From Desulfobacterales bacterium (GTDB lineage: Bacteria > Desulfobacterota > Desulfobacteria > Desulfobacterales > JAHDSC01): a stretch of 64,000 nucleotides of DNA. The notes under the pieces are model-generated. The model made no database searches and was not told where the DNA came from. It saw only the letters and a list, made by a program, of their open reading frames with translations. The position numbers and the translations under genes are program-made. Below, in pieces: positions 1 to 64,000 of this stretch. The stretch lies in assembly GCA_016931455.1 (NCBI GenBank), contig JAFGES010000065.1, forward strand, positions 2,097 to 66,096, read 5' to 3'. Within the stretch, counting starts at the first letter, position 1. The number at the start of each line of letters is the position of its first letter.

Positions 1-96
1 CAACGTCAAGTCGGTTTCTCATTTTACATTTGACGACCCCAGATTTATCGTCTATTTTGCAGTATCAATAAAAAATGGACGAAAAATGGAACAACT

Positions 97-1320
97 ATGT
101 ATATAAGACGAAGCCTTGAAAGTTTTGTGACAAAAGTAACGGAGCAATTTCCAGTCTTACTGGTTACCGGCGCCAGACAGGTCGGAAAAACGACCTTTCT
201 TCAGCATTTAAGTAACAATAAGCGGACGTATGTGACTCTGGACGATCCCATGATTTTAAATCTGGCCCGGGAAGATCCGGCTCTTTTTATGCAGAGATTT
301 CCTGCCCCGGTTTTCATTGATGAAATTCAGTATGCGCCTCAACTCCTGCCTTATATCAAGATGGCTGTTGACAAAGGGCGAAAACCGGGAATGTACTGGC
401 TTACCGGCTCGCAAAAATTTCAATTGATGGATGGGGTTTCCGAATCGCTGGCCGGCCGGGTGGGGATAGTTAATCTCCTTGGTTTTTCAAGGATGGAAAC
501 ATTAGGGAAAAGTGAATATGCCAGGCCATTTTTTCCAAATCCGGAAGAAATGCAGCACCGTATCCGGGAAAACGGGCCATTACCCCTCAAAGCCTTGTTT
601 CAGCTTATCTGGCGGGGTTCATTTCCCGCAATAGCCCTTTCAATGGAGATGGACAGAGATCTGTTCTACGGTTCTTATGTCCAAACATACCTTCAAAGAG
701 ACGTTCGTGATCTTGCAAGAGTCGGTGATGAAATGGCATTTCTTCGTTTTTTACGTGCTGCCGCCGCAAGAACAGGGCAGTTATTGAATATGTCCGATAT
801 GGCAAGAGATGCGGATATTTCTCCCAATACCGCAAAAAGCTGGTTGTCCATATTGCAGGCATCCGGTGTTATCTATCTTTTGGAACCCTATCATTCAAAC
901 ATTACCAAGCGATTGGTAAAAGCCCCAAAACTCTATTTTCTTGATACAGGCCTGTGTGCTTATCTGACGGAATGGTCAAGCCCTGAAACCCTGGAGGCGG
1001 GAGCCATGACGGGCGCCATCCTGGAAACATGGATCGTTATCGAAATACTGAAAAGTTACCAGCATAATGGTCGAAGGGCTCCCATCTATTATTATCGCGA
1101 TAAAGACAAGAAAGAGGTAGATCTTCTCATTGTCCAGGATGGGATGATTTACCCATTGGAATTTAAAAAGACGGCTTCTCCAAAAAAGGATGCGGTAAAA
1201 CATTTTTCCATTCTCGAAAAATTAAAAATGCCCATTGGTTACGGCGGTGTGATCTGCCTGTCCGAGCACTGCCTCCCTTTAACGGAAAAAACGAGCGTTA
1301 TTCCGGTCAGTGCGCTATAA
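97..1320 (+). CDS. AAA+ ATPase with DUF4143-type C-terminal domain
   Basis: 407-aa ORF with Walker A GARQVGKTT and the motifs DEIQ and LTGSQ...SLAGR. It is a clear paralogue of the ORF at 39368-40555. Confidence 0.8.
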   Translation: MYIRRSLESFVTKVTEQFPVLLVTGARQVGKTTFLQHLSNNKRTYVTLDDPMILNLAREDPALFMQRFPAPVFIDEIQYAPQLLPYIKMAVDKGRKPGMYWLTGSQKFQLMDGVSESLAGRVGIVNLLGFSRMETLGKSEYARPFFPNPEEMQHRIRENGPLPLKALFQLIWRGSFPAIALSMEMDRDLFYGSYVQTYLQRDVRDLARVGDEMAFLRFLRAAAARTGQLLNMSDMARDADISPNTAKSWLSILQASGVIYLLEPYHSNITKRLVKAPKLYFLDTGLCAYLTEWSSPETLEAGAMTGAILETWIVIEILKSYQHNGRRAPIYYYRDKDKKEVDLLIVQDGMIYPLEFKKTASPKKDAVKHFSILEKLKMPIGYGGVICLSEHCLPLTEKTSVIPVSAL

Positions 1321-1557
1321 TTAAATTATTATCAGTTGAAAGTTGGAGGGCTTAAATTTTCGGTGGAATGAAGTGCTTTTCTTCCGTCTATTGCGGTTTA
1401 TACGCAGGGCTGTGACACCCTACGACTTGGCCCGTGCTGATAAAGGTGAAAGCACCATCATCATTCCGGCAATTGTTTTAATGGAGATACTTTACCTATA
1501 TGTAAAATGTAAAGCAGGGGATATTTAAAAACCCTATTTACAAATTTGCAGATGATT

Positions 1558-1760
1558 CTATGTCCAATTGGTTGGTTTGAGGCCCTCGATTCTTTGGAAA
1601 TGTTTCAAGTTATTGGTGACAAGAGTTAAATTATGGGCTAAAGCACACGAGGCCATGATCAAGTCAAAGTCATCCAAAAACAAAGTTATTGCTTTTTTAG
1701 TGCCGATAATCCAATATTTAAAAGTACATTCTACTGTTTTGATTAAAATATCAAGAAACT
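1558..1760 (-). pseudogene. PIN/VapC toxin, C-terminal remnant only
   Basis: Minus-strand translation ends ...DDFDLIMASCALAHNLTLVTNNLKHFQRIEGLKPTNWT*, which is a typical VapC C-terminus. An in-frame stop lies upstream and there is no N-terminal half. Confidence 0.5.
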
Positions 1761-1896
1761 ATATGACACTTGGTGATAAGATACAAAAGGCAAGAAAAGA
1801 GGTGGCTTCAGCGGATATCGACGGAAAAATCGATTGCGCTACCAGCTATATCAGCGCTTACAAAAAAGAAAATGCTCATCCTTTTAACGGAAAAGC

Positions 1897-2148
1897 ATGA
1901 ACATGCTTAAAAACAGGAGACGTATCATGCCGGCGGCAAACTGCAATCAAGTTATGGCCGAAATAAAAACATTAAATTTATCAGACCAGCTTCGTCTTTT
2001 GGAAGAAATGGCAACGCTGATTCGGAAAAAGGCAAGCAAAACAAAGCCCCGCAGCATTTTAGAGTTAAAAGGGAAAGGTAAGGATATCTGGAAGGGACTT
2101 AATGTAAAAGCCTATATTGATGAGGAAAGAACATCGTGGAATGGATAA
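1897..2148 (+). CDS. Putative type II antitoxin (VapB-like partner of the PIN remnant)
   Basis: Small ORF, with the likely real start at Met11 (1927). Its stop overlaps the ATG of the downstream PIN remnant (ATGGATAA at 2141-2148), the usual antitoxin-toxin coupling. Confidence 0.5.
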   Translation: MNMLKNRRRIMPAANCNQVMAEIKTLNLSDQLRLLEEMATLIRKKASKTKPRSILELKGKGKDIWKGLNVKAYIDEERTSWNG

Positions 2149-2341
2149 AGGATTTTCAAGGAAAAACGGTGGGCCTCGATACTGCGCCACTGATATACTT
2201 TATTGAGGAAAATACTGCACACCCGATGCCATCCAGATCAGTGCGGCGTTAGACGCAGGGGCGACTCATTTTTTTACCAATGATATCAGATTACCTGACA
2301 TTCCATCCATTCAGATTCTTTCTCTTGATACACTTGTTTAA
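2141..2341 (+). pseudogene. PIN/VapC toxin with internal deletion and frame change
   Basis: The N-terminal PIN segment KTVGLDTAPLIYFIEEN runs into a stop. The C-terminal segment DAIQISAALDAGATHFFTNDIRLPDIPSIQILSLDTLV* is in another frame. The middle of the domain is missing. Confidence 0.55.
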
Positions 2342-2559
2342 TATTAAGGTTCATGCAGAAAGTGCTTAAAAAATTAACTGGAAATTACTGCACTGCAATG
2401 GATGACTCGAATAATAATAGTAGAGACAAAACAGAAAATCGCTGAAATCAATTTTAATTTATAGTTGTGAATGTTCTGCACGAACGTCCCATATTACGAA
2501 CGTCCCATATTACGCATATTACCCTTTTCCAAGTTAAGAATGTGGCCTGCTTTTTTCTT

Positions 2560-3951
2560 TTATGACATCAACTTTCCTGCAAAATACCATTCACCTTCGC
2601 GAAAGCGATGTTCATTCGTTTTGATCCAATCCTTATATTGGGCTATCGCTTTCTTTTGCTCTACTACAAACATGTCGGTCTCAAACGGGAAGTCAATTCC
2701 GTAACGAATTACTAACTCTTCATAGGCCAGCCAACGAACTTTATTAGGGCTTTTTTCGGATTCCAAGTTTTCCAACAGACAAGCGGGCGAGTATGGTTTG
2801 CCATTACGATAACGGATTTTGGGGTTAAAGCGTGATTTATTTTCAGCCCACCACTTTTGCCAGTCTTCCGGTTTTTGTGAGATGCGGGTTATGGTTATGC
2901 CTGGTTCTTCGCCGGGGAGATAAAGACTTTCCCCTTGTTTCAGCTTTTCAATCTCTTCTTCAAACAATTCGTCTTCATCTATTTCTTCGGAAATAAAAAC
3001 TTCTTCGTAAATTTCCGCTCCGGTAATGAGATTTAATCCCATTGCCGCAGATTCGGCAAGATCAGCATTACAAAGACTTGCAAGAAGTATCTCAACAGTC
3101 GATATATTCCCGAGCAAACCCAATGCGATAAAAGAATCAGCGTTTGCTTTGTTGTTAATGACACTTTTCATCAAAATCACCGCCGTTGATCGGCTGCCCC
3201 CGAGTCCAAGCGGCAGAAGCGGCCAATTCTCTGAATGAACGGAGCTTAGACAATAATCTAAAGTTTGCGGATCGCCAATACGCAAGAGCGCCAAGGCCGC
3301 TGCAGAACAGACTGATTCGTCTTCATATTTAAGATACTTATTGAAAAGGAGTGTGCGGGCATATTGTTCGCGAATGCGGCCAATAGACCAAATAATGAAA
3401 GACGCTGCTTGTGTATTGTTTTGCTGCAGCGCATGGAGAAGTTCTTTCCCTGAAGGTAACCGTCGATACCCTATAAGTTTCGCAGCAACCGGAATTAGCC
3501 TTTGATCCCCTTCTGATAGAATACGAATAAATTCATCTTCCCATTCCAACGGCAGCTCAGGGTTGAGGGCGTCGCTTATGGCTTGAACTCTTTCTCCATC
3601 CTTTGGATCAAGGGCTTCCAAACACTCCAGAACAAAATCAAGTCCGTTTTGTCGACAAAAAACTCTTACTGCAGCATGGAGTTCTCCAAAGTCGCCTTCT
3701 ATTGCTTGAGTTTTACATACTTTCAATGCCAGCTCTTCGCCGACTACCAAGGCATCAATATGTGCTTCAAAGCGTTCTTCAAAGTCTGCGATATCCAACC
3801 ATGTTATTTCGAGATCATCGAATAGGGTTAGACGCTGTTCGTAAAGGAAGGAGGCTTCTTCAAGATGTTCTTTGTATAGTTCTCGTTCAAAATCTGAAAT
3901 TGATTGCGTCATTTTGAGTATAGTTGTTTTATGGTTGGGTGCAGACTGCAC
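2560..3951 (-). CDS. HEAT/PBS-lyase-like repeat protein closing the vgrG island (TIGR02270-like by memory)
   Basis: 463-aa ORF with an alternative start at Met14 (3912). It has repeated helical motifs such as AAALALLRIGDPQTL, FIALGLLGNISTVEIL and AESAAMGLNLITG. It is co-directional with the island. The family assignment has not been tested. Confidence 0.55.
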   Translation of the reverse strand: MQSAPNHKTTILKMTQSISDFERELYKEHLEEASFLYEQRLTLFDDLEITWLDIADFEERFEAHIDALVVGEELALKVCKTQAIEGDFGELHAAVRVFCRQNGLDFVLECLEALDPKDGERVQAISDALNPELPLEWEDEFIRILSEGDQRLIPVAAKLIGYRRLPSGKELLHALQQNNTQAASFIIWSIGRIREQYARTLLFNKYLKYEDESVCSAAALALLRIGDPQTLDYCLSSVHSENWPLLPLGLGGSRSTAVILMKSVINNKANADSFIALGLLGNISTVEILLASLCNADLAESAAMGLNLITGAEIYEEVFISEEIDEDELFEEEIEKLKQGESLYLPGEEPGITITRISQKPEDWQKWWAENKSRFNPKIRYRNGKPYSPACLLENLESEKSPNKVRWLAYEELVIRYGIDFPFETDMFVVEQKKAIAQYKDWIKTNEHRFREGEWYFAGKLMS

Positions 3952-3981
3952 CTTAAATATTAATGAACGATGAACGGATAC

Positions 3982-4767
3982 TCATCTAATTACTATTGAT
4001 TCAACTGGGCAAAAGGTTTTATGAAGTCTGCCAAACATGTTTACAAGTGCATCAAATGCCTCCTCAGCTGATAGAAAAATATCTATAGTATGCTCTAATG
4101 TCCACGGATCAAACATATAGATTTCTCCCGAGTGCATTGTGCTTTCCTTTGCCTCTTCTATGAAGTCAGAAAAGCCTCCAGTCTCGACTATTTTGTGCCA
4201 AGCTTCAAGATACGAAACCAAGATATCAACTTCAGGCCAAAAAAGCTTTCTTTTAAACTCGACTCGAATAAGACGATCTCGATGAAGGTGGAAAAAAGGC
4301 ACTTCTTCATAGGTAATGCCAAATGGCAAATTCGAGTACACCTTCGGAAATGGTGGTTCTTCTTCCAAAAAATCTGAAATGTAATAGAAATGATTACTGT
4401 TTTTTTGAGTAATAATACTTACACCGTCGAACGATAGTTTTTCGGGGAAGGAATGTATTAGCATTCCTAACAAAACTAGATAGATTCCTTTGTCAATATT
4501 TTTTATAATATAATGATATTGAACATCAGAATTTTTCTTATCACTTTTAATTAACCGCATTTCGGATATAGATGGAGAAAATTTTTCACCACAAAACATA
4601 CCTAAATTGGCTCCATCTGTTAAGTAGAGTAATGTTTGATCTAATTTATTTTGTGTTTGAAAATCAAGGCCCGATTTTCGGTAAAATCTAATGATTAGAT
4701 CTTGTTCCTTGATGGAAGAAGCAACTTTAATTTCGCATCCGAAAGGTAACTTATTTATGCTATCCAT
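3982..4767 (-). CDS. Hypothetical protein (261 aa), T6SS-island associated
   Basis: Long AT-rich ORF with a GAGGA Shine-Dalgarno about 9 nt upstream of the ATG. It lies 15 nt downstream of the preceding ORF. No motif could be assigned. Confidence 0.55.
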   Translation of the reverse strand: MDSINKLPFGCEIKVASSIKEQDLIIRFYRKSGLDFQTQNKLDQTLLYLTDGANLGMFCGEKFSPSISEMRLIKSDKKNSDVQYHYIIKNIDKGIYLVLLGMLIHSFPEKLSFDGVSIITQKNSNHFYYISDFLEEEPPFPKVYSNLPFGITYEEVPFFHLHRDRLIRVEFKRKLFWPEVDILVSYLEAWHKIVETGGFSDFIEEAKESTMHSGEIYMFDPWTLEHTIDIFLSAEEAFDALVNMFGRLHKTFCPVESIVIR

Positions 4768-4782
4768 TTCTTTTTTTCCTCA

Positions 4783-5673
4783 TTACTGATCAAAACGAGA
4801 TAACCACTCAAGCGTTTCGTCCTCTGTTTCGAATAATACTCTATATTCTTTAATACGAATGGATTTCACTATCTTGCCAACATCATGGTAGCTTTTTAAT
4901 AATTCACCCTTATTTATGTCTCCAAATTCTGGTTTATTGCCAGCTTGAATGATAACACCCTGTTCCAAGTTATGTATCACAACTCGATCATTTTGATTTG
5001 TTAATTCTATCGCTTTTTTTCGTAGTACTTGATAATAGTTATTATCCAATAAAGTTAACCAATTTATGCACTTAATTCCATCTTTCTCATAATGGACTGA
5101 ACCAAGCCTATCTGGAATGTCGAATCCTGAATATCTCCGGGTGAGTGAAATAAGACGTTTTGTTACTTCAGCATTCGCATTCACTGTATCAGCAATGAGG
5201 GCGTAGCCCGCCGTACCGGTGCCAAAAGGGATCTTTTGGACCAAATTTTTTGTTAAGATCAGTAAAGGCTCTGCTGATTTTTGTATATAGCTGCAGGGAA
5301 GGGTCAGACACAGGTGACCCCCTGAATTATTCAAGAAAGCGAGAGTAATTCCTTCAGGGGATATGTCTCTCGGTGATTTGCCGCCTTTTAAAATCATCAC
5401 GTAGAAACCTCGTCTTCTTGCATGCGGTTCAAACCAGAAGGGAACCATTTTTAAAGTTCTTGTTGTTATCGGCTCGAATTCCCTCATTGTTTCGGTACGA
5501 AACCATGATAGTTTGTCACCGATCAACTTAAAACATTGAGCATAAAAATTTATTATTTCCTCTCTGAGATCAAAGAAAGAGCTTTTTGTGAAAAGTGTTA
5601 TCGCTATGCTCGGTGTGATCAAAACATCTTTATCTTGTCGGTAGATTAGATTTTCCAGCATTATATACCCCAT
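4783..5673 (-). CDS. Hypothetical protein (296 aa), candidate T6SS immunity protein
   Basis: Long co-directional ORF and the first gene after the effector and the gap. It only loosely resembles DUF3396/Imm-type immunity families, and that resemblance is from memory. Confidence 0.5.
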   Translation of the reverse strand: MGYIMLENLIYRQDKDVLITPSIAITLFTKSSFFDLREEIINFYAQCFKLIGDKLSWFRTETMREFEPITTRTLKMVPFWFEPHARRRGFYVMILKGGKSPRDISPEGITLAFLNNSGGHLCLTLPCSYIQKSAEPLLILTKNLVQKIPFGTGTAGYALIADTVNANAEVTKRLISLTRRYSGFDIPDRLGSVHYEKDGIKCINWLTLLDNNYYQVLRKKAIELTNQNDRVVIHNLEQGVIIQAGNKPEFGDINKGELLKSYHDVGKIVKSIRIKEYRVLFETEDETLEWLSRFDQ

Positions 5674-6481
5674 ATTTTTTGTTAGGCGAGGAAATCATAT
5701 TAGAATTGTAACTAATCAATCGAATTGAACTTATTATGTTGGGAGCACCCATGTAGATAACCAGAATAAATGGAGCTGAAATTGGTCTTTTTTCTCAGAT
5801 TAAGTTAAAATATCGTAATAATTTTTCAAATTAAATGGTCAGATATTATTCTATATATGACTGATATATTTAAGATTATGTTATTTAATTATTAAAATGT
5901 ATATGAGAATGCAACACGTTTAGGTGCCGTTCTCGGGGAAAATGGATAGTTTTTAATATTATATTTTCAATATGTTAAATATAGTGTGTTGATATTATAG
6001 CGAATATAAATTTTAGGGTGTTTTATATATTTGCAATTACCTGAAACGACCAACTTTATTGTATGAACCAGATTCCTCCTATGCCTAAAAAAACCCATAA
6101 AATCAGTTCGCGTAGCGACCTTTTTTAAGACTTTTCGTTAAAAAGGGTTCATTTAAATGAATGTGGAAAGCCATATTAATGGTCAAAATAATCAGGAAAT
6201 ACATGTAAATTTAATCTGAAAATCAACAACCCATGGGCTAAAGTAACCCATACTAGATCAAAGAGAATGTAAAGAAAAGCCAATTCATCAATTTCATGGT
6301 CCTATTGATAGATCTCTAAGATGGCACGATTTTCCATCTCACAAATACAAAAGATCCGGATGATTAGAGACATTTTAAAGTTGAGTGTGATAATAGCAAT
6401 ATGAAAAGGCGGAATTTATGTGATTGCATGTGGTTGAAATTCATTATTACTATTATATTTTTATGGTTTAATTTTTTTCTG

Positions 6482-7294
6482 CTATGGGCATTGCTCACAC
6501 TCACATACGGCGCAGTCAATTATCATAATTTCTTTGGTTGCCTTATGATCCTGAGCCACCTGTTCGTAGCGCCCACGTTGGTCGTCTGAAAAAGTGTCTC
6601 CAGGAAATTTGAAATCTCCTATTTGTTTAAGACGACCAGTGGTGTCATAAAGAAGGATATCGGGGAAGGCTCTTCTCTGTACGCCACCAAACATCACAGG
6701 AAAATATTTTTCCAAAGTTACATTCGAGAAATAGGGATAATCCTGACGTAGTTTCTCGATATATCTTCTTAGTCGCCTTGTAAAACTACGCCACCTTCCT
6801 GCATCTTGTCTTGCTTGTTCCCCCTCTTTTAATGCCTCACAAAAGATGTGACACAAAAATTGGATCTCTTCTTCTGTTACATCAAATTTTATCTGTAATT
6901 CTTTGATAGTATTAGCATTTGGAGCATTACCATTATTAGTCATTGGATCGCCCAATCGAGGCACATTCTTGTCTTCGACTTTAACATCAAAGCTATAATT
7001 AACAAACTTAGCGATGCCTGAGGTAGTACTTGATACAACTCCCTTTGCTGTTCCTGCTTCATCTCCCTTGCTTGTACTGAACTTTGAAGTTTTCAGCATA
7101 ATGGGATTGCCATCCATTTTTACCTTACTGCTGCCGTCAGCGGTATCGGTGGATTGGGCAATATTTACGTATGGGATCGGAACAGGTGGCCCCGGGGGGG
7201 TAGGTGTCTTACAAAAGTCTGGTACTGATGGGGCCTTGCCACCGCTATCCTTATGAACAACGGTTCGACCGTTTACAATAATAGTTGCACCCAT
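6482..7294 (-). CDS. PAAR-like (DUF4150) T6SS effector with unassigned C-terminal toxin domain
   Basis: N-terminal 125 aa match the DUF4150 pattern (VVHKDSGG, PDFCKTP, PIPYVN, SKGDEAGT, GVVSST, FDVKVEDKNVPRLGDPMTNNGN). The C-terminal 140 aa carry P211-D212...D227-F-K229 and end in CAVCECEQCP. Confidence 0.8.
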   Translation of the reverse strand: MGATIIVNGRTVVHKDSGGKAPSVPDFCKTPTPPGPPVPIPYVNIAQSTDTADGSSKVKMDGNPIMLKTSKFSTSKGDEAGTAKGVVSSTTSGIAKFVNYSFDVKVEDKNVPRLGDPMTNNGNAPNANTIKELQIKFDVTEEEIQFLCHIFCEALKEGEQARQDAGRWRSFTRRLRRYIEKLRQDYPYFSNVTLEKYFPVMFGGVQRRAFPDILLYDTTGRLKQIGDFKFPGDTFSDDQRGRYEQVAQDHKATKEIMIIDCAVCECEQCP

Positions 7295-7318
7295 AAAAGT
7301 CTTTTGTTTTTAGTTAAC

Positions 7319-8452
7319 TTAAGGTTTTTTCAGCAACACAGCTGATCTCTCTTTTCCATTCGATGCTGTCCAGATCAAAGCGTTATCTCCACGAGCGTAA
7401 CCCCTTTGCCACGCAGCAATAGCTATATATACAAGGACAGCGCCCGAAGCAGCTCCGATATCTCCGTAGCAGTCTGCCGGATGCCAGATTTCCAGCGGAT
7501 CTTTGTGATTGAAGCCTGTGCGGAGATAAGCGTAAACCCACTCCATGCTCCTAAAACTCTCGCCGTTCATATCGCAGATCGTCCAATCGGCCACCTCGTC
7601 TCTGGTCTTGAAAATAGACAAGGCACGGCGTAAGCAGCTAGTCATCCCCTGGCCTATGCAGATACCATTCGAAGTCAAGGGATGTGGCTCTTCACCTAAG
7701 CCAACGGATAGGATTATAGCAAGTGGCTTTAAACGATATCGCATGGCAAAATCCAACGACGCCAAAAGACAAAATCCAGCACCTTCACCAGGAATGAATC
7801 CATCTTTATTTGCCTCTGAATGAAGGCGTTTGGTTCTGTCTATCCAATCCAGGGTGTCGGCGTCATAATAAGAGTCAACACCCCCGACAAGAACCAGTTC
7901 TTGGTCGCCGGAACTAATCCAATCAATTGCTTTCCCAATGCCAGACAAAGTGGAGGCATGGCCTGTTGGGATAACGCATTGTTTTTTTCCTAAGAATGAA
8001 ATACTAAGTTTGCTTTTCAAATGCGACAAAATAGATTCCCCGATGTTATTCTCTAACCCAGGGCGTGAGGAAGGGACACCAAGAGATATACCTATTGCAG
8101 GAAGCAAACTCCGAAGAGAGCTGTCCTTTAGCAATGCATCTATAGCCTCTCGTGCAGCTGGGATGGCCAACGCCATGAGCCGGTCCAATCCCCGCAGTTC
8201 CTCTCCGATGAATTCAGCCATCGAGAGCAAAATTGGCTCCCCAACTCTATCTATCATGTAGCTTTCTTTGAACCTAGATAAATTCGTGCGAACCGAAGCC
8301 GCAGTCATAGAGGAGTTGCAACCGATGGCTGTTAGTGCACCACAACCAAGAATACAAATATTTTGAGAAAAAATATTGTATTTAGCTGAACCTAAAGCCA
8401 CAATTCCACCTAAATATGCTTTTATCGGATATTCGCGTTTTTTCCAGCTCAA
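7319..8452 (-). CDS. Beta-ketoacyl synthase-fold protein, predicted non-catalytic
   Basis: Thiolase/KAS-like layout (GGVDSY, DGFIPGEGAGFCLL, GAASGAV). The Cys/His/His positions instead read TGHAS, DMNGES and YGDIG. The start is uncertain: a 71-nt overlap with the upstream ORF, or GTG at 8401. Confidence 0.75.
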   Translation of the reverse strand: MSWKKREYPIKAYLGGIVALGSAKYNIFSQNICILGCGALTAIGCNSSMTAASVRTNLSRFKESYMIDRVGEPILLSMAEFIGEELRGLDRLMALAIPAAREAIDALLKDSSLRSLLPAIGISLGVPSSRPGLENNIGESILSHLKSKLSISFLGKKQCVIPTGHASTLSGIGKAIDWISSGDQELVLVGGVDSYYDADTLDWIDRTKRLHSEANKDGFIPGEGAGFCLLASLDFAMRYRLKPLAIILSVGLGEEPHPLTSNGICIGQGMTSCLRRALSIFKTRDEVADWTICDMNGESFRSMEWVYAYLRTGFNHKDPLEIWHPADCYGDIGAASGAVLVYIAIAAWQRGYARGDNALIWTASNGKERSAVLLKKP

Positions 8453-9428
8453 ATGTCTTACGATGACATGGAAGATAAGTTTGCCAAGTCAACATCACGC
8501 GAGAAATATCCGGTTCGATGACAACTGAACCGAGCTTGGTCTGATGATCGACCCATTGACCTCCCAGAAGGGTTTTGAATTCCAACAAGATTTCCGGCAA
8601 GGGGAATCCCAAGTATCCATCTGGTGTTAAATGGTGCAATTCGATATATTCACCACCCAACAGGTGTGGTGAAAACACAAAATCCGGATTTGCCCCCAGA
8701 AAAAAACGAAAATCAAAGTCCAAAGGATACAGTGGCAATCGGTTTTCAATATATTCCTGATCGCAAGTACCTGCATAACGACGTCTAGGCTCCCAGTGCT
8801 TGCATATAAATCCGACACCGACCGGGTTTGGTCGGCTCTTCCAACTCTTTATTTTGTTTTTTGGATCTTCAAGATTTGGCAAGGGTTTGTTTTTCAGAAA
8901 AGAAGACGATAGACCAAATCCGGTGCCTATAGGATTCCGAAATTCAGCTCCTTGCTTTTTAGGATCATTATTAGAAATATCAGCGCCACCAAAAGCCCGT
9001 TCATAGATCAAGGGCATCTTTACAAACGGCTTGGGTGCCGTCATCGCCAAACCGATTAGTGATCCACGCCATGTTCGATCTCCGTAAACCCGAATTCTCT
9101 TATGTCTTCCGGCCACTTTTATGTCGACGTCTAATTTCGAAACTGGCTTTTCCCTAGGTGTATATGCATGACCGTTGATGACAACATCAGTACCAGGTTT
9201 TTTAAAAACTAACTCGTTTTCGTATTTCATACTTGAGTTCCCTGGCTCACCATAGTATTCATCCGCAATACAGATTGGTTCTTGTTTATCTGCCAGAAAT
9301 AGTTGCCCCTTCTTTATTTCAAAAGAGGCTTTCACTGCGACTACCCATATCTCAGAACCATCAATATCAAGAAAAACAGCTCTCTCAGCTTTATATGGGG
9401 TTCTGTTGTCCAGCTGTAGCATCGACAA
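8382..9428 (-). CDS. DUF2169 domain protein (T6SS adaptor family)
   Basis: The N-terminus LDNRTPYKAERAVFLDIDGSEIWVVAVKASF and the overall length fit DUF2169. It sits between vgrG and a DUF4150 effector, as in known clusters. Confidence 0.8.
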   Translation of the reverse strand: MSMLQLDNRTPYKAERAVFLDIDGSEIWVVAVKASFEIKKGQLFLADKQEPICIADEYYGEPGNSSMKYENELVFKKPGTDVVINGHAYTPREKPVSKLDVDIKVAGRHKRIRVYGDRTWRGSLIGLAMTAPKPFVKMPLIYERAFGGADISNNDPKKQGAEFRNPIGTGFGLSSSFLKNKPLPNLEDPKNKIKSWKSRPNPVGVGFICKHWEPRRRYAGTCDQEYIENRLPLYPLDFDFRFFLGANPDFVFSPHLLGGEYIELHHLTPDGYLGFPLPEILLEFKTLLGGQWVDHQTKLGSVVIEPDISRVMLTWQTYLPCHRKTFELEKTRISDKSIFRWNCGFRFS

Positions 9429-9435
9429 TCCCTAA

Positions 9436-9876
9436 TCAGTTTATTTTTACTGACGCACCTTTGATCTTGTTAACTCCACTAGCTTTCGTCACTACTTGGG
9501 AACCTTTCAAAATTACTTTTCCTTCCTTGCTCATAGTTAAGGAGCTTCCACCGCAACGCAGCTCAATCTTATTTTGGGCGACGAAGTCAAGTTGATACGA
9601 AGATTCCTCTCCGGTAATGTATTTCTGGACAACACCTATTACGCACCCTCGAACCCCACTCTTCTCTAATACGAATAGAACCGGATCTCCCTTAGTCAGT
9701 AAAGGTATGGAGCCAGCGCTTGTCCTGAGAAAATCACAGACCAAACTTGAGCTATTCTCTTTATACTCGACAATTATTTCGCCGTTAGGCCTAATAGCTG
9801 AAATTCTACCGCGCATGATTTCCATGCGATCAAGATTTTCCTGCACAGAAAAAAATGAGACAATTTTATTATCCAT
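9436..9876 (-). CDS. Small VgrG-associated protein (DUF6484-like, tentative)
   Basis: 146-aa ORF starting directly after the vgrG stop. Its C-terminus IELRCGGSSLTMSKEGKVILKGSQVVTKASGVNKIKGASVKIN resembles the VgrG tip repeats. Confidence 0.6.
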   Translation of the reverse strand: MDNKIVSFFSVQENLDRMEIMRGRISAIRPNGEIIVEYKENSSSLVCDFLRTSAGSIPLLTKGDPVLFVLEKSGVRGCVIGVVQKYITGEESSYQLDFVAQNKIELRCGGSSLTMSKEGKVILKGSQVVTKASGVNKIKGASVKIN

Positions 9877-12102
9877 TTAGTTTTCTCCAATTTTTGAGCC
9901 TTTTATCTTGATATCCCCGGAAGACTTGATGTCCACTTTGCTCCCTTTAATAGATATGTCCGTACCCTTTATTAATATTTCTCCGCCGTTTTTTAGAACT
10001 ATCGAGGCTTTTCCGCACTTTATAAGCAGTTCATCCTTAATATCAATAACTCCCTTCTTTTTCCCTATAATTGCGAAATCATCCCCTGCACTTAAGGACA
10101 TTTTTTTGCCGGATAGAATGCTGACATCTTTTCCTGCACTTTGAGAAATATTCCCCCCGGCATCAACGGATTTATTTTTTCCAACATTTTCACTACTGTT
10201 TGCCCCGACATTTACTGATTTTACTGCACCGATCTCTTCAGCTTTTGCTGCTCCCACAGTCTCATTCATCGCGGCGCCCACAGTGATTTGATACAGCCCA
10301 CCGATAGTCAGCTCTTTTGCCGCTCCAATCGTTTCTGCTGTATTAATCGTAACTGTTTCGGTCTTATTACTGCCAACTTTGAGGCTCATATTTGCCCCAA
10401 TAGATTCCGTATGATTTGCACCTACCTGGATGGTTTTATTGGAACCGATCGTCTCACTCTGGTCAACGCCTACTTCCTTCGTTCGATTATTCCCCACTGA
10501 TAGAGTCTCATCATGTCCCACTGTCTGATTTTTATCATTTTCAATAACAATGGTCCAATCTTTTTGCCCATGCAAATAAATCTCTTCTTTTCCCTTCTTA
10601 TCCTCAAACCGAATCTCATTCGATCCGCCGCCTCCAAGGGAAGAATCCGATTTTAGGGTGCTTTTTGTTTTTTCATCAGGAAGAGGGTAGGGTGGAGAGT
10701 TGGTGCCGTGGTAAACACGACCTATTATAATCGGTCTGTCGGGATCGCCTTCAAGAAAATCAACAATCACTTCCTGCCCGATACGGGGTATGTGCATGGC
10801 TCCCCATCCCGCCCCTGCCCATACTTGACTAACACGTATCCAGCAGGAGCTGTTTTCATCCTTTTTTCCCTCACGGTCCCAGTGGAACTGAACCTTGACG
10901 CGACCGTGCTCATCCGGATAGATTTCTTCCCCGGCGGGACCGACTACAATAGCGGTCTGGGTGCCTCGAACTACTGGTTTTGCAGTATCACGTGACGGGC
11001 GATAGGGAACATCATAAGGAATGCATTTAAAACGATTAATATAAGGTAATTCAGACTCAGTGCTCCGATTAAAAGCCCCGGGATAATCCGACACATCGAA
11101 TACTTCATGTTCGATATGGGTTAACACATAATCTTTTTTGTCCATATCTTCGCGATAATAATCCAAAAGATTAAATCGGTACCCGCTTGTAAATGCCCTG
11201 CAATTACTTGAACCGGAGATAGTTGTAATCTTTGTTTCTTCTTCCTCTATGCGTATGTTGGATAAACGTTCTCCTTGGGTTTTTTTTGTGTAAAGCCCGG
11301 GATAATCGTATATTTCCCGTTCTCCGGGCCCCAGCATCTGTTTTGTGGAGACATCCACCTTCAAGTCGGTATTGGGTATCTCAAAATTAAAATCATTAAT
11401 GGTATATTTGGCAGGCCGGATTTCCTGCATTTTTTCCATGCTGGCGATCAGGTCTTCTTCCGGCAGCCCGCAAGCACTGATTTGATATCGTGCTGATTCC
11501 TGTTTCGGACAGGGCTTGAATTTGTCGGAAGCATCTGCCAGAATTAATGTATGCTTTTTTTCTTCATGTTCAAAAAAATAACATATTCCTTCTTCTTCTA
11601 AAAGCCGGGAAACAAAATTAAAGTCCGTTTCCCTGTACTGCACGCAGTAGTCTCTTTTATCGTAAGTGTCGTTTAGAAGGAGCTTGTAATCCAAAAAACC
11701 TTTCTCGGTAAATATTTTTTCAACGATATCCGGTACGGAAAGGTTTTGAAATATTCTTGAATCGATTGTTCTTTTGAGCAGCCAGGGCCAGGGAACCATG
11801 GTGGCTGCATAATGTGAAAAGTGAGTATATTTACCGGCTGCAACATTACCTCTAAGCTGTGAAAACCTGGAGATTATACCATTAAAAAAACGTTTGTCTC
11901 CATCTGTCAGGATAATGGAGATGGTAACATTTTCTCCGATAATATCTTCAAATTTTACGTTGTGATTCTCTGAAAGAAGGTTGAGATTAAAGCTGAAAAG
12001 ACCGGAGATGGCTTCCGCGCCTTTAAATCCGGCAAGAAGCAGTACATCCCTGCCAAGCGGAGTGTCGATGGCAATCAGCCTGTTGTCTTGTGTATAGACC
12101 AT
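9877..12102 (-). CDS. vgrG: Type VI secretion spike protein VgrG
   Basis: 741 aa. The N-terminus has the gp27-like pattern (IDTPLGRDVLLL, FNGIISRF) and a gp5 OB region (VVDFLEGDPDRPIIIGRVYH). The C-terminus has beta-helix repeats. Confidence 0.9.
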   Translation of the reverse strand: MVYTQDNRLIAIDTPLGRDVLLLAGFKGAEAISGLFSFNLNLLSENHNVKFEDIIGENVTISIILTDGDKRFFNGIISRFSQLRGNVAAGKYTHFSHYAATMVPWPWLLKRTIDSRIFQNLSVPDIVEKIFTEKGFLDYKLLLNDTYDKRDYCVQYRETDFNFVSRLLEEEGICYFFEHEEKKHTLILADASDKFKPCPKQESARYQISACGLPEEDLIASMEKMQEIRPAKYTINDFNFEIPNTDLKVDVSTKQMLGPGEREIYDYPGLYTKKTQGERLSNIRIEEEETKITTISGSSNCRAFTSGYRFNLLDYYREDMDKKDYVLTHIEHEVFDVSDYPGAFNRSTESELPYINRFKCIPYDVPYRPSRDTAKPVVRGTQTAIVVGPAGEEIYPDEHGRVKVQFHWDREGKKDENSSCWIRVSQVWAGAGWGAMHIPRIGQEVIVDFLEGDPDRPIIIGRVYHGTNSPPYPLPDEKTKSTLKSDSSLGGGGSNEIRFEDKKGKEEIYLHGQKDWTIVIENDKNQTVGHDETLSVGNNRTKEVGVDQSETIGSNKTIQVGANHTESIGANMSLKVGSNKTETVTINTAETIGAAKELTIGGLYQITVGAAMNETVGAAKAEEIGAVKSVNVGANSSENVGKNKSVDAGGNISQSAGKDVSILSGKKMSLSAGDDFAIIGKKKGVIDIKDELLIKCGKASIVLKNGGEILIKGTDISIKGSKVDIKSSGDIKIKGSKIGEN

Positions 12103-12343
12103 GGTCTTTTTGCCTTGAAGAGACAGACGGAAACATCTTCCGATTAAAACAGTTGAATGGCCTATGCCATCAAATTATATTTTTTTGCGGCTTTCCGGTC
12201 CATAGTTTTCGAGACCGAAAATACCCATAGAAATGAAAAGTGCCGGAAGAGTCCGCCGAAACTGTTTTTTTCAGTTACTTAGAAAAGATATCAAATCTAC
12301 TTGAATTTAAGAATTTAATCGATTTGTTATAATTGTAAAAAAA

Positions 12344-12372
12344 ATATAATATCGATTTTTCCTTATTGTCAA
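12344..12372 (-). promoter_or_regulatory. Candidate sigma-70 promoter for the vgrG island
   Basis: The minus strand reads TTGACA-17 nt-TTATAT, about 240 nt upstream of the vgrG ATG. This is a pattern match only. Confidence 0.25.
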
Positions 12373-12430
12373 TATAATATTGCAAAGGATCCTCGGCAAA
12401 AGCTGATGATCCTGAAAAATTCGATGATAT

Positions 12431-13615
12431 TTAAAAAACCGCATTTACAAATTTAACGGGATCAAAATCCTGAAGATCTTCAATCGCTTCCCCGATTCCA
12501 ATATAATTTAAGGGAATTTTCAGATCGCTGCATATACTGATTACAACTCCGCCTTTGGCTGTGCCGTCCAGTTTGGTCAGCGCAATACCGGTGACACCGA
12601 TGGCGTCATTAAAAATTTTGGCCTGTGACACTGCGTTTTGGCCGGTTGTGGCATCCAGAACCAGTAGAATTTCATGCGGTGCATTCGGCAGCTTTCTTGA
12701 AAGGGTGCGCTTGATTTTTTTAAGTTCTTCCATCAGATTGACTTTTGTATGCAGCCTTCCGGCCGTATCGACCAAAACAATATCGATTCCACGGGAAATT
12801 GCAGCCTCGATGCTGTCATAGGCGACTGCCGCAGGGTCTGAGTTTTCGCTGTGTTTAACAATTTGTGCACCGGCTCTATCAGCCCATATTTCCAGTTGCT
12901 CGATTGCAGCCGCCCGGAAAGTATCTGCAGCGGCAATTAGAACCGTTTTGCCTTCTGCTGAAAATTTTGCCGCCAGCTTTCCGATCGTCGTGGTTTTGCC
13001 GACCCCGTTAACACCTAACACCATAATCACATGGGGTTTTTCTTTAGCTTTTTCAAGAGCAACCGTTTCGGTGTCAATGGTTGTTTCCGTATCAAGCAAG
13101 GCGATCATTTCTTCTTTCAAGGCCTTTTTCAGTTGATCCGCAGTCTTGATTTTGGATGATTTTTTCGAAAGACGTTCAATAAGATTCATCGATGTCTGCA
13201 CACCAATATCGGAGGTGATCAACAGCTCTTCCAATTCCTCCAATAAATCATCGTCGATTTTTGTTTTACCTGCAAAAATCGTATCGACACCACCGGTAAG
13301 TGCTTTGTGCGTCTTAAATAAACGATTTTTCAGGCGCTTGAAAAAATACGGTGACTTTGATGATTCAGACGGCAACGGCTCTGATGAAGATGAATTCGGT
13401 TGGGTTGGTTCCTCTTCTTCCGCCTCTTGAAGCAAAATGTCAGCGGGCTCTTCAGCAGGTTTATCTTCTTGATCGATGGTTTCTTCTTCAAACATTTCTT
13501 CTTCTACTGTTGTTTCTTCTACTTGAACGGCCTCCGTGCTTTCAGGTATTTCCTGTGTTTGTGGGGTATTTTCTTTTTTTGTTTCCTTATTTTTTTTAAA
13601 CCATTTAAATGCCAT
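12431..13615 (-). CDS. ftsY: Signal recognition particle receptor FtsY
   Basis: Motifs GVNGVGKTTTIGKLA, DTAGRLH and TKLDGTAKGG, with an acidic N-terminal domain. The start is taken at MAFKWFKK, because the longer ORF overlaps the smc end. Confidence 0.9.
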   Translation of the reverse strand: MAFKWFKKNKETKKENTPQTQEIPESTEAVQVEETTVEEEMFEEETIDQEDKPAEEPADILLQEAEEEEPTQPNSSSSEPLPSESSKSPYFFKRLKNRLFKTHKALTGGVDTIFAGKTKIDDDLLEELEELLITSDIGVQTSMNLIERLSKKSSKIKTADQLKKALKEEMIALLDTETTIDTETVALEKAKEKPHVIMVLGVNGVGKTTTIGKLAAKFSAEGKTVLIAAADTFRAAAIEQLEIWADRAGAQIVKHSENSDPAAVAYDSIEAAISRGIDIVLVDTAGRLHTKVNLMEELKKIKRTLSRKLPNAPHEILLVLDATTGQNAVSQAKIFNDAIGVTGIALTKLDGTAKGGVVISICSDLKIPLNYIGIGEAIEDLQDFDPVKFVNAVF

Positions 13616-13658
13616 GATATATTCCTTATTTTGACTTTCTTCCGTATTAACTTTCGAT

Positions 13659-16600
13659 TTATCGCTGCAAATCAACTGAGACGATTTTGGAAATCCCTTT
13701 TTTTTCCATGGTGACGCCGAACAAAATGTCGGCAAATTCCATGCTTCTTTTATTGTGCGTGATCATGATAATTTGAGATTGTTGCCCTATTTTTTTTAAC
13801 AAGTTATTAAACCGAAAAACATTGGCATCGTCAAGAGGGGCGTCAATCTCATCCAAAAGGCAGAAAGAAGCAGGTTTGATCAAAAATATGGAAAAAATAA
13901 AGGAAATAGCCGCCAGTGCCTTTTCACCGCCGGAAAGCAGACTCATGCGAGTGACTTTTTTACCCGGCGGCTGGATCATAAATTCCACACCGGTTTCCAG
14001 GGGGTTGTCCGGCTCGGTCAGTACCAGCCGGGCGGAGCCGCCTTCAAAAAGACACGGAAAGACCTCATTCATTTTTTCATTGATCAGATCCAATGTATCG
14101 ATAAATTGCTTTTTTGTTATTTTGTTGATCTTATTGATGGCCTTATGCAGATCCTCAACGGCTTTTACCAAGTCGTTGCGCTGGGTTTCAAGAAAATTAA
14201 AACGGTCTTTGAGTTCTTCATACTCTCTGATGGCTCCCAGGTTGACATTTTCAATCGCGGCGATCGTTTTCCTGCTTCGGGACAGTTCATCTTCCATTTG
14301 TTCGATGGACATTTTTGATAAACTTTCCCCATCACCGCTTGTTTTGTCGAATTCTTGATTGAATTCGGTCAGAGGACGCTGATACTGATCTTTTATTCTG
14401 TTTAAGATATTTTCGCGTTTAAGATTAGCTTCAGACTGCTTAATTTCAAGGGAACGAATTTTTTCCAGGGTCTTTTCCCTTTCAATTTTAATTTCCGATA
14501 TCCGTTGCTCGTTATTTTTCAGCTCCATTTTAACGCTATGATATTGTGTTTCATCGATTTCAAGTGTTTTTTTCAGTTGCTTCAGATCCGCATGCATTGA
14601 TGCAAGTGTTTGCTCGGAATCGGTTATCCTTTGTTTCAAGATCGTTGTTTTTTGGTTTTTTAGGCTGATTTCCGAGGTCAATTGCTCCTGTCGGTTTAAG
14701 CCGTCGTCTTGAAATTGTTTCAGGCGCTTTAAGGTCGCATGGTCGCTTTCCAACTGAGCCTTTAAAGCGGTCAGTTCAAGTTTTAAATCAACAATCGTTT
14801 GATTGAAGTTATCAATTGCAGATGAAATGAAGCTGATTTTGCGGGTCGTTTCACTGATAGCCTCCTGGGCTGTTTTCGATCGGCTTTCAATTTCAGCCGA
14901 TGCCTGATTGTATTTGATGACCTCTTCATCAATATCGGTTTTTTCACCTATCAGTTGCTCCTGTTCCAACGATATCACATCCAGATGACGAAGCGCGTGT
15001 TTGAGGTCTTCTTCGGCCTTATATAAGGATTTTTCCGCTTCGACCAGATTTTGCGAAGCGTTATTTTGTTGCTCGATCTTTTTTTGGAGTTCGCCTTTAA
15101 TACATTTTACTTCGGATTCAAGTCTTTCCTGCTCTTGATAGGCCGATTGCAACTGTTGATCCAAGGCTTGAATTTGGCTTTCCAGTCTTTTCAGATCCTG
15201 CTTTTTTTTAAGAATATCGGATAAATTTTCTTTGCTGCCGCCGATCATGATGGATTGGTGGGAGATCATATCCCCGTCTTTGGTAACGATCGTGCCGAAT
15301 CCATTATTGCCGTTGCAAAGTTCAGCCGCTTCCTCAATATTTGTCGTCACCACCACATGGCCTAGAATTGCTTCGGCGATTTTTTCATAACCGGGTTTAA
15401 TCGTGACATGATTTAAAAGCGCTGCGGCCGGACTCGATGGATTTTGTTGATACGTTTCGATATGCTTGATCGAAGATACCGGAATAAAACCGCTACGACC
15501 GGCTCCATGGGTTTGAAGATAGTTGATGCAATTCAGGCCGATTTTCTGATCGTTAACCAAGATATACTGCAAAGATTCGCCCAGGGCCGCTTCCAGGGCA
15601 GTCTCAAATGAAGGTTTCGGTTCCACGATATCGGCCATCAGCCCCAGAACGCCGCCGTTTTGCGCAAATTTAAAATCACTGTTTAAATCTTGCGGGTTTT
15701 CGCCGTTTTTGCATTTTTTCATGATGGCCTTGACCCCATCTTTATACCACTCAAAATTTTCTTCCATTTTTTTTAAAGTCTTATATTCTGAATGGGTTTT
15801 GCTGCGCTGAAGCTCTAGGGTCTGTACGAGTCGGGTCTGGGTGACAAGCGCCTTGTTTTTATTTTGAAGCTGCCGGCGAATCGCCTCGATATCTTTGTTC
15901 AGCTGATTGATTTCGGTTTGGCTGAAATTAAATTCTTCTTTGGCTTGAATTTCTTGGTTCTGAAGTTCTTTGACTTGTTTTTTTGCGATGATTTCCTCTT
16001 CATCGATTCTTTTCAGGCGTCGGGTGATGTTTTCTTTGTTTTTAGTGGCGGATTGATACATATTTTTAAAGCGGGCTTCCTGCGTCATCAATTCCATAAG
16101 GTCGGCTTTTTTAGCGTCGAGTTCTTGAGTCAATCGGTTCATTTGATTTTTAATATCTTTAGAAGCCGAAGATTCCTGATCAAGGGTTGTATGGGCGGTT
16201 TCTATTTTTGCTTTTAAATGCTCGGCCTGTTTTTCAACCTGCTTAATTTCAATTCCAATCGCCTCGTTCTTTTCTTTGAGTTCTTTGAGTTCGGATTCAG
16301 CCTTTATCAGATCATGATCCAGCTGATGCGTTTCTTTGCGGAAATGCCCCAGATCGTTTTCCGTTCGATCGATATTGCGTTGGAGCTTAAAACGTTGAGA
16401 TTTTTGTTTTGAAATGTGCTCGTTTTTTTCTCCTTGTTGTATTTTGACGGCTTCAACAACAGCCTCTATTTTTTTTATTTTCGATAAATGTTCGATGTCC
16501 GTATCCCTGAGCGATTTCAACGCAAAATCGGTTTTATGGATTTGATTGCTATACTCCTGGTGATAATGAAGGGACAGGCAAATATCGAGTTTTTTAATGT

Positions 16601-17270
16601 GCTCCTGATGTTTTTTGTAAGCTTCGGCTTTTCTGGCCTGGCGTTTAAGGGCGGCCATCTGTCGGTTGACTTCGGAAATAATGTCGTTGACCCGCAGAAG
16701 GTTTTGATTGGTGGCTTCCAACTTACGCAGGGTTTCGTTTTTGCGGTTTTTATACCTTGTAATTCCGGCTGCTTCTTCAATAAAAAACCTTCTTTCATCC
16801 GGACCGGCATCCGTGATAGCCCCGATATTACCTTGCTGGATAATGGAATAAGATTTGGCGCCCATCCCGCTGCCCAAGAAAATATTATAGATATCTTTCA
16901 GGCGCGAGGGCTGCTTGTTGACCAGATAAGCGGTTTCACCGGAGCGGTAAATTCGCCGTGTGATCATGATTTCGGTAAAATCGGTTAAATGCTCCGGAAC
17001 GCTTCCATCGTCATTTGCCAGCGTCAAGGAAACTTCCGCCATATTTAAGGGCGCTTTTCCATTGGTGCCTGCAAAGATTATATCTTCCATGGACTTGCCG
17101 CGAAGTTGTTTGACGCTTTGTTCTCCCATGGCCCAGCGGAGCGCATCGACAATATTGCTTTTACCGCAGCCGTTGGGCCCGACAATGGCGGAAATTCCGG
17201 GTGGAAATTGAATCGCGGTTTTTTCAGGAAAGGATTTAAAACCGGTTATTTCAAGTTTTTTCAGTTTCAC
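13659..17270 (-). CDS. smc: Chromosome segregation protein SMC
   Basis: 1203 aa. The N-terminus carries Walker A GPNGCGKSN, followed by long coiled coils, a hinge, and the C-terminal motifs LSGGEKAL and LDEIDAPLD. Confidence 0.95.
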   Translation of the reverse strand: MKLKKLEITGFKSFPEKTAIQFPPGISAIVGPNGCGKSNIVDALRWAMGEQSVKQLRGKSMEDIIFAGTNGKAPLNMAEVSLTLANDDGSVPEHLTDFTEIMITRRIYRSGETAYLVNKQPSRLKDIYNIFLGSGMGAKSYSIIQQGNIGAITDAGPDERRFFIEEAAGITRYKNRKNETLRKLEATNQNLLRVNDIISEVNRQMAALKRQARKAEAYKKHQEHIKKLDICLSLHYHQEYSNQIHKTDFALKSLRDTDIEHLSKIKKIEAVVEAVKIQQGEKNEHISKQKSQRFKLQRNIDRTENDLGHFRKETHQLDHDLIKAESELKELKEKNEAIGIEIKQVEKQAEHLKAKIETAHTTLDQESSASKDIKNQMNRLTQELDAKKADLMELMTQEARFKNMYQSATKNKENITRRLKRIDEEEIIAKKQVKELQNQEIQAKEEFNFSQTEINQLNKDIEAIRRQLQNKNKALVTQTRLVQTLELQRSKTHSEYKTLKKMEENFEWYKDGVKAIMKKCKNGENPQDLNSDFKFAQNGGVLGLMADIVEPKPSFETALEAALGESLQYILVNDQKIGLNCINYLQTHGAGRSGFIPVSSIKHIETYQQNPSSPAAALLNHVTIKPGYEKIAEAILGHVVVTTNIEEAAELCNGNNGFGTIVTKDGDMISHQSIMIGGSKENLSDILKKKQDLKRLESQIQALDQQLQSAYQEQERLESEVKCIKGELQKKIEQQNNASQNLVEAEKSLYKAEEDLKHALRHLDVISLEQEQLIGEKTDIDEEVIKYNQASAEIESRSKTAQEAISETTRKISFISSAIDNFNQTIVDLKLELTALKAQLESDHATLKRLKQFQDDGLNRQEQLTSEISLKNQKTTILKQRITDSEQTLASMHADLKQLKKTLEIDETQYHSVKMELKNNEQRISEIKIEREKTLEKIRSLEIKQSEANLKRENILNRIKDQYQRPLTEFNQEFDKTSGDGESLSKMSIEQMEDELSRSRKTIAAIENVNLGAIREYEELKDRFNFLETQRNDLVKAVEDLHKAINKINKITKKQFIDTLDLINEKMNEVFPCLFEGGSARLVLTEPDNPLETGVEFMIQPPGKKVTRMSLLSGGEKALAAISFIFSIFLIKPASFCLLDEIDAPLDDANVFRFNNLLKKIGQQSQIIMITHNKRSMEFADILFGVTMEKKGISKIVSVDLQR

Positions 17271-17519
17271 GCAAAAAGATCTCTTGCTTCATTCCAATTT
17301 ATATTAGAAATTGAGCGGACTTTCGGCCACTTTAATGGTCAGGTTTTTAATTGTATGCTTATCCAAACAGAAAATCTATAAAAAATTCAAATGTAGCTTG
17401 TTAAGTATTATCGGCGATGGTATTTAGACAGAGAACTATATGCTGACTATCAAACAAAATTAAACAAATGAGTTTGGTCGATTTCAATGAGATTCAATTT
17501 AATACAAAAGGAGATTAGA

Positions 17520-17930
17520 ATGAAGATTTATGTTGGAAATTTATCGTACGAGGTTACCGAAGAAGACTTGCGGATAGCTTTAGAACAATTCGGACAGGTT
17601 GAATCCGTTACCATTATAAAAGATAAGTATAGTGGCCAATCAAAAGGATTTGGATTCGTGGAGATGGCTTCCAAGGCTGAAGGGCAGGCTGCAATCGATG
17701 GCCTAAACGGCAAAGAGCTGAAAGGAAGAGCGCTTAACGTCAATGAAGCTCAGCCCCGTGCCGAAAGTCGCGGTGGTAGAGGCGGATACAGCGGCGGTCG
17801 AGGCGGGCAAGGCGGTGGTAGAGGCGGACAAGGCGGTAGTAGAAGTGGACAAGGCGGCGGTAGAGGCGGACAAGGCAGTGGTCGAGGCGGACAAGGCAGT
17901 GGTAGAGGCGGACAAGGACGTGGCCGCTGA
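17520..17930 (+). CDS. RRM-type RNA-binding protein with RGG/GQG-repeat tail
   Basis: RNP2 IYVGNL and RNP1 KGFGFVEM are present, followed by a C-terminal Gly-Arg-Gln repeat. Confidence 0.9.
   Translation: MKIYVGNLSYEVTEEDLRIALEQFGQVESVTIIKDKYSGQSKGFGFVEMASKAEGQAAIDGLNGKELKGRALNVNEAQPRAESRGGRGGYSGGRGGQGGGRGGQGGSRSGQGGGRGGQGSGRGGQGSGRGGQGRGR
17793..17927 (+). repeat. Tandem 21-nt (7-codon) repeat encoding (G/S)R(G/S)GQG(G/S)
   Basis: About six consecutive GRGGQGG / GRGGQGS units are visible in both DNA and protein. Confidence 0.8.
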
Positions 17931-18152
17931 GGACCAAAGGGTGGTCGTAGCCTCTAATTATCGACATTCAACATATGTAACTATGATCATAGAAAAAATT
18001 GCGCCCAACACTTATAAGGCCTCCCGCCGATAAGAGTAAAAGTGCTTTTTCCAAGTAGTTGTTTTGTCTTTTTGTCCATAGGTTACTCCTCACGAAATAG
18101 TTAATAATAATTAATGATTACGTGAGGATTTAACTTACTGTCAATTTGGCTG

Positions 18153-18524
18153 TCAATTTGGAGAAAATATAGACTCCACACTTTCCATTACATCCTCGGT
18201 TGTCGATGTATTTTTGGATACAAAAAAATCAGCCCCGGCTTCGAAGGCAGCTTCACGATACTCGGGAAAGTCACAGCTCGTAATCATGATAATGATGATC
18301 TCAGGGTAGGCTGTTTTTATTTTTCTCGTTAACTGGAAACCATTTTCGTCGGGTAATCGCAGGTCGATAAAAATGAGATCAGGGACTTGTTTTTCGGTCT
18401 TTTTGAAGGCACTATTTGCATCTTGTGCCTCCCTGATATGCATAGATGGGAATCTTGAGAGTAAAATGCGTTTCAACATTTTCCGAAATATAGTATTGTC
18501 ATCCACGATCAAAATGTCAGCCAT
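18153..18524 (-). CDS. Single-domain response regulator (CheY-like receiver)
   Basis: 123 aa with DD at positions 8-9, the phospho-acceptor context FIDLRLPD, and a conserved K in FVSK. Confidence 0.85.
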   Translation of the reverse strand: MADILIVDDNTIFRKMLKRILLSRFPSMHIREAQDANSAFKKTEKQVPDLIFIDLRLPDENGFQLTRKIKTAYPEIIIIMITSCDFPEYREAAFEAGADFFVSKNTSTTEDVMESVESIFSPN

Positions 18525-18825
18525 TATTGTCTCCTAATTCCGTTGCCATCTCATATAAATCCTAAATATAAAATAGCCCGATCATAGACAAAGCTTGATA
18601 GACAATCAGAACATTTCTTTTGATATTTTACTTGGCTTTTTAAGGATGGGATATGGGTTAAACCATGTATAAAGAGTTGAAATATAATTTATTTTTGGGG
18701 TAAGATAAAAACATTATCCCTCACCATGTTAGGTACCGGTCGCTGTAAAAAAGATAAAAAATGCCCATCGGATATTAGGACGCAGGAGATGGTGTGATTA
18801 ACGGAGGATAAGAGGGGAGATCGGC

Positions 18826-19479
18826 ATGAAGAAAAAGCGGATTGTTATCGCTGAGGATCACAAAATTCTCAGGCAAGGGTTATGTTCTCTCTTGACTATG
18901 TGTGACGAATTTGAAGTGGTCGGAGAGGCGGGAGACGGAATGAGTGCCATCCGGACTATTAATGAGACCCATCCTGATCTTGTCCTTTTGGATCTCAATA
19001 TGCCGAAAATGAACGGTATAGCGGTGATCAAGCAAATCAAGCAACAGTTTCCCGAGACGAAAATATTGGCCCTCACCATGTACAGTCAAGAGGACTATAT
19101 CCTTGAGGTCTTCAACTCCGGGGGAGATGGATATTGTCTTAAATCCTCCGGCCGGGAAGACCTGATGATGGGCATAAAAACCGTGTTATCCGGTAAATAT
19201 TATATCAGCCCGGAAATATCGGAGATAGTATTAGAAGGGTACCTGGAGAGCAGAAAAATAAAGAAAAAATCTTCATTTGAGATTCTTACCAAACGCGAAA
19301 AAGAGGTATTAAAACTAGTGGGGGAAGGATATCAGAACAAAGAAATCGCCGAATATCTCTATATCAGTCCAAAGACCGTGGAGAAACACAGGGCAAACAT
19401 TATGCGGAAGCTGAACCTCCACAACGCTTCGGAACTTACCGTTTATGCCATTGAAAAGGGGCTTGTCATAAAAAAATAG
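18826..19479 (+). CDS. NarL/FixJ (LuxR-type HTH) response regulator
   Basis: A receiver domain (VLLDLNMP) is followed by a C-terminal LuxR HTH (LTKREKEVLKLVGEGYQNKEIAEYLYISPKTVEKHRANIMRKL). Confidence 0.9.
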   Translation: MKKKRIVIAEDHKILRQGLCSLLTMCDEFEVVGEAGDGMSAIRTINETHPDLVLLDLNMPKMNGIAVIKQIKQQFPETKILALTMYSQEDYILEVFNSGGDGYCLKSSGREDLMMGIKTVLSGKYYISPEISEIVLEGYLESRKIKKKSSFEILTKREKEVLKLVGEGYQNKEIAEYLYISPKTVEKHRANIMRKLNLHNASELTVYAIEKGLVIKK

Positions 19480-19553
19480 TGATCACTCATGTATGATGAC
19501 GCGTCATTCGGATTTTGGGCTGATTTCTTGTTTCTTTTTTGGTTCCGCCTATG

Positions 19554-19734
19554 CTACTTTACCATCATGGCTTGCAACCTTAGTGCATTTTGAGCGGCAT
19601 AACCTGCTTCGTCGTTGTCGAAATAACAAAATACTTCTTTTCTCTGATTAGTCCAAGTAGAGAAGGCGCTTGCCCATCCAGTCTTCATAATGCCATCCGG
19701 AAGTCCCAATGTGAACATTCTTTCGGTCTGCCAT
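19554..19734 (-). pseudogene. DUF72-family gene with large internal deletion
   Basis: The N-terminus MADRKNVHIGTSGWHYEDW and the C-terminus KEVFCYFDNDEAGYAAQNALRLQAMMVK* lie in different frames only about 60 nt apart. Confidence 0.5.
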
Positions 19735-19744
19735 GAGATTTTTC

Positions 19745-19880
19745 TTATTTAAAGTGATTCCACCTCAATTGATTCACAGTATCCATAACGCCGCCAAAAA
19801 TAAATAAGGTGATGCCTTTTATAGGTATGTCGTATTTTTTTGCCACGAAGGAATGTGCAAATTCATGGGCGATGTATGTT
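19745..19880 (-). pseudogene. M50 (site-2 protease-like) metallopeptidase fragment
   Basis: Minus-strand translation gives YIAHEFAHSFVAKKYDIPIKGITLFIFGGV, the HExxH region, and then terminates. There is no start codon and no remainder of the protein. Confidence 0.4.
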
Positions 19881-20326
19881 TTTCCTGAACATACATCGTC
19901 TCCTTCGATCTTTCGAAATTTTCCAAGAAGTCTTTATTTTTTTATATTTATCATGAGTCAATCAAATGGGAAAGAAATATGTATTATATTAGTCCGAAAA
20001 TACAAAGTTGGTATTAGAGCTTACAAAATTAGGGATTGACATTAAATGCAGCTAACTTTAACCTATTTAAAAGATATGGAATAGATAAGCTAAAACCATA
20101 GACTTCAACTTGAATTGATAACCATATGATACTGAAACACCAACGGCCATAAAACCTCCGACACTTTTTTCACATTTACAGATGTTTTCACTCTAAATAT
20201 TTTGACTATTTTCTTGGCATTACTCTTTTATCGTGAATCGGGTATGTAATGGTGAGAATCGGCAAACCCTAAACGACATCCGGAATTCGGATGAGGAAGA
20301 AACCAAAATAGAAAAAGGAGAATCCC

Positions 20327-21097
20327 ATGAAAAGATTGGAAGGATATGTGGCTGTGATTACCGGTGGAGCCAGAGGTATCGGTAAAGCCATCTGCGAACT
20401 CTTTGCCGACCACGGTGCAAAGACCGTAGTTACGGACATCCTGGACGAAGAAGGCCGGAAATCCGCCGAAGAGATCAAAAACAAGGGGGCAGAGGCGGAA
20501 TTCTTTCATCTCGATACGAGTGTGGAAAAGCAGGTGAAAGAGGTTCTGGCTCAGGTCAACGAAAAGTTCGGAGGCATCCATGTTCTTGTCAACAACGCTG
20601 GAATATCGGGTCCCAACAAGCCGACCCATGAAATAGCGCTGGATGAATGGCAGAATTTGATCGATATCAATTTGAACGGTGTTTTTCTTTGCACCAAACA
20701 CGTGATTCCCTATATGAAGCAGGGAAAGGGGGGGAGTATCATCAATCTTTCATCCATCTACGGAATTATCAGCGCACCGGATGTCCCAGCATACCATGCT
20801 TCGAAAGGAGCGGTGCGCTTAATGACCAAGACGGATGCCCTACTTTATGCGAAGGATAAAATCAGGGTGAATTCCATTCATCCCGGTTACATATGGACGC
20901 CCTTGGTGGAGGCTCTCGCCAAGGAGTCTCCGGAAGGGGTAGAAGGATTTCGGAGGAAGTTGGACGATCTTCATCCGATCGGACATATTGGCGAACCCAT
21001 GGATATTGCTTACGGAGCCTTGTATCTGGCCTCTGCGGAGTCAAAATTTGTGACCGGCAGTGAACTGGTTATTGATGGTGGATACACGGCACAGTAG
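20327..21097 (+). CDS. SDR-family oxidoreductase
   Basis: 256 aa with TGGARGIGKA, NNAG, and the catalytic YHASKGAV. Confidence 0.9.
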   Translation: MKRLEGYVAVITGGARGIGKAICELFADHGAKTVVTDILDEEGRKSAEEIKNKGAEAEFFHLDTSVEKQVKEVLAQVNEKFGGIHVLVNNAGISGPNKPTHEIALDEWQNLIDINLNGVFLCTKHVIPYMKQGKGGSIINLSSIYGIISAPDVPAYHASKGAVRLMTKTDALLYAKDKIRVNSIHPGYIWTPLVEALAKESPEGVEGFRRKLDDLHPIGHIGEPMDIAYGALYLASAESKFVTGSELVIDGGYTAQ

Positions 21098-21134
21098 CAG
21101 GTTTTCTGTTTTAAGGCCGGTTTAATACTAAAGA

Positions 21135-21725
21135 ATGAAGGGAGCCAAAGAGGTCTTTTCCGGGATGGCCGGACTAAACCATCCATCTTTATTCAACAGT
21201 TTAAGAGCCCTATCATGGCATTGCTTGCTGTTGCCGCTATTTTGTTTTTTGCCTTTGGACAATCTATGGAAGGGTTTTCCATTATCATTGTCATTATTCT
21301 GACAGTTGCCATAGGATTTTTCACTGAAATTAAAGCCGTACGTTCCTTTTTAAAGGCACGGCTATTACACGGGGATCCGGTGCCGGGGTGGTAATCGCCA
21401 CCGGCATGAACACCGAATTGGGTCGTATTTCCGCGCTGGTCGAAGACGCAAAAGAAGAAATAACGCCACTTAAAAAAGACTTGACCGCATTGGTCATAAG
21501 CTTATCCGGCTGACCCTTGCTGTCGCTACATGGGTGGCGATTACCGGCATTGTTCGCGGAAAAGTGGTATTATGTACGGTTTTATTGATAGCTACAACTT
21601 TCGTGCCTGGTTTAATAAAGGCACTTCGGATTGTTGGGCCGGGAGTAGAAGGCTGGTTGTTGATTGTTGTAATGAGTCTTGTGCCGCTGGTCTTCGGTCA
21701 GGCTTATAAAATATTTGGAAAATGA
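21135..21725 (+). pseudogene. P-type cation ATPase, heavily deleted remnant
   Basis: Three frames carry pieces of the protein. These are TM1-2 (QFKSPIMALLAVAAILFF...FFTEIKA), the actuator end (GAGVVIATGMNTELGRISALVEDAKEEITPLKKDL) and the last TM (ORF 21534-21725). The P and N domains are absent. Confidence 0.6.
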
Positions 21726-21788
21726 CATGGAAATGAAAAAAGGAAGGATGAGAAAAAAGAGGATAAACCAAACGAAGGGAGGTAAAAA

Positions 21789-22013
21789 ATGCCGAGAGGA
21801 GATAGAACAGGACCAAAAGGCCAGGGACCGGAAACGGGTAGAAAGATGGGAGGAAGAGAACAAGGCGGACGTGGACGAAGAGGTGGTTATGGTAAAGGGC
21901 CGGAAGGCTTTTGCGTGTGCCCGAATTGCGGTGAAAAGTCAACCCATGAAATAGGCAGACCCTGTTATGAGCAGAAATGCCCCAAGTGTGGTACTGCAAT
22001 GATACGCGAATAG
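21789..22013 (+). CDS. DUF5320-like N-terminus fused to a zinc ribbon
   Basis: MPRGDRTGPKGQGPETGR resembles the MPGGDGTGPAGMG start of the ORF at 34274-34636. It is followed by CVCPNCG...CPKCG. Confidence 0.6.
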   Translation: MPRGDRTGPKGQGPETGRKMGGREQGGRGRRGGYGKGPEGFCVCPNCGEKSTHEIGRPCYEQKCPKCGTAMIRE

Positions 22014-22073
22014 CTGTTTTTGATCAACCCAGCTGAATTTAAGTCCAAATATTTCTGAGAAGGTATAGAAAAA

Positions 22074-22277
22074 ATGCCTATCCACAATACCGACATAGCA
22101 GAAATATTTAACCGGTTGGCCGATATTCTGGAAATCCAAGGAGCCAATCCATTCCGGATCGATGACCTAAATCATATGCGTTTCGGCGTCTGGCAAGCCC
22201 GAAGGGGATGGCTCGAGTCAGATGACGTGCTTAATACGAAAAGCTGGAAAGAATTGAAAAAACTGTTCAAGAGGTAA
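22074..22277 (+). pseudogene. PolX-family DNA polymerase/PHP gene reduced to a 67-codon in-frame mini-ORF
   Basis: The PolX N-terminus IHNTDIAEIFNRLADILEIQGANPFRI is joined directly to the PHP C-terminus MRFGVWQARRGWLESDDVLNT. About 500 codons are missing. Confidence 0.6.
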
Positions 22278-22301
22278 GTATTGGGTTACCCGATACATTA
22301 A

Positions 22302-22826
22302 ATGCGGAGCGGAAATATAATGAAGAAACACAGAGTAATCATAAATGACCTCATGCAGAAGGATTATGTTTATTATCTTACTGAACCGATGGGAAAAAAT
22401 TTTCATCAAGAATTTTCGCCGGATTTAACACCCAAGCAAATGCTGGAAATGGGCGTTTTTGGAGGCAAATATATGACCGATTGCAGAGATGAGTTTCCCA
22501 AAGACTGGTTTATTTCCGCAAAGCTTTGTCATGAGCGCCATGATCCTGCATTGAATTACTTTGGAGTCAATGCTTCTCAGCCGCTATCGGTTTGGCGTAA
22601 AAAAGGTTGGATTTATCATGAAGATCCTAGAGGATGGTTTCAATGGTATTGCAGATACTACATGGGCAGAAGATGCCCCGATGATGAACGTCAGATCAAA
22701 AGATGGAAAGCGATAAAGAGGCATATGGCACAAATCAAGAAGCACTGCGAAAAGGCGAATCTGATTTGCCGGCCCAAACAAAGACAGGCATTATTAAATT
22801 GGTCTTATGATAGTATAAAAATTTAA
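22302..22826 (+). CDS. Conserved hypothetical protein
   Basis: 174-aa ORF, with an alternative start at MKKHRV (22320). The Trp/Arg-rich motif DPRGWFQWYCRYYMGRR is present. No family could be named. Confidence 0.55.
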   Translation: MRSGNIMKKHRVIINDLMQKDYVYYLTEPMGKNFHQEFSPDLTPKQMLEMGVFGGKYMTDCRDEFPKDWFISAKLCHERHDPALNYFGVNASQPLSVWRKKGWIYHEDPRGWFQWYCRYYMGRRCPDDERQIKRWKAIKRHMAQIKKHCEKANLICRPKQRQALLNWSYDSIKI

Positions 22827-22878
22827 TATCCAAACATCACGACACGTTATGAGATCGCAACAATCTGCTTAGGGTATT

Positions 22879-23061
22879 TTGGTCAGAGGCCAAAAAGAAA
22901 TATTCTGGGCTGCGCATCAGGTCAATTTGCCTTATGCACACATTGAGCGCTTGATCAACTTAGGTGAAGTGCCGGTAACCAGCTTCAAAGTTGCCTGTTT
23001 CCCGTTGAAGATCAAAGTGGGAAGTGCGGATCCGGCACGTGTAGTGGCGATAGTTCCGTAA
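22879..23061 (+). pseudogene. Cyclase/formamidase-like C-terminal fragment
   Basis: It ends ...FKVACFPLKIKVGSADPARVVAIVP*, resembling the C-terminus of cyclase-family proteins. Only about 60 codons remain. Confidence 0.4.
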
Positions 23062-23193
23062 GTTATTCAAATCGATATTTACCCCAACGTTGCAAAAGCC
23101 GGGGAGGGTAAAAAGGCGGTTACCTTGAAAAATTGCTGTTGAAAAATTACTTGACAGAATTTTTATATGAGATATAGGGTGATTCATATTTTG

Positions 23194-23358
23194 GATCAGG
23201 TGCTCATAATGAGCTGAAAAGGGAACCCTCGTGAAAATCGGGGACGGGCCCACCGCTGTAATCGGGGACGAAGGTCGCAAAATACCACTGATGAAGACAT
23301 TTTCATTGGGAAGGTGCGACCGGTAGAATGAACCGTGAGTCAGAAGACCTGCCTGATC
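23194..23358 (+). promoter_or_regulatory. Cobalamin (B12) riboswitch aptamer
   Basis: P1 pairs GATCAGG (23194-23200) with CCTGATC (23352-23358). The conserved core reads AAAAGGGAACCCTCGTGAAAATCGGGGACGGGCCCACCGCTGTAA, then ACCACTG, GGGAAGG and AGTCAGAAGACCTGCC (the B12 box). Confidence 0.85.
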
Positions 23359-23422
23359 ACTGAGCCGACCGCACAGGGATGGTGCCCGGCATTTCAGATC
23401 TATTCGGATAAAAAAGGGAAAT

Positions 23423-23459
23423 CCCCGGATCGAAATTAAAATCGGTCCGGGGTTTTTTT
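23423..23459 (+). terminator. Intrinsic terminator (riboswitch expression platform)
   Basis: CCCCGGATCGA pairs with TCGGTCCGGGG, giving an 11 bp stem with one G-U pair and an 8-nt loop. A T7 tract follows, 13 nt before the cobN-like ATG. Confidence 0.75.
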
Positions 23460-23472
23460 ATGGGGTGAAGAT

Positions 23473-26400
23473 ATGAGGAATTATCGTCTTGAGTTTAAGT
23501 CGGCAGCAACTCTATTTTTAATAGGATGTATGGTTTTGATACTGCTACCCTTTGAGGTTTCGGCTGAAAATGTGGCTATTTTGGAGGTAGATATCAATAG
23601 CTATCAGGTCCATAAGGCCGTAAAGCAACTGAATCTTCCCGAATCAATTGATACACGGTTTTTCACTTTTGAAGACCTGAAAAAGAATGAGACGGCCAAA
23701 GCATTCATTTCCGATTCGTCCGTCGTCTTCGTCAATGTCATGATGCCCGAACTGGCCGATTTTATGGTCAATGAAAAATTGATGAACGGCCGTGCCGTCT
23801 ATGCGCTGAACCAGGCCGGCGATCCGGAAGCGTTGGCCAAAAAGGGGTATTTGTTCGACCCGATGATCATGGACTACTACCACAACCTGACTGCTGCAAA
23901 TATGGTCAATATGGTGCGCATGGCCGTTAATTGGCATATGGATCCCACGGTCACCTTCGAAGCGCTGGAAAAGTTGCCGGAAGGATGTATCTATCATCCG
24001 GATGCACCGGAAAAATTTCAGGAATTGACGGCATATAAAAAGTGGTATGCCGGTCGTGCCGAATACAGACCTGAAAATCCATGGGTGGGTATCCTATTTT
24101 ACAATACCACCTTAAAGGAAGGGCAGGTGGAAGCGGCTTGCGCACTGATTGGAAAACTGGAGTCTTCCGGATTCAATGTACTTCCCTGTTTCGGTCCGGT
24201 CCAAATGGTATTGACGCAATATTTAAAACCCGTTGCCGGAAAATCGCCGGTGGATATGGTGCTGGCATTTACCATGAAGTTTTCTTCCGGTATCAACGAT
24301 GAAATTCGTTCGGCACTGGTTAACTTGAATGTTCCGGTCTTTAATGTGATCCGACCCTACGGTGAAACCATAGAACAGTGGCGGCAAAGCGAGGTGGGGC
24401 TTGGGCCCATGGAAACGGTCTGGGCGGTGGCTACCCCCGAGTTTTCCGGTGCCGTTGAACCGACCGTGCTGATCGGCAAAAAGGAAATCATCGATCCTGA
24501 AACCGGCCGGCGTCTGTATGTATATGAAACTATCGAGGAGACCATCGATTTTCTCATTCCGCGTCTGAAAAAATGGGCGGCACTGCAGCGCAAACCCAAT
24601 GCGGAAAAGAAGGTGGCCATAATCTACTACAATCACAGCCAGGGCAAACAAAATATTGCTGCGGCCTATCTGAACATTTTCCGAAGCCTTCAGAACATTT
24701 TGAACCGTATGAAACAGGAAGGCTACACCATCGATCAGGCGGATAGGCTCACGGAAGAGGGGATTAAAGATATGATTCTAACCAGCGGACGCAACATCGG
24801 TTCCTGGGCGCCCGGAGAACTGGATGTCCTGTTGGCGTCCGGTGAAGCAGAGCAGGTTTCCCTGGCGGAATATAAATCATGGTTTGACAGCCTGCCTGAG
24901 GATTTTAAAAAACCGGTGATCGCCCAATGGGGCACACCGGAAGACTGTACGATCATGACCAAAGACGGCCGGCTGGTTTTTCCGATGGTTAAATTAGGAA
25001 ATCTGGTATTGTTGCCGGAACCGGCCCGGGGGTGGTCGGACGATCCCATGAAACTCTATCATGACACCACTCTTTATCCCCATCATCAGTATATCGCAGC
25101 CTACCTCTGGCTCTCTAAAAAATTTCAGGCCGATGCCATGGTGCATTTGGGAACCCATGCGACCTATGAATGGCTTCCGGGCAAGCAGGCCGGGCTTTGT
25201 CCTTCCGACCCGCCGGAGATCATGACCGGCAGTATTCCCAATATCTATCCCTATATCGTGGATGATGTGGGCGAAGGGATCGAGGCCAAGCGCCGGGGCC
25301 GGGGGGTAATCCTCGATCACCTGACACCCCCGATGAAAGAGGCTGACCTATACAATGAGTACCGCAAAATTCATGAGTTGTTTCATAAATGGGAAATCGC
25401 CAAAGCCAACGGCAGCGAGACAGCATCCGAATACAAGCGGGAAGTGCTTAAGATGGTTGAGGAAACCGGAATTGCCAATGACCTCTCAATAAATGAGATG
25501 AATGAAGAGGCCATGGAAAAGATTCATCTTTACCTTCACGAGATTGACACCAATTCTCTGCCCTATGGATTGCACACCTACGGCAAACCCTACGACCCGG
25601 ATGCGGCCGCCGAGACGATTCAACTGATTATGAAACAGAATCCAAAAGCGGATAAAAAACAGGTGCGCCGTGATTTGGATGCCTCTTCTGTGCGAGAGAT
25701 GGACAATTTTATTCGTGCCCTCAACGGTGAGTATGTACCGGCCGGGGAGGGCAACGATCCTTTGCGGAATCTTGCAGCAATTCCGACCGGAAAGAACTTT
25801 TACGGATTCTCACCGGCCAAGGTTCCTTCAAAAGCCGCCTGGGAGATCGGCAAACGTGCTGCCGTGCAGATGATTGAAGAAAAGCTTAAAAAAGAAGGAA
25901 AATATCCGGTAAAAGTCGGGGTGGTTCTCTGGGCCACGGAAACCACGCGCAATGAGGGCGTTCACGAAAGTACCATTCTTTATCTAATGGGAGTGGAGCC
26001 GATCTGGGATGCCACTGAGCGGGTGACGGGCAGCCGAGTCATTCCGGGACCGCAATTGGGAAGACCTCGTATCGATGTGCTGATTAATCCCTCCGGTCTG
26101 TATCGGGATATGTTTCCCGATAAGCTCATTTTCCTGGATAATGCAGTGCAAAAAGCTATGGCTCAGACCGATATCGAAAATTTTCTCGCCAAAAATAAAG
26201 CGGTCATTAAAACGGCTCTGTTAGCTTCAGGCATGAATGAAGCAGATGCTGAGGTGCAGTCGCGCTTTCGAATATTTACTGAAAAAACCGGCTCCTACGG
26301 CAACGGCGTGGCGGAAATGGCGGTTGATTCAGGATTGTGGGAATCCGATGAGGCCGTCAGCGATGTATACTTGAACCGGGTACAGTTTGCCGTGGGTCAG

Positions 26401-27654
26401 GGAAAATGGGCGGTTCCAGTCAAAGCCGCATTTAAAGAAAATCTACGCGGTGTGGATATCGCAGTGCACTCCCGTTCCAGTAATGTAATCGGGATCATCG
26501 ATACCGATGATTTTTTCATGTATCTGGGGGGCATGTCGCTAGCCGTAAAAAACATCAAAGGGAAAGCGCCGGATACCATGGTGACCATGCACCGCCGGAA
26601 AGACGAACTAATGGTGGAAGATGTAACCAAGACCATCGGCCGGGAAATGCGTACTCGCTATCTCAATCCCCAATGGATTGAGGGGATGAAGCGCGACAAC
26701 TACGCCGGTGCCAGGCAAATGGCCGATTTTACGGAAAACCTATGGGGCTGGCAGGTCACGGTACGCGATGCCGTGGATGCGGACAAGTGGCAGCAAATAT
26801 TTGAGGTTTATGTGGAGGACAAATACGGGATGGAGTTATCCGAATTTTTTAGTAAAAATAACCCTTGGGCCTATCAGTCCATGACGGCCCGAATGCTGGA
26901 GGCTGTGCGCAAGGAGTATTGGAAGGCCGAAGAAAAGGTCACGAAAAAGCTGGCCGCCGAATATGCGTTGAATGTGGTGGAAAAAGGGGTGGCCTGCTGC
27001 AGTCACAGCTGTAACAATCCCATGCTCAACCACATGGTGATCGACATTATCTCCCTGCCCGGCGGACTCTCACCGGAGATGGTTGCGAAATTTAAATTGG
27101 CTTTGGAAAATATGGCAGCCAAAACCCTTGATGAGCAGGTCGCTGAAAGACATAAATTGCTGGCAGAACTTAAAACCGATTTGGGAAAGATGGATCAAGA
27201 CGTGCCACAGGATGCCCAAAAGACATCGGAAAAGCCTATGGAACCGCAAAAAATTGCTGATACTGAAAATTTAGAAAATGTCGAAGGCTATAAGATGGAG
27301 GATATCAAGAATCAGGATAAGATCACGGATTTTAGTTCATCCAGCGTCAAATGGATTGTACCGCTTTTTGTCCTTTTGTTGATCGGGTTGTTTTTATGGT
27401 TTTATCGAAAATCGGCCGTCACACTGCCGAAATCATTTTTGGCCAAGTCCATGTTTGTAATGGCCGTCTGCTTTTTTATCTCAGTGGCTGTTATGCCGTT
27501 ATTCGATGATCTGGAAAGCGTTTATCAAATGGCCCGATATCATAGCGATACAAAAGCCCAAAAAGCATTTCCCATTTTTCCTATAATCTTTACGGCAACG
27601 GCCTTTGCAGCCGGCTTTGGTTTCAAGAACAAAGAAATAAGGAGCCTAACATGA
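23473..27654 (+). CDS. CobN/Mg-chelatase-family large subunit homologue with signal peptide and C-terminal TM anchor
   Basis: 1393 aa with a CobN-type body. The N-terminus KSAATLFLIGCMVLILLPFEVSA-EN looks like a Sec signal. The last 110 aa contain three hydrophobic helices (VKWIVPLFVLLLIGLFLWFY, MFVMAVCFFISVAVMPLF, FPIFPIIFTATAFAAGFGF). Confidence 0.9.
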   Translation: MRNYRLEFKSAATLFLIGCMVLILLPFEVSAENVAILEVDINSYQVHKAVKQLNLPESIDTRFFTFEDLKKNETAKAFISDSSVVFVNVMMPELADFMVNEKLMNGRAVYALNQAGDPEALAKKGYLFDPMIMDYYHNLTAANMVNMVRMAVNWHMDPTVTFEALEKLPEGCIYHPDAPEKFQELTAYKKWYAGRAEYRPENPWVGILFYNTTLKEGQVEAACALIGKLESSGFNVLPCFGPVQMVLTQYLKPVAGKSPVDMVLAFTMKFSSGINDEIRSALVNLNVPVFNVIRPYGETIEQWRQSEVGLGPMETVWAVATPEFSGAVEPTVLIGKKEIIDPETGRRLYVYETIEETIDFLIPRLKKWAALQRKPNAEKKVAIIYYNHSQGKQNIAAAYLNIFRSLQNILNRMKQEGYTIDQADRLTEEGIKDMILTSGRNIGSWAPGELDVLLASGEAEQVSLAEYKSWFDSLPEDFKKPVIAQWGTPEDCTIMTKDGRLVFPMVKLGNLVLLPEPARGWSDDPMKLYHDTTLYPHHQYIAAYLWLSKKFQADAMVHLGTHATYEWLPGKQAGLCPSDPPEIMTGSIPNIYPYIVDDVGEGIEAKRRGRGVILDHLTPPMKEADLYNEYRKIHELFHKWEIAKANGSETASEYKREVLKMVEETGIANDLSINEMNEEAMEKIHLYLHEIDTNSLPYGLHTYGKPYDPDAAAETIQLIMKQNPKADKKQVRRDLDASSVREMDNFIRALNGEYVPAGEGNDPLRNLAAIPTGKNFYGFSPAKVPSKAAWEIGKRAAVQMIEEKLKKEGKYPVKVGVVLWATETTRNEGVHESTILYLMGVEPIWDATERVTGSRVIPGPQLGRPRIDVLINPSGLYRDMFPDKLIFLDNAVQKAMAQTDIENFLAKNKAVIKTALLASGMNEADAEVQSRFRIFTEKTGSYGNGVAEMAVDSGLWESDEAVSDVYLNRVQFAVGQGKWAVPVKAAFKENLRGVDIAVHSRSSNVIGIIDTDDFFMYLGGMSLAVKNIKGKAPDTMVTMHRRKDELMVEDVTKTIGREMRTRYLNPQWIEGMKRDNYAGARQMADFTENLWGWQVTVRDAVDADKWQQIFEVYVEDKYGMELSEFFSKNNPWAYQSMTARMLEAVRKEYWKAEEKVTKKLAAEYALNVVEKGVACCSHSCNNPMLNHMVIDIISLPGGLSPEMVAKFKLALENMAAKTLDEQVAERHKLLAELKTDLGKMDQDVPQDAQKTSEKPMEPQKIADTENLENVEGYKMEDIKNQDKITDFSSSSVKWIVPLFVLLLIGLFLWFYRKSAVTLPKSFLAKSMFVMAVCFFISVAVMPLFDDLESVYQMARYHSDTKAQKAFPIFPIIFTATAFAAGFGFKNKEIRSLT

Positions 27655-28289
27655 TTGAAATTGGTGCATTACTGAAAGCCTTTATTTACTTCATCTCTTC
27701 TGTTCTACTATATCCCGTTTTGTTTCTGTTGGTGATTTTGACCTTGCTGATCATCGTCTATGCCGGATCGTTTTTGGCCGAATGGTTGGAACGTTTTCGG
27801 ATGCAAAAATGTCCGCCTCAAGAGCTACCGGCCATGATGAAAAACGGCGAACCATCAACAGTTTTTTCCCACCGGGTGAACCAATATATCCAAATGATGC
27901 ATCAAGCCAAAGACGGTAATAATTCAGGTGAGGTTGCCATTGAAAATCTGCTTCAGGAAATGACTCTGAAGATGTGGAAATCCATGGACCGGCTCAGAAT
28001 TTTGGTGCGGGTAGCGCCGTCCCTTGGTTTGATCGGTACGCTGATCCCTATGGGCACCGGATTGGCAGCCTTGGGACAGGGGGATATGACTCAGCTTACC
28101 ACGAATTTGGTCATTGCCTTTACGACCACGGTAGTGGGCCTTGCCGTCGGTACGTTAGCTTTTTTCTTTTATACGGTCAAGCGGCGCTGGATCGAAGAGG
28201 ACGTTAAGAACATGGAAATAGCGACTGAAATGGCAATGTACGACGCAGAAAGGATGGAAGATGAGATACTTTCAACGACGGAGAATTAA
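27651..28289 (+). CDS. MotA/TolQ/ExbB-family proton channel protein
   Basis: The start overlaps the cobN-like stop (ATGA). It has three TM segments and the family motif APSLGLIGTLIPMGTGL. Confidence 0.85.
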   Translation: MIEIGALLKAFIYFISSVLLYPVLFLLVILTLLIIVYAGSFLAEWLERFRMQKCPPQELPAMMKNGEPSTVFSHRVNQYIQMMHQAKDGNNSGEVAIENLLQEMTLKMWKSMDRLRILVRVAPSLGLIGTLIPMGTGLAALGQGDMTQLTTNLVIAFTTTVVGLAVGTLAFFFYTVKRRWIEEDVKNMEIATEMAMYDAERMEDEILSTTEN

Positions 28290-28626
28290 CAAAACCGTCA
28301 GAGCCTTCGGCAATCCCGCCTTCAGGGATGATGATCCCATGACCGGTGTCGCCAACCTGTTTGACATCGGTTTGGTCTTTATCGTGGGGCTGCTTATGAC
28401 CATTTTTAGTGCCTATCGTCTCCAAGATCTGTTTGATCAAAAATCGGAAATGACCATCATGAAACAGCAAAATTCCGGTGAGATGGAGATCATTATCAAG
28501 AAAGGCACAAAAATCAAGGCCACGAAAGTGACCCGGGAAGCGGCCAAAGGTATGGGTAACCGGCTCGGCGTGGCCTATCGGTTGGAAGACGGATCCATGG
28601 TGTATGTTCCGGATGAAAAGGAGTAG
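28261..28626 (+). CDS. DUF2149 protein with ExbD/TolR-like topology
   Basis: It overlaps the previous gene by 29 nt. DDPMTGVANLFDIGLVFIVGLLMTIF forms a single TM segment, followed by a soluble domain of about 70 aa. Confidence 0.7.
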   Translation: MRYFQRRRINKTVRAFGNPAFRDDDPMTGVANLFDIGLVFIVGLLMTIFSAYRLQDLFDQKSEMTIMKQQNSGEMEIIIKKGTKIKATKVTREAAKGMGNRLGVAYRLEDGSMVYVPDEKE

Positions 28627-28633
28627 AAAATAA

Positions 28634-30655
28634 ATGAAAAAAATGTCGATTTATAAACGATTGCAGGTAGTTTTCGTTGTTTTCTGGATTAGCCTCGCTA
28701 CGGTCGGCTGGGCTGAGCCCATCAACATAACCGATGACGTTGGAAACCCAATACGCCTCGACGAGCCGCCCCGGCAGGTAGTTTCACTCATGCCATCGGC
28801 CACTGAAATCATTTTTGCCGTTGGTGCCGGTGATGCCCTGGCGGGAATCACCTATCACAGTACCGCTATTGCCGGCGCTGCAGATAAAACCATTGTCGGC
28901 GGTTTTTTTTCCCCCTCGGCAGATCACGTCATGTCGCTTAAACCCGATCTTATCATTGTTTCTTCATTTCACGATAAGTTTGTCGAGCAGCTACCTGCCG
29001 GAGTCCCGATTTTGGTGATAAACACCCTAAAAATGAACGATGCATTTCATCATATCCAATTGATCGGCGATCTTTTTCACCGGGAGCTGGAAGCCTCGGA
29101 ATTAATGAAGAAAATCCAGCGGCAACTGGACCTAATTGCCCGAAAGGTGGCTGAAATTCCCGAAGAAAAACGAAAACGCGTCATGCGTCTGATGGGCCGA
29201 GAACAAATCATGACGCCGGGAAACGACTCGTTTCAAAACGAGATCATCCGAGCTGCCGGCGGCATTGCTCCGGATTTTGGAAAATCCGGAAGTGTGGTGC
29301 CGGTGACACGGGAAGAATTTATACGGTTTAATCCACAAATTATCTATGGATGCGGTGACGACGCAAAAGCGGCGGATTCCTTTTTTTCACAAGAGGGTTG
29401 GTGTTCCGTAGCTGCAGTAAAGAACCATCGGATCCACTCCTTTCCCTGTGATCTGACCTGCCGGGCCGGTATTCACTTGGGAGATTTCGTCTCCTGGCTA
29501 TCTTCGATGATTTACACCGATGAATTCTCAGATGCCGACCATGAACTGCTTTCCCGAAAGGTCATTCATACCCGGCCGATCCGTATTTTACTGGATTATG
29601 TCCAAGACGCGGAAATTGCCACCAGTATTCTCCACGATTTTGAAAGCAAGAGCCTCATCATCAATTTTCGATCCCCCATGGCCGTGGTCTCCACCCTCGA
29701 AGGGCAACGGCAAGGTGTACTTACGGTGGGCAATCATTACTCTCCACCCCCTTGCTGGGCTTTGAACCATTCTTGCAGCATAAAGGAACTTCGTGCGAAT
29801 CTTTATTCCGTGATCGGAAAAACTGCAGAAAACGCCTCTTTTTTATTCACCGGTGCCAATATGGACAATTTGGCCGTTAAAAAGGAAACCTTTAAGGAAA
29901 TGACGGTCTATGCCTTGGTTACCGCCGGAGTTCGCGGTAATGCCGTGCGCATGGGAACCGATACCGGCAATTACTATGAGCCGGGCACCATCAACATGAT
30001 CTTTCTCACCAACATGAAACTGAGTCCACGGGCCATGACCCGGGCCATTATTTCGGCCACCGAAGGCAAAACCGCCGCCTTGCAAGACTTGGACATCCGT
30101 AGCACGTATCAGCCGTTGACGGCCGCCGCCACCGGTACCGGTACGGATAATATCCTAGTGGTTCAGGGGGATGGATCGGCTATCGACAATGCCGGCGGGC
30201 ATTGCAAAATGGGTGAGCTCATCGCCCGCGCGGCTTACGCCGGTGTTCGCGAGGCCATTTTCAAGCAAAACGGGATCGTCGGCAAGCGGGATATTTTTCA
30301 ACGTTTAGCCGACCGTCACCTGAGCATTTCTCAACTGATTGCGGATGTTTCCTGTAGCTTATGCAACTTGCAGGGATATAAAAAAACTTTTTCAGGCCGG
30401 GTGGAACAGGTGCTGTTGGATCCTGCCTATGCCGGATTTCTGGAAGCGGCCATGAGCCTGAGTGATGGTGTCGGGCGGGAAACAATAAATGATATTTCCT
30501 TTTACGAAACATGGTGCCTTGACGTGGCGGGTCGGATTGCCGGTAAAAAGGTGGCAAAAATAAACACCCATTTTTCAAACGATGTTTTGCCCAGGCCGCT
30601 ATCGATGGCACTGAATGCAATTTTTACAGGGGTTTCCTTTCTTCCAATGCAATAA
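28634..30655 (+). CDS. Secreted BtuF-like periplasmic binding protein fused to CbiZ-like adenosylcobinamide amidohydrolase
   Basis: Signal peptide MKKMSIYKRLQVVFVVFWISLATVGWA. The N-terminal half is Peripla_BP_2-like (VVSLMPSATEIIFAVGAGDALAGIT, KPDLIIV). The C-terminal half is CbiZ-like (GTINMIF, AATGTGTDN). Confidence 0.8.
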   Translation: MKKMSIYKRLQVVFVVFWISLATVGWAEPINITDDVGNPIRLDEPPRQVVSLMPSATEIIFAVGAGDALAGITYHSTAIAGAADKTIVGGFFSPSADHVMSLKPDLIIVSSFHDKFVEQLPAGVPILVINTLKMNDAFHHIQLIGDLFHRELEASELMKKIQRQLDLIARKVAEIPEEKRKRVMRLMGREQIMTPGNDSFQNEIIRAAGGIAPDFGKSGSVVPVTREEFIRFNPQIIYGCGDDAKAADSFFSQEGWCSVAAVKNHRIHSFPCDLTCRAGIHLGDFVSWLSSMIYTDEFSDADHELLSRKVIHTRPIRILLDYVQDAEIATSILHDFESKSLIINFRSPMAVVSTLEGQRQGVLTVGNHYSPPPCWALNHSCSIKELRANLYSVIGKTAENASFLFTGANMDNLAVKKETFKEMTVYALVTAGVRGNAVRMGTDTGNYYEPGTINMIFLTNMKLSPRAMTRAIISATEGKTAALQDLDIRSTYQPLTAAATGTGTDNILVVQGDGSAIDNAGGHCKMGELIARAAYAGVREAIFKQNGIVGKRDIFQRLADRHLSISQLIADVSCSLCNLQGYKKTFSGRVEQVLLDPAYAGFLEAAMSLSDGVGRETINDISFYETWCLDVAGRIAGKKVAKINTHFSNDVLPRPLSMALNAIFTGVSFLPMQ

Positions 30656-30673
30656 CTACTAAAGGTTTTCATC

Positions 30674-32635
30674 ATGCGCACATTCGTCCCATATGCTCAG
30701 TTTTTTTCTTGTCCCGTGACTTATTCTCGGAATCGATCCGTATTTTTGAAACAGCTTGTATCAGCAATTCTGCCGGTGGTGTTTTTAATCCTGATGATTA
30801 CGCATGCCACGGTTTACGGACAACAAAACCACTCACACGGTCATTCGGTTGATTCCACGGTTATGGAAAACATTGTCGTGACGGCCGACCGTATTGATGA
30901 ATACATAGAAAATTATCCTAACCAGGTCGTGATGCTGAGTAAGGAAGATATTGCTCGGCGCAATATGCTTAGCGTGGAGGAAGCGATGAGATCAATGCCC
31001 GGGGTGGACGTAAAGAGAAGTTCGGGAATCGGTTCCCGAATTTCCATTCGGGGTTCGGGAAAATCCGGTGGCGTCCTGGTGCTTCTCAACGGTCGCCCTT
31101 TAAACAGCAGCCAGTATGGTGGGACGGATCTGTCCACCATCCCCATCGACATTGTTCAGTCCATCATTGTTTTCAAACCGCCCGTCCCTGTATGGCTGGG
31201 GCCCGGGGGCAGCGACGGGGCAATCAATATCGTCACCCGCGATCCGATCGGTAAAAAGGAAAAAAAGCGCCATTCGACTCAAATCAGAGGTGCCGGCGGT
31301 TCTTACGGACTGATCGAGGGGAGTTTGACCCATCGCAACAGCTTGGACTTAGGAACGATCATGGCCACGGCGGCCGGTACACACCGGGACGGCAAACGAA
31401 CGAACGGCGACAGGGACAGCGGTACCGTTTGCCTGCACTGGGACCGGGAATCGGCGAGTGAGCGGCAGATGGAAATCGACGGCCGGTACTATGAATCGGA
31501 ATACGGCTCAACAGGTCCGGTGGACAACCCAACACCGGATGCCCGGCAGGAATACAAAAAGTTTTCCGTCGACGGCCGTATCGGCGGCATTGTCGACAGT
31601 GCGTGGGACTATGCAATCAACCTATACGGTGATACGGTCGATCTAACGGACGAATCCCAGTTCGGGTCAACCTCCACCCTTGACAGCGTCAAATGGGGGT
31701 TAAAAGGGGAAAGCAACTGGTGCGATGAAGATAATGCCTGGGAACTTCGTCTCAACGGTCTTGTTGAACGCGACGATGTGGATCACACTCTTTCAGGTCA
31801 ACACCACCGGGTCACTGCCGGGCTCGGGGCCCAAGTTGACCGGCGCTGGCAATCCCTTACCGGCACGGTAGGACTTCGTGGGGATCACACCAGCGATTTT
31901 GACTTTATTCCCGGATTTTCCAGCGGCCTGAGCTTCAGTGCGGCCAAACACTGGACGGCTAAGGTAAATGCCGGTTACACGATGAATATTCCTACCTTCG
32001 GCCAGCTTTACCAGCCCAGCCACGGCAGCATTGACCAAGTGCGCGGCAATCCGGATCTGGACAAAGAAAAAATCTGGTCATACGATGCCGGGATTGAATA
32101 CCGCCGGGACAAAACCCACCTGTTCCAGGTGTCTCTGTTTCGGTCGGATACCCAAGATCCCATTGTATATCAACGGGGCATCGATCTGATCTATCGGCCG
32201 GTAAACACGGATCGCTCGTGGCGGCACGGTTTTGAGGTTAGCTTTAAACACGGTTTTGATTTCGGGCTGATTGCCGATATCAACGCCATTGTTCAGGACT
32301 CGGAAATTTGCGATACCGAAAAGGAACTACCCTATACGCCTCGCGTCAAATTGAAAGGGTCGCTTCAATATACCTTGCCGGAGCCCGGCACTCGGCTGGA
32401 AACGACGATAAGGTATTGCTCAAAACAGTATAGCGAGGTGGAAAACCGTAAATCCGAGCGGATTGACGACTATATTACCGTGGATCTTAAAGCGGTCCAA
32501 CCGTTTAAGCTCAAAACAATGGCCGCTGAGTGGTTTGTGAGCGTTGAAAATCTGTTTGACACCGATTATCAGATCCACTACGGCTATCCCGATGACGGCA
32601 TCAGGTTTGTCTCCGGCCTGAATTTAACGCTTTAA
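30674..32635 (+). CDS. TonB-dependent outer-membrane receptor (BtuB-like context)
   Basis: It has a signal sequence, a plug region (IVVTADRI, VDVKRSSGIGSRISIRG, NGRPLN), a beta-barrel, and a terminal aromatic-rich segment ending in L. Confidence 0.85.
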   Translation: MRTFVPYAQFFSCPVTYSRNRSVFLKQLVSAILPVVFLILMITHATVYGQQNHSHGHSVDSTVMENIVVTADRIDEYIENYPNQVVMLSKEDIARRNMLSVEEAMRSMPGVDVKRSSGIGSRISIRGSGKSGGVLVLLNGRPLNSSQYGGTDLSTIPIDIVQSIIVFKPPVPVWLGPGGSDGAINIVTRDPIGKKEKKRHSTQIRGAGGSYGLIEGSLTHRNSLDLGTIMATAAGTHRDGKRTNGDRDSGTVCLHWDRESASERQMEIDGRYYESEYGSTGPVDNPTPDARQEYKKFSVDGRIGGIVDSAWDYAINLYGDTVDLTDESQFGSTSTLDSVKWGLKGESNWCDEDNAWELRLNGLVERDDVDHTLSGQHHRVTAGLGAQVDRRWQSLTGTVGLRGDHTSDFDFIPGFSSGLSFSAAKHWTAKVNAGYTMNIPTFGQLYQPSHGSIDQVRGNPDLDKEKIWSYDAGIEYRRDKTHLFQVSLFRSDTQDPIVYQRGIDLIYRPVNTDRSWRHGFEVSFKHGFDFGLIADINAIVQDSEICDTEKELPYTPRVKLKGSLQYTLPEPGTRLETTIRYCSKQYSEVENRKSERIDDYITVDLKAVQPFKLKTMAAEWFVSVENLFDTDYQIHYGYPDDGIRFVSGLNLTL

Positions 32636-32639
32636 TTGT

Positions 32640-33242
32640 TCACTTTTTTTCATTAGAAACCGAGGGATGCTTTCCCTCAAATTCAGCAATCCGTTGACGG
32701 ATGGCATTAAGCTGCTGTTCCATTTGTTTTGCCAGCGCTTTCAGATCCTTGATTTCTTGTTCTTCAGAATGCTGTTTAATCGGCGGCATAGGTGGGCTTT
32801 CGGTAACCATCCGACCGGCGCCCATCCCCATGCCTCTCCCCATACCTTTTCCCATTCCCATGCCTCTTCCACCACCCATTCCCGTACCGAAACGGCTTTG
32901 CACATTGGGTGCTGATGAGCCGGAAAGTGTCCCGGTTTTATATTGCCGGACCGCCTCGTGGACCTTTCCTCCGACACCGGTTATCACCTGAATTCCGGCG
33001 GCGCCAAAAGTTTTAAAAGCGTTCGGACCGCAATTGCCGGTCAGCACGACCGATACGTTTTTTTCGGCCATAAGCTGCGCCGACTGAATACCCGCACCAC
33101 CTCCTAGTGAAATATTGGGGTTTGGAACGGCTTCAAATTCCATGGTATCCGGATCAATGACCAAGAAATAAGCGCAACGTCCAAAACGTATTTCCACTGA
33201 ATCATCCAGCGTAGGTCCTGTGGCTGTAACTGCTATTATCAT
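32640..33242 (-). CDS. NifX/NifB-like (dinitrogenase FeMo-cofactor-binding fold) protein with Gly/Met-rich coiled-coil tail
   Basis: The first 105 aa read FGRCAYFLVID...GAGIQSAQLM...VLTGNCGPNAFKTFGAAGIQV. The tail reads GMGGGRGMGMGKGMGRGMGMGAGR, followed by EEQEIKDLKALAKQMEQQLNAIRQRIAEFE. Confidence 0.8.
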   Translation of the reverse strand: MIIAVTATGPTLDDSVEIRFGRCAYFLVIDPDTMEFEAVPNPNISLGGGAGIQSAQLMAEKNVSVVLTGNCGPNAFKTFGAAGIQVITGVGGKVHEAVRQYKTGTLSGSSAPNVQSRFGTGMGGGRGMGMGKGMGRGMGMGAGRMVTESPPMPPIKQHSEEQEIKDLKALAKQMEQQLNAIRQRIAEFEGKHPSVSNEKK

Positions 33243-34189
33243 GTTTTTTTCTCCTTCTCTCTATTGACGGCTGAGTAATATATCGCGGTATTTTTGCGTT
33301 GCATGCGGATTTGATCGGTTCTTAACAGTTTTCCGAGGTATTTGGACACCTCATTGAGGTGCATACCTAGTCCGTCGGCAATCTGTTGTGCCGTGCACGG
33401 ACGGCGCTGCAACATGAAAAAAATCGTGTCTTGGTTCGCTCGAACATCTTTGGTATGGTTCGTGCTGAATTCTGCAATGATTTCCGCGGTCGGATGAAAC
33501 AAATGGGTTAATGCTATCATCTGTTCTTTGGATAGGGCCGTGGCATAATCCTCGGCCGGTGGACGAACAACCGTATTGATTTGAATGCGGTCCGGGCCGA
33601 TTTCCTTTGCCAAGGCGGCAATTTTCCGGACATCGGCAGGTATTGAGTTAATCCCTGCTATCAGGAAAACCTCCATCCATAGCCGGCCCTTAAATTGAGA
33701 GCGAAACGTCTTTTGCCCTTCGACCAACCGATCAAACCTTAATTGAGGATGGGGACGATTCACCAACTCGTAAGAAGCCTGGTTCCAGGCACTTAGGGAA
33801 ACCTTGACGACGTCGGCATAAGCGGCGGCATCGCGTACTTCCGGAAGATACAGCATCGTAGCGTTGGTTAACAGCGCGGCAGGAATTGTGCTGTTTGTGT
33901 GTATAAACTCGAGAATTTCCCCGAACCGGGAATGGAGTGTGGGTTCACCGGAACCGGAAAGGGTTATATAGTCCGCCTTGCCGCCTGTTTTCAGCCAATG
34001 TTCGAGTTCAGCAAGCACATCCGCCGTCGGAACATATTCTTTGCGGACTATCGTTTTTTGCGGGGTTCGACCCAACTGACAGAAAACGCAATCGAAGCTG
34101 CATGTTTTGTAAGGGGTCAGGTCGACCCCCATAGAACGGCCAAAGCGACGAGAGGGTACCGGACCGAACAAATAGTGATACTTTTCCAT
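33239..34189 (-). CDS. Radical SAM protein with C-terminal winged-helix domain
   Basis: The CxxxCxxC motif is CSFDCVFC, preceded by GPVPSRRFGRSMGVDL. The C-terminus MLQRRPCTAQQIADGLGMHLNEVSKYLGKLL is wHTH-like. There is a 4-nt overlap with the next gene. Confidence 0.85.
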   Translation of the reverse strand: MEKYHYLFGPVPSRRFGRSMGVDLTPYKTCSFDCVFCQLGRTPQKTIVRKEYVPTADVLAELEHWLKTGGKADYITLSGSGEPTLHSRFGEILEFIHTNSTIPAALLTNATMLYLPEVRDAAAYADVVKVSLSAWNQASYELVNRPHPQLRFDRLVEGQKTFRSQFKGRLWMEVFLIAGINSIPADVRKIAALAKEIGPDRIQINTVVRPPAEDYATALSKEQMIALTHLFHPTAEIIAEFSTNHTKDVRANQDTIFFMLQRRPCTAQQIADGLGMHLNEVSKYLGKLLRTDQIRMQRKNTAIYYSAVNREKEKKT

Positions 34190-34209
34190 TATAATTTTCC
34201 CGCTAATGC

Positions 34210-34244
34210 AGGATAAGCCATCAGTTGATCCGGTGGCTTATCCT
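34210..34244 (-). other. Intercistronic stem-loop between the DUF5320 and radical SAM genes
   Basis: AGGATAAGCCA pairs with TGGCTTATCCT in a perfect 11-bp stem with a 13-nt loop. No U-tract follows on the coding strand. Confidence 0.45.
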
Positions 34245-34273
34245 GTGCCGTTAGCCTGCCTACAAGGCGGTTA

Positions 34274-34636
34274 TTACTTTGTCTTTTCACTTTCAAGTTC
34301 CGCAATCCGCCTCTTTATTCCTTCAAGATCATCTGCAAGATATTTGGCCTCGTCCTGGAGTGCCTCCATTTCTTGTTGTCGTGTCGGTACGGCCGGATAT
34401 GGTGCTGCATACGGTCCACCATACCCCCCATAGGGTACGGCCCAGCGTCCTCGACGACATCCTCGGAATCCGTATCCGAAACCTCGGCCGAAACCTCGGC
34501 CGAAACCAAATCCGCCGTATGCACGACCGAAGGCCGGGTTCGCAAACCCCGGTGTTGAATGTCCGGCACAATACCCTGCGCCTCGTCCTGTCATCGATCC
34601 CATCCCTGCGGGACCTGTTCCATCTCCACCCGGCAT
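34274..34636 (-). CDS. DUF5320 family protein
   Basis: The N-terminus reads MPGGDGTGPAGMGSMTGRGAGYC. A Gly/Phe/Arg-rich middle is followed by the coiled coil RQQEMEALQDEAKYLADDLEGIKRRIAELE. An AAGGAGG Shine-Dalgarno lies upstream. Confidence 0.75.
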   Translation of the reverse strand: MPGGDGTGPAGMGSMTGRGAGYCAGHSTPGFANPAFGRAYGGFGFGRGFGRGFGYGFRGCRRGRWAVPYGGYGGPYAAPYPAVPTRQQEMEALQDEAKYLADDLEGIKRRIAELESEKTK

Positions 34637-34699
34637 GGTAACCTCCTTTCTTGGTGTTTAAAGTTAAATTAGCTACTTCTCTAATCAATCTAACTCTAC

Positions 34700-34715
34700 G
34701 CAATTTGTGTGCCAA
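34700..34715 (-). promoter_or_regulatory. Sigma-54 promoter (-24/-12)
   Basis: The minus strand reads TTGGCAC-ACAAA-TTGC, an exact TGGCAC-N5-TTGC core. The -12 element lies 64 nt upstream of the DUF5320 ATG. Confidence 0.6.
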
Positions 34716-34841
34716 ATAAGAAAGGTTATTTTGTTTAAGCCGCAACTGCTATGATACTAAAGACTTAAGAACTAATCAGGATTGCAGGAAGAATATTCAT
34801 TGTGCGAAATGAGTAGCATAAATGCAACTATACAGTAGTCA

Positions 34842-35891
34842 TCATAGCCCAAGGGTAAAAAATGCAAAACCCACCATAAGCCCGAAGACAAGATTAAAAG
34901 CTTTAATGAGCACGGAATCTTTGATGCTATAGGAGAGCAACGGAAGCATGCCGTGGCCGTCTTGAACAAAAGAGGTGGTGAAAAGCACGGAAAAAGGTAC
35001 TAATCCCTGTGCATACAACATCACAAATATTAGATGCGGTCCTGATTCCGGAATGATTCCGATAAAAGCTCCAATCAAAAGCACCCACATCAGGTGCTCT
35101 CGGATAAAGGATTCCAAATTCCAAAAAGCCAAACCCAAATGCACAAAAAGCAAGGCGCCGAATGTCCACAGGAAGACCCGAAAAAGATGCCTCTTGATGA
35201 TGTGATCCCAGATATGGACCAGCAAGTATTGTTCAGAGGCAATCGCTGCAATATATAAGGAGCACACAGACAGGATTGCAAATGTGAGACGTTTCCAGTT
35301 CCAATCGGTTGGGCCGATTGTTCCAAGTACCAGCAGCATCAAATAGGAGCCGATAAGCGCGAGTAAAAGAAAGCGTGTGAAAGAAAGTTGCTGAAAATTT
35401 TTTGAAAAATTCCTGAGTCCGAAAATCCGGCGGACTTCCTCCGTGCTATTTGCGTCGAATAAACAAAGTTCACAGACGGCTTCACGGCAGGATTCACATG
35501 GAACAATGCCGAGAAATTCAATAAGCTTATCGCTTACCCAGGCAAAAATGATCCCACATACAAATAGCAGTCCGAACAGCGCAACGGCTGTACCCGGGAA
35601 CTGCGAAAGCATTACAAACGCCTCATCTCCGGAAGTGGCGATCATTCCACCTACGACGGCACCAAAAGAGATCATTCCATGGACATAAAGCGTTATGTTC
35701 ATGAAAGCTCCCAGGCAGCCCGGTGTAGAACCCAAAAAGGAGGCAAGCGTATACTGACGCCACCGATTACCTTGCATAATGGCTGAGATCCGTCTTTGCG
35801 TGGCCATATCTACAAAATCTACCAAAAGCATCATCACAAATACGAAAAAGCTGATCATTACCGCATGCTTAAAGATAGAGAGGATCTCCAT
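34842..35891 (-). CDS. ArsP_2-type polytopic permease (annotated in databases as putative manganese/heavy-metal transporter)
   Basis: 349 aa with about 10 TM segments. Motifs are GSTPGCLG, SGDEAF, PESGPH and QDGHG, plus a central Cys cluster CESCREAVCELC. Confidence 0.75.
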   Translation of the reverse strand: MEILSIFKHAVMISFFVFVMMLLVDFVDMATQRRISAIMQGNRWRQYTLASFLGSTPGCLGAFMNITLYVHGMISFGAVVGGMIATSGDEAFVMLSQFPGTAVALFGLLFVCGIIFAWVSDKLIEFLGIVPCESCREAVCELCLFDANSTEEVRRIFGLRNFSKNFQQLSFTRFLLLALIGSYLMLLVLGTIGPTDWNWKRLTFAILSVCSLYIAAIASEQYLLVHIWDHIIKRHLFRVFLWTFGALLFVHLGLAFWNLESFIREHLMWVLLIGAFIGIIPESGPHLIFVMLYAQGLVPFSVLFTTSFVQDGHGMLPLLSYSIKDSVLIKAFNLVFGLMVGFAFFTLGL

Positions 35892-35985
35892 TGCTTTGAC
35901 CTCTTATTAATATCAATCGGTTTGGCACATTTCACAAGCACCCTCAACACAAAAAATTTCCATCCTATTTTGAAATCATCATTGC

Positions 35986-36837
35986 TCATCCAACTTCAAA
36001 TGTAAAACTTGTACCCACCTGACATGGGAGACACCGGCCGGGGAAGGCTGACCACAGATCAACCGTGGCCGGCAGGCCGGTGCAGTGAGCCGGCGCCAGA
36101 CGCTCAACCTTAAGCTGACGAAGGGCATTGATTGTCCGACTCATCCGCTCCGGGGATGCCGATTCAAGATGCATACCTCCTATGACCGCATAAATCGGTA
36201 CACCCTCCGTCAATTGCTTGATATATCTCAGGGTATTGATGACCCCGGCATGGGCGCAGCCCATGAGAACCACCGTGCCTTGAGAAGATTCAAAAAACAA
36301 TGCCTGATCGTCGAGCAAAGGATCGGGGTACCGAAGTTTTTTATCGAGAAAAAATGATCCGCCGGTATCTTCAAATTCCGTATCGCGCGGGATTTGGCCG
36401 GTTAAAAAAATATTTTCGAAAATTTGTGTCGGTTGTTCCGTCCAAACCAATTTTTTGACTTGGCGACGGATTTTTTCTTCATCAAGATTCGGCATCCCGA
36501 TGTCACGACTTGTTCCTTGACCCTCGCGTATGTATTTGGGATGAAGTGCTGATGGATGAACATAGATTTTGGGGTTATCGGCCGCAGCCAAAGCGTACTC
36601 CAATCCCCCGGTATGATCATAGTGGCCATGGCTAAGCGCAATGGCATCGGTTTGATCCAAGCGCGCTTGAAGCCTTTTTGCATTTCCGGAAAGAACATTC
36701 GGCAGCCCTTGTCCGGTATCAAAAAGCAAATGGTGTGCTCCTGTATCGATCCAAAATGAAATTCCATGTTCCGCCAGTATGTGATGGCCGTGAGCGGTAT
36801 TTTCAATTAATATTTTAATGCGGATGATATTGCTCAT
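35986..36837 (-). CDS. MBL-fold metallo-hydrolase (COG1237-like)
   Basis: The HxHxDH motif reads SHGHYDHTGG, with further His/Asp ligand motifs (GCAHAG, APAHCTG). Confidence 0.8.
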   Translation of the reverse strand: MSNIIRIKILIENTAHGHHILAEHGISFWIDTGAHHLLFDTGQGLPNVLSGNAKRLQARLDQTDAIALSHGHYDHTGGLEYALAAADNPKIYVHPSALHPKYIREGQGTSRDIGMPNLDEEKIRRQVKKLVWTEQPTQIFENIFLTGQIPRDTEFEDTGGSFFLDKKLRYPDPLLDDQALFFESSQGTVVLMGCAHAGVINTLRYIKQLTEGVPIYAVIGGMHLESASPERMSRTINALRQLKVERLAPAHCTGLPATVDLWSAFPGRCLPCQVGTSFTFEVG

Positions 36838-36902
36838 TTAACCTTTTCTCCTGTTTGTGGATTGCCGAACTCATATTAACTTTGTCTTGTCATTAAAATA
36901 GA

Positions 36903-36918
36903 GCAATTCATGTGCCAA
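36903..36918 (-). promoter_or_regulatory. Sigma-54 promoter (-24/-12)
   Basis: The minus strand reads TTGGCAC-ATGAA-TTGC, an exact core 66 nt upstream of the MBL ATG. The flanking upstream sequence resembles that of the 34700 promoter. Confidence 0.6.
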
Positions 36919-37028
36919 GATAAGAAAAATGCTTTTGATTGGAACTTATTCTTTACTTAACAAAATAATAGAAATAAATAAATGACGGCGTCGTAAAATG
37001 GAGGGCGGTTTGAAATTAAATCGATAGG

Positions 37029-37259
37029 GTGGGGGAATTGGTCGGCGTTATGAGCGGAAATATAAAAATGGTGAAGGTTGTTTTAGCTGTTTTGATGATA
37101 ACACTGATGACTTGCCCATCTTATGGTTTTGAATTAAAAACCCGTTATACGACAATCATCTATGAAGATTCCAAACAGCTGCATAAGTTCGATGACAAGA
37201 TTTACCTGGGCCGGTTGAAATATCTTTTAAGTACTAAATCCCGAGATTTGTGTTTTTAA
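37029..37259 (+). CDS. Small signal-peptide protein, probably 3'-truncated
   Basis: A hydrophobic leader VKVVLAVLMITLMTCPSYG is present. The ORF ends abruptly next to the frameshifted gene at 37330-38758. Confidence 0.3.
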   Translation: MGELVGVMSGNIKMVKVVLAVLMITLMTCPSYGFELKTRYTTIIYEDSKQLHKFDDKIYLGRLKYLLSTKSRDLCF

Positions 37260-37329
37260 TGTCAAAAATAATAATATCGGTTCTAAGCAAGGCTTGCCAA
37301 TTGAGGGATGATATAGAGTTCTTTAAGTT

Positions 37330-38758
37330 TCAACCCATGGTGATTACCTGGCTACCCAACCGAGTCAGATAGTATTTATATGTGTTTGAAACCTTTTTGA
37401 TCAAACCGTGCGTGCGGAGCCGTTTCAAAATTCTTGAGATTTGACTTGTGTTTTTATCATGGATTTTTTCTCGCAGATGCTTGTTTTGAAATCCACTGAC
37501 AGTGAATTCACCAGATGCGATTGATAAAAAGACTTTCTGATCATAGCTGTCAAAGAAATTGAAGCCTTTATAGGGGCGGTGATTTTTCACGATAGTAGTG
37601 GTTACTTTTTCTAGTTTTTTAACGCCGACACTCGGATCTGTTAGGTCCGAGATAAATTGCAAATCCCGGCGATTCGAATCAAAAAGAGGTTTCTGCAATG
37701 GCCCGATACTGTATAGCCCTTTTTTCATCGGGGCCAACTTTTTTGAATTGGTTCCGTTGCGATGTTCTACCGTTCGGTAGTTTTTGAAAAAAGAAACATC
37801 ATGGGCCGTTGTCTCAATACGAAGAATAAAACCGAACTTGTCATACATTTTAATGGAGGCTTTTCCCATGGTATGTTTGATTCGGGTTCCTTCGATTCTT
37901 GTTGAAAACGTGTTGCCCATTTCGTCCTGATAATTCGGGTGAAGCTTACGTCCCAGAAAAGTGGCGATATTTTCTGCTTTTATGCAGTGAATAGCGGTTC
38001 GTGTAAGGTGATCATAAATATTTTGCAGATCTTGTCTGCGTTTAAAAATGATGTCCGTTGCATATTCAATCTGCATAATACTCCAGTGATATTGCTGTTT
38101 GAAGTGGCTGATGACCGGGCAGTAAGCTCGGGCAAACGCATCTAACTTATCATGAAGCAACTTAATTGGAATATCGTCACTGAGTTGTTGTGCCTTTGTA
38201 AAAGAATCGCTTCCGATGATGGCATTGTCCAACAAGCTGCATTGGATACCTTTTTGTTCGAGTAAGGCTGCTAGTTGATTGTGACCATTGAAATAAATTT
38301 GTAATCGGAAAGGACACCATGTGGGAACCCTGACATAGCACAGACCCAGCTGTGGATCGATAAAATAAAAATAATAGTGTAAACACTTGCCCTGAACTGA
38401 TTTGAGATATGTTTTTCCCGTTTTCTTGTTGTGCCAGGGCTTGTATGAGGGGCATGCTTCCATCGCTGAAAAAATGTGAACCAGCCCGGGTTGGCAGCCA
38501 CGTTGATCCAATATTTTTTTGATGATGGTTTCTTTGCGAATATTTCTTTTTTGCAGGAATTGGATTTGTAGCCCATTGCATTGGGCTATCTTTTCAGCAT
38601 TGTTTCTGATTTCATTTTTGAAGGGTTCAGTTAAAGTACAAATAGCTGGTCATGCCATCGGCATAGCACAGACCCGGGAGGGTACCCTGGATAACGATAC
38701 GATCGTAACAATGCAAAATACCCGATATTTGATTTGAATACCTTTCGGTAAGTAACAT
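37330..38758 (-). pseudogene. Conserved hypothetical protein with C-terminal MarR-like wHTH, frameshifted near the N-terminus
   Basis: MLLTERYSNQISGILHCYDRIVIQGTLPGLCYADGMTSYLYFN* (from 38758) continues in another frame as TEPFKNEIRNNAEKIAQCNGLQIQFLQK...DQRGCQPGLVHIF, which leads into the 393-aa ORF. The C-terminus reads ISRILKRLRTHGLIKKV. Confidence 0.55.
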
Positions 38759-38863
38759 TTTTGAATCTCCCCTTTAGAAGAATTCGTTTGGGGAAATAAT
38801 AGCGTAATATTTGTTTGATGGAAACCCTGTTTGGTTCTGGCTTTGCCAGGTTAGGAGACCCTT

Positions 38864-39172
38864 ATGAAAGATAATAAACTCTCCCCTATACATCCGGGTG
38901 AGATTCTGATGGAAGAATTTTTAAAGCCGATGGGCATCAGTCAGTATCGACTGGCCAAGGACATAAGTGTGTCGCCCAGACGAATTAATGAAATTGTACA
39001 TGGAAAAAGAGCCATTACCGCAGATACAGCCCTGAGATTAGGGCGGTTTTTTGATATGTCCCCTCAATTTTGGCTTAATCTCCAAACCCGTTACGATCTT
39101 GAAGTCACAGAAGATTCGCTTGCAAATCGTCTGGATCAAGAAGTACACTGTTACACTTCAAGTGCCGCTTAA
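38864..39172 (+). CDS. higA: HigA-family antitoxin (XRE HTH)
   Basis: IHPGEILMEEFLKPMGISQYRLAKDISVSPRRINEIVHGKRAITADTALRLGRFF is a typical HigA sequence. No higB ORF lies upstream. Confidence 0.8.
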   Translation: MKDNKLSPIHPGEILMEEFLKPMGISQYRLAKDISVSPRRINEIVHGKRAITADTALRLGRFFDMSPQFWLNLQTRYDLEVTEDSLANRLDQEVHCYTSSAA

Positions 39173-39367
39173 ATTATTTTTGAGTTTATGAGCACGACTA
39201 TCGAACTATCTGGGGGGCAAACCTTTCCCAAAGTGCATCGGAATAGACGGAATTTCCGGGAAATCAGAAAACATCTAAATTTTATTTTGAAATTCCACAT
39301 AGGCTGGAAAGGGGAGATGTGGTGGTGATTCCCTGAGAGCTTACATGATAACCAAAGGGCCGGGCGT

Positions 39368-40555
39368 TCAGTCCGAATCTTTCGCCATATTGAAAAGATG
39401 ATTCAGGTGATCAAAGGGAACAATTGAAACATCCGTTCTTTGCTGTACTTTATCACCGCCGTAAACAATGCCGCTGCCCTTGGGAATATGATCCGGAAAT
39501 AACTTAACAAAATGGTTCAGCCCCTTGAAATAGTTTCGGGTTATCGTCATGCCTGCTTTGATTTCAATGGGAAAAATATCAGATCCGCTGACCAGCAGCA
39601 GATCAACCTCGTTTCCCTTGCTGTCCCGATAAAAGTAGAGATTGCTTCTTTTTCCTTGATTAAATCTGAATTTAAGGGCTTCGGAAATTACCAAGTTTTC
39701 AAATAGGCTGCCCCGTAACGGGTCTCTTGAGATTTGGTTTTTATTTTCGATGCCAATCAGGAAGGCGGCTAGCCCGACATCGTAAAAGAACAGTTTGGGT
39801 GACTTGACCAGACGTTTGGAAATGTTTCTGTGAAACGGTTGCAAAAGGAAAATGATATAACTCGCCTCAAGAATAGAGAGCCAGTTTCGAGCTGTTGTGT
39901 GAGAAATTCCGGTATCGTTGGCCAGGGTATTTACATTGAGCAATTGGCCGATACGCCCGGCACATAATTTGATAAAGCGCTGAAAGAGGTTTAAATCTTT
40001 AATTGTGATGAGCTGCCTCAAATCCCTCTCTATATAGGTTTCAAAATAGTCGCCGAGGGCCTGGGTCGGATTGAGTTGTTTGTCCCATATTCGGGGATAA
40101 AATCCATGATAGAGCAGATCGTCAACGTCCGGCAGGGAAAAAGCCGATTGAATTTCCTCCCCGGAAAAAGGGAGTAATTTTATCAGGGCGGTGCGGCCGG
40201 CCAGTGATTGATTGATGGTATGGCTCACTTCAAATTGTTGACTGCCCGTCAGAATAAAAAGGCCTTCCCGCTGATCCTCGTCAATCATCGGCTGCAGATA
40301 GGAGACAAGGTCGGGGGCTCTCTGGATTTCGTCAAATATAGCCCCATCCGGATATTGGGCCAGAAACCCTCTTGGATCATCAATGGCGAATTGACGGGTA
40401 TCCGGTGATTCCAGATTGGAGTAAGGTTTATGGGAGAAGACCTTTCTGCAAAGCGTGGTTTTTCCGCTCTGACGTGGGCCGGTAATGGTAACAACCGGAT
40501 ACTGCCCGGCAAGGATTTGTAATACAGGTTCGATTGTACGGTTAATGAATGGCAT
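39368..40555 (-). CDS. AAA+ ATPase with DUF4143-type C-terminal domain
   Basis: Motifs GPRQSGKTT, DEIQ and LTGSQ...SLAGR. It is a paralogue of the ORF at 97-1320. Confidence 0.8.
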   Translation of the reverse strand: MPFINRTIEPVLQILAGQYPVVTITGPRQSGKTTLCRKVFSHKPYSNLESPDTRQFAIDDPRGFLAQYPDGAIFDEIQRAPDLVSYLQPMIDEDQREGLFILTGSQQFEVSHTINQSLAGRTALIKLLPFSGEEIQSAFSLPDVDDLLYHGFYPRIWDKQLNPTQALGDYFETYIERDLRQLITIKDLNLFQRFIKLCAGRIGQLLNVNTLANDTGISHTTARNWLSILEASYIIFLLQPFHRNISKRLVKSPKLFFYDVGLAAFLIGIENKNQISRDPLRGSLFENLVISEALKFRFNQGKRSNLYFYRDSKGNEVDLLLVSGSDIFPIEIKAGMTITRNYFKGLNHFVKLFPDHIPKGSGIVYGGDKVQQRTDVSIVPFDHLNHLFNMAKDSD

Positions 40556-40613
40556 GAAAAGTATTTACATTAAAATGGTGCAATTTGCAACTTTAACTTT
40601 CATATTACACCGT

Positions 40614-40750
40614 TTGATGGATTTTTCCGAGCCATCCCGCACGGAGAATTCAGGAGTGTGACCTAAAAGGGTCCCGGCTTTGCTGATGTCGGCCGGTGAG
40701 TCGGGGTCGGGCGGCATAAAAAAGTTGACACTAATGCATAAAATGATAAA
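40614..40750. repeat. 137-bp direct repeat, copy 1 (epimerase 3' remnant plus promoter half)
   Basis: About 93 percent identical to 41416-41552, with a 79-nt perfect core. The minus-strand translation PPDPDSPADISKAGTLLGHTPEFSVRDG is a C-terminus of a NAD-dependent epimerase. Confidence 0.85.
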
Positions 40751-40759
40751 TTTATGCAT
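40725..40759 (+). promoter_or_regulatory. Candidate vapBC promoter with 9-bp inverted-repeat operator
   Basis: TTGACA (40725-40730), a 16-nt spacer, then TAAATT. ATGCATAAA (40734-42) and TTTATGCAT (40751-59) form a perfect inverted repeat spanning the -10 element. Confidence 0.4.
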
Positions 40760-40774
40760 AAAAGGAGGCCGATT

Positions 40775-40978
40775 ATGAGAACAACACTTGATTTACCAAA
40801 AGATTTACTGGATGAAGCCATGCGGGCAACTCATATTAAAACCAAAACCCAGGTTATAATAACGGCACTGGAAGAGTTAATCAGAAAATCTAAAATTTCC
40901 GAATTGAAAAAATTTAAAGGCACAGTGGACTTAGACATCGACTTAAATACCATACGAGGTCGTAAATGTCGGTTTTAG
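40775..40978 (+). CDS. vapB: VapB-type antitoxin
   Basis: It starts MRTTLDLPKDLLDEAM, and an AAGGAGG Shine-Dalgarno lies 6 nt upstream. Its 3' end overlaps the vapC ATG. Confidence 0.75.
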   Translation: MRTTLDLPKDLLDEAMRATHIKTKTQVIITALEELIRKSKISELKKFKGTVDLDIDLNTIRGRKCRF

Positions 40979-41346
40979 TGGATACGTCCGTATAGATCGA
41001 ATATTTTAGAAGTAAAAACAATTTTGACCCCCTTGATTTTTTAATTGATGAAAATCTTGTGGTTATAAACGAATTAATCCTTGCAGAGCTAATACCGTTT
41101 TTGAAAATTAAAAATCAAAGAAGGATAATTGAATTACTCTATAATATTAATCGATTAGAGTTGAATATCAAATGGGATAAAATAATTGAATACCAATTTA
41201 AGTGTTTGAAAAATGGTCTAAGTGGGATTGGTATTCCCTATCTGATACTTGCTCAAAATGCGAAACAAAATCATTGCGAAATCTATTCCCTTGATAATCA
41301 TTTCAAATTGTTGAAAAATATTATCAATATCGAGTTAGTCGAATAA
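40966..41346 (+). pseudogene. vapC: PIN-domain VapC toxin with amber stop at codon 10
   Basis: The translation reads MSVLVDTSV-TAG-IEYFR, where the family has W (VWIEYFR). The rest of the reading frame is open to 41346. Confidence 0.7.
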
Positions 41347-41415
41347 ATTAGTTGTTGGTTATTTGTTATCAGTTACTTGTTATTAGTTATTGGTTTTGAA
41401 AAGTTGATATGCCAC

Positions 41416-41552
41416 TTGATGGATGTTTTCATGCCATCCCGCACGGAGAATTCAGGAGTGTGACCTAAAAGGGTCCCGGCTTTGCTGATGTCGGCCGGTG
41501 AGTCGGGGTCGGTCGGCATAAAAAAGTTGATTCTACTGCATAAAATGATAAA
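41416..41552. repeat. 137-bp direct repeat, copy 2
   Basis: See copy 1. The minus-strand translation is MPTDPDSPADISKAGTLLGHTPEFSVRDGMKTSIKWH. Confidence 0.85.
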
Positions 41553-41639
41553 CTAATTATTACGGAATGAGGCGCAACGCAGAGATTGGACCTTTTTGCG
41601 CCGCCGTCATATTGGAGTTTATAACCCAGGAATACTCTC

Positions 41640-42026
41640 ATGGCCGTATCTGTTGAAAAGGTTGACATAATTTCCGATCAAAGAGGCTATGTCCTTGAAC
41701 CCCTTGACTCCGCGTCACTTATGTCCCGGCAAAACTTGCATCTGGTGGTTACCTTACCCGGAGCTGTTCGCGGTAATCACTATCATCAAAAGGGAACGGA
41801 AACCATTACGGTCATGGGGCGGGCGTTGGTCCGTTTTCGAGAGGGTGACACACTTCAGGATATAACGGTCCCGCATGATCAGGCCTATCAATTCGTATTT
41901 CCGCCTGGAGTAGCGCATGCAATACAAAATACCGGCAAGCAGTCTATAATATTAATCGCCTTTAATACCCAAAAACATGATCGTGAACACCCGGATATTG
42001 TTAGGGATATATTGATCACTGCTTGA
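41640..42026 (+). CDS. Cupin-fold protein (sugar epimerase/isomerase-like)
   Basis: 128 aa with the motifs RGNHYH and GVAHAIQNTG in the arrangement typical of small sugar-nucleotide cupins. Confidence 0.6.
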   Translation: MAVSVEKVDIISDQRGYVLEPLDSASLMSRQNLHLVVTLPGAVRGNHYHQKGTETITVMGRALVRFREGDTLQDITVPHDQAYQFVFPPGVAHAIQNTGKQSIILIAFNTQKHDREHPDIVRDILITA

Positions 42027-42103
42027 ATTGCATGAAAAGATATAAAATGAACTGTGGGTTTCATATTCGCAAGGCAAACCCATTGGAAAAACATTAAATA
42101 TAT

Positions 42104-42766
42104 TTGCGGTTGATGGACATGAATGACCCAACCATTCGGCAACAGAAGTTGCCTGATGAAATCCTTGAATCTGAGAAGACACGTTCAGAATTTCTTCGTT
42201 GGAAACTCGTTCTATGTGCGGCACTAGGTGCTGCAGGATTAGGGATCACAAGCGGCTCGGCCGTTGCCCCTCCTATAGGGCTGCTGTGCTTAATTCCCTT
42301 GGCGTGTGCCTATGTCGATCTGCTCTGTACCAACCTCAACCTGAGAATTATTCTTATCGGACGCCATTTTTCAGATCAGTGCGATCCGTATGAATCCTTT
42401 GTCGGGAAATACAGAATTGTGTTCTGTCTCGAGGACTGGGCGCTCTACGGCTCCACCTATGTTATTTCAGGTCTGCTGATTTTATTGGCTATAGCCCGAC
42501 TCCTACAGGCGGCTTTCCGGCAAAGCAGTTTCGTCGGGCTGGAATGTTTTCAGTGTATTGCGATCCTGCTGACATCCGTGGTCGCAATTATTCTAACCCG
42601 ATGGATGCAACAGGCATACGATATACTCAATAAACTCGAGGTGCATGACAAGAAGTTCGACGTTTATAAACATTTCATAGGTCTACTCTCTAAACGGAGC
42701 AAGCTTTTCAAATTGTTTGCCGAGTTTTTTAAAATTGGAGCTTCCGGTGCTGACCATTCACAATGA
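42104..42766 (+). CDS. Hypothetical membrane protein
   Basis: 220-aa ORF with 4-5 hydrophobic segments. No family was recognised. Confidence 0.5.
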   Translation: MRLMDMNDPTIRQQKLPDEILESEKTRSEFLRWKLVLCAALGAAGLGITSGSAVAPPIGLLCLIPLACAYVDLLCTNLNLRIILIGRHFSDQCDPYESFVGKYRIVFCLEDWALYGSTYVISGLLILLAIARLLQAAFRQSSFVGLECFQCIAILLTSVVAIILTRWMQQAYDILNKLEVHDKKFDVYKHFIGLLSKRSKLFKLFAEFFKIGASGADHSQ

Positions 42767-44054
42767 AACATTATTAGGTTTTCTTAGACCCTTGTATCGA
42801 CGTGATGACATTGACCGCTTGCTCTCGTTTCTTGAAGAAAGGGGCACGTTTAATTTCCACTGCTTGGAAAACGGGCTGTTTCCGGCAGCTTCTTCAGCTT
42901 CCGACCAGGACGCCTCCGGCTACCAGTATGTTTGGGTGCGGGACAACGTTCACATTGCTCATGCGCACTATGTGTGGGGCGATGCACGCTCGGCATCTCG
43001 AACGGCAAATTCACTGATGGCTTTTTTTCAAAGCCGGCGGTACCAAATGCAGCAGATCATCGCGTGCCCGGCAAAGGCCGCCGATCCGATGAATCGACCC
43101 CACGTCCGTTTTGACGGTAAACAGATCAAGGAACTTTCCCAAAAGTGGCCGCATGCCCAAAACGACGCGCTTGGGTATTTTCTATGGTTTTTCTGCAAAT
43201 TGGCAAAAGAGCGTCTCGTACCTTTCGGAGAACCCGAGCAGCAGTGTCTGGCCGACCTGGTATTGTATCTGCGGGCCATTCGGTACTGGGCTGATCAAGA
43301 TAGCGGTCACTGGGAAGAGGCCCGCAAGCTATCCGCCTCCTCAATCGGTACGGTCATTGCCGGGCTTCGCGAGTTCCGTGCGTTAAGAGCCGTTTATGAT
43401 TTGTGGCCCAGATCGATGCAGCGAACAGACGGCCTTGATGACGGCTGCGTTGCCGAACTGCTTGCACAGGGCGAGGCCGCGTTGAAAAATATCTTGCCGT
43501 ATGAGAGCCTCGGTTCGGCAGACTCCGGTCAAAGGCGATACGATGCCGCGCTTTTGTTTTTGATATACCCCTTGCAAGTGGTTTCAAATGAACTTGCAGC
43601 GCAGATTCTCCAAGATGTCCAAACCAAACTGGAAGGTGCCCTCGGTGTCCGGAGATACCTGAATGATTCGTATTGGTGCGCCGACTACCCCAGTCTGTTT
43701 ACTGAAAATGAACGTACCGGAGATTTCAGCGAAAAGATGCAGTTGCGCGACGCTCATATTCGACCCGGCGAGGAGGCGCAATGGTGCATATTCGACCCGA
43801 TCATCTCATGTATTTACGGTTTGCGTGCTTTGGAACAGCCAGGACAATCCGAATGGCGCGTTCTTCAAGCCCACTATCTGAATCGCGCACTCGGACAACT
43901 TACAGCGGGCGAAGGTGCAATGATGCCCTTTTTATGTCCCGAAGCCTATTTCCTGCAGAAAGGACATTACATTCCCAACGAGCATACGCCGCTTCAGTGG
44001 ACTCAGGCAAATCTCAGGATGGCGTTGTATTGGTTGAGTGTTACCGCGTCATGA
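42717..44054 (+). CDS. Glycoside hydrolase family 15 (glucoamylase/phosphorylase-kinase-like) protein
   Basis: The motifs YQYVWVRDN, QNDALGYFLW and DSGHWEE fit the GH15 (alpha/alpha)6 catalytic domain. The start is uncertain because of a 50-nt overlap upstream. Confidence 0.75.
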   Translation: MPSFLKLELPVLTIHNETLLGFLRPLYRRDDIDRLLSFLEERGTFNFHCLENGLFPAASSASDQDASGYQYVWVRDNVHIAHAHYVWGDARSASRTANSLMAFFQSRRYQMQQIIACPAKAADPMNRPHVRFDGKQIKELSQKWPHAQNDALGYFLWFFCKLAKERLVPFGEPEQQCLADLVLYLRAIRYWADQDSGHWEEARKLSASSIGTVIAGLREFRALRAVYDLWPRSMQRTDGLDDGCVAELLAQGEAALKNILPYESLGSADSGQRRYDAALLFLIYPLQVVSNELAAQILQDVQTKLEGALGVRRYLNDSYWCADYPSLFTENERTGDFSEKMQLRDAHIRPGEEAQWCIFDPIISCIYGLRALEQPGQSEWRVLQAHYLNRALGQLTAGEGAMMPFLCPEAYFLQKGHYIPNEHTPLQWTQANLRMALYWLSVTAS

Positions 44055-44057
44055 TTT
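43848..44057. repeat. 210-bp direct repeat, copy A (functional 3' end of the GH15 gene)
   Basis: By eye it is roughly 85-90 percent identical to 45050-45259. Confidence 0.8.
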
Positions 44058-44214
44058 AGGAATACAGGACGTTCAATACTTCAAAATAACCATCGCTGCT
44101 TACTCCGACTACGCCCCAGGCACCAAGATTCGCAACAGCGCGGCCTCCCCGTGAACGCTAAGCTAATCGGCGCAAAATAACAGAAGAAAAATGATAAGAA
44201 GTATTTATTTAAAT

Positions 44215-44817
44215 TTAATAAATTAGCCATAAGGGTGGTAGAAACCCAATTTCTCTAATCCCTTCAATTATCTCAATTATACCAACGAGCCATATAAACC
44301 ATAATGCGCTGAAGATATGACGCCTATAAATTACAGGATTTACATTGTAATTTTTAGGTTCAGCAAGAAGTGAAAGTTTTGGAAAAAATGTTGGTGCTTT
44401 TTTTGTGTATTCTTCAAAATATGATCCAAAAAGCTGTTTTAGGCGTTTTTCCTCACTTTTGATAACATACGGATAATAAAATGCAAAAAGGATAATGAAA
44501 ACAATTGGAAATGTAAAGGTTTCAGTCGAACAACCGATTCCGATAACTCCTATTGAACTAAAAAAATATAAAGGATTTCGGCAGATAGAGTAAGGGCCTT
44601 CTGTAACTAATTTCTTATCTTTATAACCGGCAATATACATTGAACACCACATTCTCCCTAATGAAGCAATTGCTACAAGAATTACGCCGATAAAAAATAA
44701 ACAAAAAGTAATATATTCATGTGTTGTTTCCCAGTAACTTTTTGTGGTGAATAAAAAAAACAAAAAAATCGTTGCCGAAATGCGTGATAAAATTATTCGA
44801 TATTTCTCAAATTTCAA
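44215..44817 (-). CDS. ICMT/phospholipid-methyltransferase-family membrane methyltransferase
   Basis: 200 aa and multi-TM, with the motifs GPYSICRNPLYFFSSIG and EEKRLKQLFGSYFEEY. It is markedly more AT-rich than its flanks. Confidence 0.75.
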   Translation of the reverse strand: MKFEKYRIILSRISATIFLFFLFTTKSYWETTHEYITFCLFFIGVILVAIASLGRMWCSMYIAGYKDKKLVTEGPYSICRNPLYFFSSIGVIGIGCSTETFTFPIVFIILFAFYYPYVIKSEEKRLKQLFGSYFEEYTKKAPTFFPKLSLLAEPKNYNVNPVIYRRHIFSALWFIWLVGIIEIIEGIREIGFLPPLWLIY

Positions 44818-45049
44818 TTTAACTTTCTCCTTTATAATATGGAAAACTTTTCACCATAAAGCAAGCAATCTAAATAAGTGACCAAAAGGTGACAACTTTA
44901 GATTTTCTTTATGAGATACCGTTTCTTGAATTTGAAGGTTATTTTTGTTTTTTGTATTTTCCATTTGATTATAACGACGCGACTATATGCTATGACGCTC
45001 AGATAATTTGACACACTTTTTCTTAGATAAATTTCACAGCGACTGCGGT

Positions 45050-45256
45050 TCCGAATGGCGCGTTCTTCAATCTCACTATCTGAATCGCGCACTCGGACAA
45101 CTTACAGCGAGTGAAGATGCAATGAGGCCCTTATTATGCCCTGAAGCCTATTTCCTGGAAAAAGGACACTACGTTCCCAACGAACATATACCGCTTCAGT
45201 GGACTCAGGCAAATCTCAGGATGGCGCTTCATTGGTTAAGGATCACCGCATCATGA
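45050..45256 (+). pseudogene. Detached duplicate of the GH15 3' end (repeat copy B)
   Basis: It encodes SEWRVLQSHYLNRALGQLTASEDAMRPLLCPEAYFLEKGHYVPNEHIPLQWTQANLRMALHWLRITAS*. This matches the last 68 residues of the GH15 ORF with about 10 substitutions. Confidence 0.7.
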
Positions 45257-45540
45257 TTCAGTGAGGCTTTTAAGAAAAGCTGAAAATAATTAAAACCGAT
45301 CGGAGTAGATGTAAAATATGGCTTCATCCGTCAGCAACAGGATATATTGGATCGGTCATCGTGTGCGGTGAAGCGGCGTCAAAAGCAGTTTTCACCAACC
45401 AAAAAAGAGCAGCGGGATGCGGTCCTGTGGTATGAGTTGGAATGTTGGAATAATAAAAAAGCGGCTTAACCTTGACTTCGCTATTTTGTTGCGAGATCAC
45501 GGGGAACTCCATCTTCTCTATCAGCACGGTTGCCACTCAG

Positions 45541-45831
45541 CTATACTCTTCTTTGCCATTGCTTCGGGTTACGTTTAACATGAAATACTGCCAAAATGAT
45601 TATTTCTTCAACATTTTCTTCGTAGTACAGAATATAGGGAAATTTTTTAACCAAAGATTTTCTTGCATTTTTTATAGTAATTGGAAACATCTTTGGATTT
45701 CTTTTAATCCTTTCAATCGCTTCATCAATACAAAGTACAAATTCTAAATCAAGGCCATCTTTTTGTTTTTTATACCACTGAACTGCTTCATAGAATTCAA
45801 ATTCTGCTTCGGGTAGGAATCGTATTTCCAT
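45541..45831 (-). CDS. RelE/ParE-family toxin
   Basis: 96 aa reading MEIRFLPEAEFEFYEAVQWY...ILAVFHVKRNP. It lies 4 nt downstream of its antitoxin. Confidence 0.8.
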   Translation of the reverse strand: MEIRFLPEAEFEFYEAVQWYKKQKDGLDLEFVLCIDEAIERIKRNPKMFPITIKNARKSLVKKFPYILYYEENVEEIIILAVFHVKRNPKQWQRRV

Positions 45832-45835
45832 GATC

Positions 45836-46090
45836 CTATCTCGATTCCATGAAATCTTTTCTTATTTCATCCCATGCCCTTCCTTGTTTTGGATTTGCAT
45901 GATATGAATCAATCCTTCTATTCAATTCGATTTTCTGTTCATCTGTCATTTCAGGATATTCATTATTCTGTGCTATGCTATTCCATATTTCTTCTACGAT
46001 TAATATTTTTTCCGGTATACTTAATTTTTTTATTTTATCGATAGTCTCATGATTTATCTCCATAACCTTTTTCCTTTCGATTGTAATCAA
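45836..46090 (-). CDS. Addiction-module antitoxin (TIGR02574-like)
   Basis: The sequence reads LSIPEKILIVEEIWNSI...TDEQKIELNRRIDSY. The likely start is MEINHE (46063). Confidence 0.7.
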   Translation of the reverse strand: MITIERKKVMEINHETIDKIKKLSIPEKILIVEEIWNSIAQNNEYPEMTDEQKIELNRRIDSYHANPKQGRAWDEIRKDFMESR

Positions 46091-46423
46091 AGAAATTCAA
46101 CAATTCTTGCCACTACTATGTACTCTCTTTCACCCGTTACACTATGTTACTGCAACCTTCCCAATTCTGCTTAAATACCGTTAGTTTCGGCATTATGTGT
46201 TATGTTCATCCTCTAACCATTTTTTCTTCATAACTATTTATATTTATATATAATAATACTTATTTTATTATCAGAGTTCTTTGAAAAAAACAATCAATTT
46301 AAGAAAACTTTATAATAAAAATCGGCAACAAAAAGGTGTATCCTTGATGATAATTCATATCAAGAATGGTGAGATTGAGGAAGAAAGGAGAGGAATCTAC
46401 TTTGTTGATAAATATAGGTCCGT

Positions 46424-46453
46424 GAAAAAAGCCGTTCGATGAAACGTGAACGG
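46424..46453 (-). terminator. Intrinsic terminator (second of a tandem pair after the tRNA genes)
   Basis: On the minus strand, CCGTTC pairs with GAACGG and is followed by CTTTTTTC. Confidence 0.4.
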
Positions 46454-46465
46454 TCAAGTTTTTAG

Positions 46466-46510
46466 AAAATATAAAAGCCGTTCCCACAATATGAATTTGT
46501 GAAAACGGCT
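46466..46510 (-). terminator. Intrinsic terminator downstream of tRNA-Glu
   Basis: On the minus strand, AGCCGTT pairs with AACGGCT (7 bp stem) and is followed by TTTATATTTT. Confidence 0.5.
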
Positions 46511-46541
46511 AGTAGGTAAAAATGTACCATGTGTTTGAAAT

Positions 46542-46619
46542 TGGCGTCCCCAAGGGGATTCGAACCCCTGTTGCCGGCGTGAAAGGCCGGTGTCCTGGGC
46601 CAGGCTAGACGATGGGGAC
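46542..46619 (-). tRNA. tRNA-Glu (anticodon UUC)
   Basis: The reverse complement is GTCCCCATCGTCTAGCCTGGCCCAGGACACCGGCCTTTCACGCCGGCAACAGGGGTTCGAATCCCCTTGGGGACGCCA. The acceptor stem pairs, the loop reads CTTTCAC, and CCA is encoded. Confidence 0.9.
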
Positions 46620-46636
46620 ATATTTGTTTTATGAAA

Positions 46637-46709
46637 TGGGCCGTGCGCGGCTCGAACGCGCGACTCTCTGCTTAAAAGGCAGATACTCTACCGACTGAGT
46701 TAACGGCCC
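46637..46709 (-). tRNA. tRNA-Lys (anticodon UUU)
   Basis: The reverse complement is GGGCCGTTAACTCAGTCGGTAGAGTATCTGCCTTTTAAGCAGAGAGTCGCGCGTTCGAGCCGCGCACGGCCCA. The acceptor stem GGGCCGT/ACGGCCC pairs. CCA is not encoded. Confidence 0.9.
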
Positions 46710-46787
46710 TTAAAAAAATACTAATAGATTATATTTGATGGTTTTGTCAATAAGAATTATGGTCCAGGAATAAAATTTTTAAAATTT

Positions 46788-48236
46788 TTATTTTCGCCAA
46801 AACTCCGGGACCAGTAAAATGATGACCGTATAAATCTCAAGTCTTCCCAAAAGCATGCACCATATAAGGAGCCATTTCCCCAGGTAAGGTATCTGCGCAT
46901 AGTTTTCAACCGGACCTACAATTCCAAAACCCGGGCCGATATTACCCATTGAGGCGGCAACGGCTGCAAATGATGTCGTAAAATCGACTCCCAAGCCCGC
47001 AAGCAGGACGGAACAGAAGGCAAACAATCCCATATAAAGACCTAAGAATCCAAGGACGCTTCGCATAACATCTTCCGGCACGGCTTTGCCGGCAATTTTT
47101 ATATGCGTAACGGCATGGGGATGAATGAGCGAAAAGAGTTCTTTGTAGCAATATTTAAAATAAAGCATCACTCGAAGGCATTTCATGCCCCCACCGGTTG
47201 AACCTGCCGAAGCACCTAAAAACATGCATAAAAGCAAGATTAATTGAGACATGGCCGGCCATTGTTCATAATCGGCAGTCGCAAAGCCGGTTGTGGTAAG
47301 AATGGAAACAACCTGAAAAGCACCATAGCGCAGGGATTGGCCGATACTTTCATATACGGAACCGTAAATATTGAAACTCACCACTAAAATAAGAAGGATG
47401 ACGGTTGCAAGAAAAAAACGAAACTCGGAATCGCGCCAGAAAGCCGATGGTTTACCCCTGAGCAGCTGATAATGAAGTGAAAAATTAATTCCGGCAAGCA
47501 ACATAAATATGATGATGATAATATCGAAATAGATGCTGTTAAAATGGGCAATGGAAGCGTTTTTCGTCGAAAATCCACCCGTCGGCATAGTGGTGAAGGT
47601 ATGGCAGAGGGCATCATAAAGATCCATGCCGCCTGCCATGAGAAGAATCGTTTCCGCCAAGGAAATAAGCGCATAAACTTTCCAGAGGATCATTGCCGTA
47701 TCTCGGATGCGCGGTTTAAGCTTGTCCGGAACCGGACTGGGAACTTCCGCCTTGTAAAGCTGCATGCCGCCGACACCTAAAAAGGGCAAAATAGCCAGTG
47801 AAAGGACGATGATACCCATTCCACCGAGCCATTGGATAAAACTACGCCAGAACAAAAGCCCTTTGGGTACGGCTTCTATGTCTGTTAAAACCGATGCTCC
47901 GGTGGTGGTAAATCCTGAGACGGACTCGAAAAACGCGTCCACAAAATGATCGAAAATTCCTGCCGCGCTAAACGGAAGGGCGCCGAAAAGACCGGCAGCC
48001 GTCCAGCCGATGGCGACGATTGCCATTCCTTCACGCTGGCTTATAAATTCGGTCTCGGATTTCCTGAAACAGATGTAGAGCAAAGAACCGACCAAGACTG
48101 TTATTCCCATTGATTTAAAGAGGGGGATGACACTTTGATCCTTATAAAACAGACCGAAACAAATGGGGAATATCATGGTCAACCCTAAAAAAAGGGTCAA
48201 TATACCGACCACTTTAAAAATATATCGCCATCGCAT
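46788..48236 (-). CDS. trkH: Potassium uptake protein TrkH
   Basis: 482 aa and polytopic, with the repeated pore-loop pattern typical of TrkH/KtrB. It abuts trkA. Confidence 0.9.
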   Translation of the reverse strand: MRWRYIFKVVGILTLFLGLTMIFPICFGLFYKDQSVIPLFKSMGITVLVGSLLYICFRKSETEFISQREGMAIVAIGWTAAGLFGALPFSAAGIFDHFVDAFFESVSGFTTTGASVLTDIEAVPKGLLFWRSFIQWLGGMGIIVLSLAILPFLGVGGMQLYKAEVPSPVPDKLKPRIRDTAMILWKVYALISLAETILLMAGGMDLYDALCHTFTTMPTGGFSTKNASIAHFNSIYFDIIIIIFMLLAGINFSLHYQLLRGKPSAFWRDSEFRFFLATVILLILVVSFNIYGSVYESIGQSLRYGAFQVVSILTTTGFATADYEQWPAMSQLILLLCMFLGASAGSTGGGMKCLRVMLYFKYCYKELFSLIHPHAVTHIKIAGKAVPEDVMRSVLGFLGLYMGLFAFCSVLLAGLGVDFTTSFAAVAASMGNIGPGFGIVGPVENYAQIPYLGKWLLIWCMLLGRLEIYTVIILLVPEFWRK

Positions 48237-49601
48237 TTAAAAGTACTCGAATTTAACCGTAAGGATTTTTTCAATTTTCGGTATCGCGGTTCTTCGCGCG
48301 AATATGATGATTCGATCTTCAGGCTGAATCACACTGTCACCGGAAGGAATGATAATATCATCTTTTCGGACAATACTCGTGACAATGACGCCTTTGGGGA
48401 AAGAAATTTGTCTTAAAGGTTTACCCACGATATCGGATGTTTCCAATGCCACCGTTTCCATGAATTCAGCTTGTTCCCCGCGAATTGCAATGGCTGAAAG
48501 CACTTTACCGCGTCGTATATGCTGTAAGATGGTGTTTATTGCGGAAAGCCTTGGGCTGACCACCTGTTCGATGCCGATCGTCGACATCAGCGGCAAGTAG
48601 CTGAATTTAGTTATTTTGGTTATTGTTTTGCGCGCTCCCATTCGTTTGGCAAGCAGTGAAGATAGAATATTGGTTTCTTCTTCGTTGGTCAGTGTAATCA
48701 CAACGTCCATATCCCGGATATTTTCTTCATTCAAAAGCCTTTGATCCGAGCCGTCGCCATGAAGTACGATCGCCTTATTTAATTGTTGGGCAATTTCAGT
48801 ACATCGATCGGCATTTTTTTCAATGATTTTTGTATAGATTGATTTTTTCTCCAAAAGGCTTGCCAATCGCAGGCCTATTCGTCCGCCACCGATAATAAGA
48901 ACCCGATGCAACGGTTCCGAACGTTTGTCGAAAACGCTGAGTGTATCTAAGACTTTGGCTTCTTCACAGATACAATAGATGAGATCACCTGCCATTAATT
49001 GGTCCGTACCTCTGGGGATGATTAACTCGTCGTCTCGGACAACGGCTGCAATCAATGGACTTTGTTTGTTTATTTTTGCGGGAATCTCTGAAAGTTTTAA
49101 GCCATCCAGTTTTGCGCCCTTATCGAGATGAATTCCGATAAATTTAACGCGACCATCGGTAAACTCGCCGATATCGACGGCACCGGGTACATTCATAAGT
49201 CTTTCAATGGTCTTGACAACTTCTATTTCAGGGTTAATCAAAGTGTCAATATGGGGCGCATAGGTTCGAAAAGTATCATGATACCGATCATAGTCGGCGT
49301 TTCGCAGACGGGCCATTTTCTTTGTCGACGGCGAAATAATATTTGCAATCAGGCATGCCACCAAGTTTATTTCGTCACTGTCGGTCACCGCCAGGAGAAT
49401 TTCCGCATTTTTTATACCCGCTTCTTCAAGAACGACCGGACTACTTCCGGGGCCTTGCAAGACCTGCACATCGATATTGTCGGAAACCCGCCGAAGTGCT
49501 TCAGAACTTTTATCAACTACCACAACATCTTTGTTTTCAAGTGAAAGCCGGCTCGCAATTTGAAAACCCACTTCCCCTGCACCAACAATTATGACTCTCA
49601 A
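48237..49601 (-). CDS. trkA: Potassium uptake protein TrkA (two RCK/NAD-binding modules)
   Basis: Rossmann motifs VIIVGAGEVG and VLIIGGGRIG are both present. The ORF has a TTG start. Confidence 0.9.
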   Translation of the reverse strand: MRVIIVGAGEVGFQIASRLSLENKDVVVVDKSSEALRRVSDNIDVQVLQGPGSSPVVLEEAGIKNAEILLAVTDSDEINLVACLIANIISPSTKKMARLRNADYDRYHDTFRTYAPHIDTLINPEIEVVKTIERLMNVPGAVDIGEFTDGRVKFIGIHLDKGAKLDGLKLSEIPAKINKQSPLIAAVVRDDELIIPRGTDQLMAGDLIYCICEEAKVLDTLSVFDKRSEPLHRVLIIGGGRIGLRLASLLEKKSIYTKIIEKNADRCTEIAQQLNKAIVLHGDGSDQRLLNEENIRDMDVVITLTNEEETNILSSLLAKRMGARKTITKITKFSYLPLMSTIGIEQVVSPRLSAINTILQHIRRGKVLSAIAIRGEQAEFMETVALETSDIVGKPLRQISFPKGVIVTSIVRKDDIIIPSGDSVIQPEDRIIIFARRTAIPKIEKILTVKFEYF

Positions 49602-49772
49602 CCGATAGACTCCCTCATTTTTTCAATATTATTCTTATTAGGCCTTACTATAGACAAGCGAGTGTGTCAATTCCCGACATGTAACACGCAATTAAACAAA
49701 CACTCTTTCTGAAAAGAAAATTGGTAAAAATTATGAACTTCAAAAGCTCTGAAGAAAATGGAAGGTTGGAAT

Positions 49773-50528
49773 CTAAATTTCGACAACCAAAATGCATAGG
49801 CAAATGACGAAAAAAAAGGCTATCCAGTCATTTTTCTTGGAAGAAAGGTCGGGATCGGTCCGATTTTCAGAATAACACCTTGCTTCCATAGCAACGGCTA
49901 AATTATTTGCATTTTGAAAAGTTTTAAAAATCAGCGGTACGGCAAGTTTCACCAAGCGATAGATTGGATTTTTTCTGTTTTCAATGCCTCGTGCCCGCTG
50001 TGCATCAGAGGTCTCTTTTGCTTGTGCAAGGATGACCGGTACAAAACGCATGATCAAACCGATCATGGTTGCAACCTTCTTGCCGGGAATAAACGGAAAC
50101 GGTTTCAGAAACCAGGCGACAGCCGTTCTAATCTCGGAAGGTCGAGTTGTTGAGACGAATATTAAACCCAGGAGCACAACCAATGCCAGCCGCCAACAAA
50201 TTAGGATACCATCATAGAGCCCCTGTCGGCTGATCGATAGAAGCTTAAATTCAAACACGGGTGTTCCGGGGGTCGACAATGCGCGTGCGATCAATACGAA
50301 AAAAAGTAAAACAAGAAAATAACGGAGTTCTTTTAAAATAGATATTAAGGACAGGCGTGAACTTTTTATTAGGCATAGAAATAAAAACGTCAATAGGCAA
50401 AGTGCCGGTGGATCGGCCTGCATACCTGTAAGGCTGATAAGGATTAAAAATATAATTTTAAAGCGAACATCGAGTAAATGCAAAAATGATCGACCGGGAT
50501 GATAACTAAAAGCGGTTAAATCAGCCAT
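49773..50528 (-). CDS. ecfT: ECF transporter transmembrane (T) component
   Basis: 251 aa, CbiQ/EcfT-like, with the motif ARGIENRKNP. It overlaps the upstream ATPase gene. Confidence 0.8.
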   Translation of the reverse strand: MADLTAFSYHPGRSFLHLLDVRFKIIFLILISLTGMQADPPALCLLTFLFLCLIKSSRLSLISILKELRYFLVLLFFVLIARALSTPGTPVFEFKLLSISRQGLYDGILICWRLALVVLLGLIFVSTTRPSEIRTAVAWFLKPFPFIPGKKVATMIGLIMRFVPVILAQAKETSDAQRARGIENRKNPIYRLVKLAVPLIFKTFQNANNLAVAMEARCYSENRTDPDLSSKKNDWIAFFFVICLCILVVEI

Positions 50529-51265
50529 GATCCGATCTCCAAGCCGAGCCGAGAAGTACAGGGTTGTCTGACACCGAATGCCTCAGTTTCCGTCACGATT
50601 TTATTCGGCAATCCATCTCTTACAATTTTTCCTTTTTGCATGATAACCAGTCGATCAGCATGGGCAAGGACCTTTTCAAGGTCATGGGTGGTGATTAGAA
50701 TCGTATGACCGGCCTGGTGTAGAGTAAGAATTTGTTCTAAAACCTGCTTGACCCCGGGATAATCAAGGTTGGAAAAAGGTTCATCAAAAACGATTACTCT
50801 TGGTTTCATTGCCAGGATCCCTGCGATGGCCAGTCTTCGCTTTTCACCTCCTGAAAGTAAATGGGGTCGATGATCTGCAAGATCGATCAATCCGCCGGCT
50901 TCCAGGGCCATGGATACCCGTTGCTGAACCTCGCTTCTTTCCAGACGGAGATTTTCAGGTCCAAAGGCGACATCATCATAAACGGTTTCACCAATAATCT
51001 GACTGTCGGCATCTTGAAAAACCATACCGACCATCTGCCTGGCCCTGACAAAATCCTCCGATACCGAGATTCCGGCCAGTTTGACGCTGCCGGTTTGGGG
51101 TCGGAGAAGTCCGTTCAAATGCCTTAAAAGAGTTGTTTTGCCGGAGCCGTTCCTTCCGGCAATGACAATAAATTCACCTTCTTTAATTTCTATGTCGATC
51201 GCATCCAATCCTAAGGTCCCATCTGAAAAACGATGACTAAGACCCCTTATTTCAATGATATTCAT
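50516..51265 (-). CDS. ecfA: ECF transporter ATPase component
   Basis: Walker A GRNGSGKTT, signature LSGGEKRRLAIA, and Walker B VIVFDEP. Confidence 0.85.
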   Translation of the reverse strand: MNIIEIRGLSHRFSDGTLGLDAIDIEIKEGEFIVIAGRNGSGKTTLLRHLNGLLRPQTGSVKLAGISVSEDFVRARQMVGMVFQDADSQIIGETVYDDVAFGPENLRLERSEVQQRVSMALEAGGLIDLADHRPHLLSGGEKRRLAIAGILAMKPRVIVFDEPFSNLDYPGVKQVLEQILTLHQAGHTILITTHDLEKVLAHADRLVIMQKGKIVRDGLPNKIVTETEAFGVRQPCTSRLGLEIGSWLI

Positions 51266-51297
51266 ACCTTTTTCCTACTACGCAATATCTACCTGAT

Positions 51298-51831
51298 TTA
51301 TCTTTGCCCGATAACCGGTCGCAGACTTTTTGCAATGATGACGGCGGCAACGATTTTAAGCACATCACCCGGCAGGAAAGGATACATGCCTACGGCCAGT
51401 GTTTTGGTCAGAGTCATGCCGGTTATGGTTTTAAGCCATGCTATCCCGCATGCATAGATAATGATCGTACCGCAAACCACTGCAAGTGCATCATAAAACC
51501 TGCGATGATTCATTTTTTCGCTAATGAAACCGATCAGATAAACTGCCGGCAGATATCCCAGTAAATAGCCTCCGGTCGGTCCTAACAGCCGTCCTAATCC
51601 CCCTGTACCGCCGGCAAATACCGGAAGACCACTAGCGCCGGCCAGGAGGTAGACGGCAACACTTGCGACTCCCCACTTGCTTCCCAGGAGAAGGCCGGTA
51701 AGGAATATGAAAAGATTCTGGAGAACAATCGGAATCGGTCCGATGGGTATTGCAATGTAAGCTCCTGCTGCAGTTAAAGCGGCTAAAAGGGAAGCGTATA
51801 CCATCATTCGAAGTTGTTCGGCCTGATTCAT
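51298..51831 (-). CDS. bioY: Biotin transporter S component BioY
   Basis: 177 aa with 5-6 TM segments and a BioY-like pattern (PIVLQNLFIFLTGLLLG, GPTGGYLLGY). It sits between birA and ecfA. Confidence 0.85.
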   Translation of the reverse strand: MNQAEQLRMMVYASLLAALTAAGAYIAIPIGPIPIVLQNLFIFLTGLLLGSKWGVASVAVYLLAGASGLPVFAGGTGGLGRLLGPTGGYLLGYLPAVYLIGFISEKMNHRRFYDALAVVCGTIIIYACGIAWLKTITGMTLTKTLAVGMYPFLPGDVLKIVAAVIIAKSLRPVIGQR

Positions 51832-51846
51832 CCTGGGGTCAAGCTC

Positions 51847-52773
51847 CTATGTGTTTTGTAAAAAACAATCCCCATAAATCACCTTTTTGGTTGAACCATC
51901 TGCAAGTCTTAATATCAGTGCACCGTTTTCATCGACATCAATTGCAATTCCTTCGGTGACATCTTGCGTCGTGACGATTCGTACCGATTGATTAAGGGTC
52001 ATTGTGTATTTTTTCCATTCGGGAATGATATTTTCAAAATCCGGATTTATCATTCGTTTTTCAAATTGATCCAGATATTCGGAAAGAATTTTCTTTCTTG
52101 AAATTTCATGGTTGAGTATTTTTTTCAATGAAATCGCGTTGGGTTCATTATGCGTTGGATCATTATTGACATTTAGGCCGATGCCGATATTTACGAAGGT
52201 GACCAAATCGGCCTCAGTCTCCATTTCAGAGAGCATTCCTGAAATTTTTTTGTTATTCACTAAAATATCATTCGGCCATTTTACCATGGCATTGATATTG
52301 AACATCGTGCGAAGCGTTTCCGCCAAAACCTGCGATGCCAGAAAATTGATTCGGAAGCATAGGACCGGTGGTATTTTTGGCCGCAGGATAAGGGTAAAAT
52401 AAAGCCCGCCGTCGGAAGAAAGCCATACTCTTTGCAGACGTCCACGGCCTTTTTTTTGTTTGCCTGATACAACGACTGTAAAATCAGGACATCCTTTTCT
52501 TGCCAGATCCCTAGCAATTTCCATGGTCGAGCCGACTTCATCAAAATAATGGATTTTTGACTCTCTCCCCGGAAATTCCCAAGGAAAAAGGGCGTCTAAA
52601 GAGTCTATAAGCCGGTATCCCTTCGGTGTGGCGATGATATTGTATCCGATTTCCTGCAGTTTGCGGATATGTTTCCAGATGGAAACCCTTGAGATCCCAA
52701 ATTCGGCGCTCAATGATTCACCGGATATAATTCCTGATGCTGCCCGCAATTGATTCAGTATGCGTGTTTTCAT
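51847..52773 (-). CDS. birA: Bifunctional biotin-protein ligase / repressor BirA
   Basis: An N-terminal wHTH (ISGESLSAEFGISRVSIWKHIRKLQEIG) is followed by the ligase motif GKQKKGRGRLQRVW. Confidence 0.9.
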   Translation of the reverse strand: MKTRILNQLRAASGIISGESLSAEFGISRVSIWKHIRKLQEIGYNIIATPKGYRLIDSLDALFPWEFPGRESKIHYFDEVGSTMEIARDLARKGCPDFTVVVSGKQKKGRGRLQRVWLSSDGGLYFTLILRPKIPPVLCFRINFLASQVLAETLRTMFNINAMVKWPNDILVNNKKISGMLSEMETEADLVTFVNIGIGLNVNNDPTHNEPNAISLKKILNHEISRKKILSEYLDQFEKRMINPDFENIIPEWKKYTMTLNQSVRIVTTQDVTEGIAIDVDENGALILRLADGSTKKVIYGDCFLQNT

Positions 52774-52792
52774 TTTAATAGAGATGTTTTAT

Positions 52793-52822
52793 GGTTAACC
52801 TCAAGAAAAATATTAGTTAACG
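52793..52822. promoter_or_regulatory. Candidate BirA operator
   Basis: GGTTAACC-N14-AGTTAACG resembles the TGTTAACC-N14-16-GGTTAACA type of bio operator. It lies 20-50 nt upstream of the birA start. Confidence 0.35.
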
Positions 52823-52919
52823 AAAGATACCGGCGCTGTCAACTATTTTTCATATTTATCCCTAAAAAAATGTGTTTTATATTCAATTAAGAAGGAATGC
52901 AATTAAGAGGGGAGAGAGA

Positions 52920-54095
52920 TTAAGCGGTCTGAATAAGTTTAGAAACGATCTTTTCTAATAAAAATTTCATAAAAAACCAATTTCCATCCTGTGACATTAC
53001 CCCGATAATCTGAAAATTTATCTGAGCGCTGCGTTCAGGGCCTAATATTAAAATAATTCTTTGGGGAGTATGAATGGTTAATTCCCGACATTGATCAAGT
53101 CCCTGTTTGGCCGAAGTTTCATCGGATAATTTAAAAATTGTATTGAAGGCAGAGCCCAAGCGATTAAGATCGATCGTTTCATCGATCGAATCATGGGCTA
53201 AAACGGCGCCGTCGCAGTTCATTATTCCGACGGATAGGTATCCTTTGATGGCTCTTAATTCTTTAATACAAGCTGTTAAAATAGGTTCGATCGCTTCTTT
53301 CCGGAGAGGTTTATAATCAATTTTGTTTGTGTTTTTCAATAGGTCGACTTTTTCTTTTTCATCGAATAAGCTTACATTTTTATCTGTAATTTCAGAATCA
53401 ATTTTTTCCTGCTCTTCTATAATTGTTTCATCCTGCAGCCAGGTTGCCTGAACTATGTCCATGAGATCGGTTTTGACTCGCCGCTTATTGATCCTTCTTA
53501 TCGGAAGTTCAGCGAATTTCAATTCTATATCTTCCCAATCGGCCATTTTAAGCGCAGCCTCTTCTCCATTCAAATCATTATAATGAGCATCGATCAGAAT
53601 GCCTTCTTTAAAATAAAGATAACCTTTTCCCTTGGTATTGGATTTAACCTCCAAACGGCAGGTCCTACATTCCAACTCGATAAGCGGGAGAAAAGTACTC
53701 AATGACATGCCTTTAAAGTTTGCTCCTTCATCTTTGAGGTTGAGACCGACAAATATAGATGATGTCAGTACCCCAAGATCCGTCGGCTTTTCGATATGAT
53801 AAAGAAGTTCTTCTTGCCCTTTTCTTTTTTTAAACCAGGGTTTTCCATATTCCGACATTATGATACAAGGGGTTGCGGGATGATTTTGGGTCATGTATGC
53901 CAAAAGCTCCAATCCATCCACTTTGGGTGTATTGATATCCGTTACAAATACGGATATACGCTCTCTTTGCAACAAATCAATTGCTTCTTGGCCATCTGAA
54001 GCAGTTAATACTTTAAATTGATGAAGATTGTTAAGACCTGCTTTAAGTTTGTTTAAATTGTCCTGATCACCATCAACGATGAGCACTTTATCCAT
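52920..54095 (-). CDS. Response regulator receiver fused to a PATAN/DUF4388-like domain and a C-terminal roadblock-like domain
   Basis: A receiver domain (VLIVDGD, VFVTDINTP) is followed by a middle region reading LPLIELECRTCRLEVKSNTKGKGYLYFKEGILIDA. The C-terminal domain call is tentative. Confidence 0.65.
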   Translation of the reverse strand: MDKVLIVDGDQDNLNKLKAGLNNLHQFKVLTASDGQEAIDLLQRERISVFVTDINTPKVDGLELLAYMTQNHPATPCIIMSEYGKPWFKKRKGQEELLYHIEKPTDLGVLTSSIFVGLNLKDEGANFKGMSLSTFLPLIELECRTCRLEVKSNTKGKGYLYFKEGILIDAHYNDLNGEEAALKMADWEDIELKFAELPIRRINKRRVKTDLMDIVQATWLQDETIIEEQEKIDSEITDKNVSLFDEKEKVDLLKNTNKIDYKPLRKEAIEPILTACIKELRAIKGYLSVGIMNCDGAVLAHDSIDETIDLNRLGSAFNTIFKLSDETSAKQGLDQCRELTIHTPQRIILILGPERSAQINFQIIGVMSQDGNWFFMKFLLEKIVSKLIQTA

Positions 54096-54257
54096 AGGAT
54101 TATTTTTCCGGCCTAATATCTGTTTGAATTGACTTGTAATCCAACATAATTACGATCAGTGACGAAGAAAAAAATACATGAAAATTTAATCGGTATCCTG
54201 ATGAATATTCTTTAGCCCTTAAGATATTGATAAATTGTTCTCAAATATGATCATCAT

Positions 54258-54641
54258 TCACTTTGTAAATATCATCAAATAAGGCCCGAATACTAATAAC
54301 CCGATAATGATGGAACCTATCGCGCTGATCAAAACCGCCCCAGCCGCAAGATCCTTTGCTTTTTCAATCAGTGGATGAAACTCCGACGAGGTTACATCAC
54401 AAAGAAATTCCAACGCGGTATTCAGGGCTTCAGCGGTCCATACGGCGATAACTGCAATAACGATCCAGCACCATTCGCTTCGGGTGATTCCAAATATTAT
54501 TCCTAAAAGACAAACAATTGCAGTAGCAATAAGATGAATTTGAGCGTTATGCTGGGAGGCCACCATCAACTTGATGCCGCGTAGAGCATAACTTAGGCTT
54601 TTAAGTCTATTTTTTAAATTAATTTTTGCGTTTTTGCTCAT
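54258..54641 (-). CDS. dgkA: Diacylglycerol kinase
   Basis: Three TM segments and the motif EALNTALE. The start is taken at MSKNAK. Confidence 0.8.
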   Translation of the reverse strand: MSKNAKINLKNRLKSLSYALRGIKLMVASQHNAQIHLIATAIVCLLGIIFGITRSEWCWIVIAVIAVWTAEALNTALEFLCDVTSSEFHPLIEKAKDLAAGAVLISAIGSIIIGLLVFGPYLMIFTK

Positions 54642-54743
54642 TAAATTCCGACGAACTCGAAAAATCAAAAAAAATAAATTTTACTTTCAATTAGCATGTT
54701 TGGCTCAAGCAAACAAGAATTCACGATTCATTGATCGACTGAA

Positions 54744-55307
54744 TTACAGTTTTTCAGGTTTCGTCATATTGATTTCGTTAACATCAAAGACAGGGTGTGT
54801 CCACTGAATTGCTTCTTTATAGGAAGGATAGGGTTTAGCCGTATGATCTTCCAGCCGCAGCGAAATGGGATTGGATTCAGAGCTGAAGTATAAAGCAATG
54901 GATTGCCAATCAATGGTGACGATTTGAGCCCACTCATTATCAAAATCCGTTATGATAACTCCCAGATCCCAGTCCAAGGCAAATATCGTATCATCAGAAT
55001 AAATCTTGCAGGTTGAAGAATCCCCATTTTCATTGTAATCATAAGATGCGGAACCATTTAGGGCCAAACTTACTAAATTGCTTAAGGCCATAATATAAGA
55101 TCCATAAGAACGGTTGGCTATAGATATTTGTTCTGTCTGAACTTTGATTGAACAATTTTCAACATTGGCGCTGAGGTTGGATCCGATACTTATTTCGGGG
55201 TTACAGAGGCAGGCATAGATCATCAAAATCAAAAAAATATTTTTATGATGGGCGATCCATTTCAACTTCAGGAAGGATAAAAATAACATTTTATACTGAT
55301 AGTTCAT
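54744..55307 (-). CDS. Hypothetical secreted protein
   Basis: 187-aa ORF with an N-terminal hydrophobic segment. No family was recognised. Confidence 0.5.
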   Translation of the reverse strand: MNYQYKMLFLSFLKLKWIAHHKNIFLILMIYACLCNPEISIGSNLSANVENCSIKVQTEQISIANRSYGSYIMALSNLVSLALNGSASYDYNENGDSSTCKIYSDDTIFALDWDLGVIITDFDNEWAQIVTIDWQSIALYFSSESNPISLRLEDHTAKPYPSYKEAIQWTHPVFDVNEINMTKPEKL

Positions 55308-55361
55308 GATTAATGCCCCCCCAAAAAATTATAAAAGTGTTTTTTCTTTAACTCTTAATAA

Positions 55362-55377
55362 GCATACGCTGTGCCAA
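55362..55377 (-). promoter_or_regulatory. Candidate sigma-54 promoter
   Basis: The minus strand reads TTGGCAC-AGCGT-ATGC. GG and GC are correctly spaced, with one mismatch in the -12 TTGC. It lies 55 nt upstream of the ATG at 55307. Confidence 0.4.
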
Positions 55378-55503
55378 TTTGCTTGAAGTTTTTAATTCTT
55401 TAATATAATTATATTTTTAGTGTCTTTTAGATGATATTCATGACTTGAAATTTTTATAAAATTGTGAAAAGTATTTCTCAATTATTGTATAGTTTTTTAT
55501 CAA

Positions 55504-56355
55504 ATGAATCCGGATAGCCAATTTAACGGCCAATTGACGGCAAAAATTATCTTAAAACAAAGCGTCGGCTCTAATGATCCGAAAACGTTTTGTGATTTTT
55601 TAGCTGTCGAAACCAGCCTTTCCAAAAGCAAAATCAAAAAGGCAATGATTAAAGGTGCGGCGTGGCTGCGAAAGAAGGGCGGCAAACGCAAACGCATCCG
55701 AAGGGCTGCCTTAGCGGTTAAAACAGGGGATTATCTGGAATTTTATTATGATGAAAAATTGCTTGCTCAAACCGCTCCTCAGGGTAAATGTCTGTATGAT
55801 TACCGGCACTACAGCCTGTGGTACAAACCCAGTGGCTTGATGAGCCAGGGCACCTTGTACGGTGATCATTGTTCACTTTTAAGACAGGCTGAAGTCTATT
55901 TCAAGCCGCCACGTAAGGTTTTTCTTGTCCACCGGCTTGATCGGGAGGCTGCTGGGTTGATGATTTTGGTCCACAGTAAAATCGCCGCGGCAAAATTTTC
56001 AGATCTCTTTAAAAAAAATCAAATCGTCAAACAGTATCGCATTGATGTTCGCGGCAATTTGACGCAATATCAACGATCGGGTATGATCACTTTGCCGTTG
56101 GAAGGCAAAACGGCAATAACGGAATTTGAAGTCGAGGCTTTCAATCCTCGGAAAAATATATCGACCGTTGATGTTGGGATCAAAACCGGCCGCTTACACC
56201 AAATCCGACGCCATTTCGAAATGATCGGTTTTCCGGTGATGGGTGATCCCAAATATGGTCAAGGCAATAAAAATACCGAAGGCATGAAACTTGTCGCCAC
56301 GGCGCTGAGATTCCGCTGTCCGTTCAGCCGGAAAGAGATGGTATTTGAGCTGTAA
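55504..56355 (+). CDS. RluA-family pseudouridine synthase
   Basis: The catalytic motif is HRLDREAAGLMIL, and the C-terminal motif is TGRLHQIRRH. Confidence 0.85.
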   Translation: MNPDSQFNGQLTAKIILKQSVGSNDPKTFCDFLAVETSLSKSKIKKAMIKGAAWLRKKGGKRKRIRRAALAVKTGDYLEFYYDEKLLAQTAPQGKCLYDYRHYSLWYKPSGLMSQGTLYGDHCSLLRQAEVYFKPPRKVFLVHRLDREAAGLMILVHSKIAAAKFSDLFKKNQIVKQYRIDVRGNLTQYQRSGMITLPLEGKTAITEFEVEAFNPRKNISTVDVGIKTGRLHQIRRHFEMIGFPVMGDPKYGQGNKNTEGMKLVATALRFRCPFSRKEMVFEL

Positions 56356-56365
56356 AATTTATGTC

Positions 56366-57376
56366 TTATGTCTTAGCACTTAAATAGTGTTTTTTTAAAT
56401 TCATGATCCTTTCTACCGATTTTATTCCTCTTTGCTTCAATACCGAATCATCTTGCAGCTTCTGAAGCATGCTTTCAAATGCGTACTCGATGTTCGGGCC
56501 TTGATGGCAAATAAGGGTGATATCAATATCGGCTGCCAGAATCTGCCTGATGACGATTTCAATGTCATAGTGTTTATCAATTGCACCCATATCCAAATCA
56601 TCCGTGATCACGAGGCCGTCATAGCTCATCGTATCCCGCAGAAGATTCTTTGCAATTCGCACGGATAAAGTAGCCGGCCATTGGGGATCGATTTTCGTAT
56701 AAATTAAATGCGACAGCATGATGCCGGCGACGTTGTGCCGAATAGCAGCCTCAAAGGGCGGGAGATCGAAAGACTGCATGGCAGTAAGATCTACATCGAT
56801 TCTCGGCAGATCCACATGCGGATCTTTTGTGCTGCGGCCGATTCCGGGAAAATGTTTGGCAACGGCCATGAGCCCGTTTTTTTGTAAGTGTTCGATCACT
56901 TCGACTCCTAAATCCGACACCCACTGGGGATCATTCCCGAAAACGCGGCCGGCCATGACACTTTGAATGTCTTTCGGCGCCACGTCCATGACCGGTGCTA
57001 AATTCATATTGATTCCGACGCCGGTCAATTCAGCGGCTGTTATCCGCCCAAAATGCCTAGCATCCTCTTTTGCCGGCATCTTCGGATTTCCGGGAAATTT
57101 CGTAAAGGGTTCTTTGAGACGAGCTACTTGGCCGCCTTCTTGATCAATAGAAATAAATAAAGGGGGTAGACCGCACGAGCGGGCATATTCTTGAACCGAT
57201 ACACACAGACCTTTGATTTGAGCCGGGTCGAGGACATTGCGGGAAAAAAGTATAATACCGCCCACTTTTAACGTATCGAGCATAAACATTAGATTTCGGT
57301 TCAATTCGGTACCATCAAAACCGATCATCAGGCGCTGACCGACCAACTGTTCATTTGAAAATTGTTTGATATTCAT
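56366..57376 (-). CDS. nagZ: Beta-N-acetylhexosaminidase (GH3) NagZ
   Basis: Motifs IDQEGGQVARL, KHFPGIG and VITDDLDMGA. Confidence 0.85.
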   Translation of the reverse strand: MNIKQFSNEQLVGQRLMIGFDGTELNRNLMFMLDTLKVGGIILFSRNVLDPAQIKGLCVSVQEYARSCGLPPLFISIDQEGGQVARLKEPFTKFPGNPKMPAKEDARHFGRITAAELTGVGINMNLAPVMDVAPKDIQSVMAGRVFGNDPQWVSDLGVEVIEHLQKNGLMAVAKHFPGIGRSTKDPHVDLPRIDVDLTAMQSFDLPPFEAAIRHNVAGIMLSHLIYTKIDPQWPATLSVRIAKNLLRDTMSYDGLVITDDLDMGAIDKHYDIEIVIRQILAADIDITLICHQGPNIEYAFESMLQKLQDDSVLKQRGIKSVERIMNLKKHYLSAKT

Positions 57377-57391
57377 AGGGTTCCTTTATAC

Positions 57392-58456
57392 TTACCGGGA
57401 GAGTTGATATTTGCGAACCGCTTTATAATGGTCTTTTATGTTTTTTGAAAATTTGTGGGTGTTGTCACGCTTTGAAACAAAATACAGAAAATTCGTTTCT
57501 TCCGGGTAAAGTGCGGCTTCGAGGGATTTGATTCCCGGATTGGCAATGGGTCCGGGCGGGAGTCCGTGGATGAGATACGTATTATAAGGACTGTAGGTTG
57601 TCAGATGCTTGCGGGTGATATTGCCGTCAAAATTTTTTAAACCATAGATCACCGTCGGGTCACTCGCCAGACGTATTCTTTTTTTTAAACGGTTATGAAA
57701 GACGGAAGCGATCAGCGGACGTTCCGATGCAGTGCCGGTTTCCTTTTCGATCATCGATGCGAGAGTGACAATCTGGTGAACTGAAAGGTTGAGATTTTGA
57801 GCCCGTTTTTTCCATTCCGGTGTAAACACCTTCCAAAATTGCCTCACCATTTCGGCAATGATTTGATCGGCCCTGATCCCTTTGGGAAAATAATAGGTAT
57901 TAGGGAAAAGATATCCTTCAAATGTGTCCGCATCGATTCCACCGGCTTTGACGGCCGCAGTGTTTTCAGCCGCCTTTAGAAAATTTTCCTCGGTTTCCAA
58001 TCCGGCTTGAGCGATCAGTGTTGCAATTTGATGGAGATTATATCCTTCAGGTACGGTGAGCCGGTGAAGATAGATTTTTCCGAGCGTCAGTATGTTTAGG
58101 ATCTCTAAAGGTGAAAGGGTAGGGGAGAGTTGATATTCGCCGGCTTTGATCTGTTTATCATACCCTTTAAACCGAGCGATGATCCTGAATTTGTATGGAT
58201 ACCGAATTAAAGCGGCTTGATGCAATTCGGCGGTCAAAGTCTTGAAACTTTCCCCTCGATGGATGGTTACAAATTTATTGATATGATTCGGACTTGCCGA
58301 TTGACCGGCATATTGCCGAAGGTCCAGCAAAATAAGGCCTGCAATAAGAATCGATAAAAGGGCGATGATCGTAAGGATTATTTTTATTTTTTTCAATCTG
58401 AGCTTTTGATGCCTTTGTAAAAAGTCAAAATTTTGCGGCAGCCTTGATGCCCGCAT
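57392..58456 (-). CDS. mltG: Endolytic murein transglycosylase MltG (YceG-like)
   Basis: An N-terminal TM segment and the YceG motifs (LEGYLFPNTYYF, LASMIEKET, YNTY) are present. Confidence 0.85.
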   Translation of the reverse strand: MRASRLPQNFDFLQRHQKLRLKKIKIILTIIALLSILIAGLILLDLRQYAGQSASPNHINKFVTIHRGESFKTLTAELHQAALIRYPYKFRIIARFKGYDKQIKAGEYQLSPTLSPLEILNILTLGKIYLHRLTVPEGYNLHQIATLIAQAGLETEENFLKAAENTAAVKAGGIDADTFEGYLFPNTYYFPKGIRADQIIAEMVRQFWKVFTPEWKKRAQNLNLSVHQIVTLASMIEKETGTASERPLIASVFHNRLKKRIRLASDPTVIYGLKNFDGNITRKHLTTYSPYNTYLIHGLPPGPIANPGIKSLEAALYPEETNFLYFVSKRDNTHKFSKNIKDHYKAVRKYQLSR

Positions 58457-58994
58457 TTAGTGCCTTTAAATTCACTTCTTTAGTGCCCTTGGGAGCCAGA
58501 CCCACGAGCGCTTTTTGAAGTGAATCACGAGATACGATATTTGAAATCCGGCAAATTGATCCTAAGGCCACGATATTTGCCACTATGGTTTTACCGATTT
58601 GCGTTCGTGCGATATGCGTAAAAGGTATAAAAATCGTATCCGTAATAGGCGATTCTTTGACAAAGGTGGAATCAACGATAAGTTTTCCGGAAGGTTTCAG
58701 GTCCGAAAAATAGGTGTCACAGGCGTTCTGGCTCATGGCAAGCAAGAGGTCGACGCCCAGTGCCTTTGGGTACAAGATCGGTGCATCGCTGACCACAATC
58801 TCCGCTTTGCTTTTGCCCCCACGGGCTTCCGGACCGTAACTTTGAGTCTGGGTAACATATTTACCTTCATAAATTCCGATTGCTTCCGCCAGGACTATTC
58901 CCGCAAAAATCAATCCCTGTCCACCGAATCCGGAAAGTCTGATCTCATAACGTTCGGCCATACGATCTTTTTTTATCGACGTCATCACCACCAA
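58425..58994 (-). CDS. 2-oxoacid:ferredoxin oxidoreductase, gamma subunit
   Basis: The sequence reads IRLSGFGGQGLIFAGIVLAEA. It is the last gene of the delta-alpha-beta-gamma set. Confidence 0.85.
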   Translation of the reverse strand: MVVMTSIKKDRMAERYEIRLSGFGGQGLIFAGIVLAEAIGIYEGKYVTQTQSYGPEARGGKSKAEIVVSDAPILYPKALGVDLLLAMSQNACDTYFSDLKPSGKLIVDSTFVKESPITDTIFIPFTHIARTQIGKTIVANIVALGSICRISNIVSRDSLQKALVGLAPKGTKEVNLKALNAGIKAAAKF

Positions 58995-59005
58995 TTCTTA
59001 AGCGT

Positions 59006-59839
59006 TTATTTTTCTGAGAGTTGAGCGCGTTGTTTCACTTTTTCATATTCATCGTAGTAGATCGGAAGGTTTTGATCAGTTATTACACCAATAGTGAATT
59101 TGTCTTTTAACTCTTCAATCGTCATTTTTTGAGCCTTTTCAACGGTCACGGCATGGTCTTTCTGCCACTTCATCATATCGATATGCGTTCCTTTTTGATT
59201 CAGTTTGCCGTATTGAATGTGACAATGCGTGATAATTTCCACCAATGAAAAACCCGGTTTTTGAATCGCTTTTTCGATTAGAACGTGCAGCATTTCAGCA
59301 TGATAGACGGTGCCGCGCGCTACAAAACCGGCACCTGCGGTGACGATCAGTTCCGATATGTTGAATGCTCTTTCGATATGGTTGTAAGGCGATGTAGTCG
59401 ACCGCATGCCGTAGGGTGTGGTCGGCGAATGCTGCCCGCCGGTCATGCCGTAAATATTATTGTTCATGATAATTGCAGTTAAATTCAAGTTGCGTCGGGC
59501 GGCATGAATCAAGTGGTTGCCGCCGATGGCCATTGCATCTCCATCTCCCATAATGACAATAACCTTCAGATGCGGCCGGGCCAGTTTGATGCCGGTGGCA
59601 AAGGTCAAAGCCCGTCCGTGGACCGTATGCAGCGTATTGAAATCCACGTATACCGGCATACGGCTGGAGCAGCCGATTCCGGAAACAAGAACGATATCGT
59701 CCCGATTATATCCCAGGTGATGAATGGATCGGATCAAGGCGCCCAGAGCGATGCCGTTGCCGCATCCCGGGCACCAGACATGAGGGAATTTTTTATCATG
59801 CCGCAGATACTGATGAACCAGATGAGTCGTCAAAGGCAT
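59006..59839 (-). CDS. 2-oxoacid:ferredoxin oxidoreductase, beta (TPP-binding) subunit
   Basis: Motifs WCPGCGNG, GDGD and GMTGGQ. Confidence 0.9.
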   Translation of the reverse strand: MPLTTHLVHQYLRHDKKFPHVWCPGCGNGIALGALIRSIHHLGYNRDDIVLVSGIGCSSRMPVYVDFNTLHTVHGRALTFATGIKLARPHLKVIVIMGDGDAMAIGGNHLIHAARRNLNLTAIIMNNNIYGMTGGQHSPTTPYGMRSTTSPYNHIERAFNISELIVTAGAGFVARGTVYHAEMLHVLIEKAIQKPGFSLVEIITHCHIQYGKLNQKGTHIDMMKWQKDHAVTVEKAQKMTIEELKDKFTIGVITDQNLPIYYDEYEKVKQRAQLSEK

Positions 59840-61005
59840 TAGAGGACCTCATGTATTTTTTCGAAAATTTCATCCGGCGTGATTAAATTGCCGTCGTAAC
59901 GATTCAGTCGGATGATGGGACACTGCCGGCTATTGACGCGTTTTACCTCTTGCGAAATCTGGCCGAAATTCATCTCAGGTACAATCACGGCCTTGGATTT
60001 ATGGAGAACATTTTCAACATGCCGACAAGGAAAAGGAAAAAGGGTGATCAACTGCAGTAAACCGACTTTAAAGCCTTTTTCCCTGGCCGTTTCAGTGGCC
60101 TGAAGAGCGGAACGGGCTACCGAACCATAGGCGATGATCGTGATGTCGGCATCATCGGTATAAAAATTGTTTACCATCTGAATTTCAGCGGCATAGTGTG
60201 AAATTTTTCGGCCCATCCTTTTATAAAACGCCCTGATCTCATCTTGATTTTCAGTCGGAAAGCCGTGCATATCATGGACCAGGCCGGTGACATGATATCT
60301 GTAGCCGTCTCCGAATGCGGCCATCGGCGGTACCCCGCGCACTGTATCTTCGTAGGGAATATACCATTCCGGCGGCACCGCGGGTTTTACGCGGTTGATA
60401 ATCTCAAGGCTTTCGGCAGCAGGTCGTATAAACCTTTCACGCGTATGCGCGATCACTTCATCGGATAGAATGATGACGGGAGTTCTAAACTTTTCTGCAA
60501 GGTTAAAAGCCGTGACGGTAATGCTGAAGCAATCGGCAACCGAGGAAACGGCTAAAACGATACTAGTATGATTGCCGTGCGTACCCCATCGAGCCTGCAT
60601 AACATCTGCCTGAGAAGGATGGGTGGGAAGACCGGTGCTGGGACCACCTCGCATGACATTAACTAAAACGCAGGGAACTTCAGTCATGTAGGCGAATCCT
60701 AAAATTTCCTGCATCAATGAAAAACCCGGTCCGCTGGTAGCGGTCATTGCCTTGAGGCCGGATAGGGATGCCCCCACAACCGCTCCAAGGCTTGCAATCT
60801 CGTCTTCCATCTGGATAAAAGTGCCGTCGAGTTTGGGCAGACGAACAGCCATGCTTTCTGCAATCTCTGTAGCCGGGGTGATGGGATAGCCGGCGAAAAA
60901 TCGACACCCCGCGGCCAGCGCCCCTTCGACAATGGCCTGGTTGCCATGGATCAGGATCGGTTTAGACGTATCATTTTTCGTCGGCATTTTTGCTTTTTGG
61001 GTCAA
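59839..61005 (-). CDS. 2-oxoacid:ferredoxin oxidoreductase, alpha subunit
   Basis: 388 aa with the typical N-terminus GNQAIVEGALAAGCRFFAGYPITPATEI. Confidence 0.9.
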   Translation of the reverse strand: MTQKAKMPTKNDTSKPILIHGNQAIVEGALAAGCRFFAGYPITPATEIAESMAVRLPKLDGTFIQMEDEIASLGAVVGASLSGLKAMTATSGPGFSLMQEILGFAYMTEVPCVLVNVMRGGPSTGLPTHPSQADVMQARWGTHGNHTSIVLAVSSVADCFSITVTAFNLAEKFRTPVIILSDEVIAHTRERFIRPAAESLEIINRVKPAVPPEWYIPYEDTVRGVPPMAAFGDGYRYHVTGLVHDMHGFPTENQDEIRAFYKRMGRKISHYAAEIQMVNNFYTDDADITIIAYGSVARSALQATETAREKGFKVGLLQLITLFPFPCRHVENVLHKSKAVIVPEMNFGQISQEVKRVNSRQCPIIRLNRYDGNLITPDEIFEKIHEVL

Positions 61006-61237
61006 AGCTCAGCTCCTTGTTCTTAACCTCGATGGCAAAATCCGGACAGCGAATTTCGCAAAGGCCGCAGCCGATACATGCCTCCGGGTTTTTGACGATC
61101 GGAAGACCGGATTCATCCTGAACCAGCACCGACTTTGGACAGAATTCAACACAGATTCCACAGCGTTTACACCAGTCCTTATATACTTTGATGCAGTATG
61201 CCTTTTTTGATTTTTTTTTGTGATCGGACTTCTGCAA
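60971..61237 (-). CDS. 2-oxoacid:ferredoxin oxidoreductase, delta (2x[4Fe-4S] ferredoxin) subunit
   Basis: It carries the two cluster motifs CKRCGICVEFCP and CIGCGLCEIRCP. Confidence 0.8.
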   Translation of the reverse strand: MQKSDHKKKSKKAYCIKVYKDWCKRCGICVEFCPKSVLVQDESGLPIVKNPEACIGCGLCEIRCPDFAIEVKNKELSFDPKSKNADEK

Positions 61238-61254
61238 TCTATCTCAGCCCTTCT

Positions 61255-61362
61255 TATAGACTTTCAGATAATTAATTTCACTGCGTTATCAGTCGTCGAA
61301 GTATAACTATAATACGTCTTCCTCCTTCTGGCCTTGTGAAATTAATTATCTGAAAGTCTATA
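61255..61362. repeat. Perfect 27-bp inverted repeat with 54-nt spacer
   Basis: TATAGACTTTCAGATAATTAATTTCAC (61255-61281) is the exact reverse complement of 61336-61362. It lies in the divergent kor/hemW intergenic region. Confidence 0.9.
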
Positions 61363-61424
61363 GTAAGATCATGAATAAATAGGATTAACCATTTTTGTAC
61401 TGTCGTAAGATTTTTGCTGATTGA

Positions 61425-62720
61425 TTGATTTTTTATTCAAATCATATATCATTAGTCAAAAAAAATTATTTAAGCCTTTCACCTAATAAGTTATCAAATG
61501 CCGTGTCAAGAAAAAAAAATAAAATAAAGATCGATTCACCGCCAGCGCAAACACAGCCTGCAGGGATTTATATCCATATTCCATTTTGTATTCAAAAATG
61601 CAGTTACTGTGATTTTTATTCTATTACCAACCTAAGGTTTAAACAAGAATTTATTGAGGCTTTAAAGCAGGAAATGCATTTATGCAGTGAAAGTTCTCTG
61701 CAATTTGACAGCTTGTATATCGGTGGGGGAACCCCTTCTATTTTGGAATCCGAACAAATACGGGAGATCATCGAAACCGCATACCCATGTTTTCAAATTA
61801 TGCCGGCAGCGGAAATTACCATTGAAATAAACCCCGGAACCGTTTCATTGGATAAACTGAAGCATTATCGCAGTTTTAATATCAATCGAATCAATATCGG
61901 GATCCAATCCTTTCAGGATGCTCAACTTAAGTTTCTGGGGCGAATACATTCAAGCAAACAGGCGGAAATTTCGATTAACGGGGCCCGCAAAGCCGGGTTT
62001 GAAAATTTAGGACTGGATCTTATTTACGGTATCCCCGGCCAGACCGTGAAATCTTGGCTTTCGGATTTGAAGCGAGCCGTTGAATTCGAACCTGAGCATC
62101 TTTCCTGTTATATGCTTACCTATGAATCCGGTACCCCCATGGAAATAGACCTGCAGAAGGGGTGTTTCACGCCATTGTCCGAATCTTTCATTGCTGAGCT
62201 CTATTTGGCCACCATATCCTTTTTGAATGCCCGGGGCTATATTCAGTACGAGATATCCAATTTTGCCAAGTCAAAATCCAATCGATCGCGTCATAACCGC
62301 AAATACTGGTCTTTTGCTCCTTATATCGGCTTGGGACCTTCCGCCCATTCTTACCTGGAACCCTGCCGCCGCTGGAATCACCGCTGCTTAAAATCATATA
62401 TCAAAGACCTGGCGGCCGGTTGCCTGCCGATCGCAGGGCAAGAGATATTAACTCAACAGCAGCAGATGATCGAAGTGATTTATTTAGGACTGCGGCAAAC
62501 CGACGGCATTGCCTTGGATGAATTTGAGAAAAAATTCGGTGTCGGCTTTGAGCAACTCTTTGCCGATGTTCTTTCATTTCTCAAAGAAAGGGGATTCATC
62601 CGGCCGATTCAAACTCATTGTGCACTGTTGCCCGAAGGTATGCTGCTACTTGACAGCATCACGTCCATGTTTGTCGAACAAATACCCTATGGATTTTCCG
62701 TGACCCTCATCGGCTCCTGA
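61425..62720 (+). CDS. hemW: Radical SAM heme chaperone / oxygen-independent coproporphyrinogen oxidase-like HemW
   Basis: The motifs are YIHIPFCIQKCSYCDF (CxxxCxxC) and SLYIGGGTP. The real start may be GTG near 61507. Confidence 0.85.
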   Translation: MIFYSNHISLVKKNYLSLSPNKLSNAVSRKKNKIKIDSPPAQTQPAGIYIHIPFCIQKCSYCDFYSITNLRFKQEFIEALKQEMHLCSESSLQFDSLYIGGGTPSILESEQIREIIETAYPCFQIMPAAEITIEINPGTVSLDKLKHYRSFNINRINIGIQSFQDAQLKFLGRIHSSKQAEISINGARKAGFENLGLDLIYGIPGQTVKSWLSDLKRAVEFEPEHLSCYMLTYESGTPMEIDLQKGCFTPLSESFIAELYLATISFLNARGYIQYEISNFAKSKSNRSRHNRKYWSFAPYIGLGPSAHSYLEPCRRWNHRCLKSYIKDLAAGCLPIAGQEILTQQQQMIEVIYLGLRQTDGIALDEFEKKFGVGFEQLFADVLSFLKERGFIRPIQTHCALLPEGMLLLDSITSMFVEQIPYGFSVTLIGS

Positions 62721-64000
62721 GTTTACGGGTATCTCCGACCCGAATGGTCACATTTTTGGCATCAAAATATTCGATCAAGGGAATCAAATACTTACGGGAT
62801 ACACCGGCAATATCCTTAAACTGCGGGGTTGTCATTTCTCCTTTAGATATCAGAAAATCAACGACCTTACGCTTTAATTCATTGACAGCCTCGACATGAA
62901 AATAAAGATCTTCTTTGATCTTAAAAAGTTTGCCTTCTTCGACCAACAGCATCAAAACATCTTTGGCCTGAGAGGTATTTATATCCAGCGTTTTGTCCAA
63001 TTCCTTGAAATAAGGCGGTGTCAGCCCGCTTTGGATATAAACGTCCAGGATCTTGTCTTTGATATCGGATTGATCGACACCCAGGGAGACCGTGTGAGAT
63101 GCCAGGCAGACCGTATTTTCGGCCTGGATGATTTCTTTTTCCCGTATCATCTGATCGAGCATGAGGCTGAAGAGCTTGGAATCCAGGAGCGCCGGAAACT
63201 TGGATTTGAGTTCCTCTTTGGACATGCCCGTTTTAAGGGGGTAGGCTTGGTGATAATCCTGAAGATAGCCGGCGGTTTCTTTTTTTATTTTTTTAAGGTT
63301 ATCGCCGTGGATATAGATTTGATTTTTTTTATCGAATTGAACAACAGCTTTTTTCGACATCAACTCCTGCAGCAGATTTTGAAGCTGCTTTTCAGGGATG
63401 TTGGTCATGATCTTAAGATCGGAAAAATTTACCCCTCGATAACCGGATTCGGACACATGAAAAGCGATAATTTTTTCAGGTTCACCATTGACAAGGCCCT
63501 TTAATCCATCGAAAATTTCCGGTTTAAGGCGCTTATGCTTGCGGGGAATCGGATTGAGGATATGGCCGCCGCCGATGGTGCGAACCGGGGAATAGCTGCG
63601 AATGACGAATTTATCATCTTTAACGACTGCCGTTGCTGTGTCCAGCCGCAACTGGGCGACTGCGGTTTCACCGGGAGCAAGCTCATCTCTGTCCAGAAAT
63701 ACGATAATGCCGAGCACTTCGCTGGTGCCGGTATGAAACCGGACGCGTGTCCGATTTTTAATCGGCTTTTTATTGCTTGCAAGAAAATGAATCGATACAT
63801 CGAGCATATAACCGGCGGTTAATGTTTTCGGACTTGCCAATACATCACCACGATTGACGGAGGTCTTTTCAAGTCCCTGAAAATTAATGGCGGTGCGCAT
63901 ACCGGCTTCGGCTTCATTGACGCTCTGATTATGGACCTGAATGCCACGGACTTTTGACGTAATTCCGGAAGGATAGATCATAATATCTTCGCCGACGGAA
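62707..64000 (-). CDS. selB: Selenocysteine-specific elongation factor SelB (3' part; the 5' end lies beyond the window)
   Basis: Domain II reads VRGIQVHNQSVNEAEAGMRTAINFQG and is followed by C-terminal winged-helix repeats. The reading frame stays open to the window edge. Confidence 0.85.
   Translation of the reverse strand, partial: SVGEDIMIYPSGITSKVRGIQVHNQSVNEAEAGMRTAINFQGLEKTSVNRGDVLASPKTLTAGYMLDVSIHFLASNKKPIKNRTRVRFHTGTSEVLGIIVFLDRDELAPGETAVAQLRLDTATAVVKDDKFVIRSYSPVRTIGGGHILNPIPRKHKRLKPEIFDGLKGLVNGEPEKIIAFHVSESGYRGVNFSDLKIMTNIPEKQLQNLLQELMSKKAVVQFDKKNQIYIHGDNLKKIKKETAGYLQDYHQAYPLKTGMSKEELKSKFPALLDSKLFSLMLDQMIREKEIIQAENTVCLASHTVSLGVDQSDIKDKILDVYIQSGLTPPYFKELDKTLDINTSQAKDVLMLLVEEGKLFKIKEDLYFHVEAVNELKRKVVDFLISKGEMTTPQFKDIAGVSRKYLIPLIEYFDAKNVTIRVGDTRKLRSR

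What the first reader, a model, noticed from the sequence alone, without database searches (positions are those of the whole stretch)
23194..32635. B12-riboswitch-gated operon couples an exported, membrane-anchored CobN-family chelatase to an ExbB/MotA-type proton channel and DUF2149, with no AAA+ chelatase partners and no BtuCD
Seen in the sequence: a canonical cobalamin aptamer plus terminator sits 13 nt before a five-gene operon. The genes are tightly packed (ATGA overlap, 29-nt overlap, 7-nt and 18-nt gaps). The 1393-aa CobN homologue has a Sec-type signal (..LILLPFEVSA-EN) and three C-terminal TM helices, so its chelatase body is predicted to face the periplasm. It is followed by a MotA/TolQ/ExbB channel and a single-TM DUF2149 protein with ExbD-like topology. 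Then come a secreted BtuF-CbiZ fusion and a TonB-dependent receptor. Established knowledge: class I chelatases (CobNST, ChlHID) need AAA+ ChlI/ChlD-type partners and ATP in the cytoplasm, and corrinoid import normally uses BtuCD. Neither is encoded here. Inference: this is a pmf-powered extracytoplasmic tetrapyrrole-processing machine. It could salvage cobalt by dechelating corrinoids, or handle and remodel corrinoids, and it would be repressed when B12 is replete. The closest architecture I know is the hmuYRSTUV heme locus of Porphyromonas and Bacteroides (CobN-like HmuS plus MotA/ExbB-like and small TM proteins). A corrinoid-regulated counterpart has, to my knowledge, not been characterised.
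Basis: partly seen in the sequence, partly recalled or inferred. Interest (0 to 1): 0.8.

Follow-up and report, generated by a model that had tools for sequence, protein, structure and literature searches.

The report
B12-switched periplasmic CobN-like salvage operon
A vitamin-B12-sensing RNA switch controls an operon, common in sulfate-reducing bacteria, that puts a cobalt-chelatase-like enzyme outside the cytoplasm beside a proton-channel pair and a corrinoid-trimming enzyme; it is the corrinoid-linked cousin of the recently solved heme "de-chelatase" system, and what it does chemically has never been tested.

Summary
A full-length cobalamin riboswitch (116 bits) plus an intrinsic terminator precedes five tightly packed genes. 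They encode an exported, membrane-anchored CobN-family protein, a MotA/ExbB-family protein, DUF2149, a secreted BtuF-CbiZ fusion and a TonB-dependent receptor. There is no AAA+ chelatase partner and no BtuCD.

The module is not a one-off. It recurs in at least 579 species genomes, mostly Desulfobacterota. About two thirds of the assessable loci have a cobalamin riboswitch upstream.

Two corrections apply:
- The "three C-terminal helices" arise from an in-frame fusion to the tail of a DUF2162 gene, which is a separate gene in most relatives.
- The kind is not unknown. It is the BtuS/HmuS family, predicted as B12-regulated in 2003. Bacteroides HmuS was shown in 2025 to be a periplasmic heme de-chelatase.

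This Desulfobacterota lineage differs from HmuS. Its third catalytic position is CobN-type (D-x-D-D, not LSLDH). It lacks the Met-rich insertion. In two genomes it is fused to BtuF-CbiZ in a single polypeptide. It is often co-transcribed with cbiK or cbi genes.

Best reading: a B12-repressed periplasmic system that processes corrinoids or cobalt. Its chemistry is untested. I rate it a new variant of a known kind, of moderate-to-high interest.

The parts
23151..23178 (+). Possible sigma-70-type promoter: TTGACA (23151-23156), 16 nt, TATAGG (23173-23178). It would start the transcript at about the first base of the aptamer. Tentative.
   Evidence: Read by eye. It is not listed by the consensus scan, whose rule requires T at position 6 of the -10 hexamer.
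23181..23370 (+). Cobalamin riboswitch aptamer
   Evidence: RF00174, 116 bits, E 2.2e-28, full-length match.
23423..23459 (+). Intrinsic terminator (expression platform): an 11-bp stem with 8 G-C pairs, then T7
23473..27654 (+). CobN-family (BtuS/HmuS-type) protein, 1393 aa. Features: signal-like N-terminus (aa 1-31); chelatase body; catalytic-site residues H562 and E601 plus D1010-x-D1012-D1013; CCxHxC (aa 1175-1180); membrane anchor (aa 1294-1314).
   Evidence: Pfam CobN-Mg_chel 1069 bits. Best solved relative is HmuS 9d26, 533 bits, against CobN at 442 bits. Family invariants come from 77 sequences.
27400..27651 (+). DUF2162-derived tail fused in frame to the CobN-like gene. It holds the last two membrane helices of DUF2162. 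The PCPxC-bearing core of DUF2162 is missing.
   Evidence: tblastn with the L013 DUF2162 protein gives 44% identity, E 7e-19. A weak Pfam DUF2162 hit covers aa 1284-1383. The same fusion occurs in P0050 and loci L081-L083.
27651..28289 (+). MotA/TolQ/ExbB-family protein (HmuU-like), 212 aa, three membrane helices
   Evidence: Pfam MotA_ExbB, E 5.6e-15. It is 35% identical to Bacteroides-type HmuU, E 4e-34.
28261..28626 (+). DUF2149 protein (HmuV-like), 121 aa, with a single membrane helix carrying the invariant Asp35 (28363-28365)
   Evidence: Pfam DUF2149, 109.6 bits. It is 36% identical to HmuV, E 9e-23. Invariant columns are listed.
28634..30655 (+). Secreted BtuF-like binding domain fused to CbiZ (adenosylcobinamide amidohydrolase family), 673 aa
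   Evidence: Pfam Peripla_BP_2 plus CbiZ. Signal-like N-terminus. 43 of 44 family members have such a segment. The fusion is present in 42 related loci.
30674..32635 (+). TonB-dependent outer-membrane receptor, weakly BtuB-like. The TonB box ENIVVTA (30866-30886) aligns with the BtuB TonB box. A short His-rich stretch follows the signal peptide.
   Evidence: Pfam Plug plus barrel. Best solved relatives are E. coli BtuB, 60 bits, with the alignment starting at BtuB residue 4. NCBIfam BtuB models score below their cut-offs.

Best explanation
This is the Desulfobacterota version of the BtuS/HmuS-type envelope system. It is an operon repressed by B12, through a cobalamin riboswitch with a terminator, that brings corrinoids across the outer membrane and works on them in the periplasm.

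Shown by sequence and comparison:
- the riboswitch and terminator;
- the export signals;
- the domain identities;
- conserved synteny across hundreds of genomes;
- the absence of AAA+ partners;
- a CobN-type catalytic constellation;
- physical fusion of BtuF, CbiZ and the CobN-like protein in some genomes.

Inferred order of events:
1. The TonB-dependent receptor, energised by an ordinary TonB system encoded elsewhere, imports cobamides or cobinamide.
2. The BtuF domain captures them. The fused CbiZ domain cuts off the aminopropanol/nucleotide loop, giving a cobyric-acid-like 'headless' corrinoid. This closely resembles the normal product of CobN.
3. The membrane-anchored CobN-like enzyme binds this corrinoid in its central cavity.

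My committed guess for the chemistry is that it runs the CobN reaction backwards, as HmuS does for heme. It would free cobalt, or at least labilise and hand it over, for the cell's own de novo B12 pathway (cytoplasmic CbiK and the cbi genes nearby).

The MotA/ExbB-like pentamer-type channel and the Asp-bearing DUF2149 would form a proton-driven unit docked to the conserved juxtamembrane segment and anchor of the CobN-like protein, together with DUF2162 in most relatives. This unit would stand in for the missing ATP-driven ChlI/ChlD-type motor, or it would move the product across the inner membrane.

Confidence by level:
- member of the BtuS/HmuS-type system, about 0.9;
- substrate is a corrinoid or cobalt species rather than heme, about 0.7;
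- cobalt removal or hand-over rather than mere binding or import, about 0.4.
For: Regulation:
- RF00174 at 116 bits plus a terminator.
- In 62 related loci with usable upstream sequence, 32 have a cobalamin riboswitch directly upstream and 9 have one further upstream on the same strand. Rfam cross-checks agree.

Location:
- Signal-like N-termini occur in 77 of 80 CobN-like and 43 of 44 BtuF-CbiZ proteins.
- A C-terminal anchor followed by basic residues is seen in all aligned members.

Kinship with a proven de-chelatase system:
- The best solved relative is HmuS.
- HmuU and HmuV orthologues lie in the same gene order.
- HmuS is a periplasmic, membrane-bound heme de-chelatase (PMC12583661).

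Corrinoid or cobalt rather than heme:
- The catalytic positions equivalent to ChlH H621, E660 and H1174 (PMC13297055) are H562, E601 and D1013 here. The D-x-D-D-F/Y-F/Y-x-Y-L-G-G motif is found in 75 of 77 family members and in all three solved CobN proteins. HmuS has LSLDHxxEFMGG and ChlH also has His at this position.
- There is no counterpart of the region that holds the Met-rich insertion in HmuS (HmuS residues 695-928 are unmatched), and the HmuS heme ligand His-254 is not conserved.
- BtuF-CbiZ is present in 42 loci.
- BtuF-CbiZ-CobN-like occurs as one ORF in L038 and L063.

Link to de novo synthesis and cobalt demand:
- cbiK lies in 29 loci, mostly without a signal peptide.
- Corrin-ring cbi genes lie in 12 loci, some directly downstream in the same direction.

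Coupling of the channel pair to the CobN-like protein rather than to the receptor:
- 36 of 37 loci of at least 18 kb have the pair, and 9 of those have no receptor within 10 kb.
- Invariant GYKME and SSGxQW segments sit at the anchor.
- The CobN-like anchor is fused to the DUF2162 tail in two lineages only 66% identical to each other.

No alternative energy partner:
- No ChlI-like P-loop ORF occurs in any of the 80 loci.

Proton-relay hallmark:
- An invariant Asp lies in the DUF2149 helix.
Against: - Removing cobalt from a corrin ring has no biochemical precedent. The Co-corrin bond is regarded as very inert (own knowledge).
- Destroying a late B12 precursor to gain one cobalt ion looks wasteful.
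- The His/Asp difference follows lineage rather than regulation. The riboswitch-controlled, cbi-adjacent Bacteroidota locus L085 keeps the HmuS-type LSLDH motif.
- HmuS works in vitro without HmuTUV (PMC12583661), so a need for proton-motive force is unproven.
- DUF2149 has no significant profile similarity to ExbD.
- 21 of 62 assessable loci have no riboswitch.
- The window itself has lost the conserved PCPxC core of DUF2162, so that part cannot be essential here.
- A few loci also carry BtuF plus FecCD plus an ABC ATPase. Whole-corrinoid import may therefore run in parallel, or may be the real purpose.
- Clustering with cbiK and cbi genes could simply reflect membership of one B12 regulon.
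Confidence: 0.45

Rival explanations
1. Corrinoid import and remodelling without metal removal. The CobN-like protein would be a periplasmic corrinoid receiver or chaperone for the CbiZ product. DUF2162 together with the MotA/ExbB-like and DUF2149 proteins would be a proton-driven inner-membrane route that replaces BtuCD. The cytoplasm would then rebuild the cobamide with its preferred lower ligand.
For: - The components are BtuB-like, BtuF-like and CbiZ.
- The riboswitch is typical of btuB operons.
- CobN naturally binds a corrinoid (established knowledge).
- FecCD permeases are absent from 51 of 56 larger loci.
- Pfam labels DUF2162 a predicted transporter.
- The BtuF-CbiZ-CobN-like fusions fit substrate hand-over.
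Against: - Catalytic H562, E601 and D-x-D-D are invariant, which a mere binding protein would not need.
- Many loci have the CobN-like, channel-pair and DUF2162 genes but no BtuF-CbiZ or receptor, and sit inside cbi operons.
- The window and the P0050 lineage have lost the DUF2162 core yet keep everything else.
- Some loci carry BtuF, FecCD and an ABC ATPase as well.
- A periplasmic CbiZ is not needed for ordinary remodelling.
Confidence: 0.3
2. An ordinary HmuS-type heme de-chelatase used for iron. The cobalamin riboswitch would be a secondary or historical regulatory layer, as for the B12-box reported inside the P. gingivalis hmu operon.
For: - HmuS is the closest solved relative.
- The equivalent of the HmuS heme ligand Met-79 is invariant (M90).
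- A B12-box is reported in the hmu operon (PMC11681262).
- B. fragilis BtuS1 and BtuS2 contribute to the use of heme iron (PMC6460266).
Against: - The HmuS-defining motif LSLDHxxEFMGG, His-254 and the Met-rich insertion are all absent.
- No HmuY-like gene appears in any locus.
- The partners are CbiZ, CbiK and cbi genes, not heme genes.
- Identity to the Bacteroidota proteins is only 28-29%.
Confidence: 0.1
3. The MotA/ExbB-like and DUF2149 pair is just a dedicated TonB-system paralogue that energises the operon's outer-membrane receptor. The CobN-like protein would act independently of it. This is how the HmuS paper draws HmuU and HmuV.
For: - MotA_ExbB family membership.
- An Asp-bearing single-pass partner.
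- The receptor has a canonical TonB box.
- The figure legend in PMC12583661 assigns HmuU and HmuV to powering HmuR.
Against: - No TonB-like C-terminal domain occurs in the module.
- Canonical TonB, ExbB and ExbD genes lie beside many loci: ExbB in 16, ExbD in 15, TonB in 6.
- Nine of 36 large loci have the pair and the CobN-like gene but no receptor.
- The pair co-occurs with the CobN-like gene in essentially every locus that has enough flanking sequence.
Confidence: 0.15
4. Uptake of inorganic or loosely complexed cobalt. The receptor would import a cobalt complex. The CobN-like protein would act as a periplasmic cobalt-binding or loading protein. DUF2162, with PCPxC in a membrane helix, would be the ion path. 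BtuF-CbiZ would be an accessory.
For: - The module lies inside cbi operons, where cobalt transporters normally sit.
- DUF2162 has nearly invariant PCPxC, His and Lys.
- His-rich tracts occur in some receptors, CobN-like proteins and one exported CbiK.
- The CobN-like protein carries a CCxHxC motif.
Against: - A 1300-aa tetrapyrrole-enzyme scaffold with its full catalytic site is excessive for binding an ion.
- The BtuF-CbiZ-CobN-like fusions point to a corrinoid substrate.
- The window lacks the PCPxC core.
Confidence: 0.12

Closest known systems
hmuYRSTUV of Bacteroidota, with HmuS as heme de-chelatase (B. thetaiotaomicron, PDB 9d26; P. gingivalis; B. fragilis BtuS2)
   Same: - A TonB-dependent receptor.
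- An exported, membrane-anchored CobN-family protein.
- A polytopic membrane protein, then a MotA/ExbB-family protein, then DUF2149, in the same order.
- No AAA+ partner.
- A shared C-terminal extension beyond the end of CobN, containing two conserved Cys.
   Different: - Only 28-29% identity.
- Asp replaces the family-defining His-1209, and there is no Glu-1212.
- No His-254 and no Met-rich insertion.
- No HmuY.
- HmuT is not detectably related to DUF2162.
- The partners here are BtuF-CbiZ, CbiK and cbi genes.
- A cobalamin riboswitch is present here, while the B. theta-type locus L084 has none.
'BtuS' family: B12-regulated CobN-like proteins predicted for metalloporphyrin salvage (Rodionov et al. 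2003, as cited in PMC6460266). A Bacteroidota example is L085.
   Same: - A cobalamin riboswitch.
- A receptor, an exported CobN-like protein, MotA-like and DUF2149 proteins.
- CbiK and cbi genes next door.
- This is the family I file the window under, in the broad sense.
   Different: - The Bacteroidota example keeps the HmuS-type LSLDH motif and has an exported CbiK and XusB rather than BtuF-CbiZ.
- I could not read the 2003 paper itself, so I cannot say which Desulfobacterota loci it covered, if any.
- No experiment has addressed a corrinoid role.
Class I cobaltochelatase CobN-CobS-CobT (aerobic B12 pathway)
   Same: - CobN-Mg_chel fold.
- The catalytic His and Glu, and the CobN-type D-x-D-D-Y/F-Y/F-Q-Y/F-x-G-G motif.
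- The natural ligand of CobN is a corrinoid.
   Different: - This protein is exported and membrane-anchored.
- There are no CobS/CobT or ChlI/ChlD partners in the window or in the 80 loci.
- It scores far below every NCBIfam CobN equivalog cut-off.
- It has an extra C-terminal region with CCxHxC and an anchor.
TonB-ExbB-ExbD, TolQ-TolR and MotA-MotB proton-driven stator units
   Same: - MotA_ExbB family membership and three-helix topology.
- A small N-in, single-pass partner with an invariant Asp in the helix.
   Different: - The DUF2149 periplasmic part shows no detectable similarity to ExbD.
- There is no TonB or TolA gene in the module. The only conserved single-pass candidate partner is the anchor of the CobN-like protein (inference).
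BtuB-BtuFCD uptake plus cytoplasmic CbiZ corrinoid salvage and remodelling (archaea, Rhodobacter sphaeroides)
   Same: - Riboswitch-controlled BtuB-like receptor.
- BtuF-like binding domain.
- CbiZ domain with a full-length Pfam match.
   Different: - CbiZ is fused to BtuF and carries a signal peptide, so it is predicted to act in the periplasm.
- BtuCD is absent from the window and from most related loci.

Membership tests
HmuS/BtuS-type periplasmic CobN-like proteins | CobN-Mg_chel domain, with HmuS as the nearest characterised relative | tested here: met
   Pfam 1069 bits. PDB 9d26 HmuS scores 533 bits against 442 for CobN and 397 for ChlH.
HmuS/BtuS-type periplasmic CobN-like proteins | Exported body held at the inner membrane (N-terminal signal or anchor plus C-terminal helix) | tested here: met
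   Sequence prediction only. The signal-like N-terminus and an anchor followed by basic residues are conserved across the family. No experimental topology is available.
HmuS/BtuS-type periplasmic CobN-like proteins | Operon partners: HmuU (MotA/ExbB), HmuV (DUF2149) and a TonB-dependent receptor | tested here: met
   The partnership is conserved in 65-66 of 80 loci.
HmuS/BtuS-type periplasmic CobN-like proteins | An HmuT-type membrane protein between S and U | tested here: inconclusive
   Relatives have DUF2162 at that position. It shows no significant similarity to HmuT (hhalign E 0.04). The window keeps only the last two helices of DUF2162, fused to the CobN-like gene.
HmuS sensu stricto (heme de-chelatase) | LSLDHxxEFMGG motif with His-1209 and Glu-1212 | tested here: not met
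   The window has IIDTDDFFMYLGG. D1013 is Asp in 75 of 77 family members. The motif definition comes from PMC12583661.
HmuS sensu stricto (heme de-chelatase) | Site-1 heme ligands Met-79 and His-254 | tested here: not met
   The Met equivalent, M90, is invariant. The His position holds Ser or another variable residue. The alignment in this region is weak.
HmuS sensu stricto (heme de-chelatase) | Methionine-rich insertion in domain IV | tested here: not met
   HmuS residues 695-928 have no counterpart. A few relatives carry His-rich inserts there instead.
HmuS sensu stricto (heme de-chelatase) | Converts heme to protoporphyrin IX plus Fe(II) | not testable with these tools
   This needs a biochemical assay.
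CobN subunit of class I cobaltochelatase | Catalytic His and Glu plus the CobN-type acidic motif | tested here: met
   H562, E601 and D1010-x-D1012-D1013 align with the three solved CobN proteins.
CobN subunit of class I cobaltochelatase | AAA+ partners (CobS/CobT or ChlI/ChlD) and a cytoplasmic location | tested here: not met
   No such gene in the operon, in the 35 of 46 window ORFs of 150 aa or more scanned with Pfam, or in the 80 loci. An export signal is present. Partners elsewhere in the genome cannot be excluded.
CobN subunit of class I cobaltochelatase | Reaches an NCBIfam CobN equivalog cut-off | tested here: not met
   The best score is 941 bits against a cut-off of 1619. All nine models score below their cut-offs.
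Cobalamin riboswitch (RF00174) | Covariance-model score above gathering, with a full-length aptamer | tested here: met
   116 bits against 31.5, model positions 1-189. Ligand binding was not tested.
ExbB-ExbD/TolQ-TolR-type stator | MotA_ExbB channel subunit | tested here: met
   Pfam 55.7 bits against a cut-off of 22.9. All NCBIfam equivalogs score far below their cut-offs.
ExbB-ExbD/TolQ-TolR-type stator | ExbD/TolR-homologous partner with a protonatable Asp in its helix | tested here: inconclusive
   Asp35 is invariant and the topology fits. hhalign against ExbD gives E 0.069 and aligns the helix only. The AF2 model has pLDDT 62 and Foldseek found nothing.
BtuB | Plug, barrel, TonB box, and the NCBIfam BtuB equivalog score | tested here: inconclusive
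   The domains and a TonB box aligned with that of BtuB are present. The score is 107-115 bits against cut-offs of 600-836.
CbiZ | Full-length CbiZ domain | tested here: met
   Pfam 173 bits, profile positions 2-191 of 191. Activity and the predicted periplasmic site of action are untested.

The most novel reading that the evidence does not exclude
The CobN-like protein is a corrinoid de-chelatase. It would be the first enzyme known to take cobalt out of a corrin ring. It would work in the periplasm on the product of a secreted CbiZ. It would be driven, or gated, by a MotA/ExbB-DUF2149 proton motor that replaces the AAA+ ATPase of cytoplasmic class I chelatases. Sulfate reducers living in sulfidic, cobalt-poor settings would then mine other organisms' cobamides for cobalt.
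Probability: 0.25. Interest if true: 0.9.

Novelty: new variant of a known kind. Interest (0 to 1): 0.6.

Why it matters
Class I chelatases are textbook ATP-dependent cytoplasmic machines. HmuS showed in 2025 that one branch works outside the cytoplasm and in reverse, on heme.

This locus is the clearest corrinoid-linked member of that branch, for four reasons:
- it is switched by B12;
- it is fused in some genomes to a corrinoid binder and a corrinoid hydrolase;
- it carries the CobN active-site signature rather than the HmuS one;
- it sits next to de novo B12 genes in hundreds of Desulfobacterota species.

It makes three open questions directly testable:
- Can biology de-metallate corrinoids?
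- What are the HmuTUV-type proteins (MotA-like, DUF2149, DUF2162) for?
- How do anaerobes in sulfidic habitats obtain cobalt or recycle foreign cobamides?

It also shows that thousands of database entries named 'cobaltochelatase subunit CobN' in these bacteria are very probably not biosynthetic CobN.

Tried and rejected
1. DUF2149 as an ExbD homologue. hhalign of family alignments gave E 0.069 and aligned only the membrane helix. The AlphaFold2 model from 40 sequences had pLDDT 62 and pTM 0.25, and Foldseek against the PDB gave no hit below E 0.09. Homology is not shown. Only the analogy of topology and Asp is kept.

2. HmuT equals DUF2162. hhalign gave E 0.04 and probability 1.3%. Rejected as shown homology.

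3. 'His versus Asp at the third catalytic position tells porphyrin from corrin'. This is weakened by L085, a riboswitch-controlled, cbi-adjacent Bacteroidota locus with the His motif. I keep it as supporting evidence, not proof.

4. The three-helix anchor as a family feature. Rejected. It is a fusion. It is not an assembly artefact either, because it recurs in P0050 on six contigs.

5. The operon's CbiK as periplasmic. Mostly rejected, since only 7 of 33 have a signal-like segment.

6. Search for ChlI/ChlD in related loci through Walker-A-bearing unassigned ORFs. Only three turned up and none is ChlI-like.

7. Rodionov 2003 and 2006 and the Gray and Escalante-Semerena CbiZ paper are not held in the library. 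What I say about BtuS comes second-hand from PMC6460266.

8. Literature searches for DUF2162, for BtuS with corrinoid, and for CobN with TolQ and riboswitch found no description of this Desulfobacterota system.

9. Searching with a 196-aa HmuS fragment returned only short gene fragments. These were still usable for reaching loci L084 and L085.

Full report
**1. What is in the window**

A full-length cobalamin riboswitch aptamer lies at 23181-23370 on the + strand (RF00174, 116 bits, E 2.2e-28). It is followed by a strong intrinsic terminator: stem 23423-23452 with 11 pairs, 8 of them G-C, then T7. The first start codon, at 23473, comes 13 nt after the T run.

- an ATGA overlap,
- a 29-nt overlap,
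- a 7-nt gap,
- an 18-nt gap.

Pfam assigns them as follows:

| ORF | Length | Pfam family (bits) |
|---|---|---|
| 23473-27654 | 1393 aa | CobN-Mg_chel (1069) |
| 27651-28289 | 212 aa | MotA_ExbB (55.7) |
| 28261-28626 | 121 aa | DUF2149 (109.6) |
| 28634-30655 | 673 aa | Peripla_BP_2 (85.5) + CbiZ (173) |
| 30674-32635 | 653 aa | Plug (63.2) + TonB-dependent barrel (111) |

None of the five reaches any NCBIfam equivalog cut-off.

The receptor's best solved relatives are E. coli BtuB. Its ENIVVTA stretch aligns with the BtuB TonB box. The binding domain is a generic BtuF/heme/siderophore-class protein.

I found no ChlI/ChlD, CobS/T, BtuC/D, TonB, ExbD, CbiK or cbi gene in the window. This rests on Pfam scans of 35 of the 46 ORFs of 150 aa or more, the five operon genes among them, and on tblastn with representatives of six of these families against all 64 kb. 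The nearest relatives are Desulfosarcina, Desulfatitalea and Desulfobacteraceae, at up to 80% amino-acid identity.

**2. It is a conserved module, not a chance arrangement**

A scan of one genome per species found more than 579 relatives of the CobN-like protein. I kept the best 80 loci, which are almost all Desulfobacterota, with single Synergistaceae, Planctomycetaceae, Poribacteria and Polyangia/Myxococcales genomes.

I mapped the window's proteins onto these loci and clustered all their ORFs:

| Gene | Loci (of 80) |
|---|---|
| MotA/ExbB-like | 65 |
| DUF2149 | 66 |
| Separate DUF2162, about 250 aa | 58 |
| Receptor | 49 |
| Full BtuF-CbiZ fusion | 42 |
| cbiK | 29 |
| Corrin-ring cbi genes | 12 |

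Most loci that lack a given gene are short contigs.

Among the 37 loci of at least 18 kb, 36 have the channel pair and 34 have DUF2162. Nine have the pair and the CobN-like gene but no receptor within 10 kb. The pair therefore belongs with the CobN-like gene rather than with the receptor.

Two gene orders dominate:
- (receptor)-CobN-like-DUF2162-MotA-like-DUF2149-BtuF-CbiZ-receptor-CbiK
- receptor-DUF2162-MotA-like-DUF2149-BtuF-CbiZ-CobN-like-CbiK

No ChlI-like P-loop ORF exists in any locus.

**3. Regulation**

Rfam found one to three cobalamin riboswitches in each of six loci. I built an nhmmer profile from those hits and applied it to all loci. Of 62 loci with usable upstream sequence:
- 32 have a riboswitch directly upstream,
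- 9 have one further upstream on the same strand,
- 21 have none.

Rfam re-scans of 14 of the 'none' loci confirmed the absence on the operon strand: the only hit, in L071, lies on the opposite strand. Several riboswitch-less loci sit inside cbi biosynthetic operons. B12 control is therefore the rule for this lineage, but not universal.

**4. The C-terminal 'three helices' are a gene fusion**

Relatives end with one anchor helix followed by basic residues. In the window the reading frame runs on into about 80 residues that align with the last two helices of the DUF2162 protein of relatives (44% identity, E 7e-19). The stop codon of the CobN-like gene and roughly the first 165 codons of DUF2162 are gone. 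This includes the nearly invariant K20, H83, W93 and the PCPxC motif in a membrane helix.

The same fusion, at the same junction, occurs in P0050. That protein is only 66% identical and was seen on six contigs, in an operon that also lacks a separate DUF2162. That locus has a cobalamin riboswitch as well.

The fusion is therefore real and maintained. It also argues that the CobN-like anchor and DUF2162 touch each other in the membrane.

**5. Family features of the CobN-like protein**

In 77 aligned members the following are invariant or nearly so:
- M90
- HLGTH(A/G), with H562
- E601
- D1010-x-D1012-D1013
- C1175-C1176-x-H1178-x-C1180-NNP
- GYKME (1272-1276)
- SSGxQW (1289-1294), at the start of the anchor

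Signal-like N-termini occur in 77 of 80 CobN-like proteins and in 43 of 44 BtuF-CbiZ proteins. Only 7 of 33 CbiK proteins have one, so the linked CbiK is mostly the cytoplasmic enzyme.

Two loci encode BtuF, CbiZ and the CobN-like protein as one ORF with one signal peptide and one anchor: L038 (1968 aa) and L063 (2024 aa). This is the strongest evidence that all three act on one substrate in one compartment.

**6. Relation to what is known**

The best solved relative is B. thetaiotaomicron HmuS (9d26, 533 bits). It scores ahead of CobN (442 and 426 bits) and ChlH (397 bits).

HmuS is a periplasmic, membrane-bound, NADH-dependent heme de-chelatase (PMC12583661). In P. gingivalis, hmuU is annotated as MotA/TolQ/ExbB and hmuV as DUF2149 (PMC11681262).

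I retrieved a B. theta-type locus, L084. Its order is HmuY-HmuR-HmuS-HmuT-HmuU-HmuV. Compared with the window:
- HmuU is 35% identical (E 4e-34) and HmuV 36% identical (E 9e-23).
- HmuT is not detectably related to DUF2162.
- HmuS is only about 29% identical.

The concept of a B12-regulated CobN-like 'BtuS' family for metalloporphyrin salvage goes back to Rodionov et al. 2003, as cited by Rocha et al. They showed that B. fragilis BtuS1 and BtuS2 contribute to the use of heme iron and are predicted to be periplasmic (PMC6460266). A B12-box is also reported within the P. gingivalis hmu operon.

I also found a Bacteroidota locus, L085, with a cobalamin riboswitch, receptor, XusB, an exported CbiK, a CobN-like gene, MotA-like and DUF2149 genes, a second receptor, CbiK and cbi genes.

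The kind is therefore known.

**7. How this lineage differs from HmuS**

The HmuS paper defines the family by three features:
- LSLDHxxEFMGG, with His-1209 and Glu-1212,
- heme ligands Met-79 and His-254,
- a Met-rich insertion.

Here the first motif reads IIDTDDFFMYLGG. It matches the three solved CobN proteins (D-S-D-D-Y-Y/F-Q-F/Y-x-G-G). HmuS and ChlH both have His at that position.

That position, together with the equivalents of H562 and E601, forms the essential catalytic trio of ChlH: H1174, H621 and E660 (PMC13297055).

The Met-79 equivalent is conserved but His-254 is not. The region that holds the Met-rich insertion in HmuS has no counterpart. A few relatives carry His-rich inserts at that place.

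One caveat applies. L085 is riboswitch-controlled yet has the His motif. The His/Asp difference therefore tracks lineage, and it is supportive rather than decisive.

**8. The channel pair**

The MotA/ExbB-like protein has the three-helix ExbB/TolQ layout.

DUF2149 has a basic N-terminus, one helix with an invariant N-L-F-D-x-G-L-V-F-I-V-G core (Asp35), and a periplasmic part of about 70 residues. This is the topology and the proton-relay hallmark of ExbD, TolR and MotB.

Homology could not be shown. hhalign gave E 0.069, and the structure model was poor, with no Foldseek match.

There is no TonB-like gene in the module. Canonical TonB, ExbB and ExbD genes often lie alongside.

**9. Most likely mechanism**

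Shown: B12-sensing leader, export signals, domain identities, conserved linkage, fusion evidence, CobN-type catalytic residues, and no AAA+ partner.

Inferred:
1. The receptor imports cobamides or cobinamide.
2. BtuF-CbiZ binds them and removes the nucleotide loop.
3. The CobN-like enzyme acts on the resulting cobyric-acid-like corrinoid.
4. The MotA-like/DUF2149 unit, with DUF2162 in most genomes, couples proton flow to the enzyme or to moving the product across the inner membrane.

I commit to cobalt removal or hand-over for de novo synthesis as the most likely chemistry, at about 0.4. My reasons:
- the analogy with HmuS;
- the retained catalytic site;
- the otherwise puzzling periplasmic CbiZ;
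- co-transcription with cytoplasmic CbiK and cbi genes;
- loci that have the module but no corrinoid binder.

Against it:
- corrin de-metallation has no precedent and is chemically hard (own knowledge);
- HmuS needs no partner in vitro;
- import and remodelling explains the BtuB, BtuF and CbiZ parts equally well.

The rivals are given with their tests in the structured fields.

**10. Verdict**

- The locus is a new, corrinoid-linked variant of the known BtuS/HmuS kind. It is widespread in Desulfobacterota and uncharacterised.
- Its main value is as a direct handle on two questions: whether corrinoids can be de-metallated biologically, and what the MotA-like/DUF2149/DUF2162 proteins do.

Noticed in passing
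L038:8015-13921 and L063:1287-7361: Single ORFs of 1968 and 2024 aa fuse a signal peptide, a BtuF-like domain, CbiZ and the CobN-like protein. This is a 'Rosetta stone' link between the three.
   Followed up: yes
window 27400-27651; L081-L083 (P0050): The tail of a DUF2162 gene is fused in frame to the CobN-like gene in the window. A lineage only 66% identical has the same fusion. Both have lost the conserved PCPxC-bearing core of DUF2162.
   Followed up: yes
L085:1924-20885: A Bacteroidota locus with a cobalamin riboswitch, receptor, XusB, an exported CbiK, an HmuS-motif CobN-like gene (split by frameshifts), MotA-like and DUF2149 genes, a second receptor, CbiK and a cbi biosynthesis operon. 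It is probably the 'BtuS1'-type arrangement.
   Followed up: partly
P0103; L033:9917-13945; L071:7077-11240; L078:14586-16523; L003:19830-21833; L031:395-1318; window 30821-30847: His-rich tracts occur in three places: in some CobN-like proteins at the site of the HmuS Met-rich insertion; just after the signal peptide of some receptors (weakly in the window's receptor, QQNHSHGHS); and in one exported CbiK. They may bind divalent metal.
   Followed up: partly
DUF2162 genes of relatives, e.g. L013:6475-7218: DUF2162 has a nearly invariant PCPxC motif inside a membrane helix, plus conserved Lys, His and Trp. This suggests a soft-metal path or a thiol-based electron relay across the membrane. The library holds no literature on it.
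   Followed up: partly
P0080, P0109: In P0080 the CobN-like protein is followed in the same ORF by a complete TonB-dependent receptor. In P0109 it is followed by an Slp outer-membrane lipoprotein domain. These may be read-through or assembly artefacts, or real links to the outer membrane.
   Followed up: no
L070:9752-23547; also L015, L049, L062, L003: L070 has three CobN-like genes in tandem. Four other loci have two copies each.
   Followed up: no
window 4783-12102 (- strand): A type VI secretion cargo cluster: VgrG (9877-12102), DUF2169 (8382-9428), a PAAR-like toxin domain protein (6482-7294) and a TsiV-like immunity protein (4783-5673).
   Followed up: no
window 49773-52773 (- strand): An ECF-type transporter module sits next to a BirA-like biotin ligase/repressor. 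It comprises a CbiQ-family T component, an ABC ATPase and a small 177-aa ORF. It looks like bioYMN rather than a cobalt transporter.
   Followed up: no
window 32640-35891 (- strand): Genes convergent with the end of the operon: a Nitro_FeMo-Co/DUF5320 protein, a radical SAM protein and an ArsP_2-type 10-helix permease.
   Followed up: no
window 46542-46709 (- strand); window 97-1320 and 39368-40555: tRNA-Glu(TTC) and tRNA-Lys(TTT) lie side by side. Two AAA_14 plus DUF4143 ATPase genes lie at separate places in the window.
   Followed up: no
L002:21826-21893: An Rfam c4-2 antisense-RNA family hit just above its gathering score (41.2 against 41), next to a second cobalamin riboswitch.
   Followed up: no

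Follow-up and report, generated by a model that had tools for sequence, protein, structure and literature searches.

Two sigma-54 promoters, one with a predicted enhancer, in a probably trimmed and rearranged orp cluster of a Desulfobacterales bacterium

A 64-kb stretch of Desulfobacterales DNA, hereafter the window, contains five co-directional genes on its minus strand and two sigma-54 core promoters, which an initial annotation described as near-identical twins driving a five-gene cluster without an assigned function. The locus raises two questions: are the two promoters equivalent, and do the genes belong to a known system?

Both cores were confirmed. P1 (TGGCACATGAATTGC, 36903-36917, minus strand, predicted start at about 36891) and P2 (TGGCACACAAATTGC, 34700-34714, minus strand, predicted start at about 34688) are the only exact matches to TGGCAC-N5-TTGC in the window, where 0.13 would be expected by chance; two matches were equalled in one of 100 shuffles. 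Permitting one mismatch added two matches, which is the background level. Both cores lie on the coding strand between genes, and the accompanying details reported earlier were also found: the last C of TTGC is separated from the ATG by 66 nt for P1 (ATG at 36837) and by 64 nt for P2 (ATG at 34636), the Shine-Dalgarno sequences are AGGAGA and AAGGAGG, respectively, and the flank TTTCTTAT is common to both promoters, shifted by 1 nt in P1. In related loci (903 kb) TGGCA[CT]-N5-TTGC occurs 27 times on the strand of the radical SAM (rSAM) gene and four times on the opposite strand. In most motif-bearing loci the core is located at most about 100 nt 5′ of the first operon gene, in intergenic surroundings that have diverged. 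A counterpart of P1 was found 5′ of the MBL hydrolase gene in loci L163-L166 and L168, whereas P2 resembles the promoters of L006 and L167 (TCTTATATTGGCACACAAGTTGC). Judged by sequence and by conservation of the core in relatives, P1 and P2 are genuine sigma-54 promoters. Three metatranscriptome runs of the same study yielded no contigs over the region and are uninformative on expression.

The first gene behind P2 encodes a DUF5320 protein (34274-34636, minus strand; PF17253, 2e-25), whose family consensus (29 sequences) has the invariant motif MPxxDxTGPxGxGxxTGR at its N-terminus, a central part rich in Gly, Arg and aromatic residues and, at the C-terminal end, a coiled coil. It is followed by the gene of a radical SAM enzyme (33239-34189, minus strand; PF04055, 2e-13) with a C-terminal winged helix, which is weakly ArsR/HTH_20-like (HTH_20, 9e-4). 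The CX3CX2C motif of the enzyme is formed by C30, C34 and C37, and only one other cysteine, C265, is invariant. It has 7835 homologues, the top 120 with 70-84% identity, and the folds nearest to its structure model (pLDDT 76) are the cores of PFL-AE, NifB and viperin. The third gene (32640-33242, minus strand), which overlaps the rSAM gene by ATGA (33242-33239), encodes a NifX-fold domain of the orange protein type (ORP/Orp8-like; PF02579, Nitro_FeMo-Co, 1.8e-22) fused to a DUF5320-type tail (PF17253, 1.1e-9) with a Gly/Met-rich stretch and a coiled coil. The best PDB match of the fusion is 2WFB, the ORP of Desulfovibrio gigas (E 1.2e-19, 51 of 111 residues identical, 46%). While the gene families, their common direction and the 4-nt overlap were as first described, the cluster is not of an unassigned kind: it belongs to the published ORP family, and the gene called NifX-like is an ORP homologue.

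P1 precedes the gene of an MBL-fold metallo-hydrolase of the COG1237/TM1679 type (35986-36837, minus strand; PF00753, 7.5e-16; motif HxHxDH), which matches the PDB entries 2p4z (1.6e-32) and 3h3e (6e-29) and whose homologues sit inside orp-like neighbourhoods of metagenome loci. Next comes the gene of an ArsP_2-family permease (34842-35891, minus strand; PF11449, 2.7e-38; NF037962, 134.6 bits), in the same position after the MBL gene as in L163-L165 and in L168, whose blastn alignment with the window extends into it. The permease matches the ArsP/ArsP_2 models PF11449 and NF037962 ('arsenic efflux protein') over its full length and above both curated cut-offs. It differs from ArsP/ArsP_2 permeases in its context, as no ars genes or metal regulators were found near the cluster, and its orthologues end orp-like operons after MinD-type ATPases, often with an OYE-type flavoprotein next. 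A further difference is a Cys-rich cytoplasmic loop, PCESC-x4-CExC, conserved in eight orthologues (CxxC-x4-CxxC). Of the metal or metallocofactor module proposed earlier, the link to metal-sulfur clusters is reasonable; for detoxification of arsenic or metals no support was found other than what the permease family is called.

In a comparison set of about 170 related loci, the rSAM, NifX-like, DUF5320, MBL and ArsP_2 genes are found again, downstream of sigma-54 promoters and accompanied by genes for MinD-type Fe-S ATPases, DUF134 and NifU. The gene set of the relatives comprises a small NifX, DUF5320, rSAM, NifX::DUF5320 (in many loci placed 3′ of rSAM), two to three MinD/ParA-4Fe4S ATPases, DUF134 and NifU_N. 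MBL-anchored loci independently gave a matching neighbourhood, and the gene families were confirmed to co-occur at other loci. The 64-kb window contains no MinD-type ATPases (equivalents of Orp3/4/9), no DUF134 and no NifU: its cluster is an incomplete orp cluster. The five genes are not built as one operon; they form an MBL-ArsP_2 transcription unit and, next to it, a DUF5320-rSAM-ORP unit, and the two are combined variously in relatives.

The palindrome GTCGCA-N4-TGCGAC is present at -114 to -116 and/or -145 to -148 in 11 of 15 promoters of relatives, and at -135 to -139 in two further ones. When the window was scanned with a matrix of 21 such sites, all from relatives and none from the window, the best match was 34813-34828 (19.6 bits; runner-up 11.4 bits), against a background in which 457 kb contained two matches scoring 13 bits or more. 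This palindrome, GTTGCATTTATGCTAC, starts 114 nt 5′ of the TGGCAC of P2, a spacing equal to that in relatives (-114 to -116), and is the predicted upstream activator sequence of P2. The matrix recovered the enhancer at the relatives' positions in four promoters outside the matrix (two of L163, and those of L167 and L168) and found no sites in more distant MBL-anchored loci. Relatives usually have two copies; the second copy at P2 is not intact, its -147 position scoring -4.6 bits. IHF consensus was not found between the enhancer and P2.

The upstream region of P1 is different. No UAS-like site was found within 400 nt (best score 1.8 bits), so of the shared activator sites previously expected at 34760-34900 and 36960-37100 only the former exists. 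The MBL promoters of the two closest relatives possess an enhancer site at -115. Alignment by blastn ended at 36938 with L168 (82% over 1653 nt) and at 36940 with L163, placing a homology breakpoint at 36938-36940, about 21 nt 5′ of the -24 element of P1; beyond it lies accessory DNA that has no homology with the sequences upstream of the closest relatives' promoters. An independent Logan contig spans the junction (32400-37282 covered, no differences). By its sequence, then, the predicted activator binding site is kept only at P2, and the promoters are not equivalent twins. The MBL-ArsP_2 unit would have lost its enhancer when accessory DNA replaced everything upstream of about -45, with the core promoter kept. 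P1 would therefore be silent or receive weak activation from the P2 enhancer at a distance of 2.1 kb, or read-through would bypass it.

What protein would bind the P2 site? The window encodes no activator, as the initial annotation had stated: GAFTGA-type, ESELFG and Walker-A signatures of enhancer-binding proteins (bEBPs) were absent from all frames, an HMM of 30 related bEBPs gave nothing at E < 1, and tblastn likewise found none. As the activator gene lies outside the window, we infer the activator type of the host genome from relatives. PAS-AAA+-HTH proteins with C-x8-C-x3-C are encoded in 20 of 80 loci and also in L163-L165 and L167. They carry a GAFTDA, GAFTNA or GAFTGA loop and a common HTH (NRLAAARELGIHKSTLFRKIK), and the gene of such an activator with OrpR hallmarks often lies directly 5′ of an enhancer-promoter pair. 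OrpR of Desulfovibrio vulgaris Hildenborough (DvH) has the cysteines C52, C61 and C65 (PMC8359166) and the loop GAFTDA (PMC4641369). In L017, L044 and L067 REC-type bEBPs are found nearby instead of the OrpR type.

The orp clusters of D. vulgaris are under sigma-54/OrpR/IHF control (PMC8359166, PMC3897727, PMC6345978). Like the window, the DvH orp operons (DVU2103-DVU2109) have paired sigma-54 promoters per cluster, an ORP (NifX-fold) gene and a palindromic enhancer about 90-150 nt upstream; their MinD-type 2x[4Fe-4S] ATPases and PAS-AAA+-HTH activator (C-x8-C-x3-C, GAFTDA-type loop) are matched in the window's relatives. The window, however, lacks an Orp3/4/9-type ATPase and the activator gene, its ORP carries a fused DUF5320 tail, and its units, which are tandem and not divergent as in DvH, include the radical SAM-wHTH enzyme, the MBL hydrolase and the ArsP_2 permease, all absent from the DvH OrpR regulon (PMC8359166). 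The enhancers are related palindromes, GTCGCA-N4-TGCGAC (16 bp) here and GGGCGYRTTTTGCGCCC (17 bp) in DvH (PMC8359166). Between the enhancer and P2 no IHF consensus was found, and one promoter of the window has no recognisable enhancer. The cluster bound non-covalently by D. gigas ORP (2WFB) is [S2MoS2CuS2MoS2]3- (PMC6345978). The N-terminal domain of the window fusion matches the full-length ORP chain, whereas the whole protein is about 90 residues longer (Gly/Met/Arg-rich stretch and DUF5320-type coiled coil); whether its cluster is Mo-Cu or Fe-S cannot be told from the sequence. There is also a likeness to nitrogenase cofactor assembly (NifB, NifX/NafY, NifH-type ATPase, NifU): relatives combine rSAM, several PF02579 carriers, MinD/NifH-superfamily Fe-S ATPases and NifU_N, and the structures that best match the fold of the rSAM model include those of NifB. 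But nitrogenase genes are missing here, the fold likeness concerns the generic core only (TM 0.48, 13-19% identity), and the enzyme, with CX3CX2C and a single further invariant cysteine, therefore lacks NifB's auxiliary-cluster ligands. The likeness is a shared parts list, not membership.

The genes of P1 and P2 are probably a trimmed, rearranged version of the known ORP cluster of sulfate-reducing bacteria, with OrpR-type activation suggested for P2. Contrary evidence is the single intact enhancer, the missing IHF consensus, the absence of activator, ATPases, DUF134 and NifU from the window, the REC-type bEBPs of some relatives, the lack of matrix sites in more distant MBL-anchored loci, and a DvH regulon without rSAM, MBL and permease. 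An OrpR orthologue encoded elsewhere in the host genome would bind 34813-34828. Under reducing, anoxic conditions, with its [4Fe-4S] PAS domain intact, it would loop the DNA to sigma-54 RNA polymerase at P2, hydrolyse ATP and open the promoter, and transcription would start at about 34688. The signal appears more likely to be redox potential, perceived through an OrpR-type [4Fe-4S] PAS domain, than a specific metal. The products would handle a metal-sulfur cluster important for anaerobic life, with ORP as the carrier that binds the cluster, the rSAM enzyme modifying or assembling it, and accessory steps falling to the MBL hydrolase and the Cys-loop permease.

Sigma-54 enhancers, for example the NtrC sites of glnAp2, can act over kilobases and from either side. 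The enhancer at 34813-34828 might accordingly serve both promoters, P1 being activated by looping over 2.1 kb and all five genes co-regulated. The perfectly intact core of P1 next to a rearrangement would fit this, as would the lack of a terminator between ArsP_2 and P2. We consider it unlikely: activation drops with distance unless there is a bending site in a favourable place, the intact core may reflect a young rearrangement that has left too little time for decay, and the dedicated -115 site at the relatives' MBL promoter suggests that such a site is needed. Quite improbable is a single undescribed module for maturation and detoxification of a metal or metalloid, with equivalent twin promoters obeying one metal-responsive bEBP. 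The similar cores and flanks, the co-occurring families, the permease score above the 'arsenic efflux protein' cut-off and the metal binding suggested by its Cys-rich loop speak for it; yet the conserved enhancer is at P2 only, homology upstream of P1 is broken, a described relative exists in ORP/OrpR (PMC8359166), the activator that adjoins these operons in relatives carries a PAS domain of the [4Fe-4S] type, which in DvH senses redox potential and not metal, and no ars genes or metal regulators turned up nearby.

Activation of P2 by an NtrC-type two-component regulator (REC-AAA+-HTH) with a PAS histidine kinase, instead of an OrpR-type redox sensor, likewise seems improbable. L017, L044 and L067 do have REC-type bEBPs and PAS kinases in the vicinity of the rSAM gene, and L044, with its local REC-type bEBP, still has an enhancer-like site at -135. 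REC-type proteins, however, have a different HTH and rarely adjoin the promoter, whereas the OrpR-type gene lies directly 5′ of an enhancer-promoter pair in at least 20 loci. It is hardly credible that both cores match by chance and that sigma-70 promoters drive the genes: sigma-70-like hexamers at 37300-37271 and 34868-34841 exist in the number expected by chance, but the rarity of the core motif in random sequence, its conserved position and strand in relatives with diverged flanks, and the canonical spacing of the P2 enhancer all argue against it.

Within the probable ORP unit behind P2, the DUF5320/rSAM gap contains a strong intercistronic stem-loop without a U-tract (34202-34255, minus strand; -31.6 kcal/mol, z -4.2), which would probably raise the level of the DUF5320 protein above those of the rSAM and ORP proteins. 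Comparable hairpins that differ in sequence are present in the same gap in L006, L046 and L061.

The cluster consists of five genes, all on the minus strand. The MBL hydrolase gene (36837-35986, assigned by Pfam and NCBIfam) and the ArsP_2 permease gene (35891-34842; 132.5 bits against a Pfam cut-off of 32.5, 134.6 bits against an NCBIfam cut-off of 100) lie behind the first putative sigma-54 promoter, P1. The second promoter, P2, precedes a DUF5320 gene (34636-34274), a radical SAM gene (rSAM; PF04055, with a weak winged-helix match; 34189-33239) and a gene encoding a fusion of PF02579 with DUF5320 (33242-32640), which overlaps the rSAM gene by the sequence ATGA. The initial annotation had described these genes, including the overlap, in the same way. 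The permease retains a Cys-rich loop, PCESC-x4-CExC, and has no ars context; it should not be called an arsenic efflux protein, nor the MBL protein a methanopterin-pathway synthase. The DUF5320 protein has an invariant N-terminal 20-mer, a middle part rich in Gly, Arg and aromatic residues, and a coiled coil. The DNA encoding the invariant N-terminus (34584-34636, minus strand) matched numerous further contigs from the source metagenome, and had a word depth of 270 vs 26 elsewhere. The DUF5320 family is therefore abundant in the source community and conserved there at the DNA level.

The identity of the last gene places the cluster. The best PDB match of its N-terminal domain was the orange protein (ORP) of Desulfovibrio gigas (2WFB; E 1.2e-19, 51 of 111 residues identical, 46%), and the domain has the NifX fold (PF02579, 1.8e-22). 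In Desulfovibrio vulgaris Hildenborough (DvH) ORP is among the subunits of a complex named after it, the ORP complex. Its two operons are transcribed from sigma-54 promoters and activated by a dedicated enhancer-binding protein, OrpR, and by IHF (PMC3897727, PMC8359166, PMC6345978). The regulation of the complex is well worked out in that one Desulfovibrio strain; its physiological role is still unclear (PMC8359166, discussion). Since the last gene is an ORP homologue and the DvH ORP operons are driven by sigma-54 and OrpR, the cluster in the window has a described relative and is not a system of unknown kind. It shares with the ORP clusters their own feature, the NifX-fold ORP homologue (PF02579), but none of the MinD/Mrp-type Fe-S ATPases (Orp3, Orp4, Orp9/MrpORP) is present in the 64-kb window. 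The cluster represents the known ORP/OrpR regulon in a reduced and rearranged form. The fusion of ORP to DUF5320 is new.

The rSAM protein belongs to the radical SAM superfamily: it has the CX3CX2C motif, whose cysteines (C30, C34 and C37) are invariant in 22 sequences, and a partial TIM-barrel core. Several more specific assignments were considered. The best NCBIfam scores were 38 bits for TYW1 (cut-off 318), 34 bits for a W-cofactor maturase (cut-off 380) and 31 bits for MoaA (cut-off 325). For all named subfamilies, NifB included, the protein stayed far below the curated cut-off, and the ligands of an auxiliary cluster are lacking, as beyond CX3CX2C only one other Cys is invariant among the 22 sequences. 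A search against PDB sequences gave no match. The fold of the structural model (pLDDT 76) matched pyruvate formate-lyase activase (PFL-AE), NifB and viperin with a probability of 1.00, that is, generic radical SAM cores only. Because the PDB search was blank and the fold search returned only these generic cores, no subfamily was assigned. The family is large and highly conserved (7835 matches, the top 120 at 70-84% identity).

Eighty genome loci, mostly from Desulfobacterales MAGs, were fetched with the rSAM protein; the nearest was that of Eth-SRB1, the partner in an ethane consortium. Their ORFs were clustered, and representatives were checked against Pfam. The recurrent order begins with an activator gene, a sigma-54 motif, a small NifX-fold gene and sometimes DUF5320, and ends with rSAM, the NifX::DUF5320 fusion and two to three MinD/ParA ATPases with 4Fe-4S inserts (Orp3/Orp4 type). 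Genes for DUF134, NifU_N, CGGC, thioredoxin, DUF1638, OYE flavoproteins, ARMT1/DUF89, ArsP_2 and MBL proteins also recur. In 74 scorable loci the 5 kb around the rSAM gene were searched for these features, with counts that are lower bounds: a NifX-fold gene was present in at least 31, a MinD-type ATPase in at least 27, DUF5320 in at least 21, an OrpR-like activator in at least 18, ArsP_2 in at least seven and MBL in at least five. An independent scan of 80 metagenome loci anchored on the MBL gene reached the same neighbourhood; here the MBL gene typically followed MinD-type ATPases and preceded a radical SAM gene. In the closest relatives of the MBL protein (74-84% identity) MBL was followed by ArsP_2. 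Co-occurrence of the gene families was seen from both anchors. That rSAM-wHTH, MBL and ArsP_2 genes regularly belong to such regulons is new.

In three of the related loci (L163-165) ArsP_2 is followed by another radical SAM gene, and then by genes for an OrpR-like and a small NifX protein. This radical SAM protein (L163, 8460-9401) has only 30% identity to the rSAM in the window; it is of a different subfamily and was not counted as conservation. Therefore at least two radical SAM subfamilies occupy equivalent positions in the clusters. Some loci (L023, L058, L070, L072, L113 and L131) carry a CooS-type CO dehydrogenase gene and CooC or CooT nickel-insertion genes next to the rSAM or MBL gene, and in L082 CooT directly follows the rSAM gene.

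TGGCAC-N5-TTGC has two exact matches in the 64-kb window vs a chance expectation of 0.13: 36917-36903 (P1) and 34714-34700 (P2), both on the minus strand. When one mismatch was tolerated, just two further sites appeared, which is the background level. Both cores are intergenic and lie on the coding strand, with a good Shine-Dalgarno sequence and an ATG 66 nt (P1) or 64 nt (P2) downstream. Sigma-54 promoters were recognized by GG at -24, GC at -12, the consensus TGGCAC-N5-TTGC, the right orientation and a position upstream of a gene, and P1 and P2 have all of these. In 903 kb of rSAM-anchored loci TGGCA[CT]-N5-TTGC occurred 27 times on the rSAM strand vs four times on the opposite strand; in most motif-bearing loci it lay at most about 100 nt 5′ of the gene that opens the operon, as a rule the small NifX gene, in intergenic DNA that has otherwise diverged. 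In loci L163-166 and L168 a sigma-54 core also precedes the start codon of the MBL gene, by about 35-75 nt. By sequence and conservation the sigma-54 reading of P1 and P2 holds, and the cores noted in the initial annotation stand. Three metatranscriptome runs of the source study contained no contig over 32400-37400, which is uninformative about expression. The 5′ leaders of the two units matched no known RNA family, and the P2 leader had no structure above background (z 0.15).

The activator of these promoters is not encoded in the window. Here neither a signature scan in any frame (GAFTGA-type loop, ESELFG, Walker A), nor an HMM derived from the sequences of 30 related activators, nor tblastn detected an enhancer-binding protein, in agreement with the initial annotation. 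In 20 of the related loci, and in L163-165 and L167, the homologous operon is adjoined by a gene for a PAS-AAA+-HTH protein, located directly upstream of the promoter. The PAS domain contains three cysteines in the spacing C-x8-C-x3-C (e.g. CWEVFRSNMCETDC), the sigma-54 contact loop reads GAFTDA, GAFTNA or GAFTGA, and the protein has a characteristic HTH, NRLAAARELGIHKSTLFRKIK. Pfam gave the PAS-Sigma54_activat architecture in L163-165 and L167, with HTH_8 on a separate ORF in L167. In DvH OrpR the conserved C52, C61 and C65 hold a redox-sensitive [4Fe-4S] cluster (PMC8359166), and the contact loop is GAFTDA (PMC4641369). The cysteine spacing is identical in OrpR and in the activators of the relatives, which by sequence are OrpR-like. 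An adjacent activator with three conserved cysteines belongs to the ORP cluster, but is absent from the window. In a few loci REC-type activators and PAS kinases occur nearby instead; these activators differ in their HTH and seldom adjoin the promoter.

For 17 promoters the preceding 300 nt were searched for palindromes, which recovered GTCGCA-N4-TGCGAC. With at most two mismatches, and counted from the T of TGGCAC, it lies at -114 to -116 and/or -145 to -148 in 11 of 15 promoters of the relatives, and at -135 to -139 in two further ones. A matrix was built from 21 sites of the relatives, the window being left out of the training. Scanning the whole window with it gave a single standout, GTTGCATTTATGCTAC at 34828-34813 (19.6 bits; runner-up 11.4), and its distance upstream of P2 is exactly 114 nt, measured from its start. 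As background, the MBL-anchored loci (457 kb) gave two matches that reached 13 bits or more. Four promoters that were fetched later and stayed outside the training served as an independent check of position: sites were found at -115 (MBL promoter of L163), -148 and -116 (NifX promoter of L163), -146 and -114 (L167) and -115 (L168). Near the sigma-54 motifs of more distant MBL-anchored metagenome loci the matrix found no sites. The matrix is lineage-specific, because these promoters bear other CGCA/TGCG-type palindromes. The published OrpR site of DvH is GGGCGYRTTTTGCGCCC (PMC8359166). It is a related GC-flanked and AT-centred palindrome, one base longer, and resembles the P2 palindrome without being identical. 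From this resemblance and the fixed spacing, the P2 palindrome is a putative OrpR site. The IHF site that an ORP cluster would have between enhancer and promoter has no counterpart in the window: no match to WATCARNNNNTTR with up to one mismatch was found in 34715-34812 or 36918-37060. The conserved Desulfobacterales enhancer is new, and its motif, GTCGCA-N4-TGCGAC at -115/-147, allows OrpR regulons to be predicted in sulfate reducers that are still uncultured.

P1 differs from P2 in this respect. Within 400 nt of P1 there was no enhancer-like site (matrix best 1.8 bits), and its upstream DNA contained no other palindromes or repeats. The activator sites sought at both promoters are thus present at P2 (34813-34828) and missing at P1, and the two are not the equivalent twins that they had been taken for. 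An origin of P2 by copying of P1, or of the MBL promoter of a relative, was also ruled out: all pairwise identities were 54-60%, and P2 is therefore related to these promoters only in core and enhancer. In blastn, locus L168 aligned to the window with 82% identity over 1653 nt, up to position 36938, and the match of the L163 promoter stopped at 36940. The homology thus ends 21-23 nt upstream of the -24 element of P1. In L163 and L168 the enhancer sits beyond this point, where the window has unrelated DNA. An independent Logan contig spans 32400-37282 without differences and ends near a repeat-like ORF; because of this unchanged coverage the junction is not an assembly artefact. The simplest reading of these alignments is that a rearrangement would have severed the MBL-ArsP_2 unit from its enhancer. 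The enhancer-less P1 is new, and offers a natural case of a sigma-54 promoter disconnected by rearrangement.

The DNA upstream of P1 (36940-40555) is an accessory-type stretch. It contains an ORF without family match and apparently frameshifted (main part 38511-37330, N-terminal piece 38757-38630), a HigA antitoxin gene (38864-39172) and an AAA_14/DUF4143 ATPase gene (39368-40555). The main part of the ORF (37330-38511) matched no Pfam or NCBIfam family, and the label transposase was not adopted for it. In the Logan assembly of the source run there is a break at 37282.

We propose that an OrpR orthologue encoded elsewhere would bind 34813-34828 and activate P2 under reducing conditions, with the transcript starting near 34688. 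P1 would be silent, weakly activated from the P2 enhancer at a distance of 2.1 kb, or bypassed by read-through. The gap from the stop codon of DUF5320 to the start codon of rSAM contains a strong stem-loop (34202-34255, minus strand; -31.6 kcal/mol, z -4.2) without a U-tract, and hairpins of other sequence occupy the same place in L006 (2680-2715), L046 (3877-3909) and L061 (7956-7982). A conserved element for processing or attenuation is suggested by this. The stem-loop probably sets different levels for DUF5320 and for the downstream genes.

As to function, the extended neighbourhood of the relatives resembles a cofactor assembly line (radical SAM enzyme, NifX-fold carriers, NifH/MinD-type ATPases, NifU scaffold) in its parts list, which is an analogy and not membership. 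It is conceivable, if rather unlikely, that the OrpR-controlled neighbourhood of Desulfobacterales is a nitrogenase-independent line for assembly and trafficking of a complex metal-sulfur cofactor, made up of rSAM-wHTH, NifX-fold carriers including ORP, MinD/NifH-like Fe-S ATPases, NifU, MBL and the Cys-loop permease. The rSAM protein, at 70-84% identity among its 120 closest homologues, would perform the key step, with either the cluster or the invariant N-terminal peptide of DUF5320 as its target, and the disordered Gly/Arg-rich tail of DUF5320, which ORP carries as a fusion as well, would hold the components together. If true, this would give ORP, whose role has so far been unclear, a biosynthetic context. 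The regular addition of rSAM-wHTH, MBL and Cys-loop permease to the Desulfobacterales regulon, and the frequent fusion of ORP to DUF5320, provide concrete new candidates for ORP genetics and biochemistry.

Two further elements were observed. A cobalamin riboswitch (RF00174, 116 bits; 23181-23370) heads a convergent operon (23181-32635, plus strand); only 4 nt separate the end of its last gene from the ORP::DUF5320 stop codon. The operon encodes a CobN-like chelatase (1393 aa), ExbB, DUF2149, a BtuF-CbiZ fusion and a TonB-dependent receptor, and is probably a B12-repressed unit for uptake and salvage of cobamides and cobinamide. In L011 (109-230), L013 (4747-4870 and 6459-6580), L087 (8037-8150) and L091 (3216-3330), but not in the window, about 100 nt of conserved non-coding DNA (..GAGGTTAACTTGGCAACCTCCATTTTCATATTACCCCC..GGCCCTTGAGGGATAGGTCC) lie downstream of a sigma-54 promoter, TGGCATAATATTTGC; this DNA may represent a sigma-54-dependent small RNA of orp-like neighbourhoods.
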